The notes beneath the pieces are model-generated. The model ran no database searches. It had not been told where the DNA came from and worked only from the letters and a program-made list of their open reading frames with translations. Positions 1 through 56,110 of a DNA stretch of 56,110 bases are shown piece by piece. Each line of letters opens with the position of its first letter. Positions within the stretch are counted from its first letter, which is position 1. Source of the stretch: Bdellovibrionales bacterium (lineage in GTDB: Bacteria; Bdellovibrionota; Bdellovibrionia; Bdellovibrionales; UBA1609). The DNA lies in contig JALZUS010000055.1 in NCBI GenBank assembly GCA_023299885.1, positions 1-56,110 of the forward strand, read 5' to 3'. The position numbers and the translations under genes are program-made.

Positions 1-96
1 AATGGGAGCAACCCAAGTGGCACACAAGCACCAGCTCCCCCCGTTATAGAGCCACCAACCGGCCGCCCTTCTATAGTTTTCTGGAATGAAGAGTAA
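1..96 (+). CDS. 3' end of a CDS truncated by the window edge (last 31 codons, ...NGSNPSGTQAPAPPVIEPPTGRPSIVFWNEE*). Product unknown; possibly the preceding gene of the secretion/pilus-assembly operon.
   Basis: Frame 1 is open from the window edge to TAA at 94-96. Same strand as the PilM/GspL-like gene and 105 nt upstream of it. Confidence 0.3.
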   Translation, partial: NGSNPSGTQAPAPPVIEPPTGRPSIVFWNEE

Positions 97-201
97 TATA
101 CGCCTTAAAAAATAGCAGCTATGATGCCTGAAAAGAGCGACACAACAAAAGTCTAGCTCTGCTTCGTTTCCTTATCCCCTATTGTATCTTATCATTTACA
201 T

Positions 202-1887
202 ATGATTTCTTTAGGTATTGATATAGGAAGCTCTGCTATTAAATTAGTAGAAATACAAAGCACTCGTGGCGATTACAAAATTTATAAGTATCAATCCTAT
301 AAGCTTGATGTAAATCCTAATGCCGATAACGAAATCCAAATTATAGAAACCTTAAAGCAAATTGCTGAAGACTATGCAGGCAAAGAGTACAAATGTGTTT
401 TAGGCATCAATGATTCATTAATTAGCCAAAGAAGTGTTACTTTCCCATTTAAAGAGCGTTTTAAAATATTTAAAAGTTTAGCTTTTGAGCTTGAAGACGA
501 CCTTCCTTTTGACCAAATGGAAACCTTTTACGACGCAAAAATTAAAAGGTTTATAGGCAACAGCGCTGAAGTCTTAGCTTCTGCCATCCCTAAGCACAGG
601 GTAGAAAAGGTTTATCAAGCCGCTAAAGACTCTGGTCTTAATATTTCTCATGTAGTGCCTAACGGCATCTCGCTTTACAATCTTTTTAGCGATATCAATG
701 CTGGCCCTCTATCATTTAAGGCTCAAGAAACTATTGGGATTGAAGCTGATGCAGAAAACCCAGAAGAAGCACTTGAGCCAGCATCACCTACCCACCAAGC
801 TCAGGCTATTTTAGAGTTAGGACAAAACTCATCATTGCTACTTATTAAAACTAGTGAATTTCTAGTAGAAACTCGTTTTATTGACTGGGGCCTAAAAGAT
901 GCTGCTAATGCTCATGCTCGCAAACAAAGTATGCATTTTAGTGAAGCTATGCAGGAGTTATTGGCTCATGGTGAAATTTTAATTAATGACACTGTCGCCA
1001 CTAAAGAAAAAGTAGCGCTTTCACAATCTTTAACTTCAAGTCTTGATGACCTACTGAGGCCTTTACGCTTTCATTTTGTAGAAATAGAAAAAAAGCACTC
1101 CGTTAATATCGGTCAGGTTTTTATTACTGGTGGAGCTAGTCTTGTTAAAAATATTGCTCCTTACCTTACACAAAAGATCGAGCTCCCTGTTGAGCCCACT
1201 CAATTTTTAGTGAGAAACCCAAAGTCATTAGTTAATTATAGTGAGTATGAAGGCCGCACATCAGGGGTAGCACTCGGGCTAGCCTTAGAAGGCCTTAAAA
1301 CTTCTACTAACCCTGCCTCTAACTTACTACAAGGTGATTTAGCTCCTTCTTCTGAAGGCTTTTCTAAAGCATGGGAACGCTGGTCGTATACAGCTATGCT
1401 ACTAGCCACTGCCTTTGTTTTGTTTTTTGTTTACGCTATTGTTAGAAACAATCTTTCTCAATCTATGGCTAACAAAGCTCATAGCGAAATGAAAAAACAA
1501 ATAGAATTAGTTATGAAAATTAAAGGCCGAAAAGCTAATTCAAGAAAAGCACTTAAGTTTATAAAGGAAAAAGAAAACCAAGAAAAACAAGCTCAATTAA
1601 CTAAAGACCTTGTAGATATGAACTCTTCTTTAGATGTACTCAATGCCATTAGCCAAAACAGCCCTAAAAGAAAACCTTCTAGTTATGAAATTAAGAGGCT
1701 TACTATAGAGAATTCTAGAGTAACTGTAGAAGGCGAAGCAAACTCTTCAACACTTTCACAGATTCAAGCAGGCCTTAAAAAAATTGCTACTGGAGATATT
1801 AAAAGTACTCGAACTAACTACTCTGCCCGCGCAGGATGGAGCCCCTTTAGCTATACATTTAAAATTGAAAGAAAGGGTCGCCTGTAA
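202..1887 (+). CDS. PilM/GspL-like actin-fold assembly protein fused to a transmembrane helix and a PilN/GspL-periplasmic-like C-terminal region
   Basis: The N-terminal ISLGIDIGSSAIKLVEI phosphate-binding motif and the later ITGGASLVKNIAPYL are typical of PilM-type actin-like proteins. A single TM helix (YTAMLLATAFVLFFVYAIV) is followed by a Lys-rich coiled-coil/periplasmic segment. The stop overlaps the next ATG (TAATG). Confidence 0.7.
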   Translation: MISLGIDIGSSAIKLVEIQSTRGDYKIYKYQSYKLDVNPNADNEIQIIETLKQIAEDYAGKEYKCVLGINDSLISQRSVTFPFKERFKIFKSLAFELEDDLPFDQMETFYDAKIKRFIGNSAEVLASAIPKHRVEKVYQAAKDSGLNISHVVPNGISLYNLFSDINAGPLSFKAQETIGIEADAENPEEALEPASPTHQAQAILELGQNSSLLLIKTSEFLVETRFIDWGLKDAANAHARKQSMHFSEAMQELLAHGEILINDTVATKEKVALSQSLTSSLDDLLRPLRFHFVEIEKKHSVNIGQVFITGGASLVKNIAPYLTQKIELPVEPTQFLVRNPKSLVNYSEYEGRTSGVALGLALEGLKTSTNPASNLLQGDLAPSSEGFSKAWERWSYTAMLLATAFVLFFVYAIVRNNLSQSMANKAHSEMKKQIELVMKIKGRKANSRKALKFIKEKENQEKQAQLTKDLVDMNSSLDVLNAISQNSPKRKPSSYEIKRLTIENSRVTVEGEANSSTLSQIQAGLKKIATGDIKSTRTNYSARAGWSPFSYTFKIERKGRL

Positions 1888-2525
1888 TGTTAGATAATAT
1901 TAAAGATAGCCTCAGCCAACTTAAAGGCCAAATACAAGAAAGCCCTGTTTATAACTCAATAAGAGAACGGTTTATACAGTTACCTGCAAAAGCACAAAAA
2001 GCCATCTTCATTGGCTCTGCAATACTTATTACTCTCTTATTGTTTTCATTGCCTTACTCTACTTACAGGTCATCACTAAAATACGATGCTGAGTATGCTG
2101 AAAAAAGACAAATCGTAAAAAAGCTACTAGCTATTAGTGCTCTGCCAACAACAAGCTCTCTTTCTAGCTTTAATACTGCTGACAGATTAAAAAGCTCTGC
2201 CACTCAAAAACTTATTGGGTTAAGGCTTGGCGAAGATACGCCTAGCTTTAGTGTGACTGTAGCCCCTAAAGGCTCTTATGCAAAAAAACCAATACAAGAG
2301 ACAGCCTTAGAAGTAGAGCTAAAAAACCTTAACCTTAAACAAGCTATTGCAGCTGGGCATAGCATTCAAAACATTATGCCTTTAGGTAAACTCACAGCAA
2401 TGAATATTTACCAGAGCCTTGATCAACCTAATTATTTAAATGCAAGATATACACTGAGTTACTTTCAGGCACCTAAACCAAATACCCCCAAAGCTGAAGA
2501 GCCTAAAAAGAGGAGAGGCCGCTAA
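1887..2525 (+). CDS. Bitopic inner-membrane protein in the PilO/GspM-like operon position
   Basis: A short cytoplasmic N-terminus precedes one TM helix (AIFIGSAILITLLLFSLPY). The gene is translationally coupled at both ends by overlapping stop/start codons. The family assignment rests on position and topology only. Confidence 0.45.
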   Translation: MLDNIKDSLSQLKGQIQESPVYNSIRERFIQLPAKAQKAIFIGSAILITLLLFSLPYSTYRSSLKYDAEYAEKRQIVKKLLAISALPTTSSLSSFNTADRLKSSATQKLIGLRLGEDTPSFSVTVAPKGSYAKKPIQETALEVELKNLNLKQAIAAGHSIQNIMPLGKLTAMNIYQSLDQPNYLNARYTLSYFQAPKPNTPKAEEPKKRRGR

Positions 2526-3508
2526 TGCCTTTAATAAAAAAAGCTTTTAACTTTATTATTTTTGTTCTTTTTAAAAACAAACTAAAGTGGCTTGTCTTTT
2601 GGATTGCTAGCTTTTTGTTTTTACTCTTTATGTTCCCATTTGGAGACTTAGGCGACCTAGTGACTTCAAAAGTAGCCGAGGCTACAAATAATAATGTTAT
2701 TTTTCAATTTGATGACATGAACTTTGCATTACCTCTCTCAGTAAATTTTAAAGACATCAGCTTTCAAAACAAAGGATCACAGGCCATTAAAGCTGATAGC
2801 CTAAAAGTGACTCCTTCTTTACTTTCTCTTTTAAAGTTAAAGCCAGGCTTTACAGCCTCAGCCCATCAGCTTTTTGATGGTGATTTAAATATTTCTCTAG
2901 CTAGCCAAGGTAAAAGTAACGACGGCAACCCTTTGCAAGGCATTGATATCAATTTTGATAAAATAAACCTTAAAAAAGTATCCTCAAGCATACCCTCTAA
3001 AGTGCCCTTACAGCTACAAGGCTTAATTACTGGCGCTATCACTGCTGCCATTGATCAAACTTTTAAAGAAGCTCCTGAAAGTGAATTTAATATAACATCT
3101 CCAGAAGTTTTACTTCTCCCTATCTCATTTAACCAAGGGGGCTTACAACTAGAGCTGCCACGAATGCAATGGAGTGCTCTAAAACTAAAAGGTCGCCTTA
3201 TCAATGATGAACTTATAATTGAAGACGGCGTGCTTGGCACCACTAAAGATAACCTTTCTTTACGCTTTAAAGGCACTATGGGCTTAAAGTTTATTGCTAA
3301 AGGAAAATCTATAGCTCCCAACTTTACTAGTTATGACTTAAGAATGGATGTGCAAACTGTAGGCGAAGTAGACCCAACACTAAAGTTAGCTTTTTTACCT
3401 ATTACTCAATTTAAAAGCGCTACTGTTGGTGGCGAGCGCTATTTATTTAAAGCCAGCTCAAGAAGTTTAAGAAGTAATCCTAATTTTTCTAAAATAAAAT
3501 CTTTGTAG
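2525..3508 (+). CDS. Membrane-anchored periplasmic protein in the GspN-like operon position
   Basis: N-terminal TM segments (FNFIIFVLF / LVFWIASFLFLLFMFPF) are followed by ~280 aa of soluble sequence. It is the last gene of a three-gene coupled set. No diagnostic motif was recognised. Confidence 0.35.
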   Translation: MPLIKKAFNFIIFVLFKNKLKWLVFWIASFLFLLFMFPFGDLGDLVTSKVAEATNNNVIFQFDDMNFALPLSVNFKDISFQNKGSQAIKADSLKVTPSLLSLLKLKPGFTASAHQLFDGDLNISLASQGKSNDGNPLQGIDINFDKINLKKVSSSIPSKVPLQLQGLITGAITAAIDQTFKEAPESEFNITSPEVLLLPISFNQGGLQLELPRMQWSALKLKGRLINDELIIEDGVLGTTKDNLSLRFKGTMGLKFIAKGKSIAPNFTSYDLRMDVQTVGEVDPTLKLAFLPITQFKSATVGGERYLFKASSRSLRSNPNFSKIKSL

Positions 3509-3525
3509 GCACAGGGCTTAAACAA

Positions 3526-3557
3526 TAAAAAAAGCAGCCCTTGAGCTGCTTTTTTTA
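3526..3557. terminator. Bidirectional rho-independent terminator between convergent genes
   Basis: An A-run precedes stem AGCAGC (3533-3538), loop CCTTGA and stem GCTGCT (3545-3550), followed by a T-run. It lies between the + operon end (3508) and the ssb end (3606). Confidence 0.6.
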
Positions 3558-3605
3558 TTATTAGTATTATTGGTCAGTATTATTTGGCTTTAAATAATAG
3601 CTGGC

Positions 3606-4025
3606 TTAGAACGGTAACTCATCTGATGAATCAAAGCTTGGCTCTGGTCCAAAATTATCAGCAAAACCTTTATTGTTATCGTTACCTGCTGATTGAGTAG
3701 CTCCTAAAAATTGTACTGTGTTAGCAACAATTTCAGTCGTGTACTTTTTTACGCCCTGGTCATCTTCCCAAGAACGAGTCTGAAGTTTTCCTTCTAAGTA
3801 AACTTGTCTTCCTTTTGATAAATATTTACCACATAACTCAGCTAGCTTTCCCCAAACAACAATTCTGTGCCACTCTGTGCGCTCTTGTTTTTGACCGTTT
3901 CTGTCGTTCCAGCTTTCGCTAGTAGCAACACTTAAACGAGCTACTGTTTGCTCTGGGCTGATGTTTTTTACTTCTGGATCTGCGCCTAAACGCCCCACTA
4001 CGATTACTTTATTTACACCTGCCAT
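3606..4025 (-). CDS. ssb: Single-stranded DNA-binding protein
   Basis: OB-fold N-terminus [18 protein letters not shown], the [10 protein letters not shown] motif, a Gly/Asn-rich linker and the acidic C-terminal tip SSDELPF. Confidence 0.95.
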
Positions 4026-4282
4026 ATTTTCCCCTTTTCTATATTAGGCTCATAATTAAATTAAGCCCTGTTAAATCATTGTCCTTTAGCGGACAAGAGA
4101 GCCTAAAATTAGGTTCTTTATAGAGCTATAGCAAGAGATTAAAGCCTGTGAAGCAGAGCTGTATTTTCTCAAGTCTTCTCAAAGGCCTAACACGAATTTT
4201 TATCTCTACCTGCTGCTTAATATATACTCACAAAAGTCTAGTCTAAGTATATCTCTGTGCTGAATTCTCATAAAATAGATTT

Positions 4283-4663
4283 ATGAAAAACTTAACTTTT
4301 ATAGCACTCACATTACTATTGCTCTCATGTTCTCTACATGAATCAGAAGGCCGCAAAGCTTTTAGAGAAGGCGGAGAAAACTTTCAACTGTCTTCATTAG
4401 GCACACCTGAAAACTGCCTTTTAACAACAGACTCTATCAGCCAAAGCCATACTGAGTTTATAGACCAACAGCTCTCTATTTTAGAAACTAAGAACTATGA
4501 CTATTATTTTATTTCTAAAGGTGAACCGTTTACTATTGTCTGTGAAAAATTAAATTCTGAAAACCTATCAAGTTCTTTTTATGATCGTTACCAAAATGAT
4601 AAAGATTATTTTTGGGACTGGGCCGAAAATATAAATACAACTGCAAAGGAAAGTTCTTTATGA
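4283..4663 (+). CDS. Hypothetical lipoprotein
   Basis: Signal peptide with lipobox LLLSC (MKNLTFIALTLLLLSCS). The stop overlaps the next gene's ATG (ATGA). Confidence 0.6.
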   Translation: MKNLTFIALTLLLLSCSLHESEGRKAFREGGENFQLSSLGTPENCLLTTDSISQSHTEFIDQQLSILETKNYDYYFISKGEPFTIVCEKLNSENLSSSFYDRYQNDKDYFWDWAENINTTAKESSL

Positions 4664-5631
4664 AATTTTTTATTCTTATTTTAATGTTTTGTTCTTTTAT
4701 AGCCCCAGCTCTTTCACATGCAGAAGTCAGTATACAAAAAGTTAAAGATAAAAAACTTTTAGTGTCCTCTGATTTTGAAGATTTAACCGAAGGCGAAATC
4801 TTTTATGTAATAGATACTAACTCTACAAAAAAAGGTGTTGCTAAAATTATTAAAGTTAAAGGTGACAGAGCTATTGCTATATTAGGAAAAGGCACGGCAG
4901 ACATTGGAGACTTTTTAAGTAAACGTGCCAAGGTAAGAAAAACAGTAAAACGTACTGTTAAAAAACCCACAAAGAAAGTCCGCAAATCCGCACCTGTTGC
5001 TGATGAGTTTGACCCAGATGATTATGATAGTGATTACGATTCCGACCAAAAAGTGTATAAAAACAGAAAAAAGAAAAGAAAAACCTACACTACTCACAAT
5101 GGCCATTACTTAGGAGCCATGGTTGGCTTTTCTAATTACACTCTTGATTCACAAATCACATCAACACAAGTAGCCAACATGACAGGCTCTGGGTTTTCTT
5201 TAAAAGCCTTTTATGACAGACCGCTTATTAGCTGGCTCAACTTAAGAGTTGAAGCCGGATACGAAAGCCTTAGTGTTGCCAATGAGTCTCAAACCTTTTG
5301 CGGCATCAACCAAGCCTGCTTTGCCAACTTAGCTTCACTTGCTGCTGATGTTTGGGGGCGTGTTCACTTTTTAAAAAGCTTAGATAAGTTTAAGCCATGG
5401 ATTGGCGGCGGCCTTTATGCTTTATTTCCATTATCTGATGATACTAATGCCTTAGATAAAGAGTCTTTAGGGCTGTCTTCTTCTTTCCAAATTGGTGGCG
5501 GCATTGATTGGCATATTAGCCCTGGAAAAATGATTCCTATACAAATTCAGTACTCTTTATTACCAAGTGCTGACTCCGCTGATGGAAACTTTATTTCTTT
5601 AAAAGTGGGTTATGGCTTTAGCTTTAAGTAG
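4660..5631 (+). CDS. Outer-membrane beta-barrel protein (OmpA/OmpX-like small barrel) with a Lys-rich, Asp/Tyr-rich low-complexity linker
   Basis: Signal peptide MKFFILILMFCSFIAPALSHA. The C-terminal ~170 aa show an alternating aromatic/hydrophobic strand pattern (FSLKAFY, LRVEAGYESL, SFQIGGGIDWHI, ISLKVGYGFSF). ATG 4660 overlaps the upstream stop. The ORF-track start at 4612 is an in-frame TTG alternative. Confidence 0.6.
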   Translation: MKFFILILMFCSFIAPALSHAEVSIQKVKDKKLLVSSDFEDLTEGEIFYVIDTNSTKKGVAKIIKVKGDRAIAILGKGTADIGDFLSKRAKVRKTVKRTVKKPTKKVRKSAPVADEFDPDDYDSDYDSDQKVYKNRKKKRKTYTTHNGHYLGAMVGFSNYTLDSQITSTQVANMTGSGFSLKAFYDRPLISWLNLRVEAGYESLSVANESQTFCGINQACFANLASLAADVWGRVHFLKSLDKFKPWIGGGLYALFPLSDDTNALDKESLGLSSSFQIGGGIDWHISPGKMIPIQIQYSLLPSADSADGNFISLKVGYGFSFK

Positions 5632-5636
5632 TGAGT

Positions 5637-5766
5637 ATATCCTCATAGAAAGTACCATAAGTGCCACATAAAGAAACTAAATGGATTTCTAATATCCATA
5701 AGTTTTCACAAGGCACTTCTTCTGTTTCATTAAGGCCACCTTTATAAAAAACATGGTGTGGGAAAT
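5637..5766. repeat. Direct repeat copy 1 (~130 nt): displaced, still in-frame 3' end of an M24 peptidase gene (minus strand)
   Basis: Near-identical to 9469-9599, with 4 substitutions and one 1-nt indel by eye. The minus-strand translation is FPHHVFYKGGLNETEEVPCENLWILEIHLVSLCGTYGTFYEDILTT*. Confidence 0.85.
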
Positions 5767-5849
5767 ATCCTTAGATAAGTTTAAGCCTTATAAAAATTTA
5801 ATTAACTAGGGCTGAGCTACAAGTGTTAACACTTGTAAAATGAGTGTTA

Positions 5850-6239
5850 TTAGTTAGTGCAAACAATGGTTTCAATAACAGTTATTCGCTGGCTACTTTT
5901 GGGCGACAGAAAATGTTCTGGCTCGCTGTTAGCATTTAACTGAAGTGTCCTACTAGATGAGTTTCTTGTGCTAAATGTACTGAAGTTACTTTTCCCTAAA
6001 AGGTTGCAAAGACCGATCATAGAGTTTGTTAATTTAGGAACATAGTAGGATTTAGTCGCAGATACAACTTTAGGGTCCTCTACTAGTATTGAGCCATCAG
6101 CGCCTGTTATAAGACGAGCCCTGAGCTCTATTCCGTTAACCTCTAGAGTGTAAGAAGTTTTTGTAAGCTCAATAGATTCAGCTGAAGCGACCCCCTGGTA
6201 AGCAATTAAAAATAATAATCCTAAAGCAATACTACTCAT
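5850..6239 (-). CDS. Hypothetical secreted protein (129 aa)
   Basis: Signal peptide MSSIALGLLFLIAYQGVASA. No recognisable motif. Confidence 0.5.
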   Translation of the reverse strand: MSSIALGLLFLIAYQGVASAESIELTKTSYTLEVNGIELRARLITGADGSILVEDPKVVSATKSYYVPKLTNSMIGLCNLLGKSNFSTFSTRNSSSRTLQLNANSEPEHFLSPKSSQRITVIETIVCTN

Positions 6240-6365
6240 ATTTATCTCCTAGATTGAGTTTAAAATTTTAGTTAATATGGATTACAACTAACATGAATTA
6301 ATATTTCAGTCTTGTAATATGAAAAGTTTATATTATTAGCTAGTGGGCTAGGATTGGTAGCGCAT

Positions 6366-7172
6366 CTAAAGCAAAACTATATCTGAGATCCATTCATAAT
6401 AGTCTTCATAAAGCACATTGGTGAAGGCAGAGAAACCACCACACATATTCATTTTGTAGACATTATCATAAACCATGGTCCCAAATGAAACTACACCAAT
6501 CAACATAGCTTCGCCTTCAGCAAAAGCCACAAGCGGACCACCGCTATCGCCCATGCATGGCGAGATCTCGTTGCCTTCGGATACAAAGACCGTTGCCCCT
6601 AGGTACGAGTAATTAGCTTCATAATCACTCTCTCCAATACGATCACTCCAGTAAGTTGAATTTGTGAAATCTGTAATTAAATTTAACTCAGCAGTCTTAT
6701 GCTTTATTATATAATCTCCAGAATCATACACTTCTTTAAGGGCTCCCCAAAACTGAGCAGAATCAAAATCACTTTGTTCTGCAGGGTCCGCTATTTCAAT
6801 AATAGAGACATTATCATCAAGATTAATGTCTTCTTCTAAAGTAAGTATAGCAAGGTCGCCCTCAGCTGTAGCTGCATCCCAATTATCGTAAATATCAACG
6901 TCTTTAACTGTGCCTATTAGGATTTGTTTGTTAGCCAGGTAGTCTACACCATATATAGGAAGTGTCTCCATAGAATCGCCTTCTGGGACCATGGCACAAT
7001 GAGCGGCTGTCAGTACATGCTTATCTGAAATAATAATACCTTGGCATTTACTCATTGGCTTGCTGAAGCTAACTTTCCAGGGCGCGTATTCGTTACTGTA
7101 AGCACCAAAGGCACTAGTGCTATAAAGAGTCATAGCAAATAAATAAATTATATAGTTTTTTAAGTTACTCAT
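6366..7172 (-). CDS. Secreted trypsin-like serine protease (S1 family)
   Basis: Signal peptide present. The catalytic triad motifs are VLTAAHC (His), GDLAILTL (Asp) and GDSGGPL (Ser). Confidence 0.9.
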   Translation of the reverse strand: MSNLKNYIIYLFAMTLYSTSAFGAYSNEYAPWKVSFSKPMSKCQGIIISDKHVLTAAHCAMVPEGDSMETLPIYGVDYLANKQILIGTVKDVDIYDNWDAATAEGDLAILTLEEDINLDDNVSIIEIADPAEQSDFDSAQFWGALKEVYDSGDYIIKHKTAELNLITDFTNSTYWSDRIGESDYEANYSYLGATVFVSEGNEISPCMGDSGGPLVAFAEGEAMLIGVVSFGTMVYDNVYKMNMCGGFSAFTNVLYEDYYEWISDIVLL

Positions 7173-7250
7173 GCTAGAGAACCTTCCATTTTATATTCTC
7201 TTTATCAAGAAAAATATTAAATCAACTGTCTATTATATTTTTTTCACCTA

Positions 7251-8015
7251 CTATGAAGGCTCATTAAGTTTTAATAGATGGAAATTAAGTCTAAGAATTG
7301 TTGTGTCAGATTTGTCATCGTCTTCAGATAGCCATAGGGCAAGCTCACGCTTAAAATCCATTATTTTTTTATTAGCTAAATCATATTTATAGTCTGGGAC
7401 TGACACAGTGATACCGGAAAAACTACAATCACTTGGCCTTGATATTAATACTTGCTTAGACTTATCCATGAGGCTTAACTGAGTATCAATGAAAGCTTTT
7501 GAAGTCTTATCAGATTTTGAAGCTGAAAAGTATTCGCCAGTGTGTCTAAACTGTCCATTTTCCACTAAAACCATTTTAAGCTTTTCAAGTAAGTTGAGTG
7601 TCTCTTGAACAAGCTCAATTGGTAGTGCTAGGTACTCTGCAATATCTTCTGGCTTTTTCTCAATACACTCTACTTCTAAGGCGCTTGCAATTGCATAGAA
7701 GTACCACTCAGAAGTTTGGTTAAGTTCTTCTTCGGTAAGGTCCCTGTACCTGTCATTTGTAAGCTTGTCAGAGCTATCAGTCTCAGTAGCTAATGATAAA
7801 AGTAGAGTCTGCTTAAGTCTCTTTTCAGTATTTAAATTTGTTAGTATTTTATCGGCAGTATCGAAAGTAAGTTTTCTTTTTCTAGATAATATTTTAGAAA
7901 GTATTGAGGGCTCAATATCTAGAATGGCAGCGAATGCACGCAGGGAAAACTTAAAGCCGTTACTTTTTCTGTGGTTAAAGCATTCACTTATGTAATCAAC
8001 TATTTCTTTACTCAT
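7251..8015 (-). CDS. TIGR02147/DUF4423-like protein with an N-terminal HTH-like segment
   Basis: The N-terminus FSLRAFAAILDIEPSILSKILSRKRKLT resembles the conserved opening of the TIGR02147 paralogous family as I remember it. Not verified by search. Confidence 0.5.
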   Translation of the reverse strand: MSKEIVDYISECFNHRKSNGFKFSLRAFAAILDIEPSILSKILSRKRKLTFDTADKILTNLNTEKRLKQTLLLSLATETDSSDKLTNDRYRDLTEEELNQTSEWYFYAIASALEVECIEKKPEDIAEYLALPIELVQETLNLLEKLKMVLVENGQFRHTGEYFSASKSDKTSKAFIDTQLSLMDKSKQVLISRPSDCSFSGITVSVPDYKYDLANKKIMDFKRELALWLSEDDDKSDTTILRLNFHLLKLNEPS

Positions 8016-8273
8016 TTAAAGACCTCACTCATGACAATTTAGACACATTAATTTTATTCTGAAACTTGATTACAAATAGTAAGTTTAAAAATATATTTTG
8101 AAAAGCAGTAACAGTTCTTAATTGTGTAAAAAATACTTTTATGTATATTAAAATAACACTCATGCCAGTTTTTATCCTGACAGGAAGCAACAGGTCAGGA
8201 TATAGCTATCAATAGCTTGGCAAGATTTTTGCTTTATTTAAATGTATGTCAAAAAACACATAAAGAGAAAAAA

Positions 8274-9338
8274 ATGAGTTTATTTAAAGTTACTAAAGTG
8301 GTGAGAATGTTTGCGTGTATCTGTGTGCTTGTAGCCTCGACGGTTTCACAGGCACAGCATACTGAAGGAAGCATAGAAAGAGTATTTAATAGAGATACGA
8401 CTGAGCTGCCTGTTTTGCAAAATGGTTTAGCATGGCAGCTCCTTAAAGATGGACATCGCTTTGCTGATCCTTCGCTTTATCAAGTAGTTAGCACAAAAGG
8501 ACTTAAAAATAAAGTAGTCATTGCTCCAAACCTTTCAGAGCTGCCCGCAGTGCCAGAGCGGTTTAAGTGGGTCAAGGTTGGTGGCTCGAAAAATAAATAT
8601 AAGCTTGTCGAAGCCCCGATAATTATGATTAACAAATTTTATGTTGATTCTCTTGCGGGTACATTTAATGCATTAAATAAACCTGATGCCTCTGATAACG
8701 TTAAACAAATATTAGTATTTCTCAGAAGAGCAATGAAGTTTTCTATTAATGATTCACTTAGACTCTTAGGCTTAAATTCTGAATCAGCTAATAGATTAAG
8801 TTCAGCACTTACAGAGCAAAGGTTTTTCGACTCAGATATTAATGTCTTAGACATTGAAATTGCCAAAGTTTTAAAGCTATATAATATTTCTTACAGTGAA
8901 GCTGATGTAAAATTTAGTAACTTTAATAACTCCAGCCAACCAAATTACGGGTTAGAGGCTAAAGGCTTTAAAGCCGTGGACATGATGGCTGATTTGATTG
9001 CTGCTAGACATACTTATATCGCATCATTCGAGTATTCTACTGGCAATGAAAGCAGCTTAACTAGCAGTCTGCAACGCATTTTGCCAAGATTGCTCTCTAA
9101 TTCTTTGCGTAGAGCTGGCTATTCTAATATTGATGCCAAAAAAGTAGCGGCTTCGATACTCAAATCAAGTGATACTGAAACTGCCTCTGCGAGCATACGT
9201 GCTAGTGACAATTGGCAGTGGGAACAAAAAGGCCAAGTCCTAAGAATTAGTGAGGAAAGCTCTCGTGAAAAAGTCAAAAAAATAAGGAAAACTAAAAGCA
9301 CCACTATAAGTTTATGCTCTAAAGCTTTAGATGGCTAA
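8274..9338 (+). CDS. Hypothetical secreted protein (~354 aa)
   Basis: ATG at 8274 gives the signal peptide MSLFKVTKVVRMFACICVLVASTVSQA. The ORF extends to TTG 8217. No motif recognised. Confidence 0.55.
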   Translation: MSLFKVTKVVRMFACICVLVASTVSQAQHTEGSIERVFNRDTTELPVLQNGLAWQLLKDGHRFADPSLYQVVSTKGLKNKVVIAPNLSELPAVPERFKWVKVGGSKNKYKLVEAPIIMINKFYVDSLAGTFNALNKPDASDNVKQILVFLRRAMKFSINDSLRLLGLNSESANRLSSALTEQRFFDSDINVLDIEIAKVLKLYNISYSEADVKFSNFNNSSQPNYGLEAKGFKAVDMMADLIAARHTYIASFEYSTGNESSLTSSLQRILPRLLSNSLRRAGYSNIDAKKVAASILKSSDTETASASIRASDNWQWEQKGQVLRISEESSREKVKKIRKTKSTTISLCSKALDG

Positions 9339-9377
9339 GTATTAGCTGTAAGGTTATTTTTTCAACCCAATAGTTCT

Positions 9378-9407
9378 AGCTCAGAGCCTTTTTTAGATCT
9401 CTGAGCT
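9378..9407 (+). terminator. Hairpin downstream of the 8274-9338 gene (possible terminator)
   Basis: Stem AGCTCAGAG (9378-9386) pairs with CTCTGAGCT (9399-9407) around a 12-nt loop. The downstream tract is only weakly T-rich. Confidence 0.35.
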
Positions 9408-9468
9408 TAATAATAAGATAAAAATACCATCCAGCAATCTCTACTAGATTAAGCTCTACCCTTTTAAA

Positions 9469-9599
9469 ATATCCTCATAGAAAGCGCCATAAGTGCCACA
9501 TAAAGAAACTAAATGGATTTTCTAGTATCCATAAATTTTCACAAGGCACTTCTTCTGTTTCATTAAGGCCACCTTTATAAAAAACATGGTGTGGGAAAT
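9469..9599. repeat. Direct repeat copy 2 (~131 nt): 3' end of the M24 remnant, carrying a 1-nt insertion that breaks the frame
   Basis: Aligns with 5637-5766. An extra A on the minus strand changes ...LWILEIHLV... to ...LWILENPFSFFMWHLWRFL*. Confidence 0.85.
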
Positions 9600-9929
9600 C
9601 GCCAACCCTATGGCCCTTCATATTATTGTTAAGTTTATAACCCATCTCTTCTGATATCTTTGATGCGTACTCGTAAAGGTCTATTCCACTTTTAGATTCT
9701 TGTTTCCAAACATCAGCTGTCTTTTGAAAAACCTCTTTACTAGCAGCTATAATAGCCTCAAAGCCTTTATTTTCTCCGACAACAAATGTCTCCCCGTAAT
9801 CCCCTTCATGGCCGTCAAAGACAGGGCCAATATCTATCTTCGGGCCTCAAAAAACTTTTCTTCGCTAAAAGCTTGTCCTGTAGATTGCTGCAGGCTTACC
9901 GATGGTTTGTTGATTGTTTCTTGGCTCAT
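9469..9929 (-). pseudogene. Degraded M24-family (creatinase/prolidase-fold) metallopeptidase gene
   Basis: ATG at 9929 overlaps the Sua5 stop (ATGA) and opens a 31-codon frame ending in TAG. A different frame then encodes IDIGPVFDGHEGDYGETFVVGEN...KGHRVGDFPHHVF...LWILE, which are M24-like metal-ligand motifs. It has no start codon, lacks most of the N-terminal half and has a frameshifted tail. Confidence 0.6.
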
Positions 9930-10876
9930 ATTCTAAAGTCCCATGTCGAGGCTTTTTTAAGCCTATTGTTAATAGCGTCCCAATCTTCTGAGGACTGTTT
10001 GTCTATTGGTAAAATCAACAGGTCAGTTTCTTTTTTTGAATACTCTCTAAAAGCTGCATACATTTGTCGTGCAAAAATTTGAGGGTCTAAAGAAAGCTCA
10101 ATAACTTCAGCTGTTTTTATACTTTCATCATTAACTTTAGCAATTGTATCCTCTTTATTAAAACTACGATTAACCAATGCCAATGGCTTATTAGGCTGAT
10201 AGTGATACTTTAATTGTCCTGGAGCCACGCTCCCCTCGTAGGTTTTTTTTATTGCCCCTACATCTAAACCTAAAACATCTGCAATTTGTGCTGCAGTCAC
10301 TTGCCCTGGGCGCAATATATTAAGCTCGTTGCTTTTTGTTATTTGTAAAATAGTAGACTCAATACCCACTTCACAATCTCCGCCATCAACGACTGGCACA
10401 CTGTCTTCAAACTCTTTTATTATATGCCTACTACTTGTTGGGCTTGTCTTACCAAATTTATTAGCACTAGGGGCTGCCAACGGCCCGACAGCTTTAATTA
10501 TTTCTAAAAACTTTGGATGATTAGGTATTCTTAGCGCAACAGTATCTAAGCCCGATGTAATAATATCATTTACTTTATCTGATTTAGGCAAAACTAAAGT
10601 GAGGGGCCCTGGCCAAAAAGCTTTTGAAAGTTTATGTACTATTTCTTCTGGATAATAAGAAACATAGCTTTTAAGCTCTTCTAGGCTTGAGATATGAACA
10701 ATGAGTGGGTCAAAAAATGGGCGCTCTTTTATAGAAAAAATATTTTTTAAGGCCTCTTCAGAATTTATCGAACCGGCCAACCCATAAACAGTTTCTGTTG
10801 GCAGCGCTACAACCTCATTTCTGCTCAAAAGACTGACAGCTTCTGATGTATTTATAGGTTGTTTAAAATTCTGCAT
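9926..10876 (-). CDS. tsaC: L-threonylcarbamoyladenylate synthase (Sua5/YrdC type, with the C-terminal Sua5 domain)
   Basis: PTETVYGLAG, LIVHIS and WPGPLTLVL are YrdC-fold motifs. The 316-aa length is consistent with the long Sua5 form. Confidence 0.85.
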   Translation of the reverse strand: MQNFKQPINTSEAVSLLSRNEVVALPTETVYGLAGSINSEEALKNIFSIKERPFFDPLIVHISSLEELKSYVSYYPEEIVHKLSKAFWPGPLTLVLPKSDKVNDIITSGLDTVALRIPNHPKFLEIIKAVGPLAAPSANKFGKTSPTSSRHIIKEFEDSVPVVDGGDCEVGIESTILQITKSNELNILRPGQVTAAQIADVLGLDVGAIKKTYEGSVAPGQLKYHYQPNKPLALVNRSFNKEDTIAKVNDESIKTAEVIELSLDPQIFARQMYAAFREYSKKETDLLILPIDKQSSEDWDAINNRLKKASTWDFRI

Positions 10877-10988
10877 AAAACTCTTTATCTTTAGCCTTCT
10901 TTTTAAGCAAACAAAATAAGCTTACGGACGCACCACAGCGACTAGAATAGTGTTTTTAAGCCCTTACTATGTATATAATTTACTTATT

Positions 10989-12743
10989 ATGATTGATAAA
11001 ATACCTATAATTGGAATCGCGCTTGTTATGGCCTTTATTGCCGGCAAGCTTGCTCGTTACTTTAAAATACCAAAGGTGAGTGCCTATATTTTTACAGGCC
11101 TTATTTTAGGTCCTTCTGTACTCAACTTAATTACTCATGAGTTTGCTGAAAGCTTTCATATTATTAATGAAATCGCTTTCGGGCTTATCTTGTTTAATAT
11201 TGGTGGAGAGTTCCATAAAGGCTTACTTAAAAAAGTGACAAGGCTTAATGTAAAATATGCTTTAAACCTCTGCTTTATTATTTTCTTTTCTGTAGCTGTA
11301 CTCTCTTTTGGCTTTACCTATTTTGATGCCAACTTAGATGTTACACAAAGAATAGTTCTGGCTTGTTTTCTAGGTATTATTGCTATTGCAGCAGCACCTC
11401 CAACAACTTTACTCGTTATTAAAGAGCTCGAATCAAAAGGACCTATTACTCAGTCCATCATGGTTTACTTAGCTACTGGCACAATTATAGCTATTGTCGG
11501 CGCCCATGCTTTAACATTCTTTTTTCAAGATATCGGCATGATAACTGGTGGCGGAAACGCTGGTCCATTAGTCCATGCTGCTTTATTGATTTGGTCTGTT
11601 TTAGGCTCTATTTTAGCCGGAAGCCTCTTAGGGTTTTTATTTAGCGTATGGGAGCAAAAAGAAAATAACGAAGCCGAGCTTCTTTTTGCCTCTATAGTAG
11701 TTATTTTACTAGGCTTTACAGTTTCTCATTATCTACACCTAGAGCCTTTATTGGTTAGCTTATTTATGGGTTTTGCTGTTGTAAACTGCTCACCTACAGG
11801 GAAGTCACTCCACGTAAGAATTAAAGGCATGGGCTTAAGCATATACGCACTCTTCTTTTTAATTGCAGGTGCTCATATACACTTACAAGAGCAATACAAA
11901 ACTGTTGGCCTTGTGGGCTTAGTTTATATTCTTTCTCGTAGTGTCGCTTATTTATTTGGAGCCAGGCTTGCTGCAAAACTTTCTGGAAGCCCTGCTAAAG
12001 TGGGCGGAGCCATGAGTTTAGCTGTCCTTTCACATGGTGGAGCAGCTATGGCCATTACTGCTCAATTACAAAAAAATAGTAATGATGAAATTTTTGCGAC
12101 CATCTCTACTATTATTTTATCAGCTGTATTTATTTTTGAACTTGGCGGCCCATTAGTATTAAGAACTGTTTTAGTTAAAATGGGAGAAGTGAAGGTTGGC
12201 GGCTTACTCACAGGGACAGAGACCGGCTTAGCTTTCTACGACCTTATCCATAACTTTTTGACTAATATTGGGTTTATTAAGCCAGCTGAACATCATCAAA
12301 TTAAAACTATTAAATTACTTATTAACAGAAAAGTTTTTGCAATCGAGCAGTCTGCAAAAGTAAAAGAAGTTATTAACTTTGTAGATAAACACACTATGCC
12401 CATCTACCCTGTTATAGATAAAAATAATGCTTTTGTTGGCACTATTGATATTGCCAACCTTAAAGAGGTTATGTTTGACCCTTTTAGAGCTCCACTTACA
12501 AGAGCTAAAAAGCTTATCGGAAGCACTAACTATATTTCTGAACTCTCTTCACTCCAAGAAGCTGCTGATAGCTTTAATGAATCTGGCCAACAAGTACTTC
12601 CTGTTATCGATACAAGCAATCATAAACTTGTGGGTATGCTTTCTTATACAGATGTTGTTGTATCACTTAAAGGAACTGGTTTTCATGACCCTTCAACTAA
12701 AGACACTACAGAAGAACAAACTGCTAGTAAAAAGGACTCTTAA
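10989..12743 (+). CDS. CPA2-type cation:proton antiporter with a C-terminal CBS-domain pair
   Basis: About 12 hydrophobic helices (IIGIALVMAFIAGKLARYFKIPKVSAYIFTGLILGPS is a Kef/NhaP-like opening) are followed by two CBS-like repeats (MPIYPVIDKNNAFVGTIDIANL, QVLPVIDTSNHKLVGMLSYTDV). GTG 10950 is an upstream alternative start. Confidence 0.8.
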   Translation: MIDKIPIIGIALVMAFIAGKLARYFKIPKVSAYIFTGLILGPSVLNLITHEFAESFHIINEIAFGLILFNIGGEFHKGLLKKVTRLNVKYALNLCFIIFFSVAVLSFGFTYFDANLDVTQRIVLACFLGIIAIAAAPPTTLLVIKELESKGPITQSIMVYLATGTIIAIVGAHALTFFFQDIGMITGGGNAGPLVHAALLIWSVLGSILAGSLLGFLFSVWEQKENNEAELLFASIVVILLGFTVSHYLHLEPLLVSLFMGFAVVNCSPTGKSLHVRIKGMGLSIYALFFLIAGAHIHLQEQYKTVGLVGLVYILSRSVAYLFGARLAAKLSGSPAKVGGAMSLAVLSHGGAAMAITAQLQKNSNDEIFATISTIILSAVFIFELGGPLVLRTVLVKMGEVKVGGLLTGTETGLAFYDLIHNFLTNIGFIKPAEHHQIKTIKLLINRKVFAIEQSAKVKEVINFVDKHTMPIYPVIDKNNAFVGTIDIANLKEVMFDPFRAPLTRAKKLIGSTNYISELSSLQEAADSFNESGQQVLPVIDTSNHKLVGMLSYTDVVVSLKGTGFHDPSTKDTTEEQTASKKDS

Positions 12744-12745
12744 AT

Positions 12746-14392
12746 ATGGCAAATTTTAAACCTATAGATCACCAACCAAAATTAAATACTGATCAGTTTA
12801 TTATAAAAAATGCAGAAGTTAATGAGGACTCCGTACCAATGGATGTTACTTTTGTTGGGGCTGGTCCTGCAGGACTTGCTGGTGCTATTGAGCTTTCAAG
12901 ACTTATAGCAGAAGACACTGCTAATGGTGGCACCCTTGGCGAAATAGAAATTGGTGTTTTAGAAAAAGCGGCCAATTTAGGTGGGCATAATTTATCAGGC
13001 GCTGTTATTAACCCACGCGCTCTTAAAGAATTATTTCCAGACCTAAAAGATGAAGACTTTCCTTTTAAAAACAAAGTAGAGTCTGAAAGCGTTTACTTTA
13101 TGACTGGCACTGGGAAAATCCCAATGCCCACTCCCCCACCTATGCACAACAAAGGCAATTACACAGCCTCTATTTGCGAGGTTGTAAGATGGCTTGGTAA
13201 AAAAGCTGAAGATGCTGGAGTTAATGTTTTTACAAGCTTCCCAGCAGACAGCCTCCTGACTAAAGATAACAAAGTGATTGGCGTTAGAACCACTCCTGGT
13301 GGCCTTAATAAAGATGGCACTCCTGGATCCCAACATATGCCTGCCACAGATATCACCTCTGAAATTACTATTTTAACAGAAGGTACTCGAGGCCCATTGG
13401 CGCAAGCTTATACAGACTGGCAAAACATTAGCTCTAAGTACGAACAAATTTATGCATTAGGCGTTAAAGAACTTTGGAAAGTTAAAAAAATGCCAAAAGA
13501 AGTGATTCATACATTAGGATGGCCACTACCAAAATCAGCTTTTGGTGGCAGTTGGATGTACCCTATGGGCGAAGATCATATTTCTTTTGGTTTAGTTGTT
13601 GGGCTTGATTATAAAAATCATAATACTGATGTTCATAATATGCTCCAAGAACTTAAAGAACATCCTCTTTTTAAGCAGTACCTCGAAGGTGGCGAATGTA
13701 TTGAATGGGGCGCAAAGACAATACCTGAAGGTGGCCTCAATGCTTTGCCCGACAGGCTTTATGGCGACGGCTTACTCATGGCTGGCGATTGCGCTGGTTT
13801 TGTAAATGTACCTGCACTTAAAGGAATACATTATGCTATGCAAACAGGAATGTATGCTGCCCGCACAGCTTTTAAAGCTTTAAAAGAAAAAAGCTATACA
13901 GCAGAAACTTTAAAAGACTACCAAACAACAGTCGAAAATTCTTACGTCTATAAAGACTTAAAAAAAGTACGTAACATGAGACAAGCTTTTAAATCAGGCT
14001 TTATATCTGGGGGCATTAAAGCAGGCCTTATGACAGTGACTGGTGGCGCCTTTCCTGGTGACATGAATCACTGTGAAGAAGATGCTGCCGACCCAAAAAC
14101 TATTCACAATACTGAAGTTACTTACAAAGGCATTAGCAAGGTAGATGCTGTTTATAAATCTGGAAATAAAACCAGAGATGACATCCCATCTCACTTAACT
14201 ATTGGTAAAGATATCCCTGCTGATGTCGCTAAAATGTATGTCCACATGTGCCCTGCTGGGGTTTACGAGCAAGAAGGCGACAAGCTAATAGTGAATGCTC
14301 CTAACTGTATCGATTGCAAAGCGACTGACGTTATAGGCCCACGCTGGCAGCCTCGTGAAGGTGGAGCCGGCCCTGACTATACAGGAATGTAA
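12746..14392 (+). CDS. Electron-transfer flavoprotein-ubiquinone oxidoreductase
   Basis: FAD-binding motif VTFVGAGPAGLAGAIEL, LLMAGDCAGFVN, and a C-terminal 4Fe-4S region (HMCPAGVYE...NCIDCKATD). The length is about 548 aa. Confidence 0.9.
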   Translation: MANFKPIDHQPKLNTDQFIIKNAEVNEDSVPMDVTFVGAGPAGLAGAIELSRLIAEDTANGGTLGEIEIGVLEKAANLGGHNLSGAVINPRALKELFPDLKDEDFPFKNKVESESVYFMTGTGKIPMPTPPPMHNKGNYTASICEVVRWLGKKAEDAGVNVFTSFPADSLLTKDNKVIGVRTTPGGLNKDGTPGSQHMPATDITSEITILTEGTRGPLAQAYTDWQNISSKYEQIYALGVKELWKVKKMPKEVIHTLGWPLPKSAFGGSWMYPMGEDHISFGLVVGLDYKNHNTDVHNMLQELKEHPLFKQYLEGGECIEWGAKTIPEGGLNALPDRLYGDGLLMAGDCAGFVNVPALKGIHYAMQTGMYAARTAFKALKEKSYTAETLKDYQTTVENSYVYKDLKKVRNMRQAFKSGFISGGIKAGLMTVTGGAFPGDMNHCEEDAADPKTIHNTEVTYKGISKVDAVYKSGNKTRDDIPSHLTIGKDIPADVAKMYVHMCPAGVYEQEGDKLIVNAPNCIDCKATDVIGPRWQPREGGAGPDYTGM

Positions 14393-14405
14393 AAAATACT
14401 TTAAA

Positions 14406-14439
14406 TAGGCTTAGCTTTTACACAAAAAGGCTAAGCCTA
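14406..14439 (+). terminator. Intergenic hairpin after the ETF-QO gene (possible weak terminator or processing site)
   Basis: A 10-bp stem, TAGGCTTAGC (14406-14415) with GCTAAGCCTA (14430-14439). No clear T-run follows. Confidence 0.35.
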
Positions 14440-14451
14440 TAATATCTATCT

Positions 14452-15474
14452 ATGAAGATATTGTTTTTACTATCATGTTTAATACTAAGTAATACATCTA
14501 TAGCTACCGCCTCTTCAGAATCTTATTACGCAAATATTTATGCAGACCAACTTATTAAAAAGTTTGACCAACAGCTCGCAAATGGAAAAGCTTTTAACAA
14601 TAGCTCTGAGCTTTATAAAAGAATTCAGCTGACTCGAGAGCTTATCGAACATAATGACTATGATTTAAAAAAGTATGACCCTACAAGCCTATTAAGAGTT
14701 TCAAACTTTGAAAATTACGACCGTGTACAACAACTAGTAGAGACTCAGTTGATAACAAGCACTGTCGACACTCTTATAGAAAATTCTTTAAATGTGTATC
14801 CATCTGCATCCAGAGCTGGCAATATTACTGGCAATACATTTCCTGAAAATACATGGTCTTTAACTTTTGATGATGGCCCACATAAGACAATCACAAGTAA
14901 AGTATTAAATAATTTAATAAGCTACGGGCAACAAGCTAGTTTTTTTGTCCTTGCTAAAAAAGCAATTGCGCATCCTACTGCTGTACAAAGTATTTTAGAT
15001 TACGGAATGGAGCTAGCCCTCCATAGCTACAGCCACGCCAACTTATCTAAAGCCAGTGCCGAGACCATTGACTACGAAATATTTAACTCTAAACATATTG
15101 TTGAAAATAGTTTTAATACCCCCTTGTTTTTATTTAGGCTGCCTTTTGGAGCTGGAGTCAGAAACCCTTACATAAGACAACGTATAGCTGACGCAGGCAT
15201 GGTTCATGTTTTTTGGAATGTTGATACTTTAGATTGGAAAGATAAAAACCCAGAATCTATTTTTAATCGCGTGTTATTACAAATGAATAACTCGCCAAAA
15301 AATAGCGGCATTATACTGTTTCATGATATCCACCCTCAAACTGTTATCGCCAGTAAAATGGTTATGGAATACCTTTACAGCAACAAACTAAAAGTTTGCA
15401 CTGTAGGTGAAGTTGTTAAGTATATAAACAACAGCTTTCAAGCCTGCATAAAACCTAAAAAAGACTCTATTTAA
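14452..15474 (+). CDS. Secreted polysaccharide/peptidoglycan deacetylase (NodB homology domain) with a ~130-aa N-terminal extension
   Basis: Signal peptide present. All five NodB motifs are seen: TFDDGP, HSYSH, RLPFG, DTLDW and ILFHD. Confidence 0.9.
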   Translation: MKILFLLSCLILSNTSIATASSESYYANIYADQLIKKFDQQLANGKAFNNSSELYKRIQLTRELIEHNDYDLKKYDPTSLLRVSNFENYDRVQQLVETQLITSTVDTLIENSLNVYPSASRAGNITGNTFPENTWSLTFDDGPHKTITSKVLNNLISYGQQASFFVLAKKAIAHPTAVQSILDYGMELALHSYSHANLSKASAETIDYEIFNSKHIVENSFNTPLFLFRLPFGAGVRNPYIRQRIADAGMVHVFWNVDTLDWKDKNPESIFNRVLLQMNNSPKNSGIILFHDIHPQTVIASKMVMEYLYSNKLKVCTVGEVVKYINNSFQACIKPKKDSI

Positions 15475-15476
15475 AC

Positions 15477-17393
15477 TTACTGGCCATTTAAAATTATTTC
15501 TAACTGATCAACAAAGTCAGCCTCTGAGACATTTCCTGAGGCGTCTCTAAGCTTAGCCAAGCTATCGGCTTCCATAGCCTGGTAATGCTCTAAGTACATC
15601 TCTAAGCTTTGAATAAACTCTGGGTTAGATGAAGCTTCTATCTTTTGCTTAAGGCCATCTATTCTTTCTTTATTGTTTTCTATCTCTTGCTGATGACTCG
15701 CTTTAGCTGTCTCATTCGTCTCTGGGTGATTTATACGCTCTTTTAAGTCTTTATTTACTTTATTAAGCTGCTTAATAGCTGAGTTTGATAGGCCTACAAA
15801 ATCATTCTGATTATTCAATAGCTTATAAGCCATAACATAAGTTTGCTCTTTAGAGCTAAAGAAGCCCGTATTACCAGACCAGTAATTATCCCATAGTAAT
15901 TGTTTATTTTCTGTAGCCGAGCAAACACTATTAATACTGGCATCAAAAATTTTCCATAATTGCATTTTACCGGCGTAATCAATAGCTTTTGATTCTGCAT
16001 TTCTATCAACGCCTTTCCACACATCTAAAACGACATCGGTAATGGCTCCTGGTGTTACTTTTACAATCTCCATAATAGCCGGCAAATTAACAGTTTTTCC
16101 TGCAGCATAAATTTGTGGAGTATAAGATAAAGTTAAAGCTGTAAATGTAGCAAACCACATACGGCCTACATTATTTGCTGCCCACTTGTAATTTAGCTTT
16201 GTTCCAAATTTTTTATTATACTTACCAGCCAAATAATCTGCTGATGTATTTAAAACAGGTGACGCCTCATAAATATTAAAAACCTCGTTATAGTCTTGCT
16301 GGTTTACCCTATGTACACCTAACCTATTAAGCCTTGGTGATGGGTTAGGAATAGCCATAGATAATAAACCATAAACATGATTACGTACTCCGCCCATCCT
16401 CCATTTGTCTTTTTTAGCTAGAGGCATAAAATTTGGGTTAAGCGTTCTCAAGCTAGAAAGCATCTCGTAAACCAAGGCATCATGATAAGCTAAAGCCCCT
16501 ATTACCTTGTTACGATAATCTTTTGTGAATACTTTTCCAAATTGGCTTAAAAAAAGCTGCCCCTGGTAAAAAGCAAAACCCATATAGTTCTTACTAGTTA
16601 AAGAGCTTTTGGCATTATAAGAGAGTTGGCTTTGACGAGTATCAAAACTCACTGGAGTATGTGGCGCCCCATTTGATGATATTACTGGGTAAGTCCCAAT
16701 GGTGTAAAAGCTTGGTAGCAAAAATTGAGAAGCAAAACGGATATCATACATTTTTTTAGCTAATTGCCATGTGTACTCAACCATTTCATTTGTGTCTTTA
16801 GGAGAACGCCTCGGCAGTATTAAATGAGGGTCACTAAAACCGCGAGCATTCATTTTTACCTTAAAATTAAATAAAAACTTAATAAGCTTTGAATCAGAGT
16901 TGCTTATTATACGCCTTGTTTTAATTTTAATCTTACGCTTTCCACCAGCATTAAAAAAAACAAATACCTTTTTATCTACTGACTCCAAAGCTTGCCATTC
17001 GTCGTATAAGCTTGTTGTCGTTAGCCCCGATAATTTCTTTGCATGCTCAAAAGCCAATATATGCTCTAGCTGTAAAGCATGGCCATTATTTATCTCAGCA
17101 ACAGGTGTCACATTCATATTAGTAATGACAATTTTTGACACCTGATCCTGAGTTTTTCCAGACTCAAGTTGATTGTGATAGGCCTGAGCCAGCTGCTCTG
17201 TAAAGGCTGTATCAAGTTCAGATGTACTTCTAAGAACTCGCGCTTTGACCAGCTGATTAACTACCTGAGAAGACACAGCTAAGACATTGTTTTTACTTGT
17301 TTTTATCAAGCTTAAGCTTTGCTTACACAAATTAGCATGAGCTGTTGAGGCTATTAAAGTACTAAAAATTAAAGATAAAAGTAAACGAGTCAT
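15477..17393 (-). CDS. Hypothetical secreted protein (638 aa) with a C-terminal coiled coil
   Basis: Signal peptide MTRLLLSLIFSTLIASTAHA and a long uninterrupted ORF. No catalytic motif recognised. Confidence 0.65.
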   Translation of the reverse strand: MTRLLLSLIFSTLIASTAHANLCKQSLSLIKTSKNNVLAVSSQVVNQLVKARVLRSTSELDTAFTEQLAQAYHNQLESGKTQDQVSKIVITNMNVTPVAEINNGHALQLEHILAFEHAKKLSGLTTTSLYDEWQALESVDKKVFVFFNAGGKRKIKIKTRRIISNSDSKLIKFLFNFKVKMNARGFSDPHLILPRRSPKDTNEMVEYTWQLAKKMYDIRFASQFLLPSFYTIGTYPVISSNGAPHTPVSFDTRQSQLSYNAKSSLTSKNYMGFAFYQGQLFLSQFGKVFTKDYRNKVIGALAYHDALVYEMLSSLRTLNPNFMPLAKKDKWRMGGVRNHVYGLLSMAIPNPSPRLNRLGVHRVNQQDYNEVFNIYEASPVLNTSADYLAGKYNKKFGTKLNYKWAANNVGRMWFATFTALTLSYTPQIYAAGKTVNLPAIMEIVKVTPGAITDVVLDVWKGVDRNAESKAIDYAGKMQLWKIFDASINSVCSATENKQLLWDNYWSGNTGFFSSKEQTYVMAYKLLNNQNDFVGLSNSAIKQLNKVNKDLKERINHPETNETAKASHQQEIENNKERIDGLKQKIEASSNPEFIQSLEMYLEHYQAMEADSLAKLRDASGNVSEADFVDQLEIILNGQ

Positions 17394-17480
17394 ACCCTTA
17401 TCTATCGCAATTTTTATGCCTAGGAAATCAAATCAGTAGCCTTTGAAATTAAGTTATGGACTACCTTCTGAACAAGGTTT

Positions 17481-18803
17481 TTACAGGCCCTTAAGTAGGC
17501 TTGAGGCACATGAGTTAGGGTGCCCAGAATTCATGATACTTGATAAATCTATAGCCGACTCAATATCTGCATACACATCAACCTGATAAGAGTCTTGCAT
17601 CTCTTTAAGCTGGCTCCATAAAACAGACTCTTTATACCTAATGAGCGAAATATACTTTTCTGGAAATAGAGGACTTCTTTCAAGAAGCTCTATAATGTAG
17701 CTTTGTGAATCAGCCTCTCCAATAAAATTTAGCGCTTTATCAAAATACTTTTCTGCAGCTACTCTGTTGCCTGACAATGCCAAACTATAGGCATGCCTAT
17801 ATAAGTTTTCAAAAATATGTTCTATAGCATGAGCTACACCGTTTCCCCAGCAGCCCTGAGCCTGACACCCTAAACCTTTATTTTTTTTGTACCATTTTAA
17901 AGATTCTAAGTTAATTTTATAAGCCTGCAGGTAATCTTTTTCCTTTTCTACTATATGGCCTAAGTAGTGATAGGATTCAGCCAATACCCAGGCTTTTATT
18001 TCTGAGCTAGAAAACTCTTTAAAACTTTTAATTTGTATTTCTAAAAACGATTTTAAAGGCACATTTACTGGTATTGCAAATTGGCTACGGACCTTTTCTT
18101 CAAAAGATTTTATTTTACTTAATTTTACCTTCGGCTTAGCTATAAAAACCACTTCTTGCATAGCTTTACTGTTAATTTTTTTTCCAACAAACCTATTAAG
18201 CAATTGGTCCATTTCATCTATGTCTTTATAGTTTAGTAAAGATAAATACCTTTTTGAAAAACGAGGGCTTATCATAAGGTGATCGATATAAGCTGTTATC
18301 TGACTATTTTTAGTAAAGCTAAGCGCCTTATCAAAAAACATTTCAGCAAGAGTTACTTCCCCTGACAGCATCAACGTATAGGCATGGTCAAAAAGGTTCA
18401 TAAACATATGCTCTAAAACATGCTCAATCCCATCATCCCAACTGCTCTTTAGCTTTATTCCTGACTTTTTATTAAGGATAAACCAATACATAGACTCTTC
18501 ATGAATTGCATACGCAGCAAGATAGTCTTTGTTTTTTTCTGCCAAGTGAGCAGCTCTATGCAGGTAATCACCCAGCTGACCAATTTTCTCAGGAGTATCT
18601 TCAAGCCCTCTCAAATACTTTATAGAGTTATCTATATGCTCTTTAAGATTAATTGATTTATCGAGACCTAAACTAGCCTTTACTTTTTTCTCATAAGTGG
18701 CAGCCTCTTGCTCAGTAAGCAAAATGGCTTGCCCAGAAATTGAAAGCAACAACAGAAGCGTTGCCAGCAATATCTTAGCTCTAAATAAATTTAAAGTTCT
18801 CAC
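17481..18803 (-). CDS. Hypothetical secreted helical-repeat protein made of two tandem ~190-aa paralogous halves
   Basis: Signal peptide with a GTG start. The two halves align by eye (HLAEKNKDYLAAYAIHEESMYWF...FFDKALSF versus HIVEKEKDYLQAYKINLESLKWY...YFDKALNF). Confidence 0.65.
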   Translation of the reverse strand: MRTLNLFRAKILLATLLLLLSISGQAILLTEQEAATYEKKVKASLGLDKSINLKEHIDNSIKYLRGLEDTPEKIGQLGDYLHRAAHLAEKNKDYLAAYAIHEESMYWFILNKKSGIKLKSSWDDGIEHVLEHMFMNLFDHAYTLMLSGEVTLAEMFFDKALSFTKNSQITAYIDHLMISPRFSKRYLSLLNYKDIDEMDQLLNRFVGKKINSKAMQEVVFIAKPKVKLSKIKSFEEKVRSQFAIPVNVPLKSFLEIQIKSFKEFSSSEIKAWVLAESYHYLGHIVEKEKDYLQAYKINLESLKWYKKNKGLGCQAQGCWGNGVAHAIEHIFENLYRHAYSLALSGNRVAAEKYFDKALNFIGEADSQSYIIELLERSPLFPEKYISLIRYKESVLWSQLKEMQDSYQVDVYADIESAIDLSSIMNSGHPNSCASSLLKGL

Positions 18804-18910
18804 CCTATAGTAAGATGCATAAAGAATGCCACTTTAAATGGCTTTACTTTTGATTTGAGAAAGACTTAGCTGTCTATATTTTAGCCTGTAAACAAATATA
18901 AAAAAATTAC

Positions 18911-19141
18911 CTAAATCTCTTTAACAAGGTCGAGTACAGCATGTCTGGTGTTTTCAATATCACCATCAGAAGTATAAATAGCTCTTTTTTTCATTTTTGA
19001 AATAACAGCATGAGAGCTTTGCCCTAATGATTCTTCAAGAGTGGCTATATATAAGCTAAGTTTGCGCTTGAAATCTCCGTAGTCTACTTCGTACACACTT
19101 TCTACTTTTTCTATAAATTCGCCTACAGCTGCTTCTTTCAT
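18911..19141 (-). CDS. Small hypothetical protein (76 aa)
   Basis: ATG at 19141 is preceded by a GAGGTG Shine-Dalgarno sequence. The ORF-track start at 19165 is GTG. Confidence 0.4.
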   Translation of the reverse strand: MKEAAVGEFIEKVESVYEVDYGDFKRKLSLYIATLEESLGQSSHAVISKMKKRAIYTSDGDIENTRHAVLDLVKEI

Positions 19142-19224
19142 ATCTACACCTCTATTAGATAACACTATAACTCCACTTTTTTGGTTGCGCTAGCCACTAG
19201 TTATTAATTTTGCTCTAATAAGCT

Positions 19225-19818
19225 ATGGATCACTTAATTACCAATTATTTAACAATAGATCAGCCCCATAAAATCTTATCACAATGGATTTCAGAAGCTG
19301 AATGCCGCGACCCAAATGCTATGATTATAGCTACAAATAATAACAGCAAAATATCTACTCGTACTGTCCTGGCAAAATCTATTAGCCATGAAGGTGTAAA
19401 GTTTTACACCAACTATAATAGCGCTAAGGCGCAAGGCTTAATAAAGACTGGAAGTATTTCTGCTACTTTTTTTTGGCATAACTTACATAGACAAGTTCAT
19501 ATTAGAGGAACTGCCGTTAAAACCTCTAGAGAAGACTCTGTTAGCTATTGGAACTCTAGAAGCCCTGCCAGCCAATTAAGCCAGTATATATCAAGGCAGT
19601 CACAAAAATGCCCTTCAAAAGAGCATTTACAGACACTATACAAAGAAGCTCAAGAGACATTTAAAGACCAACCTGTACCCTGCCCAGAGCACTGGGGCGG
19701 TTTTTTAATAAAAGCTGAGGCCTGGGAGCTTTGGATGGGCCAAGATCATCGCCTACATGATCGTTTTTTATACACAATGGACAACGGTAAATACATAGGC
19801 TCAAGGCTGTACCCATAG
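19225..19818 (+). CDS. pdxH: Pyridoxamine 5'-phosphate oxidase
   Basis: RTVLAK, YTNYNSAKA, WNSR, HWGGF and RLHDRFLY...RLYP form the C-terminal signature of PdxH. Confidence 0.9.
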   Translation: MDHLITNYLTIDQPHKILSQWISEAECRDPNAMIIATNNNSKISTRTVLAKSISHEGVKFYTNYNSAKAQGLIKTGSISATFFWHNLHRQVHIRGTAVKTSREDSVSYWNSRSPASQLSQYISRQSQKCPSKEHLQTLYKEAQETFKDQPVPCPEHWGGFLIKAEAWELWMGQDHRLHDRFLYTMDNGKYIGSRLYP

Positions 19819-19845
19819 CAAGGGCTATGCTAGCCTAATTATCTT

Positions 19846-21411
19846 ATGTGGATATGGTATTCAGGATTTTTTCTATTTGGGCTTATGGTCCCCGTTATAC
19901 TTAAATGGCTTAACCAGTTAAGCATTCGTCATGCTGCAAAAATTTATGCTGGCGATATCATTGAAGAGGCTAAATATAAAGCCAACGATATTAAAACAGC
20001 ATCTCAATTAAGAATAGAAAATATTAAAGAAGACTCCTCTGAAAACTCTGATTCATTAGCTCAACTTTCGCAGCCTAAAGTGAGTGGACTTAAAAACTCT
20101 ATTGGTAAGTACAAAAACACAATATCCAATATAAACAAAAAAAATAAAAAGAAACTTTCAAAACTTAAAGAAGAATGGACCCAGTACAACCAATCGGTTC
20201 AAAGTAAAAAACAAAACTTAAAAAATAAGCAACAAAAAATTAAAGAACTTGAAAAATCTTATGCTGAAAAAATTCTTTCTCATCACAAAATAGAAAAAGA
20301 GCAAATCACTAGCAGTGTTAAAACTAAGCTTATAAGGCAAACTGAAGCTGATGCTAAACTTAACCAAGAAGCTATCGAGCAAAACTCACTTCATAATGCT
20401 GAGCGTGATGCTAAAAACTTTATTTGCAGAGCTTTAAGCCGCTTTCAACGACCTTTTTGTCCAGAAAGAAACTTAGGCTATTTTATTTTTAAAAATGAAA
20501 AGCAAAAAAAGACTTTGCTAGGCCCAGAGAACGCAAACCTTCCTATCATAGAAGAAGTATGCGGTATCGACATTATTTACAAAGAGGCTAATGGCACATT
20601 GTCTTTTTCTGGCTTTGACCCTGTAAGACGTGAGCTTGGCAGGCGTACTGTACAAAAGCTTTCAAAAGATAGATCTGTCGACAGAAAACGTATCGAACAA
20701 ATAGCGACTCGCTGTAAAAAAGATTTACTTGAAAATATTAAGCGTGATGGCAACAAAATAGCTAAAGAACTTAAATTGAATAAAGTCTCTAAAGAGGTCC
20801 GCAACATGATGGGCGCCTTAAGATACAGATACTCCTACACACAAAACCAATACTACCATTGTGCTGAAGTGGGACATATGTGTGGCCTACTCTCTAGCGA
20901 ACTAGGCATAGAGCCTCAAAAAGGCCGCCGAGCTGGATTGTTTCATGATATTGGTAAAGCAATGGATCACAGTGTTGATGGTGGCCATGCTGTTATTGGT
21001 GCTGACTTTATAGAAAAAAATGGCGAAGAAAAAGATGTAGTTCATGCCGTAAGAGCCCATCACTTTGATGAAACACCATCAACAGACCTTGCTTACCTAG
21101 TAATTGCGGCTGATGCCTTATCAGGAGCACGACCTGGGGCAAGGCGTTCTACAACAACTAGCTACAACCAAAAGGTTGATCAAATACAAAGTATCGTAGA
21201 AAGCTATGATGGCGTTACTGACGCTATTATTTTAAGCTCTGGCCGCGAAGTTAGAGTTCGCGTTGACGCTAAAAGAGTTTCAGACAGAAAAGCTCTAGAG
21301 CTTAGTAAGCAAATGACCACACGCATAGAAGAAGAGTGCAACTACCCTGGCTCAATCAAGCTTACCGTTATGAGGCGCTCACAAGCTAGCTATGTTGCTA
21401 AACGCGGATAA
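19846..21411 (+). CDS. rny: Ribonuclease Y
   Basis: An N-terminal TM helix is followed by a Lys-rich coiled coil, a KH region and an HD domain (GLFHDIGKA, HAVRAHH). The length is 521 aa. Confidence 0.9.
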   Translation: MWIWYSGFFLFGLMVPVILKWLNQLSIRHAAKIYAGDIIEEAKYKANDIKTASQLRIENIKEDSSENSDSLAQLSQPKVSGLKNSIGKYKNTISNINKKNKKKLSKLKEEWTQYNQSVQSKKQNLKNKQQKIKELEKSYAEKILSHHKIEKEQITSSVKTKLIRQTEADAKLNQEAIEQNSLHNAERDAKNFICRALSRFQRPFCPERNLGYFIFKNEKQKKTLLGPENANLPIIEEVCGIDIIYKEANGTLSFSGFDPVRRELGRRTVQKLSKDRSVDRKRIEQIATRCKKDLLENIKRDGNKIAKELKLNKVSKEVRNMMGALRYRYSYTQNQYYHCAEVGHMCGLLSSELGIEPQKGRRAGLFHDIGKAMDHSVDGGHAVIGADFIEKNGEEKDVVHAVRAHHFDETPSTDLAYLVIAADALSGARPGARRSTTTSYNQKVDQIQSIVESYDGVTDAIILSSGREVRVRVDAKRVSDRKALELSKQMTTRIEEECNYPGSIKLTVMRRSQASYVAKRG

Positions 21412-21449
21412 ATAACAAAACTAAACAAACAAAAAAAGGACACTTAGCA

Positions 21450-22712
21450 ATGAAAAAAGTAGCTATTATTGGTGGACGCAGGATTCCATTTTCTAGATCG
21501 ATGACAAAGTATATGGGAGTAAAAAACTACGACCTACTTTTAGCCCCTATTAAAGCTTTAGTTGATGATTACAATCTTAAAGGAAAAGAGCTTGGCGAAG
21601 TCGCTACAGGCGCAGTTATGAAACACCCTACAGAGTGGAACTTAGCTAGAGAAGTAACTATGGGAAGCGGGCTTTCACCAAAAACTCCTGCGTATGATTT
21701 ACAGCAGGCCTGTGGCACAAGTTTAGAAGCCGCCATTCTTATTGCAAACAAAATTGCGTTGGGACAAATTGAATGCGGCATAGCTGGTGGAGTTGATACT
21801 AATAGTGACCTTCCTGTTACCTTCTCAAAGGGCTTTAGAAAAATATTATTTAGCAGCTACACAGCAAGAAAAAAATCAGACAAAATTAAGCCCTGGTTTT
21901 CTTTAAGACCTAAGCACTTTAAGCCACAGCTACCAACAGTAAAAGAGCCACGCACAAAAATGAGCATGGGCGAAAGCTGTGAGGTAATGGCTAAAAATTG
22001 GAATATACCACAAGACCAGCAAGATAAACTGGCCCTTACTAGCCATAAAAATGCAGAAGCGGCTTGGGCTGATGGGTTTTACAAAGATATTGTTGTGCCT
22101 TTTAATGGAGTAGAAAAAGACCAAAATATTAGAGCTAACTCTACACTAGAAAAAATGGCTAAACTAAGACCTGCTTTTGACAAAAAAAATGGGACTCTCA
22201 CTGCAGCTAATAGCTCGCCTCTAACTGATGGCGCCTCTTGCGTTTTATTAGGTAGCGAAGAATGGGCAAAGGCAAACAACTTACCTGTCCTTGCCTATCT
22301 TACTTTTGGGCAAACTGCGGCAGTTGATTATGTCAATGATGAAGGCCTGCTTATGGCCCCAGCTTATGCTGTACCCAAACTTTTAAAGCAAGCGAACCTC
22401 ACCTTACAAGACTTTGATTTTTATGAAATTCATGAAGCCTTTGCAGCTCAAGTTTTATGTACTTTAAGATCTTGGGAGTCAGAAGACTTTTGCAAAAATA
22501 AGTTGGGGCTAGACAAAGCTTTAGGCAGTATCGATCAAAGCAAAATGAATATTAAGGGTGGAAGCATAGCTATCGGTCACCCATTTGCTGCAACAGGATC
22601 AAGAATAGTAACAAGCCTTGCTAAAATGATTAATGAAAAAGGCAGCGGCCGCGGACTTATCAGCATATGCACAGCTGGCGGCATGGGCGTAACTGCTATT
22701 ATCGAAAAATAG
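21450..22712 (+). CDS. Acetyl-CoA C-acyltransferase (thiolase, FadI/FadA-like)
   Basis: Active-site Cys context QQACGTSLEAA, plus GHPFAATGSRIV and CTAGGMG near the C-terminus. Confidence 0.9.
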   Translation: MKKVAIIGGRRIPFSRSMTKYMGVKNYDLLLAPIKALVDDYNLKGKELGEVATGAVMKHPTEWNLAREVTMGSGLSPKTPAYDLQQACGTSLEAAILIANKIALGQIECGIAGGVDTNSDLPVTFSKGFRKILFSSYTARKKSDKIKPWFSLRPKHFKPQLPTVKEPRTKMSMGESCEVMAKNWNIPQDQQDKLALTSHKNAEAAWADGFYKDIVVPFNGVEKDQNIRANSTLEKMAKLRPAFDKKNGTLTAANSSPLTDGASCVLLGSEEWAKANNLPVLAYLTFGQTAAVDYVNDEGLLMAPAYAVPKLLKQANLTLQDFDFYEIHEAFAAQVLCTLRSWESEDFCKNKLGLDKALGSIDQSKMNIKGGSIAIGHPFAATGSRIVTSLAKMINEKGSGRGLISICTAGGMGVTAIIEK

Positions 22713-22730
22713 CCTCTAAATTTTAAGGCA

Positions 22731-22768
22731 TAAAAAAAAGGAAGCTCATAACGAGCTTCCTTTTTTTA
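22731..22768. terminator. Bidirectional rho-independent terminator
   Basis: An A-run precedes stem GGAAGCTC (22740-22747), loop ATAAC and stem GAGCTTCC (22753-22760), followed by a T-run. It lies between convergent genes. Confidence 0.7.
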
Positions 22769-22785
22769 TGCTTTTTAAATAACAA

Positions 22786-23250
22786 CTATCTACAAGACGT
22801 ATTGTTACCTTCTTTATAAGTAGCATTGAATTGAGCTGTTATGTTTTGCTTAACATCATAAAAGCGAATCTCATAAGCTTTTACATCATCCAGACAAGAG
22901 TTATTAGCTAAGCTAGAAGCCCCTTTTAAATATTCACCTGAAATTTTAGAAATATTTTGACCAATATCAGAACCCGCAACTTCAAAACCTTCTTCACTTG
23001 TTTTTAAGCTTTTTTTAATTTTTAGATTAGCAAGCTTATCACCCTGAGAAAGCTCAACGTTTAAACTGTCTGCGCCCATAGGCTCAGTTACATTTATGTT
23101 CATTAAACCTTCTGTAAATTTAACAGACTGACCCGCTTCGTTGACTAAATCTAAAGTAGATCCCTCTGTAATACTTAATTGCCCCTCATGGTTAACACCA
23201 CAAGCCGATAGCATTAATCCTAAACCTAAAATTACAATAATTTTTTTCAT
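22786..23250 (-). CDS. Hypothetical lipoprotein (154 aa)
   Basis: Lipobox in MKKIIVILGLGLMLSACG. Confidence 0.6.
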   Translation of the reverse strand: MKKIIVILGLGLMLSACGVNHEGQLSITEGSTLDLVNEAGQSVKFTEGLMNINVTEPMGADSLNVELSQGDKLANLKIKKSLKTSEEGFEVAGSDIGQNISKISGEYLKGASSLANNSCLDDVKAYEIRFYDVKQNITAQFNATYKEGNNTSCR

Positions 23251-23264
23251 TCTTTTCCCCTTTA

Positions 23265-23876
23265 TTAAATTTTTAATTTTACTTTTATTGTGTAGTCTTT
23301 TTTTAACTTTAGCTTAGCCTTATACTTTACAATCTTATACTTTTTTGTTTTTGAATCCATTTTTTTAAGATCACGAGTTAAAGTAACTAAGCCAGACTCT
23401 AAGTCCTTAACCGCTGTGACTTTATCATATTCATTTCTGAAATCATCATGAATACTGTAAAAAAACTTATCTTTACGCACCCCTAACGAAACGACTTTTC
23501 TTTTACCCGTGCCTCTTTGTACATAACTGCTTAAACCTTGGCCGAAACAGTCTATAAAGCCCAACTGCTCTCTTCTTTGCTCTGAAAAACATATATCAAA
23601 TTCTGTTTTGTAATGGTCTTTTTTAAGACCATTAATAAAGCTGATACCCATTCCTTTAACTTGAGGCATCAGCTGCCCATCCTCAAAAAAACTCTTACTG
23701 CAATCTGTACAGCTAACAACCTCATAATAACCTGACCAAGACTCTAAGGCCTTTTCAGTGACAATCACAAATGGCCTTAGCTCGCTACTGCTAGTGTCAT
23801 AGACATCTAGCTCAGCTTTTGCAGAAAGGCTTAATAATAGTAAGGCTGGCAATAATAACAATAAGTACTTAAACAT
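23265..23876 (-). CDS. Hypothetical secreted protein
   Basis: ATG 23876 gives the signal peptide MFKYLLLLLPALLLLSLSAKA. The ORF extends 12 codons further upstream. The C-terminus is Lys-rich. Confidence 0.55.
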   Translation of the reverse strand: MFKYLLLLLPALLLLSLSAKAELDVYDTSSSELRPFVIVTEKALESWSGYYEVVSCTDCSKSFFEDGQLMPQVKGMGISFINGLKKDHYKTEFDICFSEQRREQLGFIDCFGQGLSSYVQRGTGKRKVVSLGVRKDKFFYSIHDDFRNEYDKVTAVKDLESGLVTLTRDLKKMDSKTKKYKIVKYKAKLKLKKDYTIKVKLKI

Positions 23877-24047
23877 AATCTCTTTTATATAGAGGCCTAA
23901 GCGACTAATCACCTAAACTGCTTAAATTATAGCTTTTGTTCTTTTTACATAAAAATTAGCATAGTCTTTGAGCTCTGAATTGCAATTTATGCAGCAAAGG
24001 TTAAGCCGCCATTTGCCACCTTATATATGAGATGGCAGGTTTATCTT

Positions 24048-24989
24048 ATGAAACTTTACCCAGAAATTAAGCCTTACTTTACAGAAAAAATTAAAGTCTC
24101 AAGCCTACATACTATTTATGTAGAGCAAGTCGGAAACCCCGAAGGACAGCCTGTTTTATTTTTACATGGAGGACCTGGAGGCGGTCTTCAAGATGATTAT
24201 CGTCGTTTTTTTGATCCCAAACACTACAGAATAATACTGCTAGACCAACGTGGCTGCGGCCAAAGCACTCCTTTTGCAGAGATCAAAGAAAACACAACAC
24301 CTGAGCTTATTAATGATTTAGAGCTTATTAGAAAAAGATACGACATCAAGCAGTGGATTGTATTTGGTGGCAGCTGGGGAAGCACATTAGCGCTCTGTTA
24401 CGGAATTGCTCACCCTGAGGCCATTAAAACATTTGTTTTACGTGGGCTCTTTTTCTGTAGGCCAAAAGAAATTAAATGGTTTTACCAAGAAGGCTCAGGA
24501 AAAGTATTTCCTGAAGCTTGGCAAAAATATGTAAATGCCATTCCAGAAAATGAACGTGATGATTTTGTTAAGGCTTACTATAAACGCCTCACAAGCCACA
24601 ATAAGCAGGAGCAACTCGAAGCCTCTTGGGCTTGGAGCTACTGGGAAGACTCTACATCAACGATTAAAAGAAAAAACAAGCTGACCGACACAGAAAAAGA
24701 CAAGGAGTTTGCCTTAGCTTTTGCTCGTATTGAGTGCCACTATTTTATTAATAATATCTTTTATGAATCTGAAAACTATATCCTAGAAAATATAGAAAAA
24801 GTTGAACATATACCCGCTTATTTATTTCATGGCCGCTATGACATGGTTTGCCCTGTTGAAAATGCATTTGAGATACATGCCCTTTGGCCAAACTCTCAAC
24901 TAAAAATTCTTGAAGCCTCTGGCCATTCGCTGTTTGAGCCTGAAATCACTGAACATGCCGTTAGTGTAATGGAAGAGCTTAAGGCCTAA
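24048..24989 (+). CDS. pip: Prolyl aminopeptidase (proline iminopeptidase, alpha/beta hydrolase)
   Basis: MKLYPEIKPY opening, oxyanion motif LHGGPGGG, nucleophile elbow GGSWGSTLAL and HGRYDMVCP. Confidence 0.9.
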   Translation: MKLYPEIKPYFTEKIKVSSLHTIYVEQVGNPEGQPVLFLHGGPGGGLQDDYRRFFDPKHYRIILLDQRGCGQSTPFAEIKENTTPELINDLELIRKRYDIKQWIVFGGSWGSTLALCYGIAHPEAIKTFVLRGLFFCRPKEIKWFYQEGSGKVFPEAWQKYVNAIPENERDDFVKAYYKRLTSHNKQEQLEASWAWSYWEDSTSTIKRKNKLTDTEKDKEFALAFARIECHYFINNIFYESENYILENIEKVEHIPAYLFHGRYDMVCPVENAFEIHALWPNSQLKILEASGHSLFEPEITEHAVSVMEELKA

Positions 24990-25746
24990 ATTCTGGGTTA
25001 ATATGAGAAAAAGAACGCGCTACGTCTCCATAATAAAGGTTTGTAGCAAGCTCTAAGTGGATAAGCATTAAGTTTAATGAATTCACAATAGACTTAGCGT
25101 TACTGTCAATCCTACTTTTCAAAGTTAAGCTTTTAGACTCTTCTTGTAGAGTTTTTATTTTTTCATCTAAATGAATAACTATTTTTAAACTAGAATGAAT
25201 AATATCAAAACTTTCAGAAAAACGGATAGCCTTGTTATACACTTTGGACTCAAGCTCTGCCGGCAAATAACCTTCAGCCATAAATGCTGTTAAAATTTCA
25301 GACTTCTCTATACTTCCTTTTTTACTAAAAATAGTTTTAAAGTGCGCATGCAAAGAGACCGAACTATTTTTACTATTTATTTTAGAAGTATCAATAGACA
25401 TAGCCAGTGATGCCAACAAACTATTAATAGTATTTTCATAGTATGCAGCCTCTTCTAATTTATGTAAGGCTTTAGCAGAAGCTAATTTTTTAGTATTGCT
25501 TTCTATTTCGCTATAAAAAGTATTAAAAAACCCAGACTCTATAGGCAGCTCTTCTATCGCTTCATCTTGTACTTTTTGATAATGAGCCGCTGCCTTTGAT
25601 ACTTCAGCAATTTGGGGCTTTATATGAGATATTTTTGTTACAATATCACTCAAAGCCAACTGGCAAGATGTCGCATGTGCCTTGTCTCCCATAATAGCTG
25701 TAAAAACTATGACAAGAGCCAAAAATTGTAACCTAGGTTTAACCAT
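24979..25746 (-). CDS. Hypothetical secreted helical protein (255 aa)
   Basis: Signal peptide MVKPRLQFLALVIVFTAIMG. The 3' end overlaps the pip 3' end by 11 nt (convergent genes). Confidence 0.55.
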   Translation of the reverse strand: MVKPRLQFLALVIVFTAIMGDKAHATSCQLALSDIVTKISHIKPQIAEVSKAAAHYQKVQDEAIEELPIESGFFNTFYSEIESNTKKLASAKALHKLEEAAYYENTINSLLASLAMSIDTSKINSKNSSVSLHAHFKTIFSKKGSIEKSEILTAFMAEGYLPAELESKVYNKAIRFSESFDIIHSSLKIVIHLDEKIKTLQEESKSLTLKSRIDSNAKSIVNSLNLMLIHLELATNLYYGDVARSFSHINPEFRP

Positions 25747-25867
25747 TTACTTCCTCATATCCAAACTGAAGCCTTTATGTGTACACAGGCCTCATTATAA
25801 TAGATATAAAAGCAACTTAGGGGCCAAGCTTGTATATTTTAACCGACTCACATAGCTTTATAAAACT

Positions 25868-26410
25868 ATGAAGAAATATACTAAAAAAATCTGTCTCATT
25901 GGCCCAGAGGGCGTTGGCAAAACAAGCCTTATACGTCGCTATGTGGACAATAAGTTTGATGACAAGTACATCTCTACCATTGGAGTGAGCCTAAGTAATA
26001 AGCTTATAAAAGTGCCTGATAGTTACGACATCGAGCTTATCCTATGGGACCTGGAAGGCTTTACATCAAAGGGCTTACATTTTCCCACAACTTACCTTAG
26101 CGGCGCTTCTGGCTTTGTATTTACATGTGACATCAACAATGAAGATAGCTTTAGATCAACACAAAAAATATGTTCAGAGCTTTATACAAAATTTGAAGAC
26201 AAAGCTTGTTTCTCAGTAGCTTTAAATAAAACAGACTTATTGCAAGAAGAAGAGTCTCATCAGCTTAAAAAAGCACGAGAAATATTTAAAGACACTCCCC
26301 CTATTGATTTCATACCCACTTCTGCAAAACAAGATAATAAAGTGGGAGAGCTTTTTAGTCATCTTTCTAAATACTTAGTGGATTATGATATCCCCAATTT
26401 TAGATTTTAA
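25868..26410 (+). CDS. Small Ras/Rab-like GTPase lacking the catalytic glutamine
   Basis: G1 GPEGVGKT, switch I STIGV, G3 WDLEGF (Phe where Ras/Rab have Gln), G4 NKTD and G5 TSAK. Confidence 0.85.
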   Translation: MKKYTKKICLIGPEGVGKTSLIRRYVDNKFDDKYISTIGVSLSNKLIKVPDSYDIELILWDLEGFTSKGLHFPTTYLSGASGFVFTCDINNEDSFRSTQKICSELYTKFEDKACFSVALNKTDLLQEEESHQLKKAREIFKDTPPIDFIPTSAKQDNKVGELFSHLSKYLVDYDIPNFRF

Positions 26411-27486
26411 AGAAAGTACTTATAAGCACCAAATAAAATCACTCCAACCACTAGCGTTAAGAGCACATGCTTCTTATTAAGGGCCGGCTTCTCTTTAATT
26501 TCTATATTAGAAATATTTAATGTCTTATTTAGTGATTTTTCTATTTCTTCAGGAACACTACTCGTGTCTCCGTCAAAATTTCCAATAAAAGATTGATGCT
26601 CACTGCTCAATTGAATTAAAAGCTTTCGCATGCTTCCCTTTAATTTTGGACTAAGCTCGCCTTTAACAACTATTGCTGCCATCAAATGGCCCGATGAAAT
26701 AAATGAGATGGTAGAGTCTCCGTAATCTATAGAAGAAAGCTCAGCGTCCTCTTTACCACTTTCAATCCAGTCATTTACGAAATGTGTAATGGCTGAAAAC
26801 ATTCCACCAATCATGCTTTCTTGAGTTTCTTCTGCATGGCTGTCTTCACTGTGAGATGAGGCCACAACAACACCTGTTGCTTTATGTATAAGATAAAAAG
26901 ATTTTATATGACTTTGAATGCTTTCTTGAAATAATATTTCAGACTCACTTAAGCCTGTCATTTTAGATTTTATACGACGGCGCATAATATTAATAGGAAG
27001 AGCGCTTTCTACCTGAGTGTTTATTGTTTCATTAAGCTCTGCAAAAGCACTTTTTATATATTTAGAAATTAAAGTACCAATAATAGGATAGAGTATATCA
27101 ATGATTGTATCTTTTTCTTTCTGTATTTGTGTTTTTAAAGCTTTGCCTACAAAAGGTGAAAGCTGCTCTGTTAGTTTATTTTTTTGGTCTCTGTTTCTTA
27201 CAGAGCTAAATGCATCAGGCAAAACTGTTGATAGTATTTGAGCTAATTCTTCAGGGTTTGATTTTGCCTTTTCTTGCAATGCAGAAACTAAAAATTGATC
27301 AAAAAGCTCAGTTTTAGCCTCTGCAGACATAGATTGATTTATGTCTTTAGTGTTTGCAGAAATACTTTCTTGTAAGCGCGACAAATCATCCTGAAATAAA
27401 ATATTTTTTAAATCAGCAAACTTATCCTTCACTGGAGTGACCTTGGAAATGGCCTCCCCACTCTTACCTAGAATTTCTCTATGCAT
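26407..27486 (-). CDS. Tail-anchored membrane protein with a putative Roadblock/LC7-like (MglB-like) region
   Basis: C-terminal TM helix HVLLTLVVGVILFGAYKYF. Residues ~195-300 (FYLIHKATGVVVASSH...MIGGMFSAITHFVNDW...STISFISSGHLMAAIVVKG) resemble a Roadblock alpha/beta pattern by eye. The stop shares a TTAA overlap with the GTPase stop. Confidence 0.5.
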   Translation of the reverse strand: MHREILGKSGEAISKVTPVKDKFADLKNILFQDDLSRLQESISANTKDINQSMSAEAKTELFDQFLVSALQEKAKSNPEELAQILSTVLPDAFSSVRNRDQKNKLTEQLSPFVGKALKTQIQKEKDTIIDILYPIIGTLISKYIKSAFAELNETINTQVESALPINIMRRRIKSKMTGLSESEILFQESIQSHIKSFYLIHKATGVVVASSHSEDSHAEETQESMIGGMFSAITHFVNDWIESGKEDAELSSIDYGDSTISFISSGHLMAAIVVKGELSPKLKGSMRKLLIQLSSEHQSFIGNFDGDTSSVPEEIEKSLNKTLNISNIEIKEKPALNKKHVLLTLVVGVILFGAYKYFL

Positions 27487-27997
27487 TGGCTTCTTTAGCT
27501 AAAGACTTACGAGATCCAGGCCTTTTAATAGATCCATTATTAAACCTTAAGCTCATTTCAAGAAGTAAATCTGAAAAATCATCTTTTGACATAGAGCTAG
27601 CCTCTAGTTGGCTTATTTTTTCACTCATTGTTGTTTCTATTTTTTCAAACTTTGCTTTAGTTTTTTTATCATAGCTTGCAATTTTATCTTGAACTAGCTT
27701 TTCATTACTATCTACAGCGTTTAAAAGTCTTTCTTTTAAACGGGACAATTGGTTTTGATGCTTCTCTTGAGAGTCTTTTAACTTTTTAGTGAAGGACTCA
27801 TTAAGCCTATCTGTTTTATTTGCTGATTTTATTTTAAGATCTTCTAATGATTTTGCATTAGCTGACATTAAGCCATTGAGTTCTTTAAAAACCTCATCGA
27901 GTTCAGTTTTTATTGAGTCTAATCTAGACTCATAGTTACTCATTTCTTCGCCAAAAATAAGGCCCTTAATTTGATCAATTTTATTAACTTTTGACAT
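27479..27997 (-). CDS. Coiled-coil protein (172 aa)
   Basis: Heptad-rich, Lys/Glu-rich sequence. The 3' end overlaps the downstream gene's start by 8 nt. Confidence 0.6.
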   Translation of the reverse strand: MSKVNKIDQIKGLIFGEEMSNYESRLDSIKTELDEVFKELNGLMSANAKSLEDLKIKSANKTDRLNESFTKKLKDSQEKHQNQLSRLKERLLNAVDSNEKLVQDKIASYDKKTKAKFEKIETTMSEKISQLEASSMSKDDFSDLLLEMSLRFNNGSIKRPGSRKSLAKEANA

Positions 27998-28033
27998 ATT
28001 TTTATATACCTTTGAAATTAAATAATTATGCTA

Positions 28034-29272
28034 CTATTTATTGCACACAGCTAAGGCAGATGCATTCAATAAATCAACTTTTGAAACTGGTTTTTGTATA
28101 AAGGCCCTAAAACCCTTACTGAGCGCTTCTTGCTGGTCGTTTTTTGAAACATTTGCACTCAAACAAAGCGCCGGTATTGGTTTTTGACCATTTTCAGTCT
28201 CCCAGCCTCGTATCCTCTCAATAAGCTCTAAGCCGCTTAACCTAGGCATCCTTAGGTCAATTAATACTAAGTCTAATGTTTTGTGATGCTCTAAAAACTT
28301 ATCCCAGCCCTCTAGGCCGTCTTCAGCAAAGCTAACGTCAGCCCCCGATTTAGAAAAAAACTTTTCAAAAACAAAACGATTATCTGGATCGTCTTCTACG
28401 ACCAATAAACTTTTACCCGACAAAACAGAAAGGTCAGCTTTATCTAGTAATACTTTTTCATGCACACTATCTTTATTCACTTTAAGTTGTGGCAACTCAA
28501 TATCAAGCTGAGTCCCTTTGCCAATAGCACTATTAATTTTTATGCGGCCATCTAATTGCTTAACTAGCATGTTTACTAAAGATAGCCCCAGGCCCACTCC
28601 TGTCCTTGAAATAGTCTCAGGGCTTTGCACTTGATAAAAAGGTTCAAAAACACGACTTAAATCGTCAGGGCTCATGCCAGCCCCCAAGTCCCTAACAACA
28701 ACATTCAGCGACCCATCATCTATGCTTACGGCAACGCTACAATCTTGCACTCCAGAGTACTTAAAAGAGTTAGATACTAAGTTAGATACAATCTGTCTTA
28801 AAAACTTTTTATCAGTAATAAAATTAACATCTGCTGTTTCATCACAATAAAGTTTTAGTTTATTTTTACCCTTAGTAGCTACGATAGATAATTCATCTAC
28901 AAGCTCATTGAAAAACCCTTTTAAATTAAATGAAGTAGGCGTTGCTACTAACTGATTATTTTCTATTAAGCTTATATTTAAAATGTCTTCGATGAGACTG
29001 TTAAGGTGAGCTGAAGCTGACTGAATTTTACTCAAGTACACATCTAATTGTTTTTTTATGATATCGCCTTCAAGGTCTGACATTAAATCTGCACACCCCA
29101 AAATAATATTAAGTGGGGTCCTTATTTCATGAGAAACAGAAGCTAAAAACCTATCTTTAGTTTTTGATAGCTCATTATGATAGCTTGAGTTTTCTTTAAA
29201 TGAGTCTCTTTCTTTTTTTAGCTGAGCAATTTGCTGCTTGAGCTGCTTAATATTTTCTTGAGTTTCTATCAC
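28034..29272 (-). CDS. Hybrid histidine kinase (coiled coil - HisKA - HATPase_c - receiver) with no TM or sensor domain
   Basis: H-box SHEIRTPLNIILG, N-box IVSNLVSNSFKY, G-boxes VRDLGAGM and GVGLGLSLV. The receiver shows LLVVEDDPDN...LVLIDLRMPRLSG. Confidence 0.9.
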   Translation of the reverse strand: MIETQENIKQLKQQIAQLKKERDSFKENSSYHNELSKTKDRFLASVSHEIRTPLNIILGCADLMSDLEGDIIKKQLDVYLSKIQSASAHLNSLIEDILNISLIENNQLVATPTSFNLKGFFNELVDELSIVATKGKNKLKLYCDETADVNFITDKKFLRQIVSNLVSNSFKYSGVQDCSVAVSIDDGSLNVVVRDLGAGMSPDDLSRVFEPFYQVQSPETISRTGVGLGLSLVNMLVKQLDGRIKINSAIGKGTQLDIELPQLKVNKDSVHEKVLLDKADLSVLSGKSLLVVEDDPDNRFVFEKFFSKSGADVSFAEDGLEGWDKFLEHHKTLDLVLIDLRMPRLSGLELIERIRGWETENGQKPIPALCLSANVSKNDQQEALSKGFRAFIQKPVSKVDLLNASALAVCNK

Positions 29273-29565
29273 GGAACCACTTCTTTGGTATAATTATTGA
29301 TGGCATATTCTAGGTGATTAATTGTTTTAGTTAATTCCTCGTGGTTTTCTTCATCAGAATATTTTTCAAGCAAACCACCTATAATAGTAATTTCATTAAA
29401 ACCATAAACAGAGCCCGTGCCTTTCATTTTATGGCCAATATCGTAGATTTCTCTCACATTCTTATTGCGGAGTGCCGTCTTTAAAGAAGCTAAATCTCTA
29501 TGCCTCCTACCGATAAAGAGTGGGAAGCCTTCTATTAGGTCTTCTGGCACTTTGACTATAAACAT
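29269..29565 (-). CDS. Hpt (histidine phosphotransfer) domain protein
   Basis: HKMKGTGSVYGF phospho-His motif. ATG 29565 is preceded by GGAG at 8-nt spacing (GTG 29592 is the alternative). The stop overlaps the kinase start. Confidence 0.75.
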   Translation of the reverse strand: MFIVKVPEDLIEGFPLFIGRRHRDLASLKTALRNKNVREIYDIGHKMKGTGSVYGFNEITIIGGLLEKYSDEENHEELTKTINHLEYAINNYTKEVVP

Positions 29566-29620
29566 ATAAGAAACTCCATATTTGCATCTCACTTAAAGCT
29601 GAGGTTATACTTTTAACACA

Positions 29621-30322
29621 ATGATACAAAGTGATATACAACAACCTCTTATTTTAGTCTTAGAAGACCAGCCAGACGCTTCGTTTGCAATAACTAAGGC
29701 ATTAAAACCTGAATTTAACTGTATAGAGGCTGGTGATATCAAAACAGCCATGACACTACTTGGTATGCATAGTTTTGACGCCTTCCTTTTAGACCTTAAC
29801 CTGCCCGATGGCTCGTCGTATAGCTTTGTAGAACATCTTAAAAACTTAAAAGATTATAACGATAAACCCATTTTAATACTAACTGCGAGCGATGATATAT
29901 CTGAACTTGTTTTGGGTTTTGACTTAGGCGTTGATGATTTTATTACTAAACCCTTTAATAGCTTTGAGCTTAAGTCTCGAATGAAAGCTAGAGTTAAAAA
30001 ATATAATAATAAAAAAAGCAATGACTCTATTAAAGTGCACCAAAGCGTAGTTATTAATAATAGCAGCTTTGAAGCTTTAGTTTCTAACCCAGAAACTAAA
30101 GAGCAAAAGAAAGAAAAGCTAACACGTATTGAGCTTAAAATAATAAACTTATTATACAAAAGCTCGCCAACACCCTTAACAAGAGATTTTATAGGTACAA
30201 ATATTAGTGACACTGAACATTTTGATGAGCGTAAAGTAGATCAACATATTAAAAACCTTAGAAAAAAACTGCATCCACACTCAGTTATTCATAGCTCTTA
30301 TGGCGTAGGCTACTATATTTAA
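29621..30322 (+). CDS. OmpR-family response regulator (receiver + winged-helix DNA-binding domain)
   Basis: LVLEDQPD, FLLDLNLPDGS, ILTASDD and KP define the receiver. The C-terminus has LTRIELKIINLL...VDQHIKNLRKKL...GVGYYI. Confidence 0.85.
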   Translation: MIQSDIQQPLILVLEDQPDASFAITKALKPEFNCIEAGDIKTAMTLLGMHSFDAFLLDLNLPDGSSYSFVEHLKNLKDYNDKPILILTASDDISELVLGFDLGVDDFITKPFNSFELKSRMKARVKKYNNKKSNDSIKVHQSVVINNSSFEALVSNPETKEQKKEKLTRIELKIINLLYKSSPTPLTRDFIGTNISDTEHFDERKVDQHIKNLRKKLHPHSVIHSSYGVGYYI

Positions 30323-30324
30323 TA

Positions 30325-30798
30325 TTATAAACTAAGCTCTCTCACTTTGTATTTAATCTGATTCATAGTTAAAGGCTTTTGCCAGTGAGCAATATGATCA
30401 AAACACTTTAATGATTTCAAATTAATTTCAGACTCTTTTAAGCTTGAATATGTAATAAGCCTTGCAGGCTTTACATCTTCATTAAAAATAAGCCCATCCA
30501 GTTTTTTTAAAACCTCATCGGCATTCATATCACCTAAGTGCCAGTCGATAACAATAAGGTCAGGCATAATTATCGGTATCACCTCTAAGGCTTCGGCGCC
30601 TGACATGCAGTATGAAATATTGCTGTTTGTTTTTTTCAAAGCCTTACTGACCGGGCAAACAGCATCTATGTCATCTTCTACAATTATAATTTTAGACTTT
30701 TTATTTATAGCCTCTGGCTTATCATCGATAAATTGAGGCATACTATTTGCCTTCCACTTAATTTTTGAAGAGGCTTTTTCTGAAAATAAAGACTGCAT
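30325..30798 (-). CDS. Stand-alone receiver-domain response regulator
   Basis: IIIVEDDIDA, LIVIDWHLGDMNADE and ITYSS...KP. No output domain. Confidence 0.75.
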   Translation of the reverse strand: MQSLFSEKASSKIKWKANSMPQFIDDKPEAINKKSKIIIVEDDIDAVCPVSKALKKTNSNISYCMSGAEALEVIPIIMPDLIVIDWHLGDMNADEVLKKLDGLIFNEDVKPARLITYSSLKESEINLKSLKCFDHIAHWQKPLTMNQIKYKVRELSL

Positions 30799-30965
30799 AT
30801 TAATCCTTTTGTTAAGAAACTATTATGACTTAACAAAATGTAATAAGTGGGTAAGCACTGTGAGCAGAAACACATGATTATGCTCACGCACAAAAAAGCC
30901 ATGTGATTTTAACAGTTTATGCCACTACCCATAAAAAAGAACTAGACCACTATTTAAATAAACAT

Positions 30966-30995
30966 AAAAAAAGCCAGGCCGCAGCCTAGCTTTTT
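30966..30995 (-). terminator. Rho-independent terminator downstream of the 31016-31870 lipoprotein gene (hairpin flanked by an A-run and a T-run)
   Basis: Stem AGCCAGGC (30972-30979), loop CGCA and stem GCCTAGCT (30984-30991) with one mismatch. The flanking A-run becomes a U-tail on the minus strand. Confidence 0.55.
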
Positions 30996-31015
30996 CATTG
31001 ATGAATACTTCAGAA

Positions 31016-31870
31016 CTACTGATGTCTTTTTAAAGCACCATTATCTAAATTTGCATCTGTCTCTTCAGGAGCTATAAAATTAATTTCGATTGTCATTGAA
31101 TCTCTCTCTGAATCAAAAATATTATTTTCAGCATTTACAGTTGAATTAACAATTTTGTACTCAGAGTCTAACTTCAAACGCTGGCTTTCAGCTCTTAAAG
31201 CTTTAATTTCTTCTGGGCGGTTTTGTATAGCTGCGATCTCTGCTTTAATTTCAGAAATAGAGTTCAAAGCTTTTACAGACGGTACATCACTACTGTCATC
31301 AGAAAGTAACATCTTCTGAAGAGTTAACTTATTTCTTAGGTCTTCAAGGTCTGCTTCTGCATTCTCAGTATGGTCTTTTTCTTTTACGTCAGCTTCAATA
31401 ATTAATTCTTCAGCATGCTCAGCCATCATAAGGCCAGATTGAATTTCAGTATCTACAGCTTTAACCAAAGCATCTTCTCTATTGGCCGCATCCATAATTT
31501 CTTGAAGCTCTTTTCCTTTATGTGGAGACATAAGGCCTCTATCATCAGTAGCCCAAGCTCCCACAACATCATTTTTAATTTCAGCCAAAGAGGCTACATT
31601 AATTTTATTAACTTCCACAGCTTCTTCTACTGTCAGCCCATTGGTTGATGGACAAGTCACTTTTTTAAAGCGTTCTGGATCAAGATCATTAGGACCAACA
31701 ATACAACCAGAGAAATCAGCTTCATTTTGGCCAGCAGTAAAAACTACGCTTGAAGCCACTAAATCACCGTTTTGCTCAGTAAATATTTTATTACCCATTA
31801 CACTTCTGTTTTCATCAGAACAAGCCACTACAAATAATGTACTTACTGCTAATAAAGCTATTTTTTTCAT
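31016..31870 (-). CDS. Hypothetical acidic lipoprotein (284 aa)
   Basis: Lipobox in MKKIALLAVSTLFVVACS. The C-terminal half is Glu/Asp-rich and coiled-coil-like. Confidence 0.6.
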   Translation of the reverse strand: MKKIALLAVSTLFVVACSDENRSVMGNKIFTEQNGDLVASSVVFTAGQNEADFSGCIVGPNDLDPERFKKVTCPSTNGLTVEEAVEVNKINVASLAEIKNDVVGAWATDDRGLMSPHKGKELQEIMDAANREDALVKAVDTEIQSGLMMAEHAEELIIEADVKEKDHTENAEADLEDLRNKLTLQKMLLSDDSSDVPSVKALNSISEIKAEIAAIQNRPEEIKALRAESQRLKLDSEYKIVNSTVNAENNIFDSERDSMTIEINFIAPEETDANLDNGALKRHQ

Positions 31871-32117
31871 ATTTATTCCTTACTGTTATAAGCATACAAA
31901 ACCTACATAGGGCCCTTGCATGCATATTTTTTTGTTTCAGTGATATATAAAGCAATCGCCATGCCACAGCCTCAGATTAAAATAAGTGGCAACTGAATCA
32001 AAAGTATAGAAATAAATTCAAAGGATTGGTGCCATAGTCAAAAATAACGACAGTAGAGCTTTACAGGTGTTAGCAATTTACGGCCCTAACTGTGGCCCCA
32101 CAACTCCCCGTAATCAT

Positions 32118-32193
32118 TGGCGCAACTGGGAGGACTCGAACCCCCAACCCCTTGATCCGAAGTCAAGTGCTCTATCCATTGAGCTACAGTTGC
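32118..32193 (-). tRNA. tRNA-Arg (anticodon UCG), CCA encoded
   Basis: The minus-strand sequence GCAACTGTAGCTCAATGGATAGAGCACTTGACTTCGGATCAAGGGGTTGGGGGTTCGAGTCCTCCCAGTTGCGCCA folds as a 76-nt cloverleaf. It has a 7-bp acceptor, GCTC/GAGC D-stem, CTTGA/TCAAG anticodon stem, loop CTTCGGA and a GGGGG/CCTCC T-stem with a TTCGAGT loop. Confidence 0.95.
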
Positions 32194-32247
32194 TTAACCT
32201 TACTTTTTTAAAAAATAAGGTTTTAGAATTTGTATTCGTTGAGGAGA

Positions 32248-32658
32248 CTACTTTTTCTTTTTCTCATGCTTTGCTGTCACTATAGTTTTAATATTACCAC
32301 GCACAGTAAAGTCACCCTCTACTTTTATGTAGCGTGGGTCCAATAACTCTATAAGATCGTCTATTATGTTATTAGTTACATCTTCATGAAATACTTTTTT
32401 ATTTCTAAAAGTATTTATGTATAGCTTTAAAGACTTAAGCTCGACACACCACTTGTCTGGCACATACTTAATATTAATAGTTGCAAAGTCTGGGAACCCG
32501 CTGCGCGGACAAAGACATGTAAATTCAGGGCAACTGAATTTAATCTCATAATCCCTAACCTGGGTTCTGTTTTCAAATCGTTCTAATTTTGCTTCTTCGA
32601 TGGCTATTTCGCCGTATAATTTATCGCTCATGCCATTTTTATACTGCAAGAGAGACAT
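32248..32658 (-). CDS. queF: NADPH-dependent 7-cyano-7-deazaguanine reductase (unimodular type)
   Basis: Catalytic-Cys context [14 protein letters not shown] and the QueF motif ELKSLKLY. The length is 136 aa. Confidence 0.9.
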
Positions 32659-32673
32659 TTTTCAATCTTAAAC

Positions 32674-32704
32674 TAAAAAACCGCAGCACAGTGGCTACGG
32701 TTTT
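32674..32704 (-). terminator. Rho-independent terminator after the 32731-34212 gene
   Basis: The minus strand reads AAAACCGTAGCCACTGTGCTGCGGTTTTTT. This is a 9-bp stem with one mismatch followed by a U-run, about 30 nt upstream of the queF ATG. Confidence 0.6.
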
Positions 32705-32730
32705 CATTCTTTAGGCCAATTAACCTTGAA

Positions 32731-34212
32731 CTATTGAGGGATAGGAACTGGCTCAGGCATTGGCTCTGGCGAAGGAGCTGGTGCTGGAGGATTAGGCCTA
32801 GATGCATCTAAAAGCCTTTTAACAACAGTCAGAACAGTCTGAGGGCGAGTCGTTGTGTTGCTGGCAGAGAATGCATTTCTGGCCGCTTGCTGCCAATCAC
32901 GTGGGATAGGCTTAGTGAAGTCATTCCACTCTGTTGTAATCTGCTGGTCATAAGCTGTATATGGAAGCTTTCCATCAACTAGTTTCCATACAAAGTCTGG
33001 GCGAGTTTGCGAGTACCACTCTCCGCCTACAATACGGCCATTTTTAATTTCTAGGTCATAGTAGTAAGTCACTTCTGTTACTTTATCTGAACCTGGGCCC
33101 ATATAAGTAGCTCGGCTTGGCTGAATACCCGCTGCATACTTAGCCTTCATTTCTATACCAACAACATAGTCATAGTCGCCACGGTAAGCCTGGTAAGGGT
33201 CATTGTAGTAATCTGTACGAGTTACACCAGCTTCTGCAATAGAGTCTGAGTAGTAACGTGTTTGTGGGTTGAAGTATTTATATGAGTAATCAAATACAGC
33301 ATAGTTCCATACTTCGTAATCATAGTTAGAATCGATCACTAAGTTTTGCTTATCTAAACCAATAACATTAGTAAGTGCTAAATGAAGACTTGCTGGGTTT
33401 GTATCAAAGCAAGCAACATCAGTAATACGGCCAGAGCCGTCCACAGCAGGGTCTTTTGTATTACAACGCCTACCAATAGCTCTGTAATCAGCCCTATCAC
33501 CAGAGAAAGTATAACTCACTAATGCTCTAATATCTTGAGGGTAAAAATTGATTTTTGTACCATTAGCAGAGGTCACAGTTACCGTGTTTTCTGGAGCCGG
33601 CAAAACACTGGCCGCAGCAGAAGTCCCTTCACAAGCCCCTTGCCATTTTTCAACTGTACCAAATGTTCTGTGGTAATAGTCCCCTGTCGACCACATAGCA
33701 TTCGTAATTGCAAAAGTTTGGTCGCCCACTAATAGTTCGTACTTTTCAGAAGGTGATAATAAATCAATAGCTGCCTCATCGCCAAAGCCTAGCATCGTGT
33801 CGCTGTTAAAGCGGCTATAGTAGTTACGATAGCAAACATAAGAGTCCTGCCCCTGGCAGTCGTTTTCTGTTGGGTTTTGCTCTGCTGATGTAAAGTCATT
33901 AGAACGGTAACGGTAAGCCAGACCACCAGAATAAAAAGCCCAGTAAAAATCAGACCAAGGCTGAAGGCTTGAACTTGCAGACATTAATCCTAAGCTTTCT
34001 GACTCTTCTAAGGTTCTTAACTTAGCTTCATAACCTAAAAGGTTATATGGGTCGTTATGCACATCTATAGGTGCATTAACTCGTAAATTTGAGTCATTCC
34101 AGTTACTTGTCATATTAATCTCAGACAAATCTATAACTTCTGCCTGAGCTGTAGACAAAGCTCCAAATGATGCCAAAAACAATCCTAGTACTAATACGAA
34201 CTTCATGCTCAC
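32731..34212 (-). CDS. Secreted protein with a Pro-rich C-terminal tail; tentative GP42/Pep-13-type transglutaminase (TGase_elicitor-like) homologue
   Basis: Signal peptide MSMKFVLVLGLFLASFGALSTAQA. YEVWNYAVFDYSY resembles the oomycete Pep-13 core VWNQPVRGFKVYE. A candidate nucleophile lies in WQGACEGTSAAAS. The tail is PNPPAPAPSPEPMPEPVPIPQ. The family call is unverified. Confidence 0.6.
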   Translation of the reverse strand: MSMKFVLVLGLFLASFGALSTAQAEVIDLSEINMTSNWNDSNLRVNAPIDVHNDPYNLLGYEAKLRTLEESESLGLMSASSSLQPWSDFYWAFYSGGLAYRYRSNDFTSAEQNPTENDCQGQDSYVCYRNYYSRFNSDTMLGFGDEAAIDLLSPSEKYELLVGDQTFAITNAMWSTGDYYHRTFGTVEKWQGACEGTSAAASVLPAPENTVTVTSANGTKINFYPQDIRALVSYTFSGDRADYRAIGRRCNTKDPAVDGSGRITDVACFDTNPASLHLALTNVIGLDKQNLVIDSNYDYEVWNYAVFDYSYKYFNPQTRYYSDSIAEAGVTRTDYYNDPYQAYRGDYDYVVGIEMKAKYAAGIQPSRATYMGPGSDKVTEVTYYYDLEIKNGRIVGGEWYSQTRPDFVWKLVDGKLPYTAYDQQITTEWNDFTKPIPRDWQQAARNAFSASNTTTRPQTVLTVVKRLLDASRPNPPAPAPSPEPMPEPVPIPQ

Positions 34213-34309
34213 TCCCTTTTTTAGTAGATCTTAAACTGTGTAAAAATTACCACCCAGCTAGACCAACAGCAAGAAGGGCAAAAAGCTTTAATCTTATTTT
34301 TTGGTGATC

Positions 34310-35080
34310 TTAGTTTGCTAAGACCTGGAGTATGTTTTCTTGAGACGACGCGTTAATAGATTGGATGTAATACCATGCCTTCAAGGCCTTATGTCGGTTT
34401 ATGTTTTTTTCTACATATTTTTGATGAGCCTCTTTATCTTCATTAAGCCTCTGATGAATAAACTGAAATGTTAGCGCTGAGGCTACCGAGATATTAAAAC
34501 TTTGAGAAAAACCGTACATGGGGATAATAAAAGAGCCATCACATAAGTTTAAAAGCTCGTCACTCACCCCGTCTTTTTCATTACCAAAAACTACAGCTGT
34601 TGGCTGAGTAAAATCTATTTCCTGAATAGTTGTAGATGCCTGTAAATGAGTGGCGTAAATATTAAAGCCTCTTTTTTTAAGAGTCTGAGCACATGATGGC
34701 GCTGATTCAAAATTTTTAATATCAAGCCATTTGTCTGCGCCCTGAGTAACGCGATTAGCCGCTTTAAACTCACCGTCAGCCCTATCTATAATATTAAAAT
34801 CTATAAAACCAAAAGCCTCTGCACTCCTCATAACAGCAGAAACATTGCCGCGGTCATAAATGTTTTCTAAAACAGGGGCTATATTTAGCGACCTATTATT
34901 TATAGTGCTTTCTATTTTTACTTTACGTGGCTCAGAAATAAGGTGGTCTAATTTATCTAAGACAAGACTCACATCTAATAACTTGCCATCAAATGATATT
35001 GTGTTGCTCGCTATATTAAACTCAGGAAACACAGGCTCATTACTACTTATATCTATATTGCCTGTACTGTTGATTTTCAT
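34310..35080 (-). CDS. SpoU/TrmH-family RNA 2'-O-methyltransferase
   Basis: SPOUT motifs RGNVSAVMRSAEAFG, VVFGNEKDGVS and IPMYGFSQSFNISVASA. Confidence 0.85.
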   Translation of the reverse strand: MKINSTGNIDISSNEPVFPEFNIASNTISFDGKLLDVSLVLDKLDHLISEPRKVKIESTINNRSLNIAPVLENIYDRGNVSAVMRSAEAFGFIDFNIIDRADGEFKAANRVTQGADKWLDIKNFESAPSCAQTLKKRGFNIYATHLQASTTIQEIDFTQPTAVVFGNEKDGVSDELLNLCDGSFIIPMYGFSQSFNISVASALTFQFIHQRLNEDKEAHQKYVEKNINRHKALKAWYYIQSINASSQENILQVLAN

Positions 35081-35288
35081 TGGTAGCTTTCGTTGTTAAT
35101 TTCTATTGCTAGCTTCTGTTGCCAGCTTCTATTGGGCCAACATATTTTGAAATCGTAAAACTGTCTAATATTATTTGTAAGCATTACATAGCCACAAGCC
35201 CACATCCAACCTAGAGCCCTTAAACCCCAAAATAAGTTGGCACTCTCTTTGCCTTTATAAGGGTAAATAATAATTTAAGGAGTCTAAA

Positions 35289-35930
35289 ATGAAAAAAATA
35301 TTAATGACTATATGCCTATTAGTATTAGCCGCTTGCTCTGATGGAGTTGATGGAATTAATGCAAAGACAGATGCTAATGATATTACTGAGTCTAGCATTA
35401 GCCAAGTAGCTACATGTGAGCTCAATACAGAAGATGCAATAGTAATCTGTAACACCATTAACTCTGACATGGGAACTGATGAAGCCATTGAACTTGTTCA
35501 ATCTAACCAAACAGCTCTTGATGCCATCGTAGATCAGTATGAAAACACAGAAGACAGCAGCATCATAGAAACTATTAAAAAAGCTTTAGCAGTAAATGTA
35601 GAAGAACAAGCCTCTATTACCGACGGATTAAACTTAATAGATAAAGCTAAAAAATTACGTGAACAAGCTAAGAGCAGAGTAACAACAACTATTAGTTTTC
35701 AGAGTTTAAAAAGTAATTTAAATCTAAGAACTAGCAATATGTTTCTCCAAGCAGACAAACAAGAAGCTAAAGGCACTCAGCTTATTTTAAATGCTTCTAA
35801 AAAAGCTTACGACAAAGTAAATGGCATAGGCTGGACTACTAAAGCCCTCGAAAGCATTAAAAAGCTTAATGAGTCGCAAACAGAATACATTAGAAAAAAT
35901 CTTGGGCCAGGTTCAAAGCCAAGATTCTAG
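35289..35930 (+). CDS. Hypothetical lipoprotein (213 aa)
   Basis: Lipobox in MKKILMTICLLVLAACS. An AGGAG Shine-Dalgarno sequence lies upstream. Confidence 0.6.
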   Translation: MKKILMTICLLVLAACSDGVDGINAKTDANDITESSISQVATCELNTEDAIVICNTINSDMGTDEAIELVQSNQTALDAIVDQYENTEDSSIIETIKKALAVNVEEQASITDGLNLIDKAKKLREQAKSRVTTTISFQSLKSNLNLRTSNMFLQADKQEAKGTQLILNASKKAYDKVNGIGWTTKALESIKKLNESQTEYIRKNLGPGSKPRF

Positions 35931-35952
35931 TTGCAAGTTATCTTCTCATAAT

Positions 35953-35984
35953 AAAAAAGCTCAGAGAACTCTGAGCTTTTTTTA
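35953..35984. terminator. Bidirectional rho-independent terminator
   Basis: AAAAAGCTCAGAG-AA-CTCTGAGCTTTTTTT lies between convergent genes (35930 end, 36001 end). Confidence 0.65.
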
Positions 35985-36000
35985 TTTGCTACAGGTAAAG

Positions 36001-36900
36001 TTAGCTTAACAAGCCTGCTAACTGCTTTTTCATAAACTCTGGTAAACAAAAAGCAGCCTTATGGATATCTTTATTATAATACTGAAAGCTAAGCCCTGAA
36101 GCTTTTACTTTTGCATCATCAAAACTAAGTGGGTCGTATTTATTAGAAGCATAAGTGAAAGACCATAAACCACCCGGGTAAGTTAAGTTTGAGAAATTAT
36201 AAAGCTTTGTAGTTTTAAAACGATCAGACAGTAAACTAATAAGCACTTTTTGCATTTTACTTTCGTACCAGCCAGACTCCCCTTGAGAGACAACAATACC
36301 ATCTTCATTTAAAACTTTTTTAATATTATTGTAAAACTCAGGGCCAAACAATGGGGCCGCAGGCCCTATAGGGTCCGTTGAATCCACCAATATAACATCA
36401 AACTTTTCTTGAGTTTCTGCTACATACTTTACTGCATCCTCTATTTTAAGCTCTAACCTTGGGTTGGTTGTAAGTTCTGATGCCGTTACAGGTATATGCT
36501 CTATGCAGGCATCCACTACCGCCTTATCAATTTCAACCATTACACATTTTTCTACAGCTTTATGTCGTAAAACTTCTCTAGCTGTACCGCCATCGCCCCC
36601 ACCAATCACTAATACTTTTTTAGGATTGTCGTGGGTAAACAAAGGCACATGGGCTATCATTTCATGGTAAGCAAACTCATCGCGCTCCGACACCATCGTA
36701 AGGTTGTCATTAAATAATATATTACCATGGTTTGTAGACGCATAAACTTCTACTTTTTGAAACTCAGACTGTTTACTAAATAGTGGCTTTATGTTTTTTA
36801 GTTTAAAGCCAAAGAAAAAACCATTTTCATCTTGAGCCTCTACTATATAGTTATCGCCGTTTCTGTTAATAATTTCTGCTTTAGACTGAATTTCGCTCAT
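36001..36900 (-). CDS. speE: Spermidine synthase (aminopropyltransferase)
   Basis: VLVIGGGDGGTAREVLRH and VILVDSTDPIGPA. The start overlaps the stop of the upstream AdoMetDC gene. Confidence 0.9.
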   Translation of the reverse strand: MSEIQSKAEIINRNGDNYIVEAQDENGFFFGFKLKNIKPLFSKQSEFQKVEVYASTNHGNILFNDNLTMVSERDEFAYHEMIAHVPLFTHDNPKKVLVIGGGDGGTAREVLRHKAVEKCVMVEIDKAVVDACIEHIPVTASELTTNPRLELKIEDAVKYVAETQEKFDVILVDSTDPIGPAAPLFGPEFYNNIKKVLNEDGIVVSQGESGWYESKMQKVLISLLSDRFKTTKLYNFSNLTYPGGLWSFTYASNKYDPLSFDDAKVKASGLSFQYYNKDIHKAAFCLPEFMKKQLAGLLS

Positions 36901-37856
36901 AACTCTACATCCTTTAATACATGGGGCTTTTCTATTTTATTAATATCTGAAATATATGTGCTGTAATTAACATTATAACCACAACTTAACTCTTTTTGAA
37001 CTCTCCGCCTTAAGGCATAAGGCACAGCTGTTAACGACTGAGCTGGTAAAAAATCTAAATCACAATTAGCAAAAGTCACCATATCAAAAGCTCTAGGTTT
37101 AAAAACTTCTAAAACATTACTCACTACAGTTTTATACATTTGGTCACATGTAATGTTTGTTTCAAAACTGACATAGCAGCCTAGCTCTTGCGGAGTGACG
37201 TGTATGGTGAAGTACTTATCTTTTTTTATGGCATTAAGAGAGTAACCGTAGGGCTCAAAAACGAAGTCATCTATTTGAAAACCTGATAAAATGTTTTCAA
37301 TACCTGATTGCTTACGCAACTCTTCTGACTTCAAACCCCGCTTCTGAAATAATTTAATTTTTTCAGGAGCTAAGTCATACATCAGTAACTCTAAAGTCAT
37401 ATCATTTTCATCACTCCTGTAGCATGTGTCTAGGTGATATAGATAAAGATGGTGCTCATCTGCAGGACCAAACCTTAAAGCTGGCCCCTCAAGCTTAAGT
37501 GCTTTTAACTTTTTTACGTCATCATAAAAATGGCTTGATTGCTCGCGAGGAAAATATTCGTTTTTTCTTTCAAAAATTAAAAACTCAATATCTTCTTTTT
37601 TAAATTTCTCCATTAAAAAATTAAGCGCATTAATAAGAGATGTTTGACCGCAAGTAATCATAGTTAAGCGGTCTTTCCACACAAAAAGGCTTGATTCAGA
37701 CAATAAATAAGCTTTGCAATAATCGTTAGATATTTCAGATAAAATTTGCGCCTCAGATTTAGAAACTAACTCAGACCAATACTCTTTAGGCCATGAGAGT
37801 AAGTCGACACCCTTAACTTGGATTTCAAATTTTTTTTCGCTGCCTTCAAAAAACAT
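36897..37856 (-). CDS. S-adenosylmethionine decarboxylase proenzyme, eukaryote-like class 2 form
   Basis: MFFEGSEKKFEI compares with eukaryotic FFEGTEKLLEV. The autoprocessing site YLLSESSLFVWKDRLTMITCGQT compares with [23 protein letters not shown]. The 319-aa length is close to the ~334-aa eukaryotic enzymes. Confidence 0.85.
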   Translation of the reverse strand: MFFEGSEKKFEIQVKGVDLLSWPKEYWSELVSKSEAQILSEISNDYCKAYLLSESSLFVWKDRLTMITCGQTSLINALNFLMEKFKKEDIEFLIFERKNEYFPREQSSHFYDDVKKLKALKLEGPALRFGPADEHHLYLYHLDTCYRSDENDMTLELLMYDLAPEKIKLFQKRGLKSEELRKQSGIENILSGFQIDDFVFEPYGYSLNAIKKDKYFTIHVTPQELGCYVSFETNITCDQMYKTVVSNVLEVFKPRAFDMVTFANCDLDFLPAQSLTAVPYALRRRVQKELSCGYNVNYSTYISDINKIEKPHVLKDVEL

Positions 37857-37882
37857 TTCTGTAATGCCTCCAATAATTTTAA

Positions 37883-37931
37883 CGCGCAGTTTCGCAGCTA
37901 AGTGCCTGGTACCTTTTTGCGAAGCTGTGCG
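37883..37931 (+). promoter_or_regulatory. GC-rich 14-bp stem-loop in the divergent AdoMetDC / glycosyltransferase intergenic region
   Basis: CGCGCAGTTTCGCA (37883-37896) pairs with TGCGAAGCTGTGCG (37918-37931) around a 21-nt loop. Two pairs are G-U wobbles on the plus-strand RNA and would be C-A mismatches on the minus-strand RNA. Confidence 0.3.
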
Positions 37932-37989
37932 TTGTATGGTTTTATGCCACCAACTTGCTAAACTAGAGTTTTCTCTTTAAACACCTAAT

Positions 37990-38832
37990 ATGTCCACAAT
38001 ATCTGTAATAATTCCAACCTATAATAGGGCTAAATACCTACCCAGAGCCCTAGAGTCTGTTTTAACCCAGACCCACAAAGATCTAGAGCTTATTATAGTT
38101 GATGATGCGTCTTCAGATAGCACCACTGAGTACCTAAAATCCATTACTGACCCCCGATTCAGCGTCATAAAACATAACAATAACCTTGGAGTAAGTGCCG
38201 CAAGAAACACCGGCATTAAAGCCGCTAAAAATAAATGGATTGCTTTTTTAGACTCAGATGATGAATGGCTTACATATAAACTACAAAAACAGATCGAGCT
38301 TATTAATGCACACCCTCATATAAAAATAATTCATAGTAATGAGCAATGGCTTTTTAAGGGCGTAAAGAAAAACCAGCCTTCTAAATACAAACGCTATGGC
38401 GGCTATGTTTTTGAAAAATGCCTCCCCCTTTGTAGCATTGGCCCCTCTACAAGCTTAGTCCACAAAGAGGTTTTTGATACTGTTGGTTTATTTAATGAGG
38501 CCTTTCCTGTTTGTGAAGATTATGATTTTTGGCTACGCGCCACTTATAAATTTAAAGTGGGCCTAGTTGAAGATATTTTAGTAAATAAGCATGGAGGCCA
38601 TGACGATCAATTATCAGTAACCCACCATGAGCTAGACTATTGGCGGACTCAAGCACTTGTACCTTTTATTTTTGATAAAGAAGCTTTTAGTGGCCTAAGT
38701 AAAGGAATTCAGAAGCAGCTTAAAACTATTATGTTACGCAAATGCGAAAGATTAACGAAAGTTTACAGCCAAATCGAAAATAAAGATAAATCAGATCAAA
38801 TACAGGCCTATTTAAAGCAGTTAAATATTTAA
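37990..38832 (+). CDS. Family 2 glycosyltransferase
   Basis: ISVIIPTYNRAKYL, IVDDASSD and FLDSDDEW (DXD). Confidence 0.85.
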   Translation: MSTISVIIPTYNRAKYLPRALESVLTQTHKDLELIIVDDASSDSTTEYLKSITDPRFSVIKHNNNLGVSAARNTGIKAAKNKWIAFLDSDDEWLTYKLQKQIELINAHPHIKIIHSNEQWLFKGVKKNQPSKYKRYGGYVFEKCLPLCSIGPSTSLVHKEVFDTVGLFNEAFPVCEDYDFWLRATYKFKVGLVEDILVNKHGGHDDQLSVTHHELDYWRTQALVPFIFDKEAFSGLSKGIQKQLKTIMLRKCERLTKVYSQIENKDKSDQIQAYLKQLNI

Positions 38833-38836
38833 CTTT

Positions 38837-40144
38837 TTGTTTAATTTGCTGTTTAATTTTTTGGGCTCTCATTCCGATACATTATATGTGAAAGTTATCG
38901 TAATCATTATAGTTTTTTTATTTAGCTCTGGGCTATATGCTGCTGATACCGAGTATTTTTGTGAAAGTAATTTTAGCGAGCCTGGACTCATTTTTAGCAC
39001 CTCAAATATACTGACTGAAGCTACTGCTCAATGTGCATATCAGCTAAAAGATGAATGCCATGAAAATTTATTTTCACTTTTCAATAGTCTGTCTGCTGAC
39101 TTTAAAGAAAAAAATCCAAATGTAATTGCTAAAGCAGAAAGAGATTATATTAATTGGAAAAGTGGTAGAAAAAATTCATTATCAAAGAGCATAGCCAGTG
39201 ACCTAACAAAGAAAAGAGTCTCTCATTTATTAAACTCTGGGCTTCCCCCTGGAGTTATTAGCCAGGTTTTTACCGCCCTCACTTTATATGGAGAGGCTGG
39301 CAACTTAAACTCCGCAGAACAAGCTGCAGTTTATGAGTCTATAAAAGCTAGAAGCCAAAACATCATTTACAAATGGGTTAACGGTCTATGCATAAAGAAT
39401 TCAAGTGCTTCTACTAAAACCTGCAATAGCTATAAAAACAGATTTAGAGACAAAGATGTAAATCAGCTTGTTGATGATGTTGCTGACATTAAAGATATTA
39501 ATGGGGCCAACATTGGCACTTCGGACAGTTTCAATATGCTAGCCGCCAGCTACCAACCTGCCCAATTTTCATTTTGGAATAACAATAAAAGCTTAGATGA
39601 TAAATCTGTTGCTTTTACTCTAGATGCAAACTCTAAAAAAATAGAAACCGCCAAACTAAGACAAGAGCTATTACAAGCTTTACAGCACCCTACTAGAGAC
39701 TACAAACAATTGCGAGACCCTCATTTTAAAAAGACTAAAGCCCTTAACGAAGCTATACTAAGCCATAAACCTTTTACTATTACTGACTCTGACGGAAATA
39801 AAAAAGAAGTTATACTTACAGAGAGGCATAGAGAAAGCTTAGTCTATCAAAGCTCTGCCACGGCCAACCAATTAAAAACAGAGTCAAAACTTAGAAAAGT
39901 TTTTAATACTGTTGATAGCTTAGCTAACAACAAAGCTTTTATTAAAGTTAATGGTGAACACTCAAAAGAAGACAACCCTGATCTTACACACTACTATAAC
40001 CCAAAACTATTTAAGCCCTATAAAAACAAACCTTCACCACCAACATGGACAAAGGAATGTAAAACTGCAAAAGTAGAATACTGTACAGTTAACAGCGGAT
40101 GTACTACTGCCAATAAACATAGATTTTGCACAGGAGTTAGATAA
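38837..40144 (+). CDS. Secreted Cys-rich SleB/CwlJ-like (Hydrolase_2) cell-wall hydrolase, paralog 1
   Basis: LTLYGEAGNLNSAEQAAVYESIKARS compares with the family motif hYGEARGE...V..NR. QFSFWN, THYYNP and HRFC are also present. A hydrophobic signal segment is seen. The start is uncertain (TTG 38837 or GTG 38888). Confidence 0.6.
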   Translation: MFNLLFNFLGSHSDTLYVKVIVIIIVFLFSSGLYAADTEYFCESNFSEPGLIFSTSNILTEATAQCAYQLKDECHENLFSLFNSLSADFKEKNPNVIAKAERDYINWKSGRKNSLSKSIASDLTKKRVSHLLNSGLPPGVISQVFTALTLYGEAGNLNSAEQAAVYESIKARSQNIIYKWVNGLCIKNSSASTKTCNSYKNRFRDKDVNQLVDDVADIKDINGANIGTSDSFNMLAASYQPAQFSFWNNNKSLDDKSVAFTLDANSKKIETAKLRQELLQALQHPTRDYKQLRDPHFKKTKALNEAILSHKPFTITDSDGNKKEVILTERHRESLVYQSSATANQLKTESKLRKVFNTVDSLANNKAFIKVNGEHSKEDNPDLTHYYNPKLFKPYKNKPSPPTWTKECKTAKVEYCTVNSGCTTANKHRFCTGVR

Positions 40145-40708
40145 ATGAAATTATTAATAGCTACTATTATTTTATTCAGTATTACTGCTACAGCAAAACA
40201 CTCTAGAAAGCCTTCTAGCATAACCCTTAGATTTCAATCTAAAGACTGCCGTTCTGTTGAAGAAATGAATACTTTAAAAAACTCACTAAATGCCTTTAAA
40301 GTTTCTGACTGCACCACTTTGGAACAACAAATTAATAATAAAAGCTATACCTTTTTGATTGTCAGGAGCGTGCAGCAACCCCCTGACAAAGATAAAGCTA
40401 TTGATGCCAGCTGTAGTGTTGCTGATAAGATTTACGCCTACACAGAAAAAGGCTACAGATATATTAAAACCGCTGAAATTAAAGAAAAAGTTTCTTGTGA
40501 GTTTATCCCTGAAAAATTAAGCTCTAAAGAAAGCCCTATTAAGCTTATAAAAAAAGCTGAGAAAACTTATCTTGTTTTAGACTGGGAAAATGATAGTCAC
40601 TACACTCATTATGTTTTTGATAGCTCAAAAAAACGACTATTTAGGTACCTAGGAGCTATATCAAAAACAGAGCTTTATCTTGATCTAGGTCGCGAGCTCA
40701 ACTTTTAG
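40145..40708 (+). CDS. Small secreted 4-Cys protein, partner of hydrolase paralog 1
   Basis: The signal peptide is followed by the SRKPSS motif. The ATG immediately follows the hydrolase stop. It is paralogous to 42144-42713 in length, SRKP(S/T)S motif and four spaced Cys. Confidence 0.6.
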   Translation: MKLLIATIILFSITATAKHSRKPSSITLRFQSKDCRSVEEMNTLKNSLNAFKVSDCTTLEQQINNKSYTFLIVRSVQQPPDKDKAIDASCSVADKIYAYTEKGYRYIKTAEIKEKVSCEFIPEKLSSKESPIKLIKKAEKTYLVLDWENDSHYTHYVFDSSKKRLFRYLGAISKTELYLDLGRELNF

Positions 40709-40732
40709 CTCAAATCACCCGATAAAGTTAAT

Positions 40733-42142
40733 ATGAAACACCTAGTATTTATTCTGGTTCTTTTTGCCCAATTGCAGACCTTTGCTCATTTTTCAAAAAA
40801 TGGTAAGAGGCTAGGATGGCATTCACATACTGATAAGGTGGATAAAACTACAGTTGTAGATAGTAAGGGGCAAAGTGATTGCAAAACAACTACTGACAGC
40901 AACTTTAAAGATATCACCTGCAGCAGTCTTCCCTTTGAAGGCGAAATTAAAACTCAATGCCACGGCATAAAAATAGATCAATTCCTTTGTATTAATAAAT
41001 ACAATTGTCATTTTCCTGGAGCTGGCCTAAGCAATTCGATTCATATAACAAAGGGCAACCCTCTTCAGTGCTATCACCAATGTTTTGATAGCAAAACAAA
41101 ACGTGCTGAATATGATTACGAAAATAAAAAAATTAGTTATTTTGAGCTGACTCATTTAAAATACAAAGAAGGTAAAGTAGATTTCATAGAGCTCTATGAT
41201 GCTATCAATAATGACTTTCAAGATAAGCATAAAAAGCTTATCGAAGAGATTTCATCTTTACCTAGCAGAAATCCTTCTGGAGCTAAAATCAATGAACTTC
41301 AAGTTGAAAAATTTGCCCATTTATTTGCATTAAACCTTGAACCTGAAGTTGTTGATAAAATAGTTGCTGGATACACACTGGTAGGAGAAGCTGGCGAAGA
41401 GAACGCCCAAGAACAAGCAGCTGTTTATGCTGTCATAAAAAATAGAGCTGCTCCACTGCCTGGTTACAGTATTAATACTTCCGACGGGCCAATATGTAAG
41501 TCTCACCCTACAAAATGGCATAAACTTGAAGCCGAAAAAAGCAATACACAACTAGTACCAAACAGTTGCGACAAAAAGCATAAGGCCTATAGAGATATCA
41601 AACATGATACTAGAGACATAGATACCTTTGAGAGAATTACCAGTATTGGTAATGAAGCCGAAAACAAAGCTCTTAATAATATTTTAACAAGTATAGAAGA
41701 CAGGAATGCTTTATTTTACAAAGAAGAATCGCAAAAAGATACTTCATACAATATAGCTTTTGCAGCCTTAAAAACAAGGCAGTTCTCTTTTTGGAACTAT
41801 GACAACTTTAAAAATGGAAAACGAGTTAAAGATAGCACTGATGGAAAAAACATAAAGCGTGCTTTGTTTAGCGGCGCTGGAACTTCTCATACAAAGCGAC
41901 GAGCGCGTGAAAAAATAAAGAAAGCATTTGAAGTTATAGATAACGTGGAAAATGGTTCTATATCAGTTACGTTTAATGGCAAGCCTTACCAACAATATAG
42001 CTCTGTAACACATTATGCTACACCCGAGACTGAAAAATCATGGACCAATAGAAAAGTTAACGCAAAAGCATGTGCGCCAGAAAATGGAAAAAAGGTTTGC
42101 AGAACAATAAAAGAACATACGTTCTATAAACTAAGGATATAA
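40733..42142 (+). CDS. Secreted Cys-rich SleB/CwlJ-like (Hydrolase_2) cell-wall hydrolase, paralog 2
   Basis: Signal peptide present. YTLVGEAGEENAQEQAAVYAVIKNRA, RQFSFWN, THYATPE and HTFY match the same motif set as paralog 1. Confidence 0.65.
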   Translation: MKHLVFILVLFAQLQTFAHFSKNGKRLGWHSHTDKVDKTTVVDSKGQSDCKTTTDSNFKDITCSSLPFEGEIKTQCHGIKIDQFLCINKYNCHFPGAGLSNSIHITKGNPLQCYHQCFDSKTKRAEYDYENKKISYFELTHLKYKEGKVDFIELYDAINNDFQDKHKKLIEEISSLPSRNPSGAKINELQVEKFAHLFALNLEPEVVDKIVAGYTLVGEAGEENAQEQAAVYAVIKNRAAPLPGYSINTSDGPICKSHPTKWHKLEAEKSNTQLVPNSCDKKHKAYRDIKHDTRDIDTFERITSIGNEAENKALNNILTSIEDRNALFYKEESQKDTSYNIAFAALKTRQFSFWNYDNFKNGKRVKDSTDGKNIKRALFSGAGTSHTKRRAREKIKKAFEVIDNVENGSISVTFNGKPYQQYSSVTHYATPETEKSWTNRKVNAKACAPENGKKVCRTIKEHTFYKLRI

Positions 42143-42143
42143 T

Positions 42144-42713
42144 ATGAAAAGTTTGTATTTTGTAATTTTAATTTCGCTTATCTCTTTTAACTTAAAAGCT
42201 AGTGAATCGAGAAAACCTACAAGTTTAAATCCATCTGAGTGCGCTATAGTTAATAATAAAACAACTAATGCTGTAATCATAAATAGTACAAAGACTACTA
42301 TCAGTGGTAACCTCACTCCCATTACAAAAAGAATTTTAGGTTGTGAGCAAATAGACCCTAACATATCTTATAACTTTGAATTTTATAAAATAAAAATAAT
42401 AGCTGAGCCACAGGAAAACTCAGGAACAACTTTATGTAGTATCGAAGAGAGAGTTTACAGTAAAAAGAAAAATAGCAATATTTTGACATATCAGCTCTCA
42501 AGTGAAGTCGAAAGAAATATTCCTTGTGACACACTAAAAACTTACAGCGACGCTAACTCATTTATTTATCATACAGTCAGTAATAAAAAGCATTTTATTA
42601 CTGTTGATTCTGACAAATCTGACCCCTATGTTGTCTATTATGAGTTAGTTAACGACATACTAAAAAATAAACAGTTAAAATATAAAGGCTCAATAAAAAG
42701 AACTGAGCTCTAA
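42144..42713 (+). CDS. Small secreted 4-Cys protein, partner of hydrolase paralog 2
   Basis: The signal peptide is followed by SRKPTS. The ATG lies 1 nt after the hydrolase stop. The length is 189 aa against 187 aa for 40145-40708. Confidence 0.6.
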   Translation: MKSLYFVILISLISFNLKASESRKPTSLNPSECAIVNNKTTNAVIINSTKTTISGNLTPITKRILGCEQIDPNISYNFEFYKIKIIAEPQENSGTTLCSIEERVYSKKKNSNILTYQLSSEVERNIPCDTLKTYSDANSFIYHTVSNKKHFITVDSDKSDPYVVYYELVNDILKNKQLKYKGSIKRTEL

Positions 42714-43429
42714 AAAAGCTCCCCAACAGCAGCTAACTTATTTTTAAATGCCTCTATCTCCCCTACATCGACCCAAGCTTTAACTATGACTCGAGGCCTA
42801 TTAGCCCGGTAACCAAGCTTTACACTGGTACCCTCAAACAAAGCCTCTACTTTTTCTGCCACTTCTGACTCTGGAATTCCTGTAAACTCCCATTTGTATA
42901 ACTTTGTCTTCTGCGCTACTTCAGGCAACTGTTTAACAACCCCATTCTCCCATACCGACTCTACTTCTTTTGGTGGCCCTGGAAGTGCAAAAAGCTTAGA
43001 GCTTATTCCTTCAATCATAAAGCCTTTGGCAGTGCCCTTAAAGTTATCTAACTGAGTAGAGCCTTTTGGGAAATAACATTGCTGCTTATGAGCTTCTTTA
43101 ATTTCCACGCCCTTATCTGCTAATAATTTTGCAAGCCTATCGTGCTCTTTAACACTAAACACTAAAGTCGAGCTGTAATATTTAGCTAAAATTTCTCTGG
43201 TAAAATCATCTGTAGTTGGACCCAAACCGCCTGTCGTAAAAATAAAGTCACAATGCTTTTCGGCCCAATCAAAGGCCTCAAACATTAAGCTCTCTTCATC
43301 CGGTACCGTTAAATGCATTAAAACTTCTATATTTTTTTCTTCAAGTTTTTGAGCTAACCACCTAGAATTAGTATTGTTTATTTCACCCGATGTCACTTCT
43401 GTGCCGATGGCAATAACTGCTGCTTTCAT
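42710..43429 (-). CDS. CinA-like MoCF-biosynthesis (molybdopterin-binding) domain protein, without the PncC deamidase domain
   Basis: MKAAVIAIGTEVTSGEINNTNS and FTTGGLGPTTDDFT. Confidence 0.8.
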   Translation of the reverse strand: MKAAVIAIGTEVTSGEINNTNSRWLAQKLEEKNIEVLMHLTVPDEESLMFEAFDWAEKHCDFIFTTGGLGPTTDDFTREILAKYYSSTLVFSVKEHDRLAKLLADKGVEIKEAHKQQCYFPKGSTQLDNFKGTAKGFMIEGISSKLFALPGPPKEVESVWENGVVKQLPEVAQKTKLYKWEFTGIPESEVAEKVEALFEGTSVKLGYRANRPRVIVKAWVDVGEIEAFKNKLAAVGELF

Positions 43430-43492
43430 AGTTTAAGAGTGCCAGCTAGACCTAATCCTATCAAGGCTTGGAGTTTATTTTTTGCTTAACTA

Positions 43493-44905
43493 ATGCCATT
43501 AGGTCTAGCGCCTCTTTTAGGATATAGTGTTTTTATGGCAGATAATAAAAAACCAAAAAAAAAGCTTAAAAGCATAAAATCAAATCTATTTTCAAGGTCT
43601 ATGGCCGTCTCTAAATGGTCACTTAAAGCTGGTGCTATGGCCACCGGAAAAGCCGTTAGTAAGCTTACATCAAAAGATGGAGAGGCATTAGATAAAGACC
43701 ATCTTATTAAACAGATAGGCTTAATGACCAACGAGCTAGGCCAACTTAAAGGCAGCCTCATGAAGGCCGGGCAAATGTTTTCTACTTACGGAGAGCACCT
43801 TTTGCCAGCCGAAGCTAATGAACTATTAAAAACTCTACAAAAAGACTCTCCACCTGTCGACTGGACTGTTTTAAGGAAAGTGCTTCTTAAAGAATTTGGC
43901 AGTGAAATATTTGACAAATTGGATATAGAAGAAGAAGCCACTGCCGCAGCATCACTGGGCCAGGTTCATAAAGCTGTTGTCAAAAAAACTGGTGAAGTTA
44001 TAGCTTTAAAAATTCAGTACCCTGGTGTCGATAAATCTGTCGATAGCGACCTAGCTGTACTTAAAAAAGTTTTAGGCTTTTTAAGCTTAGTACCTTCAAA
44101 AGCCTCTTTTGAGTCTACTTTTGAAGAAGTTAGGCAAATGCTTTATCAAGAGGTTGATTACACTAATGAAGCTGTTTTTTTAGATAAAATAGCAAAGTAT
44201 TTAAAAGACGACCCGAGGTTTGTAGTCCCTAAATGCTATAAAGAGTTTTCAGGACAAAAGGTTTTAGCCACAAGCTTTGAGCCTGGAGTAGCTGTAGATT
44301 CTAAAAAAGTTAAAAACCTGTCTCAAGAAAGACGCAATAACTTAGGCTTAGCTTACTTAGAGCTCTACCTACGCGAACTTAATGATTTTAAAATGATGCA
44401 GACAGACCCTCACCTCGGCAACTACAGTGTACGCATTGATAAAGATGGTAACGACCAGCTTATACTTTTTGATTACGGAGCTGTAAGATTTGTACCCGAT
44501 AAGTTTCACAAAAAATACAAACCCATGGTGGCTGGATCTCTGTTACAAGACAAAGACATGGTTCGTAAAGGCGCTTTATCTCTAGGTATTTTACTTGATG
44601 ATGACGACTCTGATTTAGTCGATAAATTTATAGACCTTTGCTTTATGTTTACCGAGCCTTTCAGTAAGCCCGAGTGGGAAATGACGGACCTTATGGATAA
44701 AAAGGGCGCCTATAATTGGGGTGAAAGTGACCTACCTACCCGCGTTCTAGATCAAGCCAAAGGAGTTATTACTAAATTTAGGCTGCGTACTCCGCCAAAA
44801 GAGTTACTGTTTTTAGACCGTAAGCTTGGAGGCACATTTACCTTTTTAAGTGTGCTTGGCTGCAATGTAAACACTAGGCCATTATTAGAAAAGTGGACTC
44901 TGTAA
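43493..44905 (+). CDS. ABC1/UbiB-family atypical protein kinase
   Basis: AASLGQVHKA, ALKIQYPGV, MQTDPHLGNY and LILFDYGAV. ATG 43535 is an alternative start. Confidence 0.85.
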   Translation: MPLGLAPLLGYSVFMADNKKPKKKLKSIKSNLFSRSMAVSKWSLKAGAMATGKAVSKLTSKDGEALDKDHLIKQIGLMTNELGQLKGSLMKAGQMFSTYGEHLLPAEANELLKTLQKDSPPVDWTVLRKVLLKEFGSEIFDKLDIEEEATAAASLGQVHKAVVKKTGEVIALKIQYPGVDKSVDSDLAVLKKVLGFLSLVPSKASFESTFEEVRQMLYQEVDYTNEAVFLDKIAKYLKDDPRFVVPKCYKEFSGQKVLATSFEPGVAVDSKKVKNLSQERRNNLGLAYLELYLRELNDFKMMQTDPHLGNYSVRIDKDGNDQLILFDYGAVRFVPDKFHKKYKPMVAGSLLQDKDMVRKGALSLGILLDDDDSDLVDKFIDLCFMFTEPFSKPEWEMTDLMDKKGAYNWGESDLPTRVLDQAKGVITKFRLRTPPKELLFLDRKLGGTFTFLSVLGCNVNTRPLLEKWTL

Positions 44906-44919
44906 AACAGTCTATTTTT

Positions 44920-47910
44920 TTATTTAATTTTACTTCTAAAAATTATATCAAAATTTGGATATGGAGCTGATCCCGAAGATCCACTCATGACACCTGTTGG
45001 TGCGGCCTGAATACCTTTTACCGCTTCATCAAAACCATTAGCATCTGGTACTGGCGTGTAGTTATAAGGCGCGCCCCCACCCACTTGGTTAGAGTACCTG
45101 ACATCAGTAGAAAAGTTAAAATTGAGGCCGCTACTCGGAGAGCCGTCATTAAACCTAACTGGTGTTGGGCCACCAGAACAAGTATTTGCCACACACATTA
45201 TCATTCTTGGTGGCAACGGGTCTGTAACTATAACAGAGCTATTGTCTGGACTCGCTTCCCCTTCGTTTCGAGTATTAATTATATATTCAATAGCAGAGCC
45301 TGGTATACGAAGCGGGCTTACAGTCCCTCTAACGGGATCAGAAATTAACACATTTAATTTCGTCGCTTTAATATCAACTACAGCATCAGTAATATTAAAT
45401 ACGCCTGCATGAGTATGAGTGATTGTACCCTCGGTACCTTCTTCTGCTGTAACAGTGTAAGACCACTGGCCTATAGCTGAAGTTGTTGCACTTGCGTATG
45501 GAAACTCATAAGTTTTAATAGCAAGGCCAGAGTCATTAACCTCAGTCATTAACTGATTATTTACTACAACATTACCAAGAGGATCTCTTATCGTTATCCT
45601 GGCAGCCGTAATATCGTAACTACCAAATGGGTCTGAAACATCAGACCTAAGATAAATTGTACTACCAGGAGTAAAATTTTGAGACAGCGCCCCAGCACCA
45701 AAAGCCGCATCATAAGCTTCTGTATTTTCAACTTTAATTACAGTGTTTGCATTTAAGTTAATCCTAAAGTTAACACCAACTCTTACCTCTCTATAGCGAA
45801 TTCTTTCTGCGACAGCTGTATTTAAATTTGTAACTCTAAGCCTTAACTGAGAACCTACAGGTATATTTACGGCCGAATTAAGGTCAATACCAAAGGTTAA
45901 AGTTTGCCAAGCACTACCGTTAGCAGAGTCATAAACGATTGTATCTGTACCAATAACACCAGCCGAAGAAGGGCCAACATAATCTAGTATAACTTCAACT
46001 GTCCTTACTGTCCCGGCCCCAGTCTCTCTCAGCTGAACAGGTATTGTAATTACTCCTGCACCCAACTCTAAATCCGTTTGCAGGGCCGGGCTTAAAGTAT
46101 ACAAACGATTGGCTCCACCATTAAGAATAATGTTTGTAGTGCTATTATTCACTAACCTATGGAGCACCCGACCTCCATTATCTTCTACATAAAGCTGTTT
46201 AACGCCCGAGTTAGGTACTAGTGATGGTGAAACGACAACACTAAAAGTTGATGGTGAAGCAGAAGACCCAATAGGCTCTCGCAAATCTGCAGTATTTGAA
46301 AAAGTATCCCCAGGGCTTACAACACCTAATACTGATAAATTAAAAACAACATCGACAGTAGAATTTCCAGGGACTGATATATTATCAATAGCCAATAAGC
46401 CATTACCATTAGGCCCCGTACCATTACCTGTAGAGTTATTCACAGCACCAGGAGGCAAACTCACTACACTTAAGTTTCCAAGTGCCGCCGGGATATTATC
46501 CCTTAACTGAGCTGCTGCGGCTCCTGCCGAGCTTGTATTAATTAAGCTCACTTTAAATTGTAATACATCACCAACATTCACTTCACCATTATTAATATCT
46601 TCAAAAGTCTTTGTACTTGTTGATATATCTGGGGCTATTAAATCGACTGTATCTGTTGCCCTGTTATTGTTTGTTATGTTGTCAAAATTAGTCCCTCTAA
46701 CTTCTGCTGTGTTTTGAAACTGAGGATATAAAGAGTTTTCTGGTACAACAGTCAAAGTAATAGGCGCAAAATCAGCATCATCGGCAACAACTTGAGTGCT
46801 TGTACAATTAACTGCTGGAGCTACAAAGTTACAGGTCCAGCCGGGGCCAGTTGCAGCCACATAATTTAAACCTGCAGGCAGCTCATCTCTAACAGTCGTA
46901 GTGCCTGACGTAGTACTCGGGCCATTGTTAGTTACTATGATATTAAAATCATTTTCTTCATTAAGGTTAAAATCACCATTATGTGTTTTTGAAAGAGTTA
47001 AATCACTCACCGGTGTATTTGTATTTAAAAAAGCTTGCACACCCAGCAAGACCAGGTCTTCACCAGCACTAAATGTTGATGTTGCACTTGTGTCCCCTGC
47101 AGACAGCACACTACTAATATCGTATTCATCCCAATCTATGCTGTAAAAGTCATTGCTAGTGCCATAAGTGTTAATTGTCGAGTTATACTGAGCATTAATC
47201 GGGTTTGCCGGGTTTGTCATAACTAGGCCGTTAGCAAAGATATTCTCAGTAAAGCCATTAAGAGCAGCAGAGTTTCCAGTGTCGCCTTCCCAAGAAAGAA
47301 CAGCAATCCTACCGCTTATTGGCGACGTAGGGATAACAAAATTATTAGGAGTAAAAATAACAGAGCTTCCACGAAAAAACTCCATACCATCATAAATATT
47401 AAAAACCCTTAAGTCTTCATTTGTGTTTTCATAAAGAACCAACAAAGCAAAACCAGAAAAAACAGCAGAAACAGCACAATGAGGTGCGCCAGTATTAACT
47501 TCTAGGCTACTTATTGAATAGCTACCATTTCCTGGCACTGAAGTTGTCACATCAGCATAGTTTTGCCAAAAATCATAGTCAGTCCCATTAAAAACAAAAG
47601 TATCTGAAAAACTTCTTTCTGCATTTACTGTACTTCCAGCAAAGGTCACTGTGTCATCAGAAGTAGATCCACTGCCACCCCAGTACAAATAAACTTTTTT
47701 AATTACAGAGCCAGCAGGAACACCTTCTACGTCAGCACTCACCGGACCAGTCGTTACAGCACAAGCATCCGTAGCGCTTGTTCTTAACGTGTTACCTGCA
47801 GTGACAAAGTTGATATTACCAGCAAAGGTTTCAAAAAAAGCAACCTGGTCAGCATAAGAAGAGGTAGCCATTAAAAAAGATAAAGTTATAAATAGCACTC
47901 TTAACTTCAT
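44920..47910 (-). CDS. Secreted 996-aa multi-DUF11 (conserved repeat domain) surface protein with a distinct ~290-aa N-terminal domain
   Basis: Signal peptide present. DUF11-type repeats are seen (DLTLSKTHNGDF...IIVTNNGPSTTSGTTTVRDELPAGLNYV and GDVLQFKVSLINTSSAGAAAAQLRDNIPAAL). The C-terminal domain SDPVRGTVSPLRIPGSAIEYIINTRNEG is shared with the 362-aa protein. The ATG overlaps the upstream stop by 1 nt. Confidence 0.75.
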   Translation of the reverse strand: MKLRVLFITLSFLMATSSYADQVAFFETFAGNINFVTAGNTLRTSATDACAVTTGPVSADVEGVPAGSVIKKVYLYWGGSGSTSDDTVTFAGSTVNAERSFSDTFVFNGTDYDFWQNYADVTTSVPGNGSYSISSLEVNTGAPHCAVSAVFSGFALLVLYENTNEDLRVFNIYDGMEFFRGSSVIFTPNNFVIPTSPISGRIAVLSWEGDTGNSAALNGFTENIFANGLVMTNPANPINAQYNSTINTYGTSNDFYSIDWDEYDISSVLSAGDTSATSTFSAGEDLVLLGVQAFLNTNTPVSDLTLSKTHNGDFNLNEENDFNIIVTNNGPSTTSGTTTVRDELPAGLNYVAATGPGWTCNFVAPAVNCTSTQVVADDADFAPITLTVVPENSLYPQFQNTAEVRGTNFDNITNNNRATDTVDLIAPDISTSTKTFEDINNGEVNVGDVLQFKVSLINTSSAGAAAAQLRDNIPAALGNLSVVSLPPGAVNNSTGNGTGPNGNGLLAIDNISVPGNSTVDVVFNLSVLGVVSPGDTFSNTADLREPIGSSASPSTFSVVVSPSLVPNSGVKQLYVEDNGGRVLHRLVNNSTTNIILNGGANRLYTLSPALQTDLELGAGVITIPVQLRETGAGTVRTVEVILDYVGPSSAGVIGTDTIVYDSANGSAWQTLTFGIDLNSAVNIPVGSQLRLRVTNLNTAVAERIRYREVRVGVNFRINLNANTVIKVENTEAYDAAFGAGALSQNFTPGSTIYLRSDVSDPFGSYDITAARITIRDPLGNVVVNNQLMTEVNDSGLAIKTYEFPYASATTSAIGQWSYTVTAEEGTEGTITHTHAGVFNITDAVVDIKATKLNVLISDPVRGTVSPLRIPGSAIEYIINTRNEGEASPDNSSVIVTDPLPPRMIMCVANTCSGGPTPVRFNDGSPSSGLNFNFSTDVRYSNQVGGGAPYNYTPVPDANGFDEAVKGIQAAPTGVMSGSSGSAPYPNFDIIFRSKIK

Positions 47911-50900
47911 TAGTTCACCCCTTCTTTATCTAAAATTGTAAACTCAAGATTTGCATTTGTGTAGACCCAATCTGTAGTTTTAATAGACGCTTCTTTTTCT
48001 ATTGCCTCAAACAATGGAAGCTCCAAAATTACAGGCTCTATTTTTTCATAATCAGGAAGCTCTAAAATCATTGGTAAAACTCTGGCCGGAAGCCTTGCCG
48101 GTGGAGGCACAAATTTATCATGATCTTCACAATCTTCCTCTAGATGCTCTTTTTGCTCTTTACTGTCTAAACCAAAAGTAGATTCATCAAAACGCAACCT
48201 TAACTTAATAAAAACACCTTGGTTTGTGTATTGAGCAGCATCAAAGTCTTTATCTGTAAATCCAGTAAAGTTATAGCCCAAAGATATCCAAGTGTTTTTA
48301 GCTGGACTCACACCAATCGATGGTCCAATAGCATACTCATGAATATTCGCTTCCCAAGAGTTTAAGGCGTAGGCATGTAAGCCTAAGTCAAAAGACTTGC
48401 CAATGAAGTGCCTTGCTTCAAAGCCTACAATATCTGTAAATGACTTAAATTTTTCATTATCAAACTGATCCTGGTTTAACTTAAAACCATAGTAAAAAGA
48501 CCACTGAAAGCGGCGATCTGCAGACAGCCTATTAAGATTAAAGTTATTAACAAGAGCTAAAGACTTAAAGTCTGTGTCTCCAGTAAAAGTGGTTTCACCT
48601 AATAAGTTTCGAGAATTCGGATTTTGAACATCTTCACTTTTAATTGTTAGCTTATTAAGTAGCGACCACTTACTTTTTAAAGGCCTATAAGCTATAGAGA
48701 AATCGGTCTGCAAAGATTGAGCCTTAGAATCTTTATTAAAAAATGACTGTAAATATTGGGTCCTTGCAGACACAACAACACCTTTATTTAGCTCATGGCT
48801 TAATTGTGACTGAAGGCCGTAACGTGTTTCTTCTTCGCCAAACCTTGTCTCACCACGAATATTCCAAGCCCAGTCTTCTTTTTTATAATGAAAGCCTAAA
48901 GCTCCACTTTTATAATCTTCAGTAAAGCCAGTATCGCCTAAAAAGCCACCAACACTATTTGGTAACGAGCTATCAATACCTGGTGTACTCTCTTGATTTT
49001 GAGACAGAGTCTCTGCAATATCAAAAGCAAGGTCCATTCTCCAGTGGGCGCTAAGAGTAATATTTTGCGTTAAACCCAAGTTAGAAAAACTTCTAGTACC
49101 TGACTCACTAAACTCTTGATTCACACCAGACTTAATTTTAGCACCAGCCCAAGGCGAGCTTTCTACACCAAATTTTGTAGTGTATAAGTCTCTAAACTGA
49201 CCTTGTGAAAACTCTTGGCCTAACACTAATCTTGTTTTAGGAGATAACTTATAACCAAGCTGCACAGCATACCTATCGGGAAAGTCTTGGCTTTGCAGGC
49301 TATCTTCTTGAATGTTTTTCTCTACACGAGCCTCAAGCTCATATTTACTTCCCAACCAATTTTTTCTTAAAGAGCCAATAGCTTGAGTAGAGTTAGACTC
49401 TATTAAACCGACCTCTTCTTTTACGTTTCTAGCTCCAAGCGCAATTTGATAGCTTTTTTCTTGAAATTTTAACTGCCCTTCAACAGACTCTCTTGAACTC
49501 CCCGTATCAAACAATGCATCATCGTAAAGTAGTTCTGCTCCCCAGCGTTCAGAGAAATTATATCTTGCACTTAGACCATATTTTTTTGTGCCTCTATCAG
49601 CAACAGACTCTTGTCCAAGGCCATATGCAGACTCAATATCTTGAGTGTATACGTTAACATCAAAACTTTTAGATTTATGCTTTAGCTCGGCCCTAAAAGC
49701 ACTTCCTAATTCATTAATTAAGCCTCTATCGCTTTCACCAAATTCTAAACCTACAGATGTCTTATTGTTAAAGTAATAAGTAGCATCTAAAGCGCTTAAT
49801 GTATTTGTTTCAGCATCCTCTTCTTCTCTTATATGACTAGCACCAATTTTTAATTTTTGATTTAATAATTTTAACTCTAAACGACCACCAGCAATTATAT
49901 CTTTGCTGCTAACACCTTCTGTTTCAAACTCAACAATAATAAACCTAGGGTTACCATTAAAGTCTCTTGCCTGATAATCCTCAATATTTTTAAAGTTTAT
50001 AACACCATTCAAAAAGTCTATATTGTAGTCTAAATAACGAGTCAGCACTTTAGAAGAGATAATTTTACTAGCATTAAATTTATCTCTTACCTCTATTCTT
50101 ACCTGATCAGAGTTAAATTGAACCGGCGCTTTATTAAGTCTTAAGTTTCCAAAACCAGAGGCCATGGTTTCAAACCTTTGGTAGCTACTATCAGCTTCAG
50201 TTCCAAAAACTTTAAATCCTATAACTTTTCCATCATACTCTGTCTTAACACCAGTAAAAGCACGATTATAACGAGCAAGTGTTGTATCGACTAGCCCAGC
50301 TTCATAATCACCAAATAAAGCATAAAACTTCGACTTTTCTATTCTTAAATAAAGCTTTTCACGGCTTGCAGCCTCTCTACGCTGAGTGGTCTGGTCGCCA
50401 TAAACTGTATAGTAACGGTCAGGATCAATAGCAGAGCCAAACTCATCATCTACTTGCTGTTTTCTACTGTCATAAGCAATTGTAGCTATCCATTCACCTT
50501 TAATCCTACCTCTTGCATAAAATTTTGCTTGAGAATCAAAGTCAGTATTTTCAGATTTTTCAGTATTTGACTTTAGAGTTTCAAAACCAACAGCTCCCTC
50601 TACAAAGCCAATAACCACCCATTCTTTTGCAACCGGCTTTAACCATGTCTTATACTCTTGGCTAGAGTTACCCACATGAGCCGTCACTCGCACTTCACCA
50701 ATCTCATTAGTTGGCGAAAGGGTTACATAAGCTGTACCTTCATCATCAGAAACAACCATTTCAGCGTTTTGAGGGTTTAATGTTTGCAGCTCGTCTTTTA
50801 ACAAGGCTTCTTCGGTATTTAAAGGTAAAAATGGTGAATTCACACTATAAGCTATTTTAACGCCTTTTCTTACAGGCTTATTTTGCTTATCCAAAACTTT

Positions 50901-53216
50901 AAAAGCAATTTTTATTGGCTTAATACCATCAGCATCTAAAAATGATTTCTCTTCTAAAATCTCTAGGCGGTCAGCATAGTTAGAGAAAAAGACGCTTCTT
51001 GTTTCACGCATTGCGATCTGCCCTTTTGAGTCTCTTACTTTTATTTCAATTAAGTTTTCGCCTTCTTCTACAGGGATAGAGCTCCACTGACTAACAGCCA
51101 CCCCTGTCCTTTTATCTTTATGTACTCTTTCAAAAAAGAGCGGGCTTACTTTTTTAGAATTTAATTTTATAGACACTGTGTCTGTCAGTAAATGCTTAAT
51201 GGCAACAACAGTCCCAGGGCTTCTTAAGTTTTTATTAGCTACAGGAAACAACCAACTTCTTCCTTTAGCCTGGCCTTGCAGCCAATCCTTACCAATACCA
51301 TTGATTTCTTTTTTAGCATCAAGCTCTATAATTTTTATTTCTCTATTTTCATCAAGCTTTACTTCTGAACCATGCTTAGCTCCTGAATCTTTTGCCAAAC
51401 ATGAACCCGTCTTTTTAGCATAAAAGACAACTCTCCATAATGACCCTGCCTGTAAATCAACAAATTGAGAGTTATGCTTTTTACCAGTACAGCTTGTTGG
51501 GCTACATTCTTGAAAGCGATAGCCTTCTGGCAAAGAAGAATCTATAGCTCTTACAACATGAGTCCCAGGAGTTACATCTTGAAAATGAAAACGACCATCC
51601 CTGTCTGTCACTACAGATGTACCGTCTTCCATATAGACTTTTACATTAGCTAAACCTTCAGATTTTAATAGCGGGTTTTTACAATCTTTAACGTCTAAAA
51701 CTTCACCTATGATTGTAGCTTGGTTTGTTAAGAATGGGCTTCTAATAGTAACCACAGCTTTAGCCTTATTACTTAGTAACCCATTAGCACTTCTTGCAAC
51801 AGCCACGTTTACTGCATCACCTATCGGAGTGACAGCTGTGACTTCAGAAATATAAGTTACATTCACTGAGTCCCCTGGAGATAAATCACCCACGGCAATA
51901 TCAAACCCATTATGCCTTAACTCTAAGTTAGAGCTATTAGCAGCAACTCCATCTACTTTCACTGACTCAGGTTTTAATTTAAAACCTCTTGGAAAGTTAT
52001 CTGTAATTGTAGCTGCTAAAGCTGTATTTGCAGAGCTGTTTGAAAGCCTTAAAGTGTATAAAATAAAATCGCCTAACAAAGCCTGTGACTGTTGAGCTAT
52101 TTTTGTTAACACCAAATCTGTCCCGAAAGGATCTACAGGTATATCAATATTTAATGCTGGCCCAGCACTCACATTAAATACTTCACCCCTCAAACCACCC
52201 TCTAAAGAGTAACTGTCTCCATTGGAGTCCGTTAAGTTAGCCAGTACAGAATCAGTTACCTGAGTTGGGAACTGATAACTTGGCGGCAAGCTTTCAACTT
52301 CTAAACGATAATCACCTGGTGGTATTAACGGAAACCTATAGCCTCCGACAGGCATAGTATATGTATTTAACCCCACAGTAAAAGTAGATCCCGTTATAAT
52401 TTCAAAAGGATAAGGCGTCACACCATCATCATCAAAAACAGTTGCTGGAGAACCATCTACAGCATTAACTAAGCGGACTAGAACATTATCTACCTCAATG
52501 CCTGTCGTAGAATCGTAAACTGTGCCAAAAGGGTCTACTAAAACATTGGCAATAGTAGTATCTGTTGGGAAATCTGCATCTATATAATCAACCGTAATTT
52601 GGCTGTTAATCTCTAAACTCAATTGGCAATCATTAGCTTGCACCGCAGGGGGCACTCTTAAACTTTGAATACTTCCGACAAAAAACCCAGAATCTACTGT
52701 AGTCTCACGGAGTCTTAATCTTTCGCTATCGCCATTACTTGTATTAATTTCTATTTCAATAGATTCCCTAAAGTTAGGGTCTTTATTTCTGTTAAGGTCA
52801 GTTAAACCTACAAAAATTGGCTCTGAAATATGGTAAGCCGTTGCAATATTTAAATCTATAGGGCTTAAGGTGTCTATAGCGTCACCATTAGAAGCTGTCG
52901 GCAATGGAGCATCAATAAATTGTCCACCACTAAAGCATTGTGTACCATTTGAAAAAACAGTCTCATCGCCACCGCTTGGTGTATAATGATAAAAAGTCAC
53001 TTCAGAAGGTGACGGCTCTGGTAAAACCGAAGCCGTTACAGTATTTGAAAGTATAGTTTGGCTGTTTGAGTTTGCATCAACAAAACTCAAAGTTGCCGTA
53101 TTTTCAATTGTTTGAGACATAGCTAAAGATGGGCTTATAAAGCCCAATAACAAGACCAAAAGGCATAGCTGAGCTACACCCTTTAATTTGTTAATTTTTT
53201 CTTTAGCTAATTTCAT
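47910..53216 (-). CDS. Giant (~1768 aa) secreted protein: N-terminal Ig-like/DUF11/prealbumin-like passenger domains, a Big_1-like domain, a very large putative C-terminal outer-membrane beta-barrel and a ~90-aa tail
   Basis: Signal peptide ending SLAMSQ. DUF11 repeat DLVLTKIAQQSQALLGDFILYTLRLSNSS...ITDNFPRGF. CarboxypepD_reg/Cna-B-like segments (VRLVNAVDGSP...GDYRLEV and VKVYMEDGTSVVTDRDGRFHFQDVTPGTHVV). Big_1-like VVSDDEGTAYVTLSPTNEIGEVRVTAHVG. About 850 aa with an alternating aromatic/hydrophobic strand pattern end in GVFIKLRLRF. ATG 53216 has an upstream AAGGA (TTG 53219 is the alternative). Confidence 0.7.
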   Translation of the reverse strand: MKLAKEKINKLKGVAQLCLLVLLLGFISPSLAMSQTIENTATLSFVDANSNSQTILSNTVTASVLPEPSPSEVTFYHYTPSGGDETVFSNGTQCFSGGQFIDAPLPTASNGDAIDTLSPIDLNIATAYHISEPIFVGLTDLNRNKDPNFRESIEIEINTSNGDSERLRLRETTVDSGFFVGSIQSLRVPPAVQANDCQLSLEINSQITVDYIDADFPTDTTIANVLVDPFGTVYDSTTGIEVDNVLVRLVNAVDGSPATVFDDDGVTPYPFEIITGSTFTVGLNTYTMPVGGYRFPLIPPGDYRLEVESLPPSYQFPTQVTDSVLANLTDSNGDSYSLEGGLRGEVFNVSAGPALNIDIPVDPFGTDLVLTKIAQQSQALLGDFILYTLRLSNSSANTALAATITDNFPRGFKLKPESVKVDGVAANSSNLELRHNGFDIAVGDLSPGDSVNVTYISEVTAVTPIGDAVNVAVARSANGLLSNKAKAVVTIRSPFLTNQATIIGEVLDVKDCKNPLLKSEGLANVKVYMEDGTSVVTDRDGRFHFQDVTPGTHVVRAIDSSLPEGYRFQECSPTSCTGKKHNSQFVDLQAGSLWRVVFYAKKTGSCLAKDSGAKHGSEVKLDENREIKIIELDAKKEINGIGKDWLQGQAKGRSWLFPVANKNLRSPGTVVAIKHLLTDTVSIKLNSKKVSPLFFERVHKDKRTGVAVSQWSSIPVEEGENLIEIKVRDSKGQIAMRETRSVFFSNYADRLEILEEKSFLDADGIKPIKIAFKVLDKQNKPVRKGVKIAYSVNSPFLPLNTEEALLKDELQTLNPQNAEMVVSDDEGTAYVTLSPTNEIGEVRVTAHVGNSSQEYKTWLKPVAKEWVVIGFVEGAVGFETLKSNTEKSENTDFDSQAKFYARGRIKGEWIATIAYDSRKQQVDDEFGSAIDPDRYYTVYGDQTTQRREAASREKLYLRIEKSKFYALFGDYEAGLVDTTLARYNRAFTGVKTEYDGKVIGFKVFGTEADSSYQRFETMASGFGNLRLNKAPVQFNSDQVRIEVRDKFNASKIISSKVLTRYLDYNIDFLNGVINFKNIEDYQARDFNGNPRFIIVEFETEGVSSKDIIAGGRLELKLLNQKLKIGASHIREEEDAETNTLSALDATYYFNNKTSVGLEFGESDRGLINELGSAFRAELKHKSKSFDVNVYTQDIESAYGLGQESVADRGTKKYGLSARYNFSERWGAELLYDDALFDTGSSRESVEGQLKFQEKSYQIALGARNVKEEVGLIESNSTQAIGSLRKNWLGSKYELEARVEKNIQEDSLQSQDFPDRYAVQLGYKLSPKTRLVLGQEFSQGQFRDLYTTKFGVESSPWAGAKIKSGVNQEFSESGTRSFSNLGLTQNITLSAHWRMDLAFDIAETLSQNQESTPGIDSSLPNSVGGFLGDTGFTEDYKSGALGFHYKKEDWAWNIRGETRFGEEETRYGLQSQLSHELNKGVVVSARTQYLQSFFNKDSKAQSLQTDFSIAYRPLKSKWSLLNKLTIKSEDVQNPNSRNLLGETTFTGDTDFKSLALVNNFNLNRLSADRRFQWSFYYGFKLNQDQFDNEKFKSFTDIVGFEARHFIGKSFDLGLHAYALNSWEANIHEYAIGPSIGVSPAKNTWISLGYNFTGFTDKDFDAAQYTNQGVFIKLRLRFDESTFGLDSKEQKEHLEEDCEDHDKFVPPPARLPARVLPMILELPDYEKIEPVILELPLFEAIEKEASIKTTDWVYTNANLEFTILDKEGVN

Positions 53217-53228
53217 CAATTAAAATCC

Positions 53229-54317
53229 TTAGTCGATAACTACATCGAAAGTAAGAGTTGTAGAAGTTCCGCCACCAGCAAGAGAACCAATAGCTCCTGT
53301 TACTGCGCCTGCCGTTGTTACGCCAAAGTCAGCACCGTTAGGGTCAGATTCATCAGCACCAGCTGTATCATCATCTTCTGCTACACCACCAATTTGGATT
53401 GTCCCAGGGACATATGTAGTATCTGTATCTAGTAAATCGTTTACAACTAAGTTGTCTGCCGCAGCAGCACCATCATTAGTAATGGTAATAGTCCACTTGA
53501 TAGTTGCACCAGGTATTCTTAATGGGTTTGTTGTTCCACGAGTTGGATCACTCACAACTTCTGATGTTTTAACAACAGCAATTTCAGCAGCCACAACTTC
53601 TACAGCACTCAATGCATGCACTTGGCCATCAGTAGCGGCATCACCACCTGTACCAGCAGCGTCAGCAAATAACGTGTCTTCCACATCTTCACCATCAGCA
53701 CCAGAAGCCACTAAAGCAGCACCTTCAGTTGCTGCAGCACCACTTTCAGCAGCAGTTGCTTGCAAGTTGATACCAATAATGTCTTCGTTCACTGCGCTTA
53801 CAGGAACATCAACAACAACAAAGATTTTTACATCAGCACCAGAAGCTAACTCATCTACAAAAGTTAAAGTATCTGTTGCTGGGTCATAAACACCATCACC
53901 GTTATCTACAAAAACCTGAGTGTTAGCAGCATCAATTGTATCTGAACCACCAAAGGCATCTGTTGCTGCAGCCGCCTGATCAACCGCGCTTAAGTTAAAG
54001 TCTAATACATCATTTGAAGTATTCTCTAACGTGTAAGTTAGTACAGAAGCTGAAGCGCCCGAGCTCCCTGGAACGCCTGACACATAAGCCGCATCATCTT
54101 TTACCAAGGTAAAGTTAACTTTTCTATCCACTACAAAGTCTGATGTATTTGAAGTTACCTGTGGCTGAGTTACTCCTCCTACGTCAAACACTACCGTAGC
54201 TGTGTTTTCTACAATCTCACCGGCTGTTGTCTCCTGAGCCCAAAGACTTTTACCAAAGCCTAAACTTAGAACCACAACGGCTGCAAGTTTGCAGACTGTT
54301 GTTTTATTTATTTCCAT
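53229..54317 (-). CDS. Secreted acidic Ala/Gly/Thr/Asp/Val-rich DUF11-like protein (362 aa)
   Basis: Signal peptide present, with a strong GGAGAA Shine-Dalgarno. The N-terminal ENTATVVF motif is present. The C-terminal DUF11-type domain is SDPTRGTTNPLRIPGATIKWTITITNDGAAAADNLVVNDLL. The DNA is visibly more GC-rich than its neighbours. Confidence 0.75.
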   Translation of the reverse strand: MEINKTTVCKLAAVVVLSLGFGKSLWAQETTAGEIVENTATVVFDVGGVTQPQVTSNTSDFVVDRKVNFTLVKDDAAYVSGVPGSSGASASVLTYTLENTSNDVLDFNLSAVDQAAAATDAFGGSDTIDAANTQVFVDNGDGVYDPATDTLTFVDELASGADVKIFVVVDVPVSAVNEDIIGINLQATAAESGAAATEGAALVASGADGEDVEDTLFADAAGTGGDAATDGQVHALSAVEVVAAEIAVVKTSEVVSDPTRGTTNPLRIPGATIKWTITITNDGAAAADNLVVNDLLDTDTTYVPGTIQIGGVAEDDDTAGADESDPNGADFGVTTAGAVTGAIGSLAGGGTSTTLTFDVVID

Positions 54318-54365
54318 ATACGTTCTCCTTTTTTATATTTGTTTATGGTTTTTTATTTAGTTAAA

Positions 54366-54821
54366 TCATTTAAGAAGCGCATAAAATTTTACGCTCCCCT
54401 TCTTTTTTGGTTTAATAGTTTTTGAAACCACCCACCTTACATGAGTGACATCTGTTTTTTTAGCAGGCCTCAGTTTGCCCGATGCTTTTACTTTTAATTG
54501 AGATAAGGCTCCGAATTTTTTACCACCATCGACAGAAACTATGGCTCCATCATCAGCAGATTGAAATACAACTTCTTTTGCAAGCTTGTTGTTGATAATT
54601 ATGTTTGAAGCGTTTTCTTTACCTTTGTTTTCATAACTAATCACATAGGTTAACAAACTTCCAGGGATGACTTTTGTCGCTGGAACTGTTTTTTTAACAA
54701 TTTTTCCGTTTTTCTTTTTCTCTTCTATTTCTACAAAAACTTTATTTGTAAGGGCGATGCTTTGAGCACCAAAAGAGGATGATGCATACAAAACTGCAAA
54801 TGCAAATACTAATTTTTTCAT
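54366..54821 (-). CDS. Small basic secreted single-DUF11-domain protein (~151 aa)
   Basis: ATG 54821 is preceded by AGGAG at 6-nt spacing and gives the signal peptide MKKLVFAFAVLYASSSFGA. DUF11-like VIPGSLLTYVISYENKGKENASNIIINNKL. Lys-rich. Confidence 0.7.
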   Translation of the reverse strand: MKKLVFAFAVLYASSSFGAQSIALTNKVFVEIEEKKKNGKIVKKTVPATKVIPGSLLTYVISYENKGKENASNIIINNKLAKEVVFQSADDGAIVSVDGGKKFGALSQLKVKASGKLRPAKKTDVTHVRWVVSKTIKPKKKGSVKFYALLK

Positions 54822-54848
54822 AAATAACTCCTTTGAAAATAACTTCAC

Positions 54849-55799
54849 TTATTGAACCTCCACTTTAAAAACAACTTGTACTGTTTGCGGGGCATTTAAA
54901 TTTCCTAAATTAATTTTCACTTTGCTGCCATCAAATTCACCAGCATCTGCATCCGCGGCATCAGTCATTGCCGTTGCTTCAAAAACTAAAGAGCCAGGCA
55001 CGTAAGTTGTGCCCGCGGGGATAGCGTCCTCTAAAGTAGAAGCGCTATAAACACCTGTTCCTGTAATTTCCACAGCCAAAGAGTATGTGATGATTGAACC
55101 CTTAGTTGCCTGGGCCCCACCTGTTGGACTTATTATTGATTGCGATTTTTTAACCTCTATAGTCATACTCGACACAAAGTAGAAACTAATAGATTCAGCA
55201 AAACCACCAGAAGCACCTAGTACCGCATCTATCCCATCGTCTCCAGCTCCAGGAAAAAGCGTCCCCATAAGCCCAGTGCCTACAGAAGATGTAGCACTGA
55301 TTGTTAAATTAGCTTTATCATCTTGAGCAAGGCCGCCTGGTAAATCAGAAACTATAAAAACCTCTATATCTCCACCCAAGGGAAGCTCTGGGTCATTAAC
55401 ACCAGGAGAGTAAATCTCGTCGACAGTAACATCAAACAAACCATCCCCATCTTTATCTAAATAAATTTTGGGATTAATGGCATTAAAATCATCAGCAGTA
55501 TCTTGGCTTAGTGACAACAGGTATTTGTCTGTTCCGTTGCCTGTATTTTTTAAGGTAAAGCTTAATACTTCATTTAAACCAGGACTGGTTCCCTGCACAC
55601 CATTAGAGTGATTAGTTATAATGCTATGGTCTACTATTTCCAAAACATTAAACGAAACAATATTAGAAAGCGCTGTTACTTCTTTGCCCGCTTCAAGGTA
55701 GGTTACTGACGCTTGGTTTTCTATAAGTGTGTTAGCTGGCGACAAAGCTATAGCTTTATTTGTAAAAAAAATTAAAAAAATAATTAAAAATTTATTCAA
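54849..55799 (-). CDS. Secreted DUF11-like two-domain protein (316 aa), first gene of the operon
   Basis: The TTG start is preceded by a GAGGAAAG Shine-Dalgarno. Signal peptide present. Motifs: LIENQASVTY, LSFTLKNTGNGTDKYLLSL and GSIITYSLAVEITG...LEDAIPAGTTYVPGS. Confidence 0.7.
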   Translation of the reverse strand: MNKFLIIFLIFFTNKAIALSPANTLIENQASVTYLEAGKEVTALSNIVSFNVLEIVDHSIITNHSNGVQGTSPGLNEVLSFTLKNTGNGTDKYLLSLSQDTADDFNAINPKIYLDKDGDGLFDVTVDEIYSPGVNDPELPLGGDIEVFIVSDLPGGLAQDDKANLTISATSSVGTGLMGTLFPGAGDDGIDAVLGASGGFAESISFYFVSSMTIEVKKSQSIISPTGGAQATKGSIITYSLAVEITGTGVYSASTLEDAIPAGTTYVPGSLVFEATAMTDAADADAGEFDGSKVKINLGNLNAPQTVQVVFKVEVQ

Positions 55800-56110
55800 A
55801 ACTTTCCTCTAACGTACAGCCATGCAATGGACTTAATATTTTATTTTCTTAAGGCTTGGGGTTCAAACAACACCCCTCGTTTCTAAGACCCCAAAGTAAG
55901 GATTTTCGGTTAACCTTAATTTAAAATATCCCTAACCATTTCAGTACTTTATCGGAAGTTTTAACAGAATTCCTAAGAGGAAAATGAGGCCCAAACTACA
56001 CCATGTCAAAGCTAACATGATCGATTTGAGGATTTTTAGCTCTATTTTAAGAATTTTAGGTGGTTTTATAGATTTTTAAGATTGAGCTTTAAAGTTTTTT
56101 GCAAAAAACT

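Follow-up and report, generated by a model that had tools for sequence, protein, structure and literature searches.

A rearranged Group 1 Rup small-GTPase locus in a Bdellovibrionales bacterium with a predicted Roadblock/longin-type domain in its membrane-anchored protein

Introduction

Seven adjoining genes from a Bdellovibrionales bacterium place a Rab-like small GTPase beside a histidine-kinase phosphorelay, which raises the question of what kind of signalling system they encode. A first-pass annotation proposed that the locus couples a G protein to His-Asp phosphotransfer in a new way. This claim was not supported: the kind of system had already been described in 2014, through genome analysis, by Wuichet & Søgaard-Andersen (PMC4316618). 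Their Group 1 Rup system consists of a coiled-coil protein, a transmembrane (TM)-anchored protein of unknown function, a small GTPase (Rup) without the catalytic Gln, and a kinase or c-di-GMP output; it was likened to the conservon and linked to histidine kinases in that same study (PMC4316618). The 2014 survey placed Rup nearest to eukaryotic Rab/Ras/Rho, and proposed that its missing Gln is supplied in trans, the proposed residue being found in a conserved N-terminal region of the output protein (kinase or GGDEF/EAL). [quoted passage not shown] At least 564 species genomes contain a Group 1 Rup system, and we found no experimental study of any component in the literature searched.

Judged by its sequence, the locus belongs to the Group 1 Rup small-GTPase signalling systems, as a rare, divergent and rearranged member. 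New here is a predicted Roadblock/longin-type GTPase-platform domain in DUFX. The novelty of the window itself (the whole 56,110-nt stretch of DNA analysed) lies in its wiring: an inverted GTPase gene, no OmpA, no Rup-associated 'Nt' domain, and an Hpt protein with a hybrid kinase and two regulators.

Results

All seven ORFs were present at 25868–30798 of the window. The gene content given in the first-pass annotation was right, as judged by ORFs, Pfam domains and gene calls made independently on three further metagenome contigs, which also yielded the 412-, 172-, 359- and 180-aa products. The coiled-coil protein, membrane-anchored protein and Gln-less GTPase are the DUFY-DUFX-Rup core of Group 1 Rup systems. 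On the minus strand, the module's left boundary is a terminator-like hairpin (30967–30996, minus strand; a 13-pair stem then a T run, by consensus match only) located 3' of the upstream gene at 31016–31870. Pfam has no model for the Group 1 Rup components; the window GTPase matches Pfam Ras.

The Rup GTPase (180 aa; 25868–26410, plus strand; Pfam Ras 94.7 bits) had the motifs G1 GPEGVGKTS, G2 YISTIGV, G3 WDLEGF, G4 NKTD and G5 TSAK. Alignment of WDLEGF to the WDTAGQ of Rab structures confirmed the annotated Phe at the catalytic-Gln (Ras Gln61) position, and Glu occupied the Ras Gly12 position. Very slow GTP hydrolysis would be expected of Rup alone from these two residues, which would make it a long-lived or partner-dependent switch. 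Its closest solved relatives were Rab21, Rab3 and Sec4 (PDB, E 2e-22); bacterial Rups scored higher against it (133 bits, 43% identity) than Rab21 did (83 bits), and it shared 41–43% identity with bacterial 'Rab family GTPase' proteins. Scans of Pfam and NCBIfam found no match to PF03259 or DUF742 in any protein of the locus; together with the PDB comparison, they agreed with the annotation that DUF742 is absent and that the GTPase is Rab-like, not MglA-like. The WDxEG signature found in 77 of 78 Rups adjoining DUFX genes was present in the window Rup, which also shared their common G1, G2, G4 and G5 motifs. At the Gln position the window has Phe, and the family mostly has His (41/78) or Ser. 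These features point to membership of the window GTPase in the Gln-less Rup clade.

The 172-aa product (27479–27997, minus strand) is an all-helical, coiled-coil-type protein, and the 3' end of its gene overlaps the DUFX start by 8 nt. Pfam returned just weak apolipoprotein-like helical matches. By phmmer, the protein was related (E 1e-4 to 1e-10) to the genes that immediately precede DUFX in the genome loci surveyed, and an HMM built from these matches found DUFY at that position in 67 of 79 loci. The protein also has a shared N-terminal motif, IDQIKGLIFGEEM / VDQIREIIFGSQM. These similarities mark it as the DUFY homologue of the system.

The 359-aa product (26407–27486, minus strand) had no match in Pfam or NCBIfam, and it matched DUFX of the surveyed genome loci at E 1e-43 to 1e-59; the DUFX family comprised 4571 representatives at E<=1e-3. 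The protein combines a helical cytoplasmic part with a Roadblock/longin-like domain and is anchored to the membrane by its C-terminus. The anchor (HVLLTLVVGVILFGAYKYFL; 26410–26469, minus strand) was read from the sequence as residues 340–359, the protein's sole hydrophobic stretch, with a helix predicted at 338–358; the annotated tail-anchoring was thereby borne out. In P0005, the stretch aligned to the TM segment that lies just before BON/OmpA. The window protein lacks the periplasmic BON/OmpA part carried by DUFX in 73 of 79 genome loci. With the conserved region and the TM helix in place, it is a DUFX homologue without OmpA.

Two AlphaFold (AF2) models predicted an alpha-beta-alpha sandwich of Roadblock/longin type at DUFX residues 181–302 (26581–26946, minus strand), with the topology H-E-E-H-E-E-E-H (α-ββ-α-βββ-α). 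This agrees with the defining architecture of the superfamily, in which a five-stranded beta-meander is packed between one long helix on one side and one or two helices on the other. Mean pLDDT was 55 and 75 (moderate confidence), reaching up to 96 within the Roadblock/longin part. In both Foldseek runs, the best 50 PDB matches were all Roadblock/longin proteins. Sec22b was the best match (1ifq_B; E 6e-5, TM 0.78, rmsd 2.9 Å), and the others included LAMTOR2/MP1 (1veu_B, E 1.3e-4), MglB (6h5b_B), a Streptomyces Roadblock protein (3kye) and Mon1-Ccz1 (5ldd). Thus the Roadblock-like region noted in the first-pass annotation stood at the level of fold, in the models and Foldseek, and not at the level of sequence, where Pfam and PDB gave no Roadblock/longin match. 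We concluded that the DUFX domain probably has a Roadblock/longin-type fold. The most conserved motif of the DUFX family (M229..A232 I233..F236 V N D W I241) maps to the domain's long central helix, which in known Roadblock/longin platforms is the GTPase-binding and dimer face (PMC3747258). A Roadblock/longin assignment for DUFX was not found in the 2014 Rup paper (PMC4316618) or other literature searched.

The hybrid histidine kinase (412 aa; 28034–29272, minus strand; Pfam HisKA, HATPase_c and Response_reg) has only ~35 residues, a helix, before HisKA. Pfam, alignment and HMM found no TM segment, PAS domain, HAMP or Nt domain in it, and the annotated lack of TM and sensor regions was correct. 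The aligned kinases of two related loci, L003 and L004, carry PAS_4, and the cyanobacterial ones compared are Nt-PAS. An Nt-domain HMM had no hit anywhere in the window (best E 1.8); the Nt-domain output protein of Group 1 Rup systems is therefore missing here, despite the kinase.

The remaining genes supply the other relay components. An Hpt-like phosphotransfer protein (98 aa; 29269–29565, minus strand; start ATG 29565, the ORF reaching GTG 29592) is encoded in 4-nt overlap with the kinase start. As a single sequence it scored 22.0 bits against Pfam Hpt, just below the cut-off of 24.6. A profile of three sequences matched HPt proteins, including the HPt domain of ArcB (E 0.0014), and the H-x-M-K-G motif was invariant among aligned orthologues. 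Divergent from this gene is an OmpR/PhoB-type response regulator (233 aa; 29621–30322, plus strand; Pfam Response_reg and Trans_reg_C), with 50–52% identical orthologues at the matching position in L003 and L004. The annotated 55-nt gap between the two genes holds if Hpt starts at ATG 29565, where the orthologue alignment starts. A single-domain receiver protein follows (157 aa; 30325–30798, minus strand; Pfam Response_reg 31.1 bits); tblastn showed 47–49% identity to L003 and L004 in the receiver part only, and their orthologues have a ~110-aa N-terminal extension that it lacks. The closest NCBIfam similarities of the phosphorelay were TorS, LuxQ and ArcB. The translations contain the relay motifs SHEIRTPLN, LIDLRMP and GHKMKG, and the elements of a multistep His-Asp phosphorelay are all present: HisKA His, receiver Asp, Hpt His (HxxKG) and terminal response regulator. 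All seven proteins of the locus are small and free of OmpA, PAS and Nt domains, with a soluble kinase and a separate Hpt.

Our synteny survey covered 79 genome loci and 80 independent metagenome loci, each with a DUFX gene. Rup directly followed DUFX in 140 of the 159, across several phyla: it lay directly downstream on the same strand in 72/79 genome loci, and the DUFX>Rup> order occurred in 68/80 metagenome loci. Among the genome loci, DUFY was directly upstream of DUFX in 67/79, and a downstream gene encoded an Nt-domain signalling protein in 68/79 (41 of them kinases). The co-directional order DUFY>DUFX>Rup (or Rup>DUFY>DUFX) is absent from the window, where Rup and DUFX converge with the annotated 4-nt stop/stop overlap, TTAA, found at 26407–26410. 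Just two further loci, L003 and L004, have the window layout, including the convergent Rup and DUFX genes; they keep the full seven-gene set at 38–60% identity within unrelated flanks. This conservation and the 140/159 DUFX-Rup adjacency support the co-conservation of GTPase and operon implied by the annotation. Kinase, DUFY and DUFX form one tightly packed operon in three lineages. The flanks of L005 are syntenic with the window; there, a Rup of 86% identity runs in the same direction as a second DUFY-DUFX pair. Some loci (L001, L016, L026, L045, L073) have DUFY-DUFX and no Rup, which indicates that the pair can function without an adjoining GTPase.

Discussion

Our best explanation, which we regard as probable, is a divergent Group 1 Rup system in which a DUFX/DUFY platform and Rup feed the kinase phosphorelay. 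DUFX would be anchored in the inner membrane and lie mostly in the cytoplasm, where its Roadblock/longin-type domain, probably dimeric, would form with DUFY a docking platform for Rup. This platform may set the nucleotide state of Rup as a co-GAP or GEF, like MglB, Ragulator or Mon1-Ccz1; alternatively, DUFX may keep Rup-GTP at the membrane. The co-transcribed kinase would read the state of the Rup/DUFX/DUFY complex and pass phosphate to its own receiver, to Hpt, and on to the OmpR-type regulator (transcription) and the single receiver, a possible sink or second output. Because the kinase has no sensor domain, protein partners would be its sole possible inputs, and gene spacing couples it closely in translation to Hpt and, via DUFY, to DUFX. 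In canonical systems the Nt domain lies N-terminal to the output domains, the usual input position, which suggests that the signal runs from the Rup module to the enzyme. Since the window has no Nt domain, it is operon structure alone that points to Rup-kinase coupling there; moreover, Rup is encoded on the other strand and has an upstream region of its own, which means that its co-regulation with the operon is not assured.

These last features would suit an unlikely alternative, in which the phosphorelay is upstream or independent and the OmpR-type regulator or receiver controls the Rup/DUFX/DUFY module, which does not feed the kinase and has its own membrane output, e.g. envelope or polarity functions. 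Absence of the Nt domain that would join Rup to the kinase is consistent with such wiring, as is the separate strand and upstream region of Rup. So is the OmpA domain of most canonical DUFX proteins, which binds peptidoglycan as in MotB or Pal and suggests a structural role anchored in the envelope. The kinase, however, has no sensor of its own, the Nt domain occupies the N-terminal input end of the kinase in 41 canonical loci, and kinase, DUFY and DUFX share one packed operon in three lineages.

We put at somewhat short of even the chance that the conserved DUFX domain is a true Roadblock/longin GTPase platform directly binding and regulating Rup. It could instead be a longin-like or GAF/profilin-like module serving autoinhibition, ligand sensing or coiled-coil partner binding, with Rup acting elsewhere in the pathway, e.g. 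directly on the output enzyme; we judge this slightly less likely again than the reversed wiring. SNARE longin domains, of which Sec22b is the best match, bind helices and not GTPases (PMC3747258), DUFY is helical, and DUFY-DUFX pairs exist without Rup. Yet most Roadblock/longin-domain complexes include a GTPase (PMC3747258), the GTPase gene directly follows DUFX in 140/159 loci, and the best matches also include MglB, LAMTOR and Mon1-Ccz1.

True homology to an actinobacterial conservon or MglA/MglB module is very improbable. The general composition of kinase, Roadblock-fold protein and small GTPase is shared, and the structural matches include MglB and a Roadblock protein of Streptomyces; however, the GTPase retains the G3 Asp and is closest to Rab/Ras rather than MglA, PF03259 and DUF742 have no match, the kinase is a soluble hybrid and not the TM-HAMP CvnA type, and the 2014 survey found 0/121 Rup genes coupled to MglB homologues (PMC4316618). 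We rejected membership on these tests (PF03259, DUF742, GTPase and kinase type). Equally improbable is a purely accidental placement of the GTPase beside an ordinary orphan phosphorelay operon: the convergent orientation and separate upstream region of its gene would fit, but the synteny survey contradicts it, with adjacency kept in L003, L004 and L005 and DUFX next to Rup in 140/159 loci of several phyla.

The Group 1 Rup reading is best seen against known systems. Like other Group 1 systems, the window has a Gln-less Rab/Ras-like GTPase with WDxEG, a helical DUFY encoded immediately before DUFX, the conserved cytoplasmic region and TM helix of DUFX, and a histidine kinase. Unlike the canonical DUFY>DUFX>Rup> order, its Rup is inverted; its DUFX stops after the TM helix, an Nt-domain protein is missing, and the kinase is an upstream, sensor-less hybrid accompanied by Hpt, an OmpR regulator and a receiver. 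The conservon (CvnA kinase-like sensor, TM-HAMP; CvnB Roadblock, PF03259; CvnC DUF742; CvnD MglA-type GTPase) similarly encodes together a histidine-kinase-type protein, a Roadblock-fold partner and a small GTPase without standard catalytic residues. But its GTPase is MglA Group 2, whereas the window's is Rup/Rab-like; the window has no DUF742, its Roadblock-like domain is embedded, undetectable by sequence, in a 359-aa membrane-anchored protein, and its soluble kinase belongs to a complete phosphorelay. MglA/MglB likewise pairs a Ras-superfamily GTPase with a Roadblock-fold protein, and MglB structures were among our Foldseek matches. However, MglB is a free, Roadblock-only protein matching PF03259, MglA lacks the G3 Asp, and theirs is a polarity module without kinase operon or membrane anchor; with no MglB/PF03259 sequence match in the window, the likeness is at fold level only. 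The eukaryotic longin/Roadblock platforms Ragulator-Rag, Mon1-Ccz1-Rab7 and TRAPP-Rab1 (Levine et al. 2013, PMC3747258) resemble the window in predicted fold, membrane tethering (as in Ragulator) and a Rab-like client GTPase. They differ in having no detectable sequence homology to the bacterial locus and in their output, vesicle traffic or mTORC1 instead of a two-component phosphorelay. The ArcB/TorS/LuxQ relays share HisKA-HATPase-receiver, then Hpt and an OmpR-family regulator; in the window, Hpt is a separate small protein and the kinase lacks periplasmic, TM and PAS inputs.

The predicted Roadblock/longin fold offers the family a concrete mechanism (platform, GAP or GEF), and it would revise the view reached in 2014 that MglA has a Roadblock partner and Rup GTPases do not. 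The compact seven-protein version in the window suits in vitro reconstitution of GTPase-to-kinase coupling. If the DUFX platform does bind Rup, then hundreds of bacterial species would pair Rup with a Roadblock/longin platform tethered to the membrane, and the partnership of a Rab-like GTPase with a longin platform would have existed in bacteria, beyond MglA/MglB, Asgard archaea and eukaryotes. In the lineage of the window, this partnership would drive a His-Asp phosphorelay.

The genes of the locus

An ORF check of the window sequence recovered all seven open reading frames that the first-pass annotation had placed at 25868–30798, and the same 412-, 172-, 359- and 180-aa products were called independently on three other metagenome contigs bearing an identical 359-aa protein. 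Pfam makes the product of the gene at 25868–26410 (+) a small GTPase, with Ras at 94.7 bits, Roc at 65.5 and Arf at 37; its best solved relatives were Rab21, Rab3 and Sec4 (E 2e-22). Because its WDLEGF sits on the WDTAGQ of these Rab relatives in the alignment, the catalytic glutamine is indeed replaced by phenylalanine, as had been claimed. Motif alignment also placed the glutamate of its GPEGVGKTS at the position of Ras Gly12.

The 359-aa protein (26407–27486, −) and the 172-aa protein (27479–27997, −) had no significant match in Pfam or NCBIfam; the former has a single hydrophobic segment, at its extreme C-terminus. Pfam identified a hybrid histidine kinase (HisKA, HATPase_c and receiver; 28034–29272, −) with about 35 residues ahead of HisKA and without any sensor domain, an OmpR/PhoB-type regulator (29621–30322, +) and a bare receiver (30325–30798, −). 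The Hpt-like protein scored 22.0 bits, just below the 24.6-bit Pfam cut-off; a profile of three Hpt orthologues, in which the HxMKG motif is invariant, matched several HPt proteins, among them the HPt domain of ArcB.

The genes are tightly packed: Hpt and kinase overlap by 4 nt, 36 nt separate the kinase from the 172-aa protein gene, and the latter overlaps the 359-aa protein gene by 8 nt. The alignment of Hpt orthologues begins at ATG 29565, which bears out the proposed 55-nt divergent spacer, and the TTAA stop/stop overlap was confirmed at 26407–26410. Promoter and terminator scans gave results no better than shuffled sequence, except for one hairpin at 30967–30996.

Elsewhere in the window, the gene at 32731–34212 (−) encodes a 493-aa secreted-looking protein with a TGase_elicitor domain (PF16683, E 1.5e-26) and a terminal proline-rich tail; this family is known mainly from oomycetes. 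Three successive genes at 44920–54317 (−) encode DUF11-repeat proteins, 996, 1769 and 362 aa in length, which are probably large and exposed on the surface. The sole tRNA of the window, tRNA-Arg (anticodon TCG), lies at 32118–32193 (−), next to a 136-aa ORF (32248–32658) that, judged by eye only, looks like a QueF-type reductase.

A variant of the Group 1 Rup system

Group 1 Rup proteins belong to the Ras superfamily and have eukaryote-like G motifs with no glutamine in G3, and their genes have three conserved partners (Wuichet & Søgaard-Andersen, Genome Biol Evol 2014, PMC4316618). DUFY is a cytoplasmic coiled-coil protein; in DUFX a conserved unknown domain precedes an inner-membrane helix, with OmpA at the C-terminus in many cases; the third partner is an output protein, either a histidine kinase or GGDEF/EAL, with a conserved glutamine in its N-terminal region. 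Those authors proposed that the missing glutamine comes in trans, and likened the system to the conservon (PMC4316618). The locus itself was thus confirmed, but its first-pass interpretation as a conservon-like, new coupling of GTPase and phosphorelay holds only in part, since the 2014 paper already describes the finding almost item for item.

A word-indexed protein search gave 6 homologues of DUFX, as if the family were tiny; this idea was rejected when an exhaustive profile search raised the number to 4571 cluster representatives, with E ≤ 1e-30 for 1125. When one genome per species was scanned, at least 564 loci came up, and we surveyed 80 of these, drawn from Cyanobacteria, Campylobacterota, Bdellovibrionales, Chlorobi/Ignavibacteria and Bacteroidota. 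The DUFX gene was detected in 79 of the 80 by an ORF/HMM survey in which several misses were contig ends. DUFX carried OmpA in 73 of these 79 loci, Rup lay directly downstream on the same strand in 72, and DUFY directly upstream in 67. A downstream protein with a conserved N-terminal domain of about 110 aa (Nt) was found in 68 loci, with Nt fused to a histidine kinase in 41. DUFX was likewise followed co-directionally by Rup in 68 of 80 loci of a second, independent metagenome set. These counts, and the WDxEG motif common to 77 of 78 Rups (its glutamate at the Ras Ala59 position), identify the window GTPase as Rup, the 359-aa protein as DUFX and the 172-aa protein as DUFY.

Within the Group 1 Rup system, itself described only computationally, the locus is a rare variant that is both reduced and rearranged. 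Whereas the canonical order is a co-directional DUFY, DUFX and Rup, the window Rup is inverted and convergent on DUFX, and DUFX ends just after its transmembrane helix, without BON or OmpA. In further contrast to the canonical system, the kinase is a hybrid without Nt-PAS input, located upstream of DUFY and preceded by Hpt, and an added OmpR regulator and receiver complete a phosphorelay. Loci of this type, with a convergent Rup and an Hpt, were not seen among 80 JGI metagenome loci, all informative ones being canonical. In the species-genome set, the nearest DUFX was that of a Bdellovibrionales MAG (41–44% identity), with search patterns that were unable to match the window's own sequence.

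Nt and remnants of it were absent throughout the 56-kb window (Nt HMM, best E 1.8); the presumed Rup–kinase connector and proposed glutamine donor is missing from the window lineage. Nt has the motifs EY..., FPEL.G.E, F.LKG..R and Y.D, and no Pfam model. Downstream of Rup (L008–L085) it heads kinases, hybrid kinases and non-kinase proteins of 600–900 aa (e.g. L029 10243–11787 and 12082–14868), and Nt-headed genes often occur two or three in succession. The glutamine after Nt was not strictly invariant, being histidine in L036 in a 10-sequence alignment.

Some related loci depart from the canonical order in other ways. L001 (9391–12387; L002 is identical) encodes DUFY and a DUFX with BON and OmpA, then an OmpR-type response regulator at the usual Rup position, and neither a GTPase nor a kinase lies within 10 kb. 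In place of a GTPase, a response regulator can apparently be the partner of a DUFY/DUFX pair. L048 (9678–11092) has DUFX followed by two tandem Rup genes, the first with a degenerate G3 (WSITG).

Relatives of the window layout

The exact seven-gene layout was found again in two related loci, L003 and L004. Each of the seven proteins was 38–60% identical to its window counterpart and the flanking genes were unrelated, so that the set is a conserved unit; this upholds the claim that the GTPase is co-conserved with the operon. The kinase of both loci retains a PAS domain, and their receiver carries a 110-aa N-terminal extension in which neither Nt nor remnants of it were found; the window version is the most reduced of the three. 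A frameshifted or truncated receiver gene in the window was considered and rejected, the upstream DNA bearing no trace of the extension.

The closest relative of the window, L005, matches it in the synteny of its flanks, and its Rup is 86% identical. There (8850–11290) Rup, DUFY' (167 aa) and DUFX' (304 aa, no transmembrane segment) converge on a second, opposite-strand DUFY, where the contig ends. It looks as if a pair that was duplicated or inverted had taken the place of the tail-anchored DUFX. The GTPase thus stays with a DUFY/DUFX pair even in a rearranged locus.

We define a Bdellovibrionales-like subclade (our own label; the L006 MAG is its only named member) with phenylalanine in G3 and no OmpA. 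Within it, the window, L003 and L004 are wired to a full phosphorelay without Nt, and L006 keeps only a weakly Nt-like protein. That 184-aa protein (9371–9925) begins at the Rup stop codon, has a weak Nt match (E 3e-4) and may be what is left, as a separate protein, of the connector missing in the window.

Predicted fold of DUFX

The first-pass annotation had predicted a Roadblock-like region in DUFX. By sequence, neither Pfam nor NCBIfam gave a Roadblock/LC7 match, and a PDB profile search gave only OmpA domains of longer homologues. A first model, of whole DUFX from a 7-sequence alignment (mean pLDDT 55), had the topology H-E-E-H-E-E-E-H at residues 181–296. Its best 50 PDB matches were all Roadblock/longin proteins, including p14/MP1 (LAMTOR2/3; 1veu_B, E 1.3e-4), MglB in the MglA complex, Streptomyces Roadblock/LC7 3kye, Mon1-Ccz1, Sec22b and TRAPP. 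The topology was the same in a second model, of residues 100–335 from a 36-sequence alignment, whose pLDDT averaged 75 and reached 96 in the β3-β5/α part. Its best 50 PDB matches again all belonged to that superfamily; the Sec22b longin domain came first (E 6e-5, target TM 0.78, rmsd 2.9 Å over 135 columns), followed by AP sigma subunits, Mon1-Ccz1, Ykt6, TRAPP and Ragulator. The prediction is thus supported at the Roadblock/longin level, but not by any sequence signal. The model has both a Roadblock-type N-terminal helix and longin-type C-terminal helices, so the domain is placed in the superfamily as a whole.

The strongest conservation in the DUFX family (M229, A232, I233, F236, VNDWI) is on the long central helix, which in known platforms is the dimer and GTPase-binding face (PMC3747258). 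In the 2014 survey, none of 121 Rup genes was coupled to an MglB homologue (PMC4316618). The predicted Roadblock/longin assignment appears to be new, since a literature search reaching a minority of subscription journals found no later paper tying Rup or DUFX to that superfamily; it found nothing relevant after 2014 on canonical loci (e.g. Npun_F1891, sce5816) either. DUFY (IDQIKGLIFGEEM / VDQIREIIFGSQM) and DUFX (LKNILFQDDL / LRSLLLGREI) have a similar short N-terminal motif (window 27479–27997 and 26407–27486; L001 9391–9987), which may be an interaction or assembly motif.

GTP hydrolysis by Rup

The residue at the glutamine position of the 78 Rups was His in 41, Ser in 13, Gln in 8, Phe in 5, Arg in 5 and others in 6. 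Phenylalanine occurred only in the window, L003, L004, L005 and L006, the last of these a Bdellovibrionales MAG. The commonest residue, histidine, recalls the DxxGH of translation-factor GTPases, and canonical Rup G1 (GDFGVGKTS) has a bulky phenylalanine at the Ras Gly12 position. On the established precedent of Rap/Rap1GAP, of HAS-GTPases, of TBC dual-finger GAPs and of Ras G12/Q61 substitutions, the glutamate at the G12 and phenylalanine at the Q61 position of the window Rup should make intrinsic hydrolysis slow and should block the action of a Ras-GAP-type arginine finger. Rup would then be either a long-lived switch or reliant on a non-canonical partner.

Proposed mechanism

Family membership, adjacent-gene conservation, a predicted fold, a sensor-less kinase and tight gene packing were established here, and beyond them we propose the following. 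DUFX, probably as a dimer, would sit anchored in the inner membrane, dock Rup together with DUFY and govern Rup's nucleotide state or location. The kinase would read this complex and, by way of Hpt, pass the signal on to both the receiver and the OmpR regulator. The weak point of this scheme is the loss of Nt from the window lineage. We favor this direction because canonical Nt occupies the N-terminal input end of kinases and other enzymes; the reverse or parallel wiring, in which the phosphorelay controls the Rup module or runs independently of it, is an improbable but serious alternative.

Somewhat less probable still, the DUFX domain would be a non-GTPase, longin-like module binding helices such as DUFY. 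Its best match, Sec22b, binds its own SNARE helix, and L001, L016, L026, L045 and L073 each have a DUFY–DUFX pair but no Rup. Membership in the conservon or MglAB family is very unlikely, as tests for the defining features failed, and an equally slight chance attaches to a GTPase adjacent by accident, which synteny excludes.

Read as a Group 1 Rup variant, the locus adds three things to the published system: a predicted Roadblock/longin fold for DUFX, counts that quantify its synteny, and a newly defined Bdellovibrionales-like subclade.

Follow-up and report, generated by a model that had tools for sequence, protein, structure and literature searches.

The window analyzed here is the whole 56,110-nucleotide stretch of a Bdellovibrionales contig (JALZUS010000055.1). 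Near its right end lie five consecutive minus-strand genes, termed g1 to g5 in order of transcription (Table 1). The gaps between them are 27 nt for g1–g2 (taking the ATG start of g2), 48 nt for g2–g3, and 9–12 nt for g3–g4, and the end of g4 shares one nucleotide with the start of g5 (TAATG), which confirms the coupled, tight spacing noted in a first-pass annotation of this DNA. A single sigma-70-like match is found on the minus strand upstream of g1 at 55838–55866; promoter-like matches show no excess over shuffled sequence. The RNA stem-loop at the g3/g4 junction has a minimum free energy of −25.8 kcal/mol (z = −3.16), and the 79%-identical relative L002 carries an equivalent hairpin of different sequence at the same place. 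The flanking genes encode an ABC1 kinase, MoCF, a GT2 glycosyltransferase, and unknown proteins. A Pfam scan of the nine downstream neighbors, five of which matched a family, revealed no usher, PapD-type chaperone, sortase, or T1SS/T9SS part, in agreement with the earlier impression that no known assembly gene adjoins the operon.

Table 1. Genes and features of the operon; residue numbers refer to the encoded proteins
Feature	Coordinates	Strand	Details and basis
g1	54849-55799	minus	316 aa ORF
g2	54366-54848	minus	160 aa from GTG; 151 aa from ATG at 54821 (54366..54821)
g3	53229-54317	minus	362 aa ORF
g4	47910-53219	minus	1769 aa from TTG; 1768 aa from next ATG
g5	44920-47910	minus	996 aa ORF
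Leader upstream of g1, non-coding, probable promoter region	55800..56110	minus	ORF-free
Stable RNA stem-loop, g3/g4 junction, within g4 signal-peptide codons	53150..53195	minus	Folding energy
g1 donor hairpin	55641..55742	minus	Residues 20-53, SPANTLIENQASVTY...SNIVSFNV, Asn28; motif in 65 homologues
g1 C-terminal truncated CLIPPER acceptor	54852..55163	minus	Lys218 + Asp258; HMM alignment
g3 donor hairpin	54123..54236	minus	Residues 28-65, Asn38; conservation + AlphaFold2
g3 acceptor domain	53232..53624	minus	Residues 232-362, Lys250 + Asp294; conservation + AlphaFold2
g4 donor hairpin	53022..53120	minus	Residues 34-66, QTIENTATLSF...SNTVTASV, Asn40; motif as in g1, g3
g4 Pro-rich linker after hairpin	52998-53021	minus	PEPSPSE
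g4 internal complete CLIPPER	51735..52139	minus	Lys373 + Asp407 + Asn471; DUF11 E=2.6e-9
g4 two Ig-like domains ahead of barrel	50634..51257	minus	Residues 655-862; AlphaFold2
g4 giant β-barrel region (predicted)	48150..50618	minus	Residues ~868-1690; AlphaFold2 + DSSP
g4 ~80-residue β-domain inserted after first 7-8 barrel strands	49950..50189	minus	AlphaFold2 model
g4 degenerate C-terminal tail, OmpA-like domain lost	47916..48149	minus	Comparison with homologue
g5 N-terminal head, DUF3344-like	47011..47850	minus	Residues 21-300; full-length homologues
g5 C-terminal acceptor	44923..45399	minus	Residues 838-996, Lys851 + Asp897; 120 homologues

Judged from sequence features, each of the five proteins has a hydrophobic N-terminal segment with an AxA-like site behind it, consistent with the signal peptides previously called on each; none has an LPxTG motif or, further along the chain, a TM-like segment. 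A Pfam profile search places PF01345 (DUF11, now named "CLIPPER" and CnaA-like) above threshold in g2, g3, g4, and g5. For g1, the content is limited to TIGR01451 (E = 2.4e-7) plus a sub-threshold Pfam match; the assignment of a DUF11-type domain to every product stands. The C-terminal domain described as common to the 362-aa and 996-aa proteins was recovered by BLASTP, the g3 and g5 domains being 44% identical over 54 aa (E = 7e-11), and g1 is a paralogue of g3 (27% identity over 286 aa, E = 2e-16, BLASTP).

In terms of strand content, the CLIPPER crystal structure has nine strands (PMC12617251). At the C-terminus of g1, g3, and g5 alike lies a CLIPPER domain without its last two strands, in which the isopeptide Lys and Asp are retained. 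Residues 228–315 of g1 align to positions 17–100 of a 144-position HMM for complete CLIPPER domains, the protein ending at residue 316, and the Pfam DUF11 match spans profile positions 11–84 of 114, reaching the C-terminus. The Lys and Asp of this acceptor are at least 90% conserved among g1 homologues; 80 g3 sequences contain six invariant columns, among them Asn38, Lys250, and Asp294; and Lys and Asp are conserved at 96% and 95%, respectively, in 120 g5-type acceptors. Across these 120 C-terminal domains, no late Asn position is conserved. The g5-type domain is always protein-terminal and is never preceded by a donor hairpin.

Directly after the signal peptide, g1, g3, and g4 start with a two-strand hairpin that bears the isopeptide Asn. 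The pattern 'IxNxAxV...SNxVxxxV' occurs at this position in every homologue of g1 and g3 and in every g4 homologue with a proper start, and it is the pattern that complete CLIPPER domains show over their last two strands ('AVNxAxA....SNxAxAxV'). In 65 g1 homologues, 'GTxAGTxIxNxA...SNxV' adjoins the signal peptide, with I, N, and A each at least 90% conserved. Among the 74 distinct g4 homologues, 42 have the donor motif, and the others mostly lack a recognizable signal peptide at the automatically chosen start. The one CLIPPER domain within g4 is complete: its profile aligns to crystal structure 9IFR in such a way that the motif Lys, Asp, and Asn fall on Lys715, Asp748, and Asn806, the experimentally established isopeptide residues. 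Since g4 carries a hairpin, contains only this complete domain, and has no truncated one, it is an orphan donor. The g5-type proteins are acceptor-only, and g2 is an acceptor without Lys/Asp: its single acceptor-type domain matches DUF11 positions 4–70, the Lys position is unconserved in 63 homologues (Asn in the window's copy), and 'DxLP' is replaced by 'NPxP'. Judged from sequence, both the terminal CLIPPER domain and its isopeptide triad are split between the N- and C-termini of subunits. The split domain, together with the orphan donors and acceptors, constitutes an assembly logic that is absent from the first-pass annotation.

The relation of the hairpin to the truncated domain was further examined with chimeras, in which a donor hairpin was appended to an acceptor domain and the product aligned to the Pfam DUF11 profile (114 positions). 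For the g3 acceptor, the alignment grows from profile positions 15–64 to 15–100/105/111; with the g1 or g3 acceptor, coverage reaches positions 100–111 with gains of 0.5–5 bits. Across loci the gain is only ~1.5 bits, versus 0.3–0.8 bits for shuffled hairpins, and it is nil for g3 and g2 domains with a local HMM. In hhalign, NTATV of the hairpin is placed onto Asn111, the correct site, but with E = 0.2. These values lend weak statistical support to the suggestion that the hairpin represents CLIPPER strands 8–9.

The AlphaFold2 model of mature g3 (pLDDT 95.2, pTM 0.86) shows a C-terminal domain made of an additional strand, β0, and seven canonical strands, with two more supplied by the N-terminus; the hairpin is modeled as a confident β-segment (pLDDT 93–97 at the N-terminus). 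The protein comprises a donor hairpin, a middle Ig-like domain, and an acceptor domain and is probably the major subunit. In comparison with L002, g3 is better conserved than the other four (88% identity). Its 88 homologues bear the names hypothetical protein or TIGR01451-family protein, except for two distant sequences labeled proprotein convertase P-domain proteins.

The giant protein g4 was modeled over residues 630–1705 with AlphaFold2 and a 37-sequence alignment (mean pLDDT 80.1, pTM 0.72). Residues ~868–1690 consist almost entirely of long antiparallel strands, about 39 of which are listed by DSSP on the model; the C-terminal 820 aa are predicted, at pLDDT 80, to form a very large β-barrel of roughly 38 strands, in agreement with the ~850 aa of outer-membrane β-strand periodicity noted earlier. 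The segment 'GVFIKLRLRF', read earlier as the terminal strand, is indeed the last barrel strand but is not the protein end, as 78 residues follow it. This strand and a 'GYNFxGFxDxDF' motif are conserved in the family. Ahead of the barrel, the Ig-like pair folds into two β-sandwiches (pLDDT 85–92) with a weak Big_1 match and belongs to a conserved module, relatives matching the pair and the barrel in one stretch. The β-domain inserted into the barrel has short strands at model residues 382–447, and no other stretch of the family is conserved as strongly; it is a candidate plug that would sit in the barrel lumen. The barrel region has no Pfam match even at E<=5 and no NCBIfam or PDB-sequence relative, and Foldseek returns generic large barrels only (TM<=0.21 normalized to query), among them Deinococcus SlpA, the S-layer deinoxanthin-binding complex, MtrB, LptD, FimD, and PapC. 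This giant outer-membrane barrel is apparently new, and about 3000 clusters of relatives of the module are present in a 50%-identity protein library.

An OmpA-like domain is preserved whole in a 79%-identical homologue and is carried C-terminally by close g4 relatives; in g4 itself, the 78 residues past the last strand are what is left of it. Homologue P0002 has PF00691 at this tail, whereas the window's g4 keeps only the flanks and a 13-aa duplicated motif. The lack of the OmpA-like domain in this copy counts against the fiber reading proposed below.

At the other end of the operon, the head of g5 has no Pfam match in the window's copy; many full-length homologues carry PF11824/DUF3344, and the Henriciella g5-type head is CshA_NR2/GEVED. 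Among predicted fibrillar adhesins, DUF3344 has been listed as an N-terminal-domain cluster with 'ambiguous function' (PMC9210967). With its head, CLIPPER stalk, and acceptor domain, g5 is a candidate acceptor-only tip protein. Proteins of 169–175 aa in Sphingobium (L012), Sphingomonas (L059, L077), and Novosphingobium (L087) consist of a signal peptide and the g5-type domain alone; in these four sphingomonad genomes there can therefore be no completion of the domain in cis.

The operon is carried by hundreds of Gram-negative species. Among 63 informative loci in genomes of other species, 56 keep the order g1, g2, g3, g4, with g1 as the first gene; the loci come from Sphingomonadales, Woeseiaceae, other Gammaproteobacteria, Nitrospirota, Bdellovibrionota, and others. 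The co-occurrence that the first-pass annotation had proposed to check holds across phyla for the first four genes, and the arrangement is not due to chance. Many Sphingomonas loci are missing a g5-type gene within 10 kb, an observation that counts against reading the locus as a fiber operon. No description of the operon was found in the literature, and it appears to be undescribed.

We propose, with a probability of about one half, that the operon encodes a donor-strand fiber locked by intermolecular isopeptide bonds and composed of a tip adhesin, subunits, and a barrel anchor. The C-terminal CLIPPER domain of g1 or g3, short of its last two β-strands and retaining Lys on strand 1 and the catalytic Asp ('DxLP'), would be completed by the hairpin of the next protein in the chain, which carries the isopeptide Asn ('IxNxAxV'); the rebuilt Lys/Asp/Asn triad would then form an intermolecular isopeptide bond spontaneously, with no sortase. 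The distal tip of such a surface-exposed, presumably adhesive fiber would be g5, with an acceptor, no donor, and a variable head. The proximal end would be g4, with a donor hairpin on a Pro-rich leash and no truncated domain, its Ig-like stalk leading to the ~38-strand barrel that would anchor the fiber in the outer membrane. In most g4 relatives the OmpA-like domain may tie the barrel to peptidoglycan as well. The barrel is the sole candidate conduit in the locus for Sec-exported subunits, and g2 probably binds donor hairpins reversibly, as a periplasmic chaperone, decoy, or cap; its sequence makes it a candidate for a non-covalent role as cap or chaperone. Counting against this scheme, the components do not account for how energy would be supplied, how subunits would be ordered, or how folded subunits and the g4 stalk would share one pore. 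If correct, this would be a new way of building a cell-surface fiber, in which subunits plug strands into one another and lock covalently. The undescribed surface-fiber or adhesin locus of subunits, pore, and tip suggested by the first-pass annotation is supported as a candidate, as profiles, barrel model, and cross-phylum gene set agree; none of the three findings named there as contrary (a known-pathway profile, lack of a barrel, lack of co-occurrence) was obtained.

The pairing could instead be intramolecular. The confident hairpin in the g3 monomer model makes cis completion, through circular permutation of the domain and a bond within the chain, appear sterically possible, and g1 and g3 would then be monomeric, self-locked two-domain surface or periplasmic proteins, with only the g4 hairpin capturing g5 (or g2) in trans to give a two-piece adhesin and no polymer. 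Strand β0 ahead of strand 1 eases the return path, triad conservation fits cis as well as trans, and Gram-positive pilins with isopeptide bonds commonly contain nested or permuted Ig domains. However, true donor-strand pilins also self-complement in monomer predictions, so the g3 model does not separate cis from trans, and the g3 acceptor is homologous to that of g5, which must be filled in trans. Furthermore, at the many loci with g1–g4 but no nearby g5-type gene, the g4 hairpin would have no covalent partner unless g1 or g3 accepts it, and the conservation of two donor-plus-acceptor paralogues ahead of an orphan donor is hard to explain without polymerization. We regard the cis arrangement as rather unlikely. 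A still less probable reading takes g4 as a self-contained giant outer-membrane adhesin or anchor, autotransporter-like or SlpA-like with a huge barrel and a peptidoglycan-binding domain, and the other four proteins as independent secreted or outer-membrane-associated accessory or matrix proteins, with neither fiber nor strand exchange. The domain order passenger, barrel, OmpA fits this reading, as do SlpA and the deinoxanthin-binding complex among the best Foldseek matches and the parallel of an Acinetobacter adhesin that combines a CLIPPER stalk and an OmpA-like anchor in a single chain (PMC12617251). It leaves unexplained why every partner ends exactly at CLIPPER strand 7, why the missing hairpin is found at the N-termini of g1, g3, and g4, and why the invariant triad is split and the gene order strict across phyla.

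An inward-facing complex, in which the Ig-like chain links the barrel to peptidoglycan or the inner membrane as an envelope tether or an MtrB-/LptD-like trans-envelope conduit, is quite improbable. MtrB and LptD are among the fold matches, and an even strand number with a periplasmic OmpA domain would start the barrel N-terminus and stalk in the periplasm; however, the tip heads (DUF3344, CshA_NR2/GEVED) are typical of extracellular adhesins, CLIPPER domains were described from cell-surface proteins (PMC12617251), and none of the examined loci contains cytochromes, lipid-transport genes, or inner-membrane partners. That the locus is a divergent member of a characterized pathway (chaperone-usher, type V secretion, type V pili, T9SS cargo, or sortase pili) is scarcely credible. 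The ushers FimD and PapC are matched by the barrel (E about 2e-7) and the CfaB and Saf donor-strand-complemented constructs by g3 in Foldseek, but TM-scores of 0.15–0.3 are the generic level for barrels and Ig domains. Usher, PapD_N, Fimbrial, Autotransporter, IAT_beta, T9SS CTD, and sortase/LPxTG are all absent; no profile assigns the barrel or the small proteins to chaperone-usher, type V, sortase, T1SS, or T9SS systems; and PDB profile searches returned nothing.

The proposed fiber resembles chaperone-usher pili in its donor-strand complementation, although by these profiles it is not one of them. Mechanistic precedents are provided by archaeal threads (PMC9715654) and by the N-E-K 'donor-strand exchange and lock' of BsaA (PMC11580942), the latter resembling the strand insertion and covalent lock proposed here. 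The split-domain bonding would be a natural counterpart of SpyTag/SpyCatcher.

The five minus-strand genes of the operon, g1–g5 in transcription order, were recovered by ORF calling exactly where the first-pass annotation had placed them, with intergenic gaps of 27, 48, and 9–12 nt and a 1-nt overlap of g4 and g5 (TAATG); the 311 nt upstream of g1 contain no coding sequence. All five products begin with an N-terminal hydrophobic segment followed by an AxA-type cleavage site, a signal peptide of the Sec type, and none contains a further TM-like segment. The presence of a DUF11-type domain in every product, also proposed in that annotation, is borne out by TIGR01451, whose 24-bit cut-off is exceeded by every one of the five proteins (NCBIfam), and by PF01345, which exceeds its 24.6-bit cut-off in g2, g3, g4, and g5 (Pfam profile search). 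Further Pfam matches in g4 are to CarboxypepD_reg/SdrD_B-type β-sandwiches and, weakly, to Big_1. The C-terminal domain said to be common to g3 and g5 is indeed shared (sequence match, E = 7e-11), and g1 and g3 are paralogues along their whole length (E = 2e-16). The downstream neighbors with a Pfam match are all housekeeping genes (ABC1 kinase, MoCF, GT2 glycosyltransferase, SAM decarboxylase, and spermidine synthase); four further downstream ORFs matched no Pfam family.

Positions in the window of the operon genes and of features within them
Feature	Position	Strand	Basis or remark
g1, 316 aa	54849–55799	minus	ORF call
g2, 160 aa from GTG or 151 aa from ATG at 54821	54366–54848	minus	ORF call
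g3, 362 aa	53229–54317	minus	ORF call
g4, 1769 aa from TTG	47910–53219	minus	ORF call
g5, 996 aa	44920–47910	minus	ORF call
g5 head, residues 21–300	47011–47850	minus	Pfam search: no match in window copy
OmpA-replacing tail, g4 residues 1691–1768	47916–48149	minus	about 50 unrelated residues at the site of the domain in P0002, a g4 homologue
RNA stem, ~21 bp	53150–53195	minus	−25.8 kcal/mol, z = −3.2

The operon is a conserved system and not a chance cluster of genes. A scan of one genome per species, with a trimmed 189-aa alignment as the query, confirmed at least 511 related loci, and the order g1 < g2 < g3 < g4 is kept in 56 of the 63 genome loci that have enough upstream DNA; in four of the 63 the order is lost in the scoring alone, through a cross-hit of g1 to its paralogue g3, and g2 is missing from three. 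The g5-type gene lies downstream of g4 and overlaps it in loci L002 and L005, as in the window, and is found upstream or on the opposite strand in L010 and L001. The encoded protein always finishes with the same 160-aa domain, preceded by an N-terminal part of up to ~1700 aa or by none at all. The closest relatives come from uncultured Bacteriovoracaceae and other Bdellovibrionota; taken with the G+C content (36–40%), they point to a relative of the predatory Bacteriovoracaceae as the probable origin of the window. Relatives of g4 occur, for example, in Bdellovibrionota, Sphingomonas, Henriciella, Opitutales, and Latescibacteria. An exhaustive HMMER search (E ≤ 1e-3) with the conserved module of g4, two Ig domains plus the barrel, returned 3059 clusters at 50% identity, 1003 of which reach E ≤ 1e-30; among the best 150 of the 3059, nearly all match in one stretch of about 1040 residues. 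Short "barrel-only" representatives proved to be N-terminally truncated metagenomic fragments and are uninformative as to an optional stalk.

Most relatives of g3, g4, and g5 are annotated at the source as "OmpA family protein," "DUF11 domain-containing," "hypothetical protein," or "uncharacterized repeat protein (TIGR01451 family)"; the remaining labels are few and likewise generic. Apart from the repeat, no NCBIfam model (release 20) covers them. No published description of the operon was found in open-access full text; subscription journals may hold one. The operon is very probably a conserved and undescribed outer-membrane system.

DUF11, renamed CLIPPER in 2025, folds as a CnaA-like sandwich of nine strands, and its crystal structure (9IFR) has Lys715 joined to Asn806 by an intramolecular isopeptide bond, with Asp748 as the presumed catalyst (PMC12617251). 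Alignment of 9IFR with a profile of the complete CLIPPER domain in g4 and its relatives puts the invariant Lys of "LxLxK" on Lys715, the invariant Asp of "VxDxLP" on Asp748, and the Asn of "AVNxAxA" (≥90% conserved) on Asn806; in the g4 of the window, the aligned residues are Lys373, Asp407, and Asn471. Beyond the Asn strand, the complete domain continues with a further strand ("SNxAxAxV"). In g1, g2, g3, and g5 and all of their homologues, the chain breaks off 1–2 residues past the strand just ahead of the Asn strand ("...TVxFxVxI[NDQ]*"); residues 228–315 of g1 correspond to positions 17–100 of the 144-position complete-domain HMM, and g1 ends at residue 316. A few residues past the signal-peptide cleavage site, g1, g3, g4, and their homologues carry "IxNxAxVxY/F ... 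SNxVxFxV," which appears to be the pattern of the two missing CLIPPER strands. We refer to this N-terminal element as the donor hairpin and to the C-terminal CLIPPER domain without its last two strands as the acceptor.

In g1 and g3, the isopeptide triad is present and divided between the two termini, and a bond is predicted. Only six columns are invariant among 80 g3 sequences, and three of them are Asn38 in the hairpin and Lys250 and Asp294 in the C-terminal domain; in g1, Asn28, Lys218, and Asp258 are each conserved in at least 90% of 65 sequences. The AlphaFold2 model of mature g3 (pLDDT 95.2, pTM 0.86) comprises seven canonical strands in the C-terminal domain plus two confident N-terminal β-segments, nine in all. 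Profile tests of the identity of the hairpin with strands 8–9 were weak or not significant. When the hairpin was added to the C-terminal domain, the DUF11 alignment was extended from positions 15–64 (g3) or 11–84 (g1) to positions 100–111 of 114, with a gain of 0.5–5 bits. In a locus-wide version of this chimera scored with a home-made CLIPPER HMM, the g1 domain gained ~1.5 bits vs 0.3–0.8 bits with shuffled hairpins, a weak effect, and the g3 and g2 domains showed none because the local alignment stops at long insertions. Comparison of the hairpin profile with the complete CLIPPER domain by hhalign matched the expected Asn at E = 0.2, which is too weak to serve as evidence.

The hairpin could complete its own protein or another one. 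In the monomer model of g3, the protein's own hairpin is docked with confidence, and completion in cis, within one circularly permuted molecule, is therefore possible, which is the main weakness of the fiber reading given below; monomer predictions do not tell such an arrangement from the self-complementation of a true donor-strand subunit. Pairing in trans is argued for by the orphan donors and acceptors of the system. The g5-type proteins are acceptor-only: their C-terminal domain keeps the Lys in 96% and the Asp in 95% of cases, no conserved late Asn is found in this domain, and none of these proteins starts with a hairpin. In four sphingomonads, Sphingobium (L012), Sphingomonas (L059), Sphingomonas dokdonensis (L077), and Novosphingobium (L087), the g5-type protein consists of a signal peptide and the domain, 169–175 aa, and cannot complete itself, because these two parts make up the whole protein. 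A "VIKVENTEAY" segment inside g5 might serve as a cis donor; as a general explanation this was rejected, since the minimal g5-type proteins of ~170 aa have no such segment. The giant protein g4 is the converse case, a donor-only protein, with a hairpin (Asn40) followed by a Pro-rich linker and with a sole CLIPPER domain that is complete. One orphan donor, orphan acceptors, and two donor–acceptor proteins are what a head-to-tail polymer with distinct ends would require. In the acceptor-type domain of g2, the Lys position is variable (Asn in the window copy) and "DxLP" is replaced by "NPxP."

Pairing in trans underlies the reading that we prefer, a donor-strand fiber with an isopeptide lock, to which we assign a probability of about 0.5. 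Subunits would be exported by Sec, and the donor hairpin of each incoming subunit would complete the CLIPPER domain of the previous one, whereupon a Lys–Asn isopeptide bond would form spontaneously between the two. The fiber would run from g5 (head and acceptor) through [g3/g1]n to g4 (donor, stalk, barrel, and OmpA domain), the barrel of g4 giving it passage across the outer membrane and the tethered hairpin of g4 ending and anchoring it; g2 would act as a reversible hairpin binder. What the analysis shows directly is the anatomy of the operon and its conservation, the split triad, the orphan ends, and the predicted barrel; from these we infer the pairing of g1 and g3 in trans, the bond, the polarity, the passage of the outer membrane, a location at the surface, and a role in adhesion. 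The interpretation of the operon as a fiber or adhesin assembly system, put forward in the first-pass annotation, is supported. A more elaborate version is put forward tentatively, as something less probable than the fiber itself: a new and widespread Gram-negative fiber built by sortase-free, tag-and-catcher polymerization of a naturally split CLIPPER domain, exported through and ligated to a single-chain barrel of ~38 strands, the largest known, which would be usher, terminator, and peptidoglycan-tied anchor in one, with the Lys-less decoy g2 as a periplasmic chaperone against premature irreversible ligation.

The N-terminal domain of g5 had been called unique. This description holds insofar as the window copy of the head has no Pfam match, and it does not extend to the family, as many full-length homologues (~40% identity) scored DUF3344 (PF11824). 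Among predicted fibrillar adhesins, DUF3344 has been listed as an N-terminal-domain cluster whose function is ambiguous (PMC9210967). The motif "YLYW(A/G)GSG" is conserved in the head, some of the full-length homologues contain MG2 (PF01835), and the Henriciella analogue of g5 has GEVED and CshA_NR2 head domains. Two different acceptor-only proteins are encoded at L001/L011 (17461–18429 and 18443–21451) and at L079 (12487–20479), which suggests alternative tips for one fiber machinery.

The large C-terminal barrel proposed for g4 is reproduced by structure prediction. An AlphaFold2 model of residues 630–1705 (37 aligned sequences; mean pLDDT 80.1, pTM 0.72) shows two β-sandwich domains, residues 655–862, followed by a barrel region of ~820 aa with about 39 long antiparallel strands that ends at the conserved terminal strand "GVFIKLRLRF." An insert of ~80 residues with short strands (residues 1011–1090) follows the first 7–8 barrel strands, is the best-conserved stretch of the g4 family, and is possibly plug-like in the model; this role and the strand number used here, ~38 (36–40), are estimates from the DSSP string. 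Even at E ≤ 5, Pfam contains no match to the barrel region, which also lacks a sequence relative in the PDB. Sequence and profile searches of the PDB gave no relevant match for g4, g5, or the g5 head, nor for the g3 family or the conserved N-terminal stretch of the barrel module. Foldseek searches with the g4 and g3 models gave generic large-barrel and tandem-Ig matches only, those of g4 being to SlpA, MtrB, LptD, FimD/PapC, SprA, and TonB-dependent receptors with query-normalized TM scores of ≤0.21.

A C-terminal OmpA-like domain (PF00691) is present in many g4 relatives and absent from the g4 of the window. In P0002, a homologue of 79% identity, this domain occupies ~125 residues between "PPPA" and "YTN..EFTILDKEGV"; in the window, its first and last residues alone remain, the tail contains a duplicated 13-aa motif (PMILELPDYEKIE / PVILELPLFEAIE), and no OmpA remnant is found in the other reading frames of the tail. 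By comparison with P0002, the tail shows an internal deletion or replacement of the OmpA-like domain.

The absence of any recognizable assembly pathway, noted by eye in the first-pass annotation, persisted in HMM searches, in which usher, PapD-like chaperone, Fimbrial, autotransporter and inverse-autotransporter barrel, T9SS C-terminal domain, and RTX profiles all remained unmatched at the thresholds used. The system as proposed parallels chaperone-usher pili (type 1/P and the archaic Csu/CupE) in having a set of genes for Ig-like subunits with an N-terminal donor and an incomplete C-terminal fold, an acceptor-only tip adhesin, a donor-only terminator, assembly from the tip to the base, and a large outer-membrane barrel, possibly with a plug-like insert. 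The usher, however, is a 24-strand barrel with its plug between β6 and β7, whereas the g4 barrel has ~38 strands and belongs to a protein that would itself be the terminal anchoring subunit, with a peptidoglycan-binding domain. The donor of the operon also differs in being a two-strand CnaA-like hairpin with an isopeptide Asn, and the fold is CnaA-like and not that of Fimbrial/PF00419; the operon proteins have no match to Fimbrial families. g4 has no match to Usher PF00577 at E ≤ 0.01, its model compares with FimD at TM scores of 0.18 (query-normalized) and 0.23 (target-normalized), and no PapD-like chaperone (PF00345/PF02753) was found in the five proteins, the nine downstream neighbors scanned, or the related loci inspected. 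At the Henriciella locus (L003), a separate classical SCPU/usher cluster of the archaic chaperone-usher type (20066–24917) lies 5 kb downstream, and both systems therefore coexist.

In type V secretion (autotransporters and intimin/invasin), passenger and barrel likewise reside in one polypeptide, and Big_1-like Ig domains adjoin the barrel; Big_1 stays below threshold in g4 (21.8 bits vs a cut-off of 34.9 bits), and the ~820-aa barrel region has no Pfam match to the 12-strand autotransporter β-domain (PF03797) or to an inverse-autotransporter barrel. Type V barrels have 12–16 strands, SprA 36, SlpA 30, and LptD/MtrB 26; the g4 barrel is comparable in size only to the largest known ones. SprA, LptD, and SlpA differ from g4 in their partners and functions, and neither type V nor very large barrels gave a family match (Foldseek TM ≤ 0.32). 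Sortase pili of Gram-positive bacteria resemble the proposed fiber in their covalently linked CnaA/CnaB-type pilins, tip adhesin, and basal subunit, but the hosts of the operon are diderms and the pilin-motif lysine chemistry is lacking. All five proteins are without an LP.[TSA]G sorting signal or a C-terminal TM segment, the window flanks and the related loci contain no sortase gene, and no Pfam or NCBIfam match was obtained to Por_Secre_tail (T9SS) or to RTX repeats with an ABC/MFP/TolC set (T1SS). SpyTag/SpyCatcher and related designs, reportedly engineered by splitting a CnaB2 domain that forms a Lys–Asp bond, are similar as split isopeptide Ig-like domains in which a terminal strand with one reactive residue ligates to the remainder; the split in the operon would, in contrast, be natural, CnaA-like, of the Lys–Asn type, and used for polymerization.

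The proposed lock has a counterpart in BsaA, a TasA-family protein of Clostridium perfringens, in which an Asn on the donated N-terminal strand and a Lys and a Glu in the recipient, confirmed by mutagenesis, yield a spontaneous, sortase-free intermolecular isopeptide bond (PMC11580942). For the operon, such a bond is predicted, with Asp as the acidic residue of an N-D-K triad rather than the N-E-K of BsaA. The fold of BsaA is TasA-like and not CLIPPER, its host is monoderm, its secretion is tied to SipW and type IV pilus genes, and it has no outer-membrane component or dedicated tip or base; no operon protein matches the TasA family in Pfam, and the likeness is mechanistic only. Ig-like subunits are also joined head to tail by donor-strand complementation in archaeal threads (Saci_0406), with apparent inter-subunit isopeptide bonds (PMC9715654), and in Tat-fimbriae (PMC11821415), but there the outer membrane is lacking, the fold is another, the genes are non-homologous, and the bond chemistry differs, Asn57 being linked to the N-terminal amine between subunits n and n+2. 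The crystallized Acinetobacter silvestris adhesin B9T28_05395 has the same order of head, CLIPPER stalk, and OmpA-like anchor (PMC12617251) as the proposed chain read from its tip to its base, although in a single polypeptide with complete domains, whereas the chain of the operon is spread over 4–5 gene products and includes the giant barrel. The CPR "Pam" pilus and haloarchaeal tafi were considered and set aside as different systems. The proposed system would work like a chaperone-usher pilus with a BsaA-like lock and is a member of none of the families compared; the only family membership that holds is that of the CLIPPER domain.

If the fiber exists as proposed, diderms possess a further pilus or fiber route beside chaperone-usher, type IV, curli, and type V pili, and covalent, sortase-independent ligation of subunits is used behind an outer membrane; to our knowledge, such ligation has so far been found only in a clostridial matrix protein and archaeal threads. 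It would also offer natural orthogonal hairpin/acceptor pairs for protein-ligation technology and a candidate prey-attachment organelle for the probable source of the window, a low-GC relative of the predatory Bacteriovoracaceae. The analysis defines an outer-membrane barrel family (~3000 clusters at 50% identity) that is without any annotation. Proteins of Sphingomonas, Woeseiaceae, Nitrospirota, Bdellovibrionota, and others that are entered, in their thousands, as "uncharacterized repeat protein (TIGR01451 family)" receive a testable function.

Promoter scans gave matches at chance level, and 18 terminator-like sites were found vs 8.6 expected from shuffled sequence. One of them is the RNA stem at the g3/g4 junction, ~40 nt past the g3 stop and within the signal-peptide codons of g4; L002 has an equivalent hairpin of different sequence in the same place (about 9296–9341). 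Attenuators follow major-pilin genes and set their expression ratios, and the stem could likewise give high g3 and low g4 expression.

Several neighboring features were also observed. Beside the GT2 glycosyltransferase gene of the window, four consecutive plus-strand ORFs (38837–42713; 435, 187, 469, and 189 aa) have no Pfam match; the same glycosyltransferase gene and at least two unannotated ORFs of similar size adjoin the operon in L002, and the four are probably unrelated to the system because they are absent from distant loci. In L005 (5491–6924) and L006 (647–2080), the gene immediately upstream of the g1 homologue encodes a secreted protease of the lysyl-endopeptidase/trypsin-like type; it was found in this gammaproteobacterial-type contig pair only and may represent a processing enzyme or a coincidence. 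In L001, a Bdellovibrionota MAG locus, a secretin and T2SSE ATPase pair (5006–7170) is located just upstream, on the opposite strand. In the window, whose composition is 36–40% G+C, a lone tRNA-Arg(TCG) gene (32118–32193, minus strand) falls in the sole 2-kb bin above 41% G+C.
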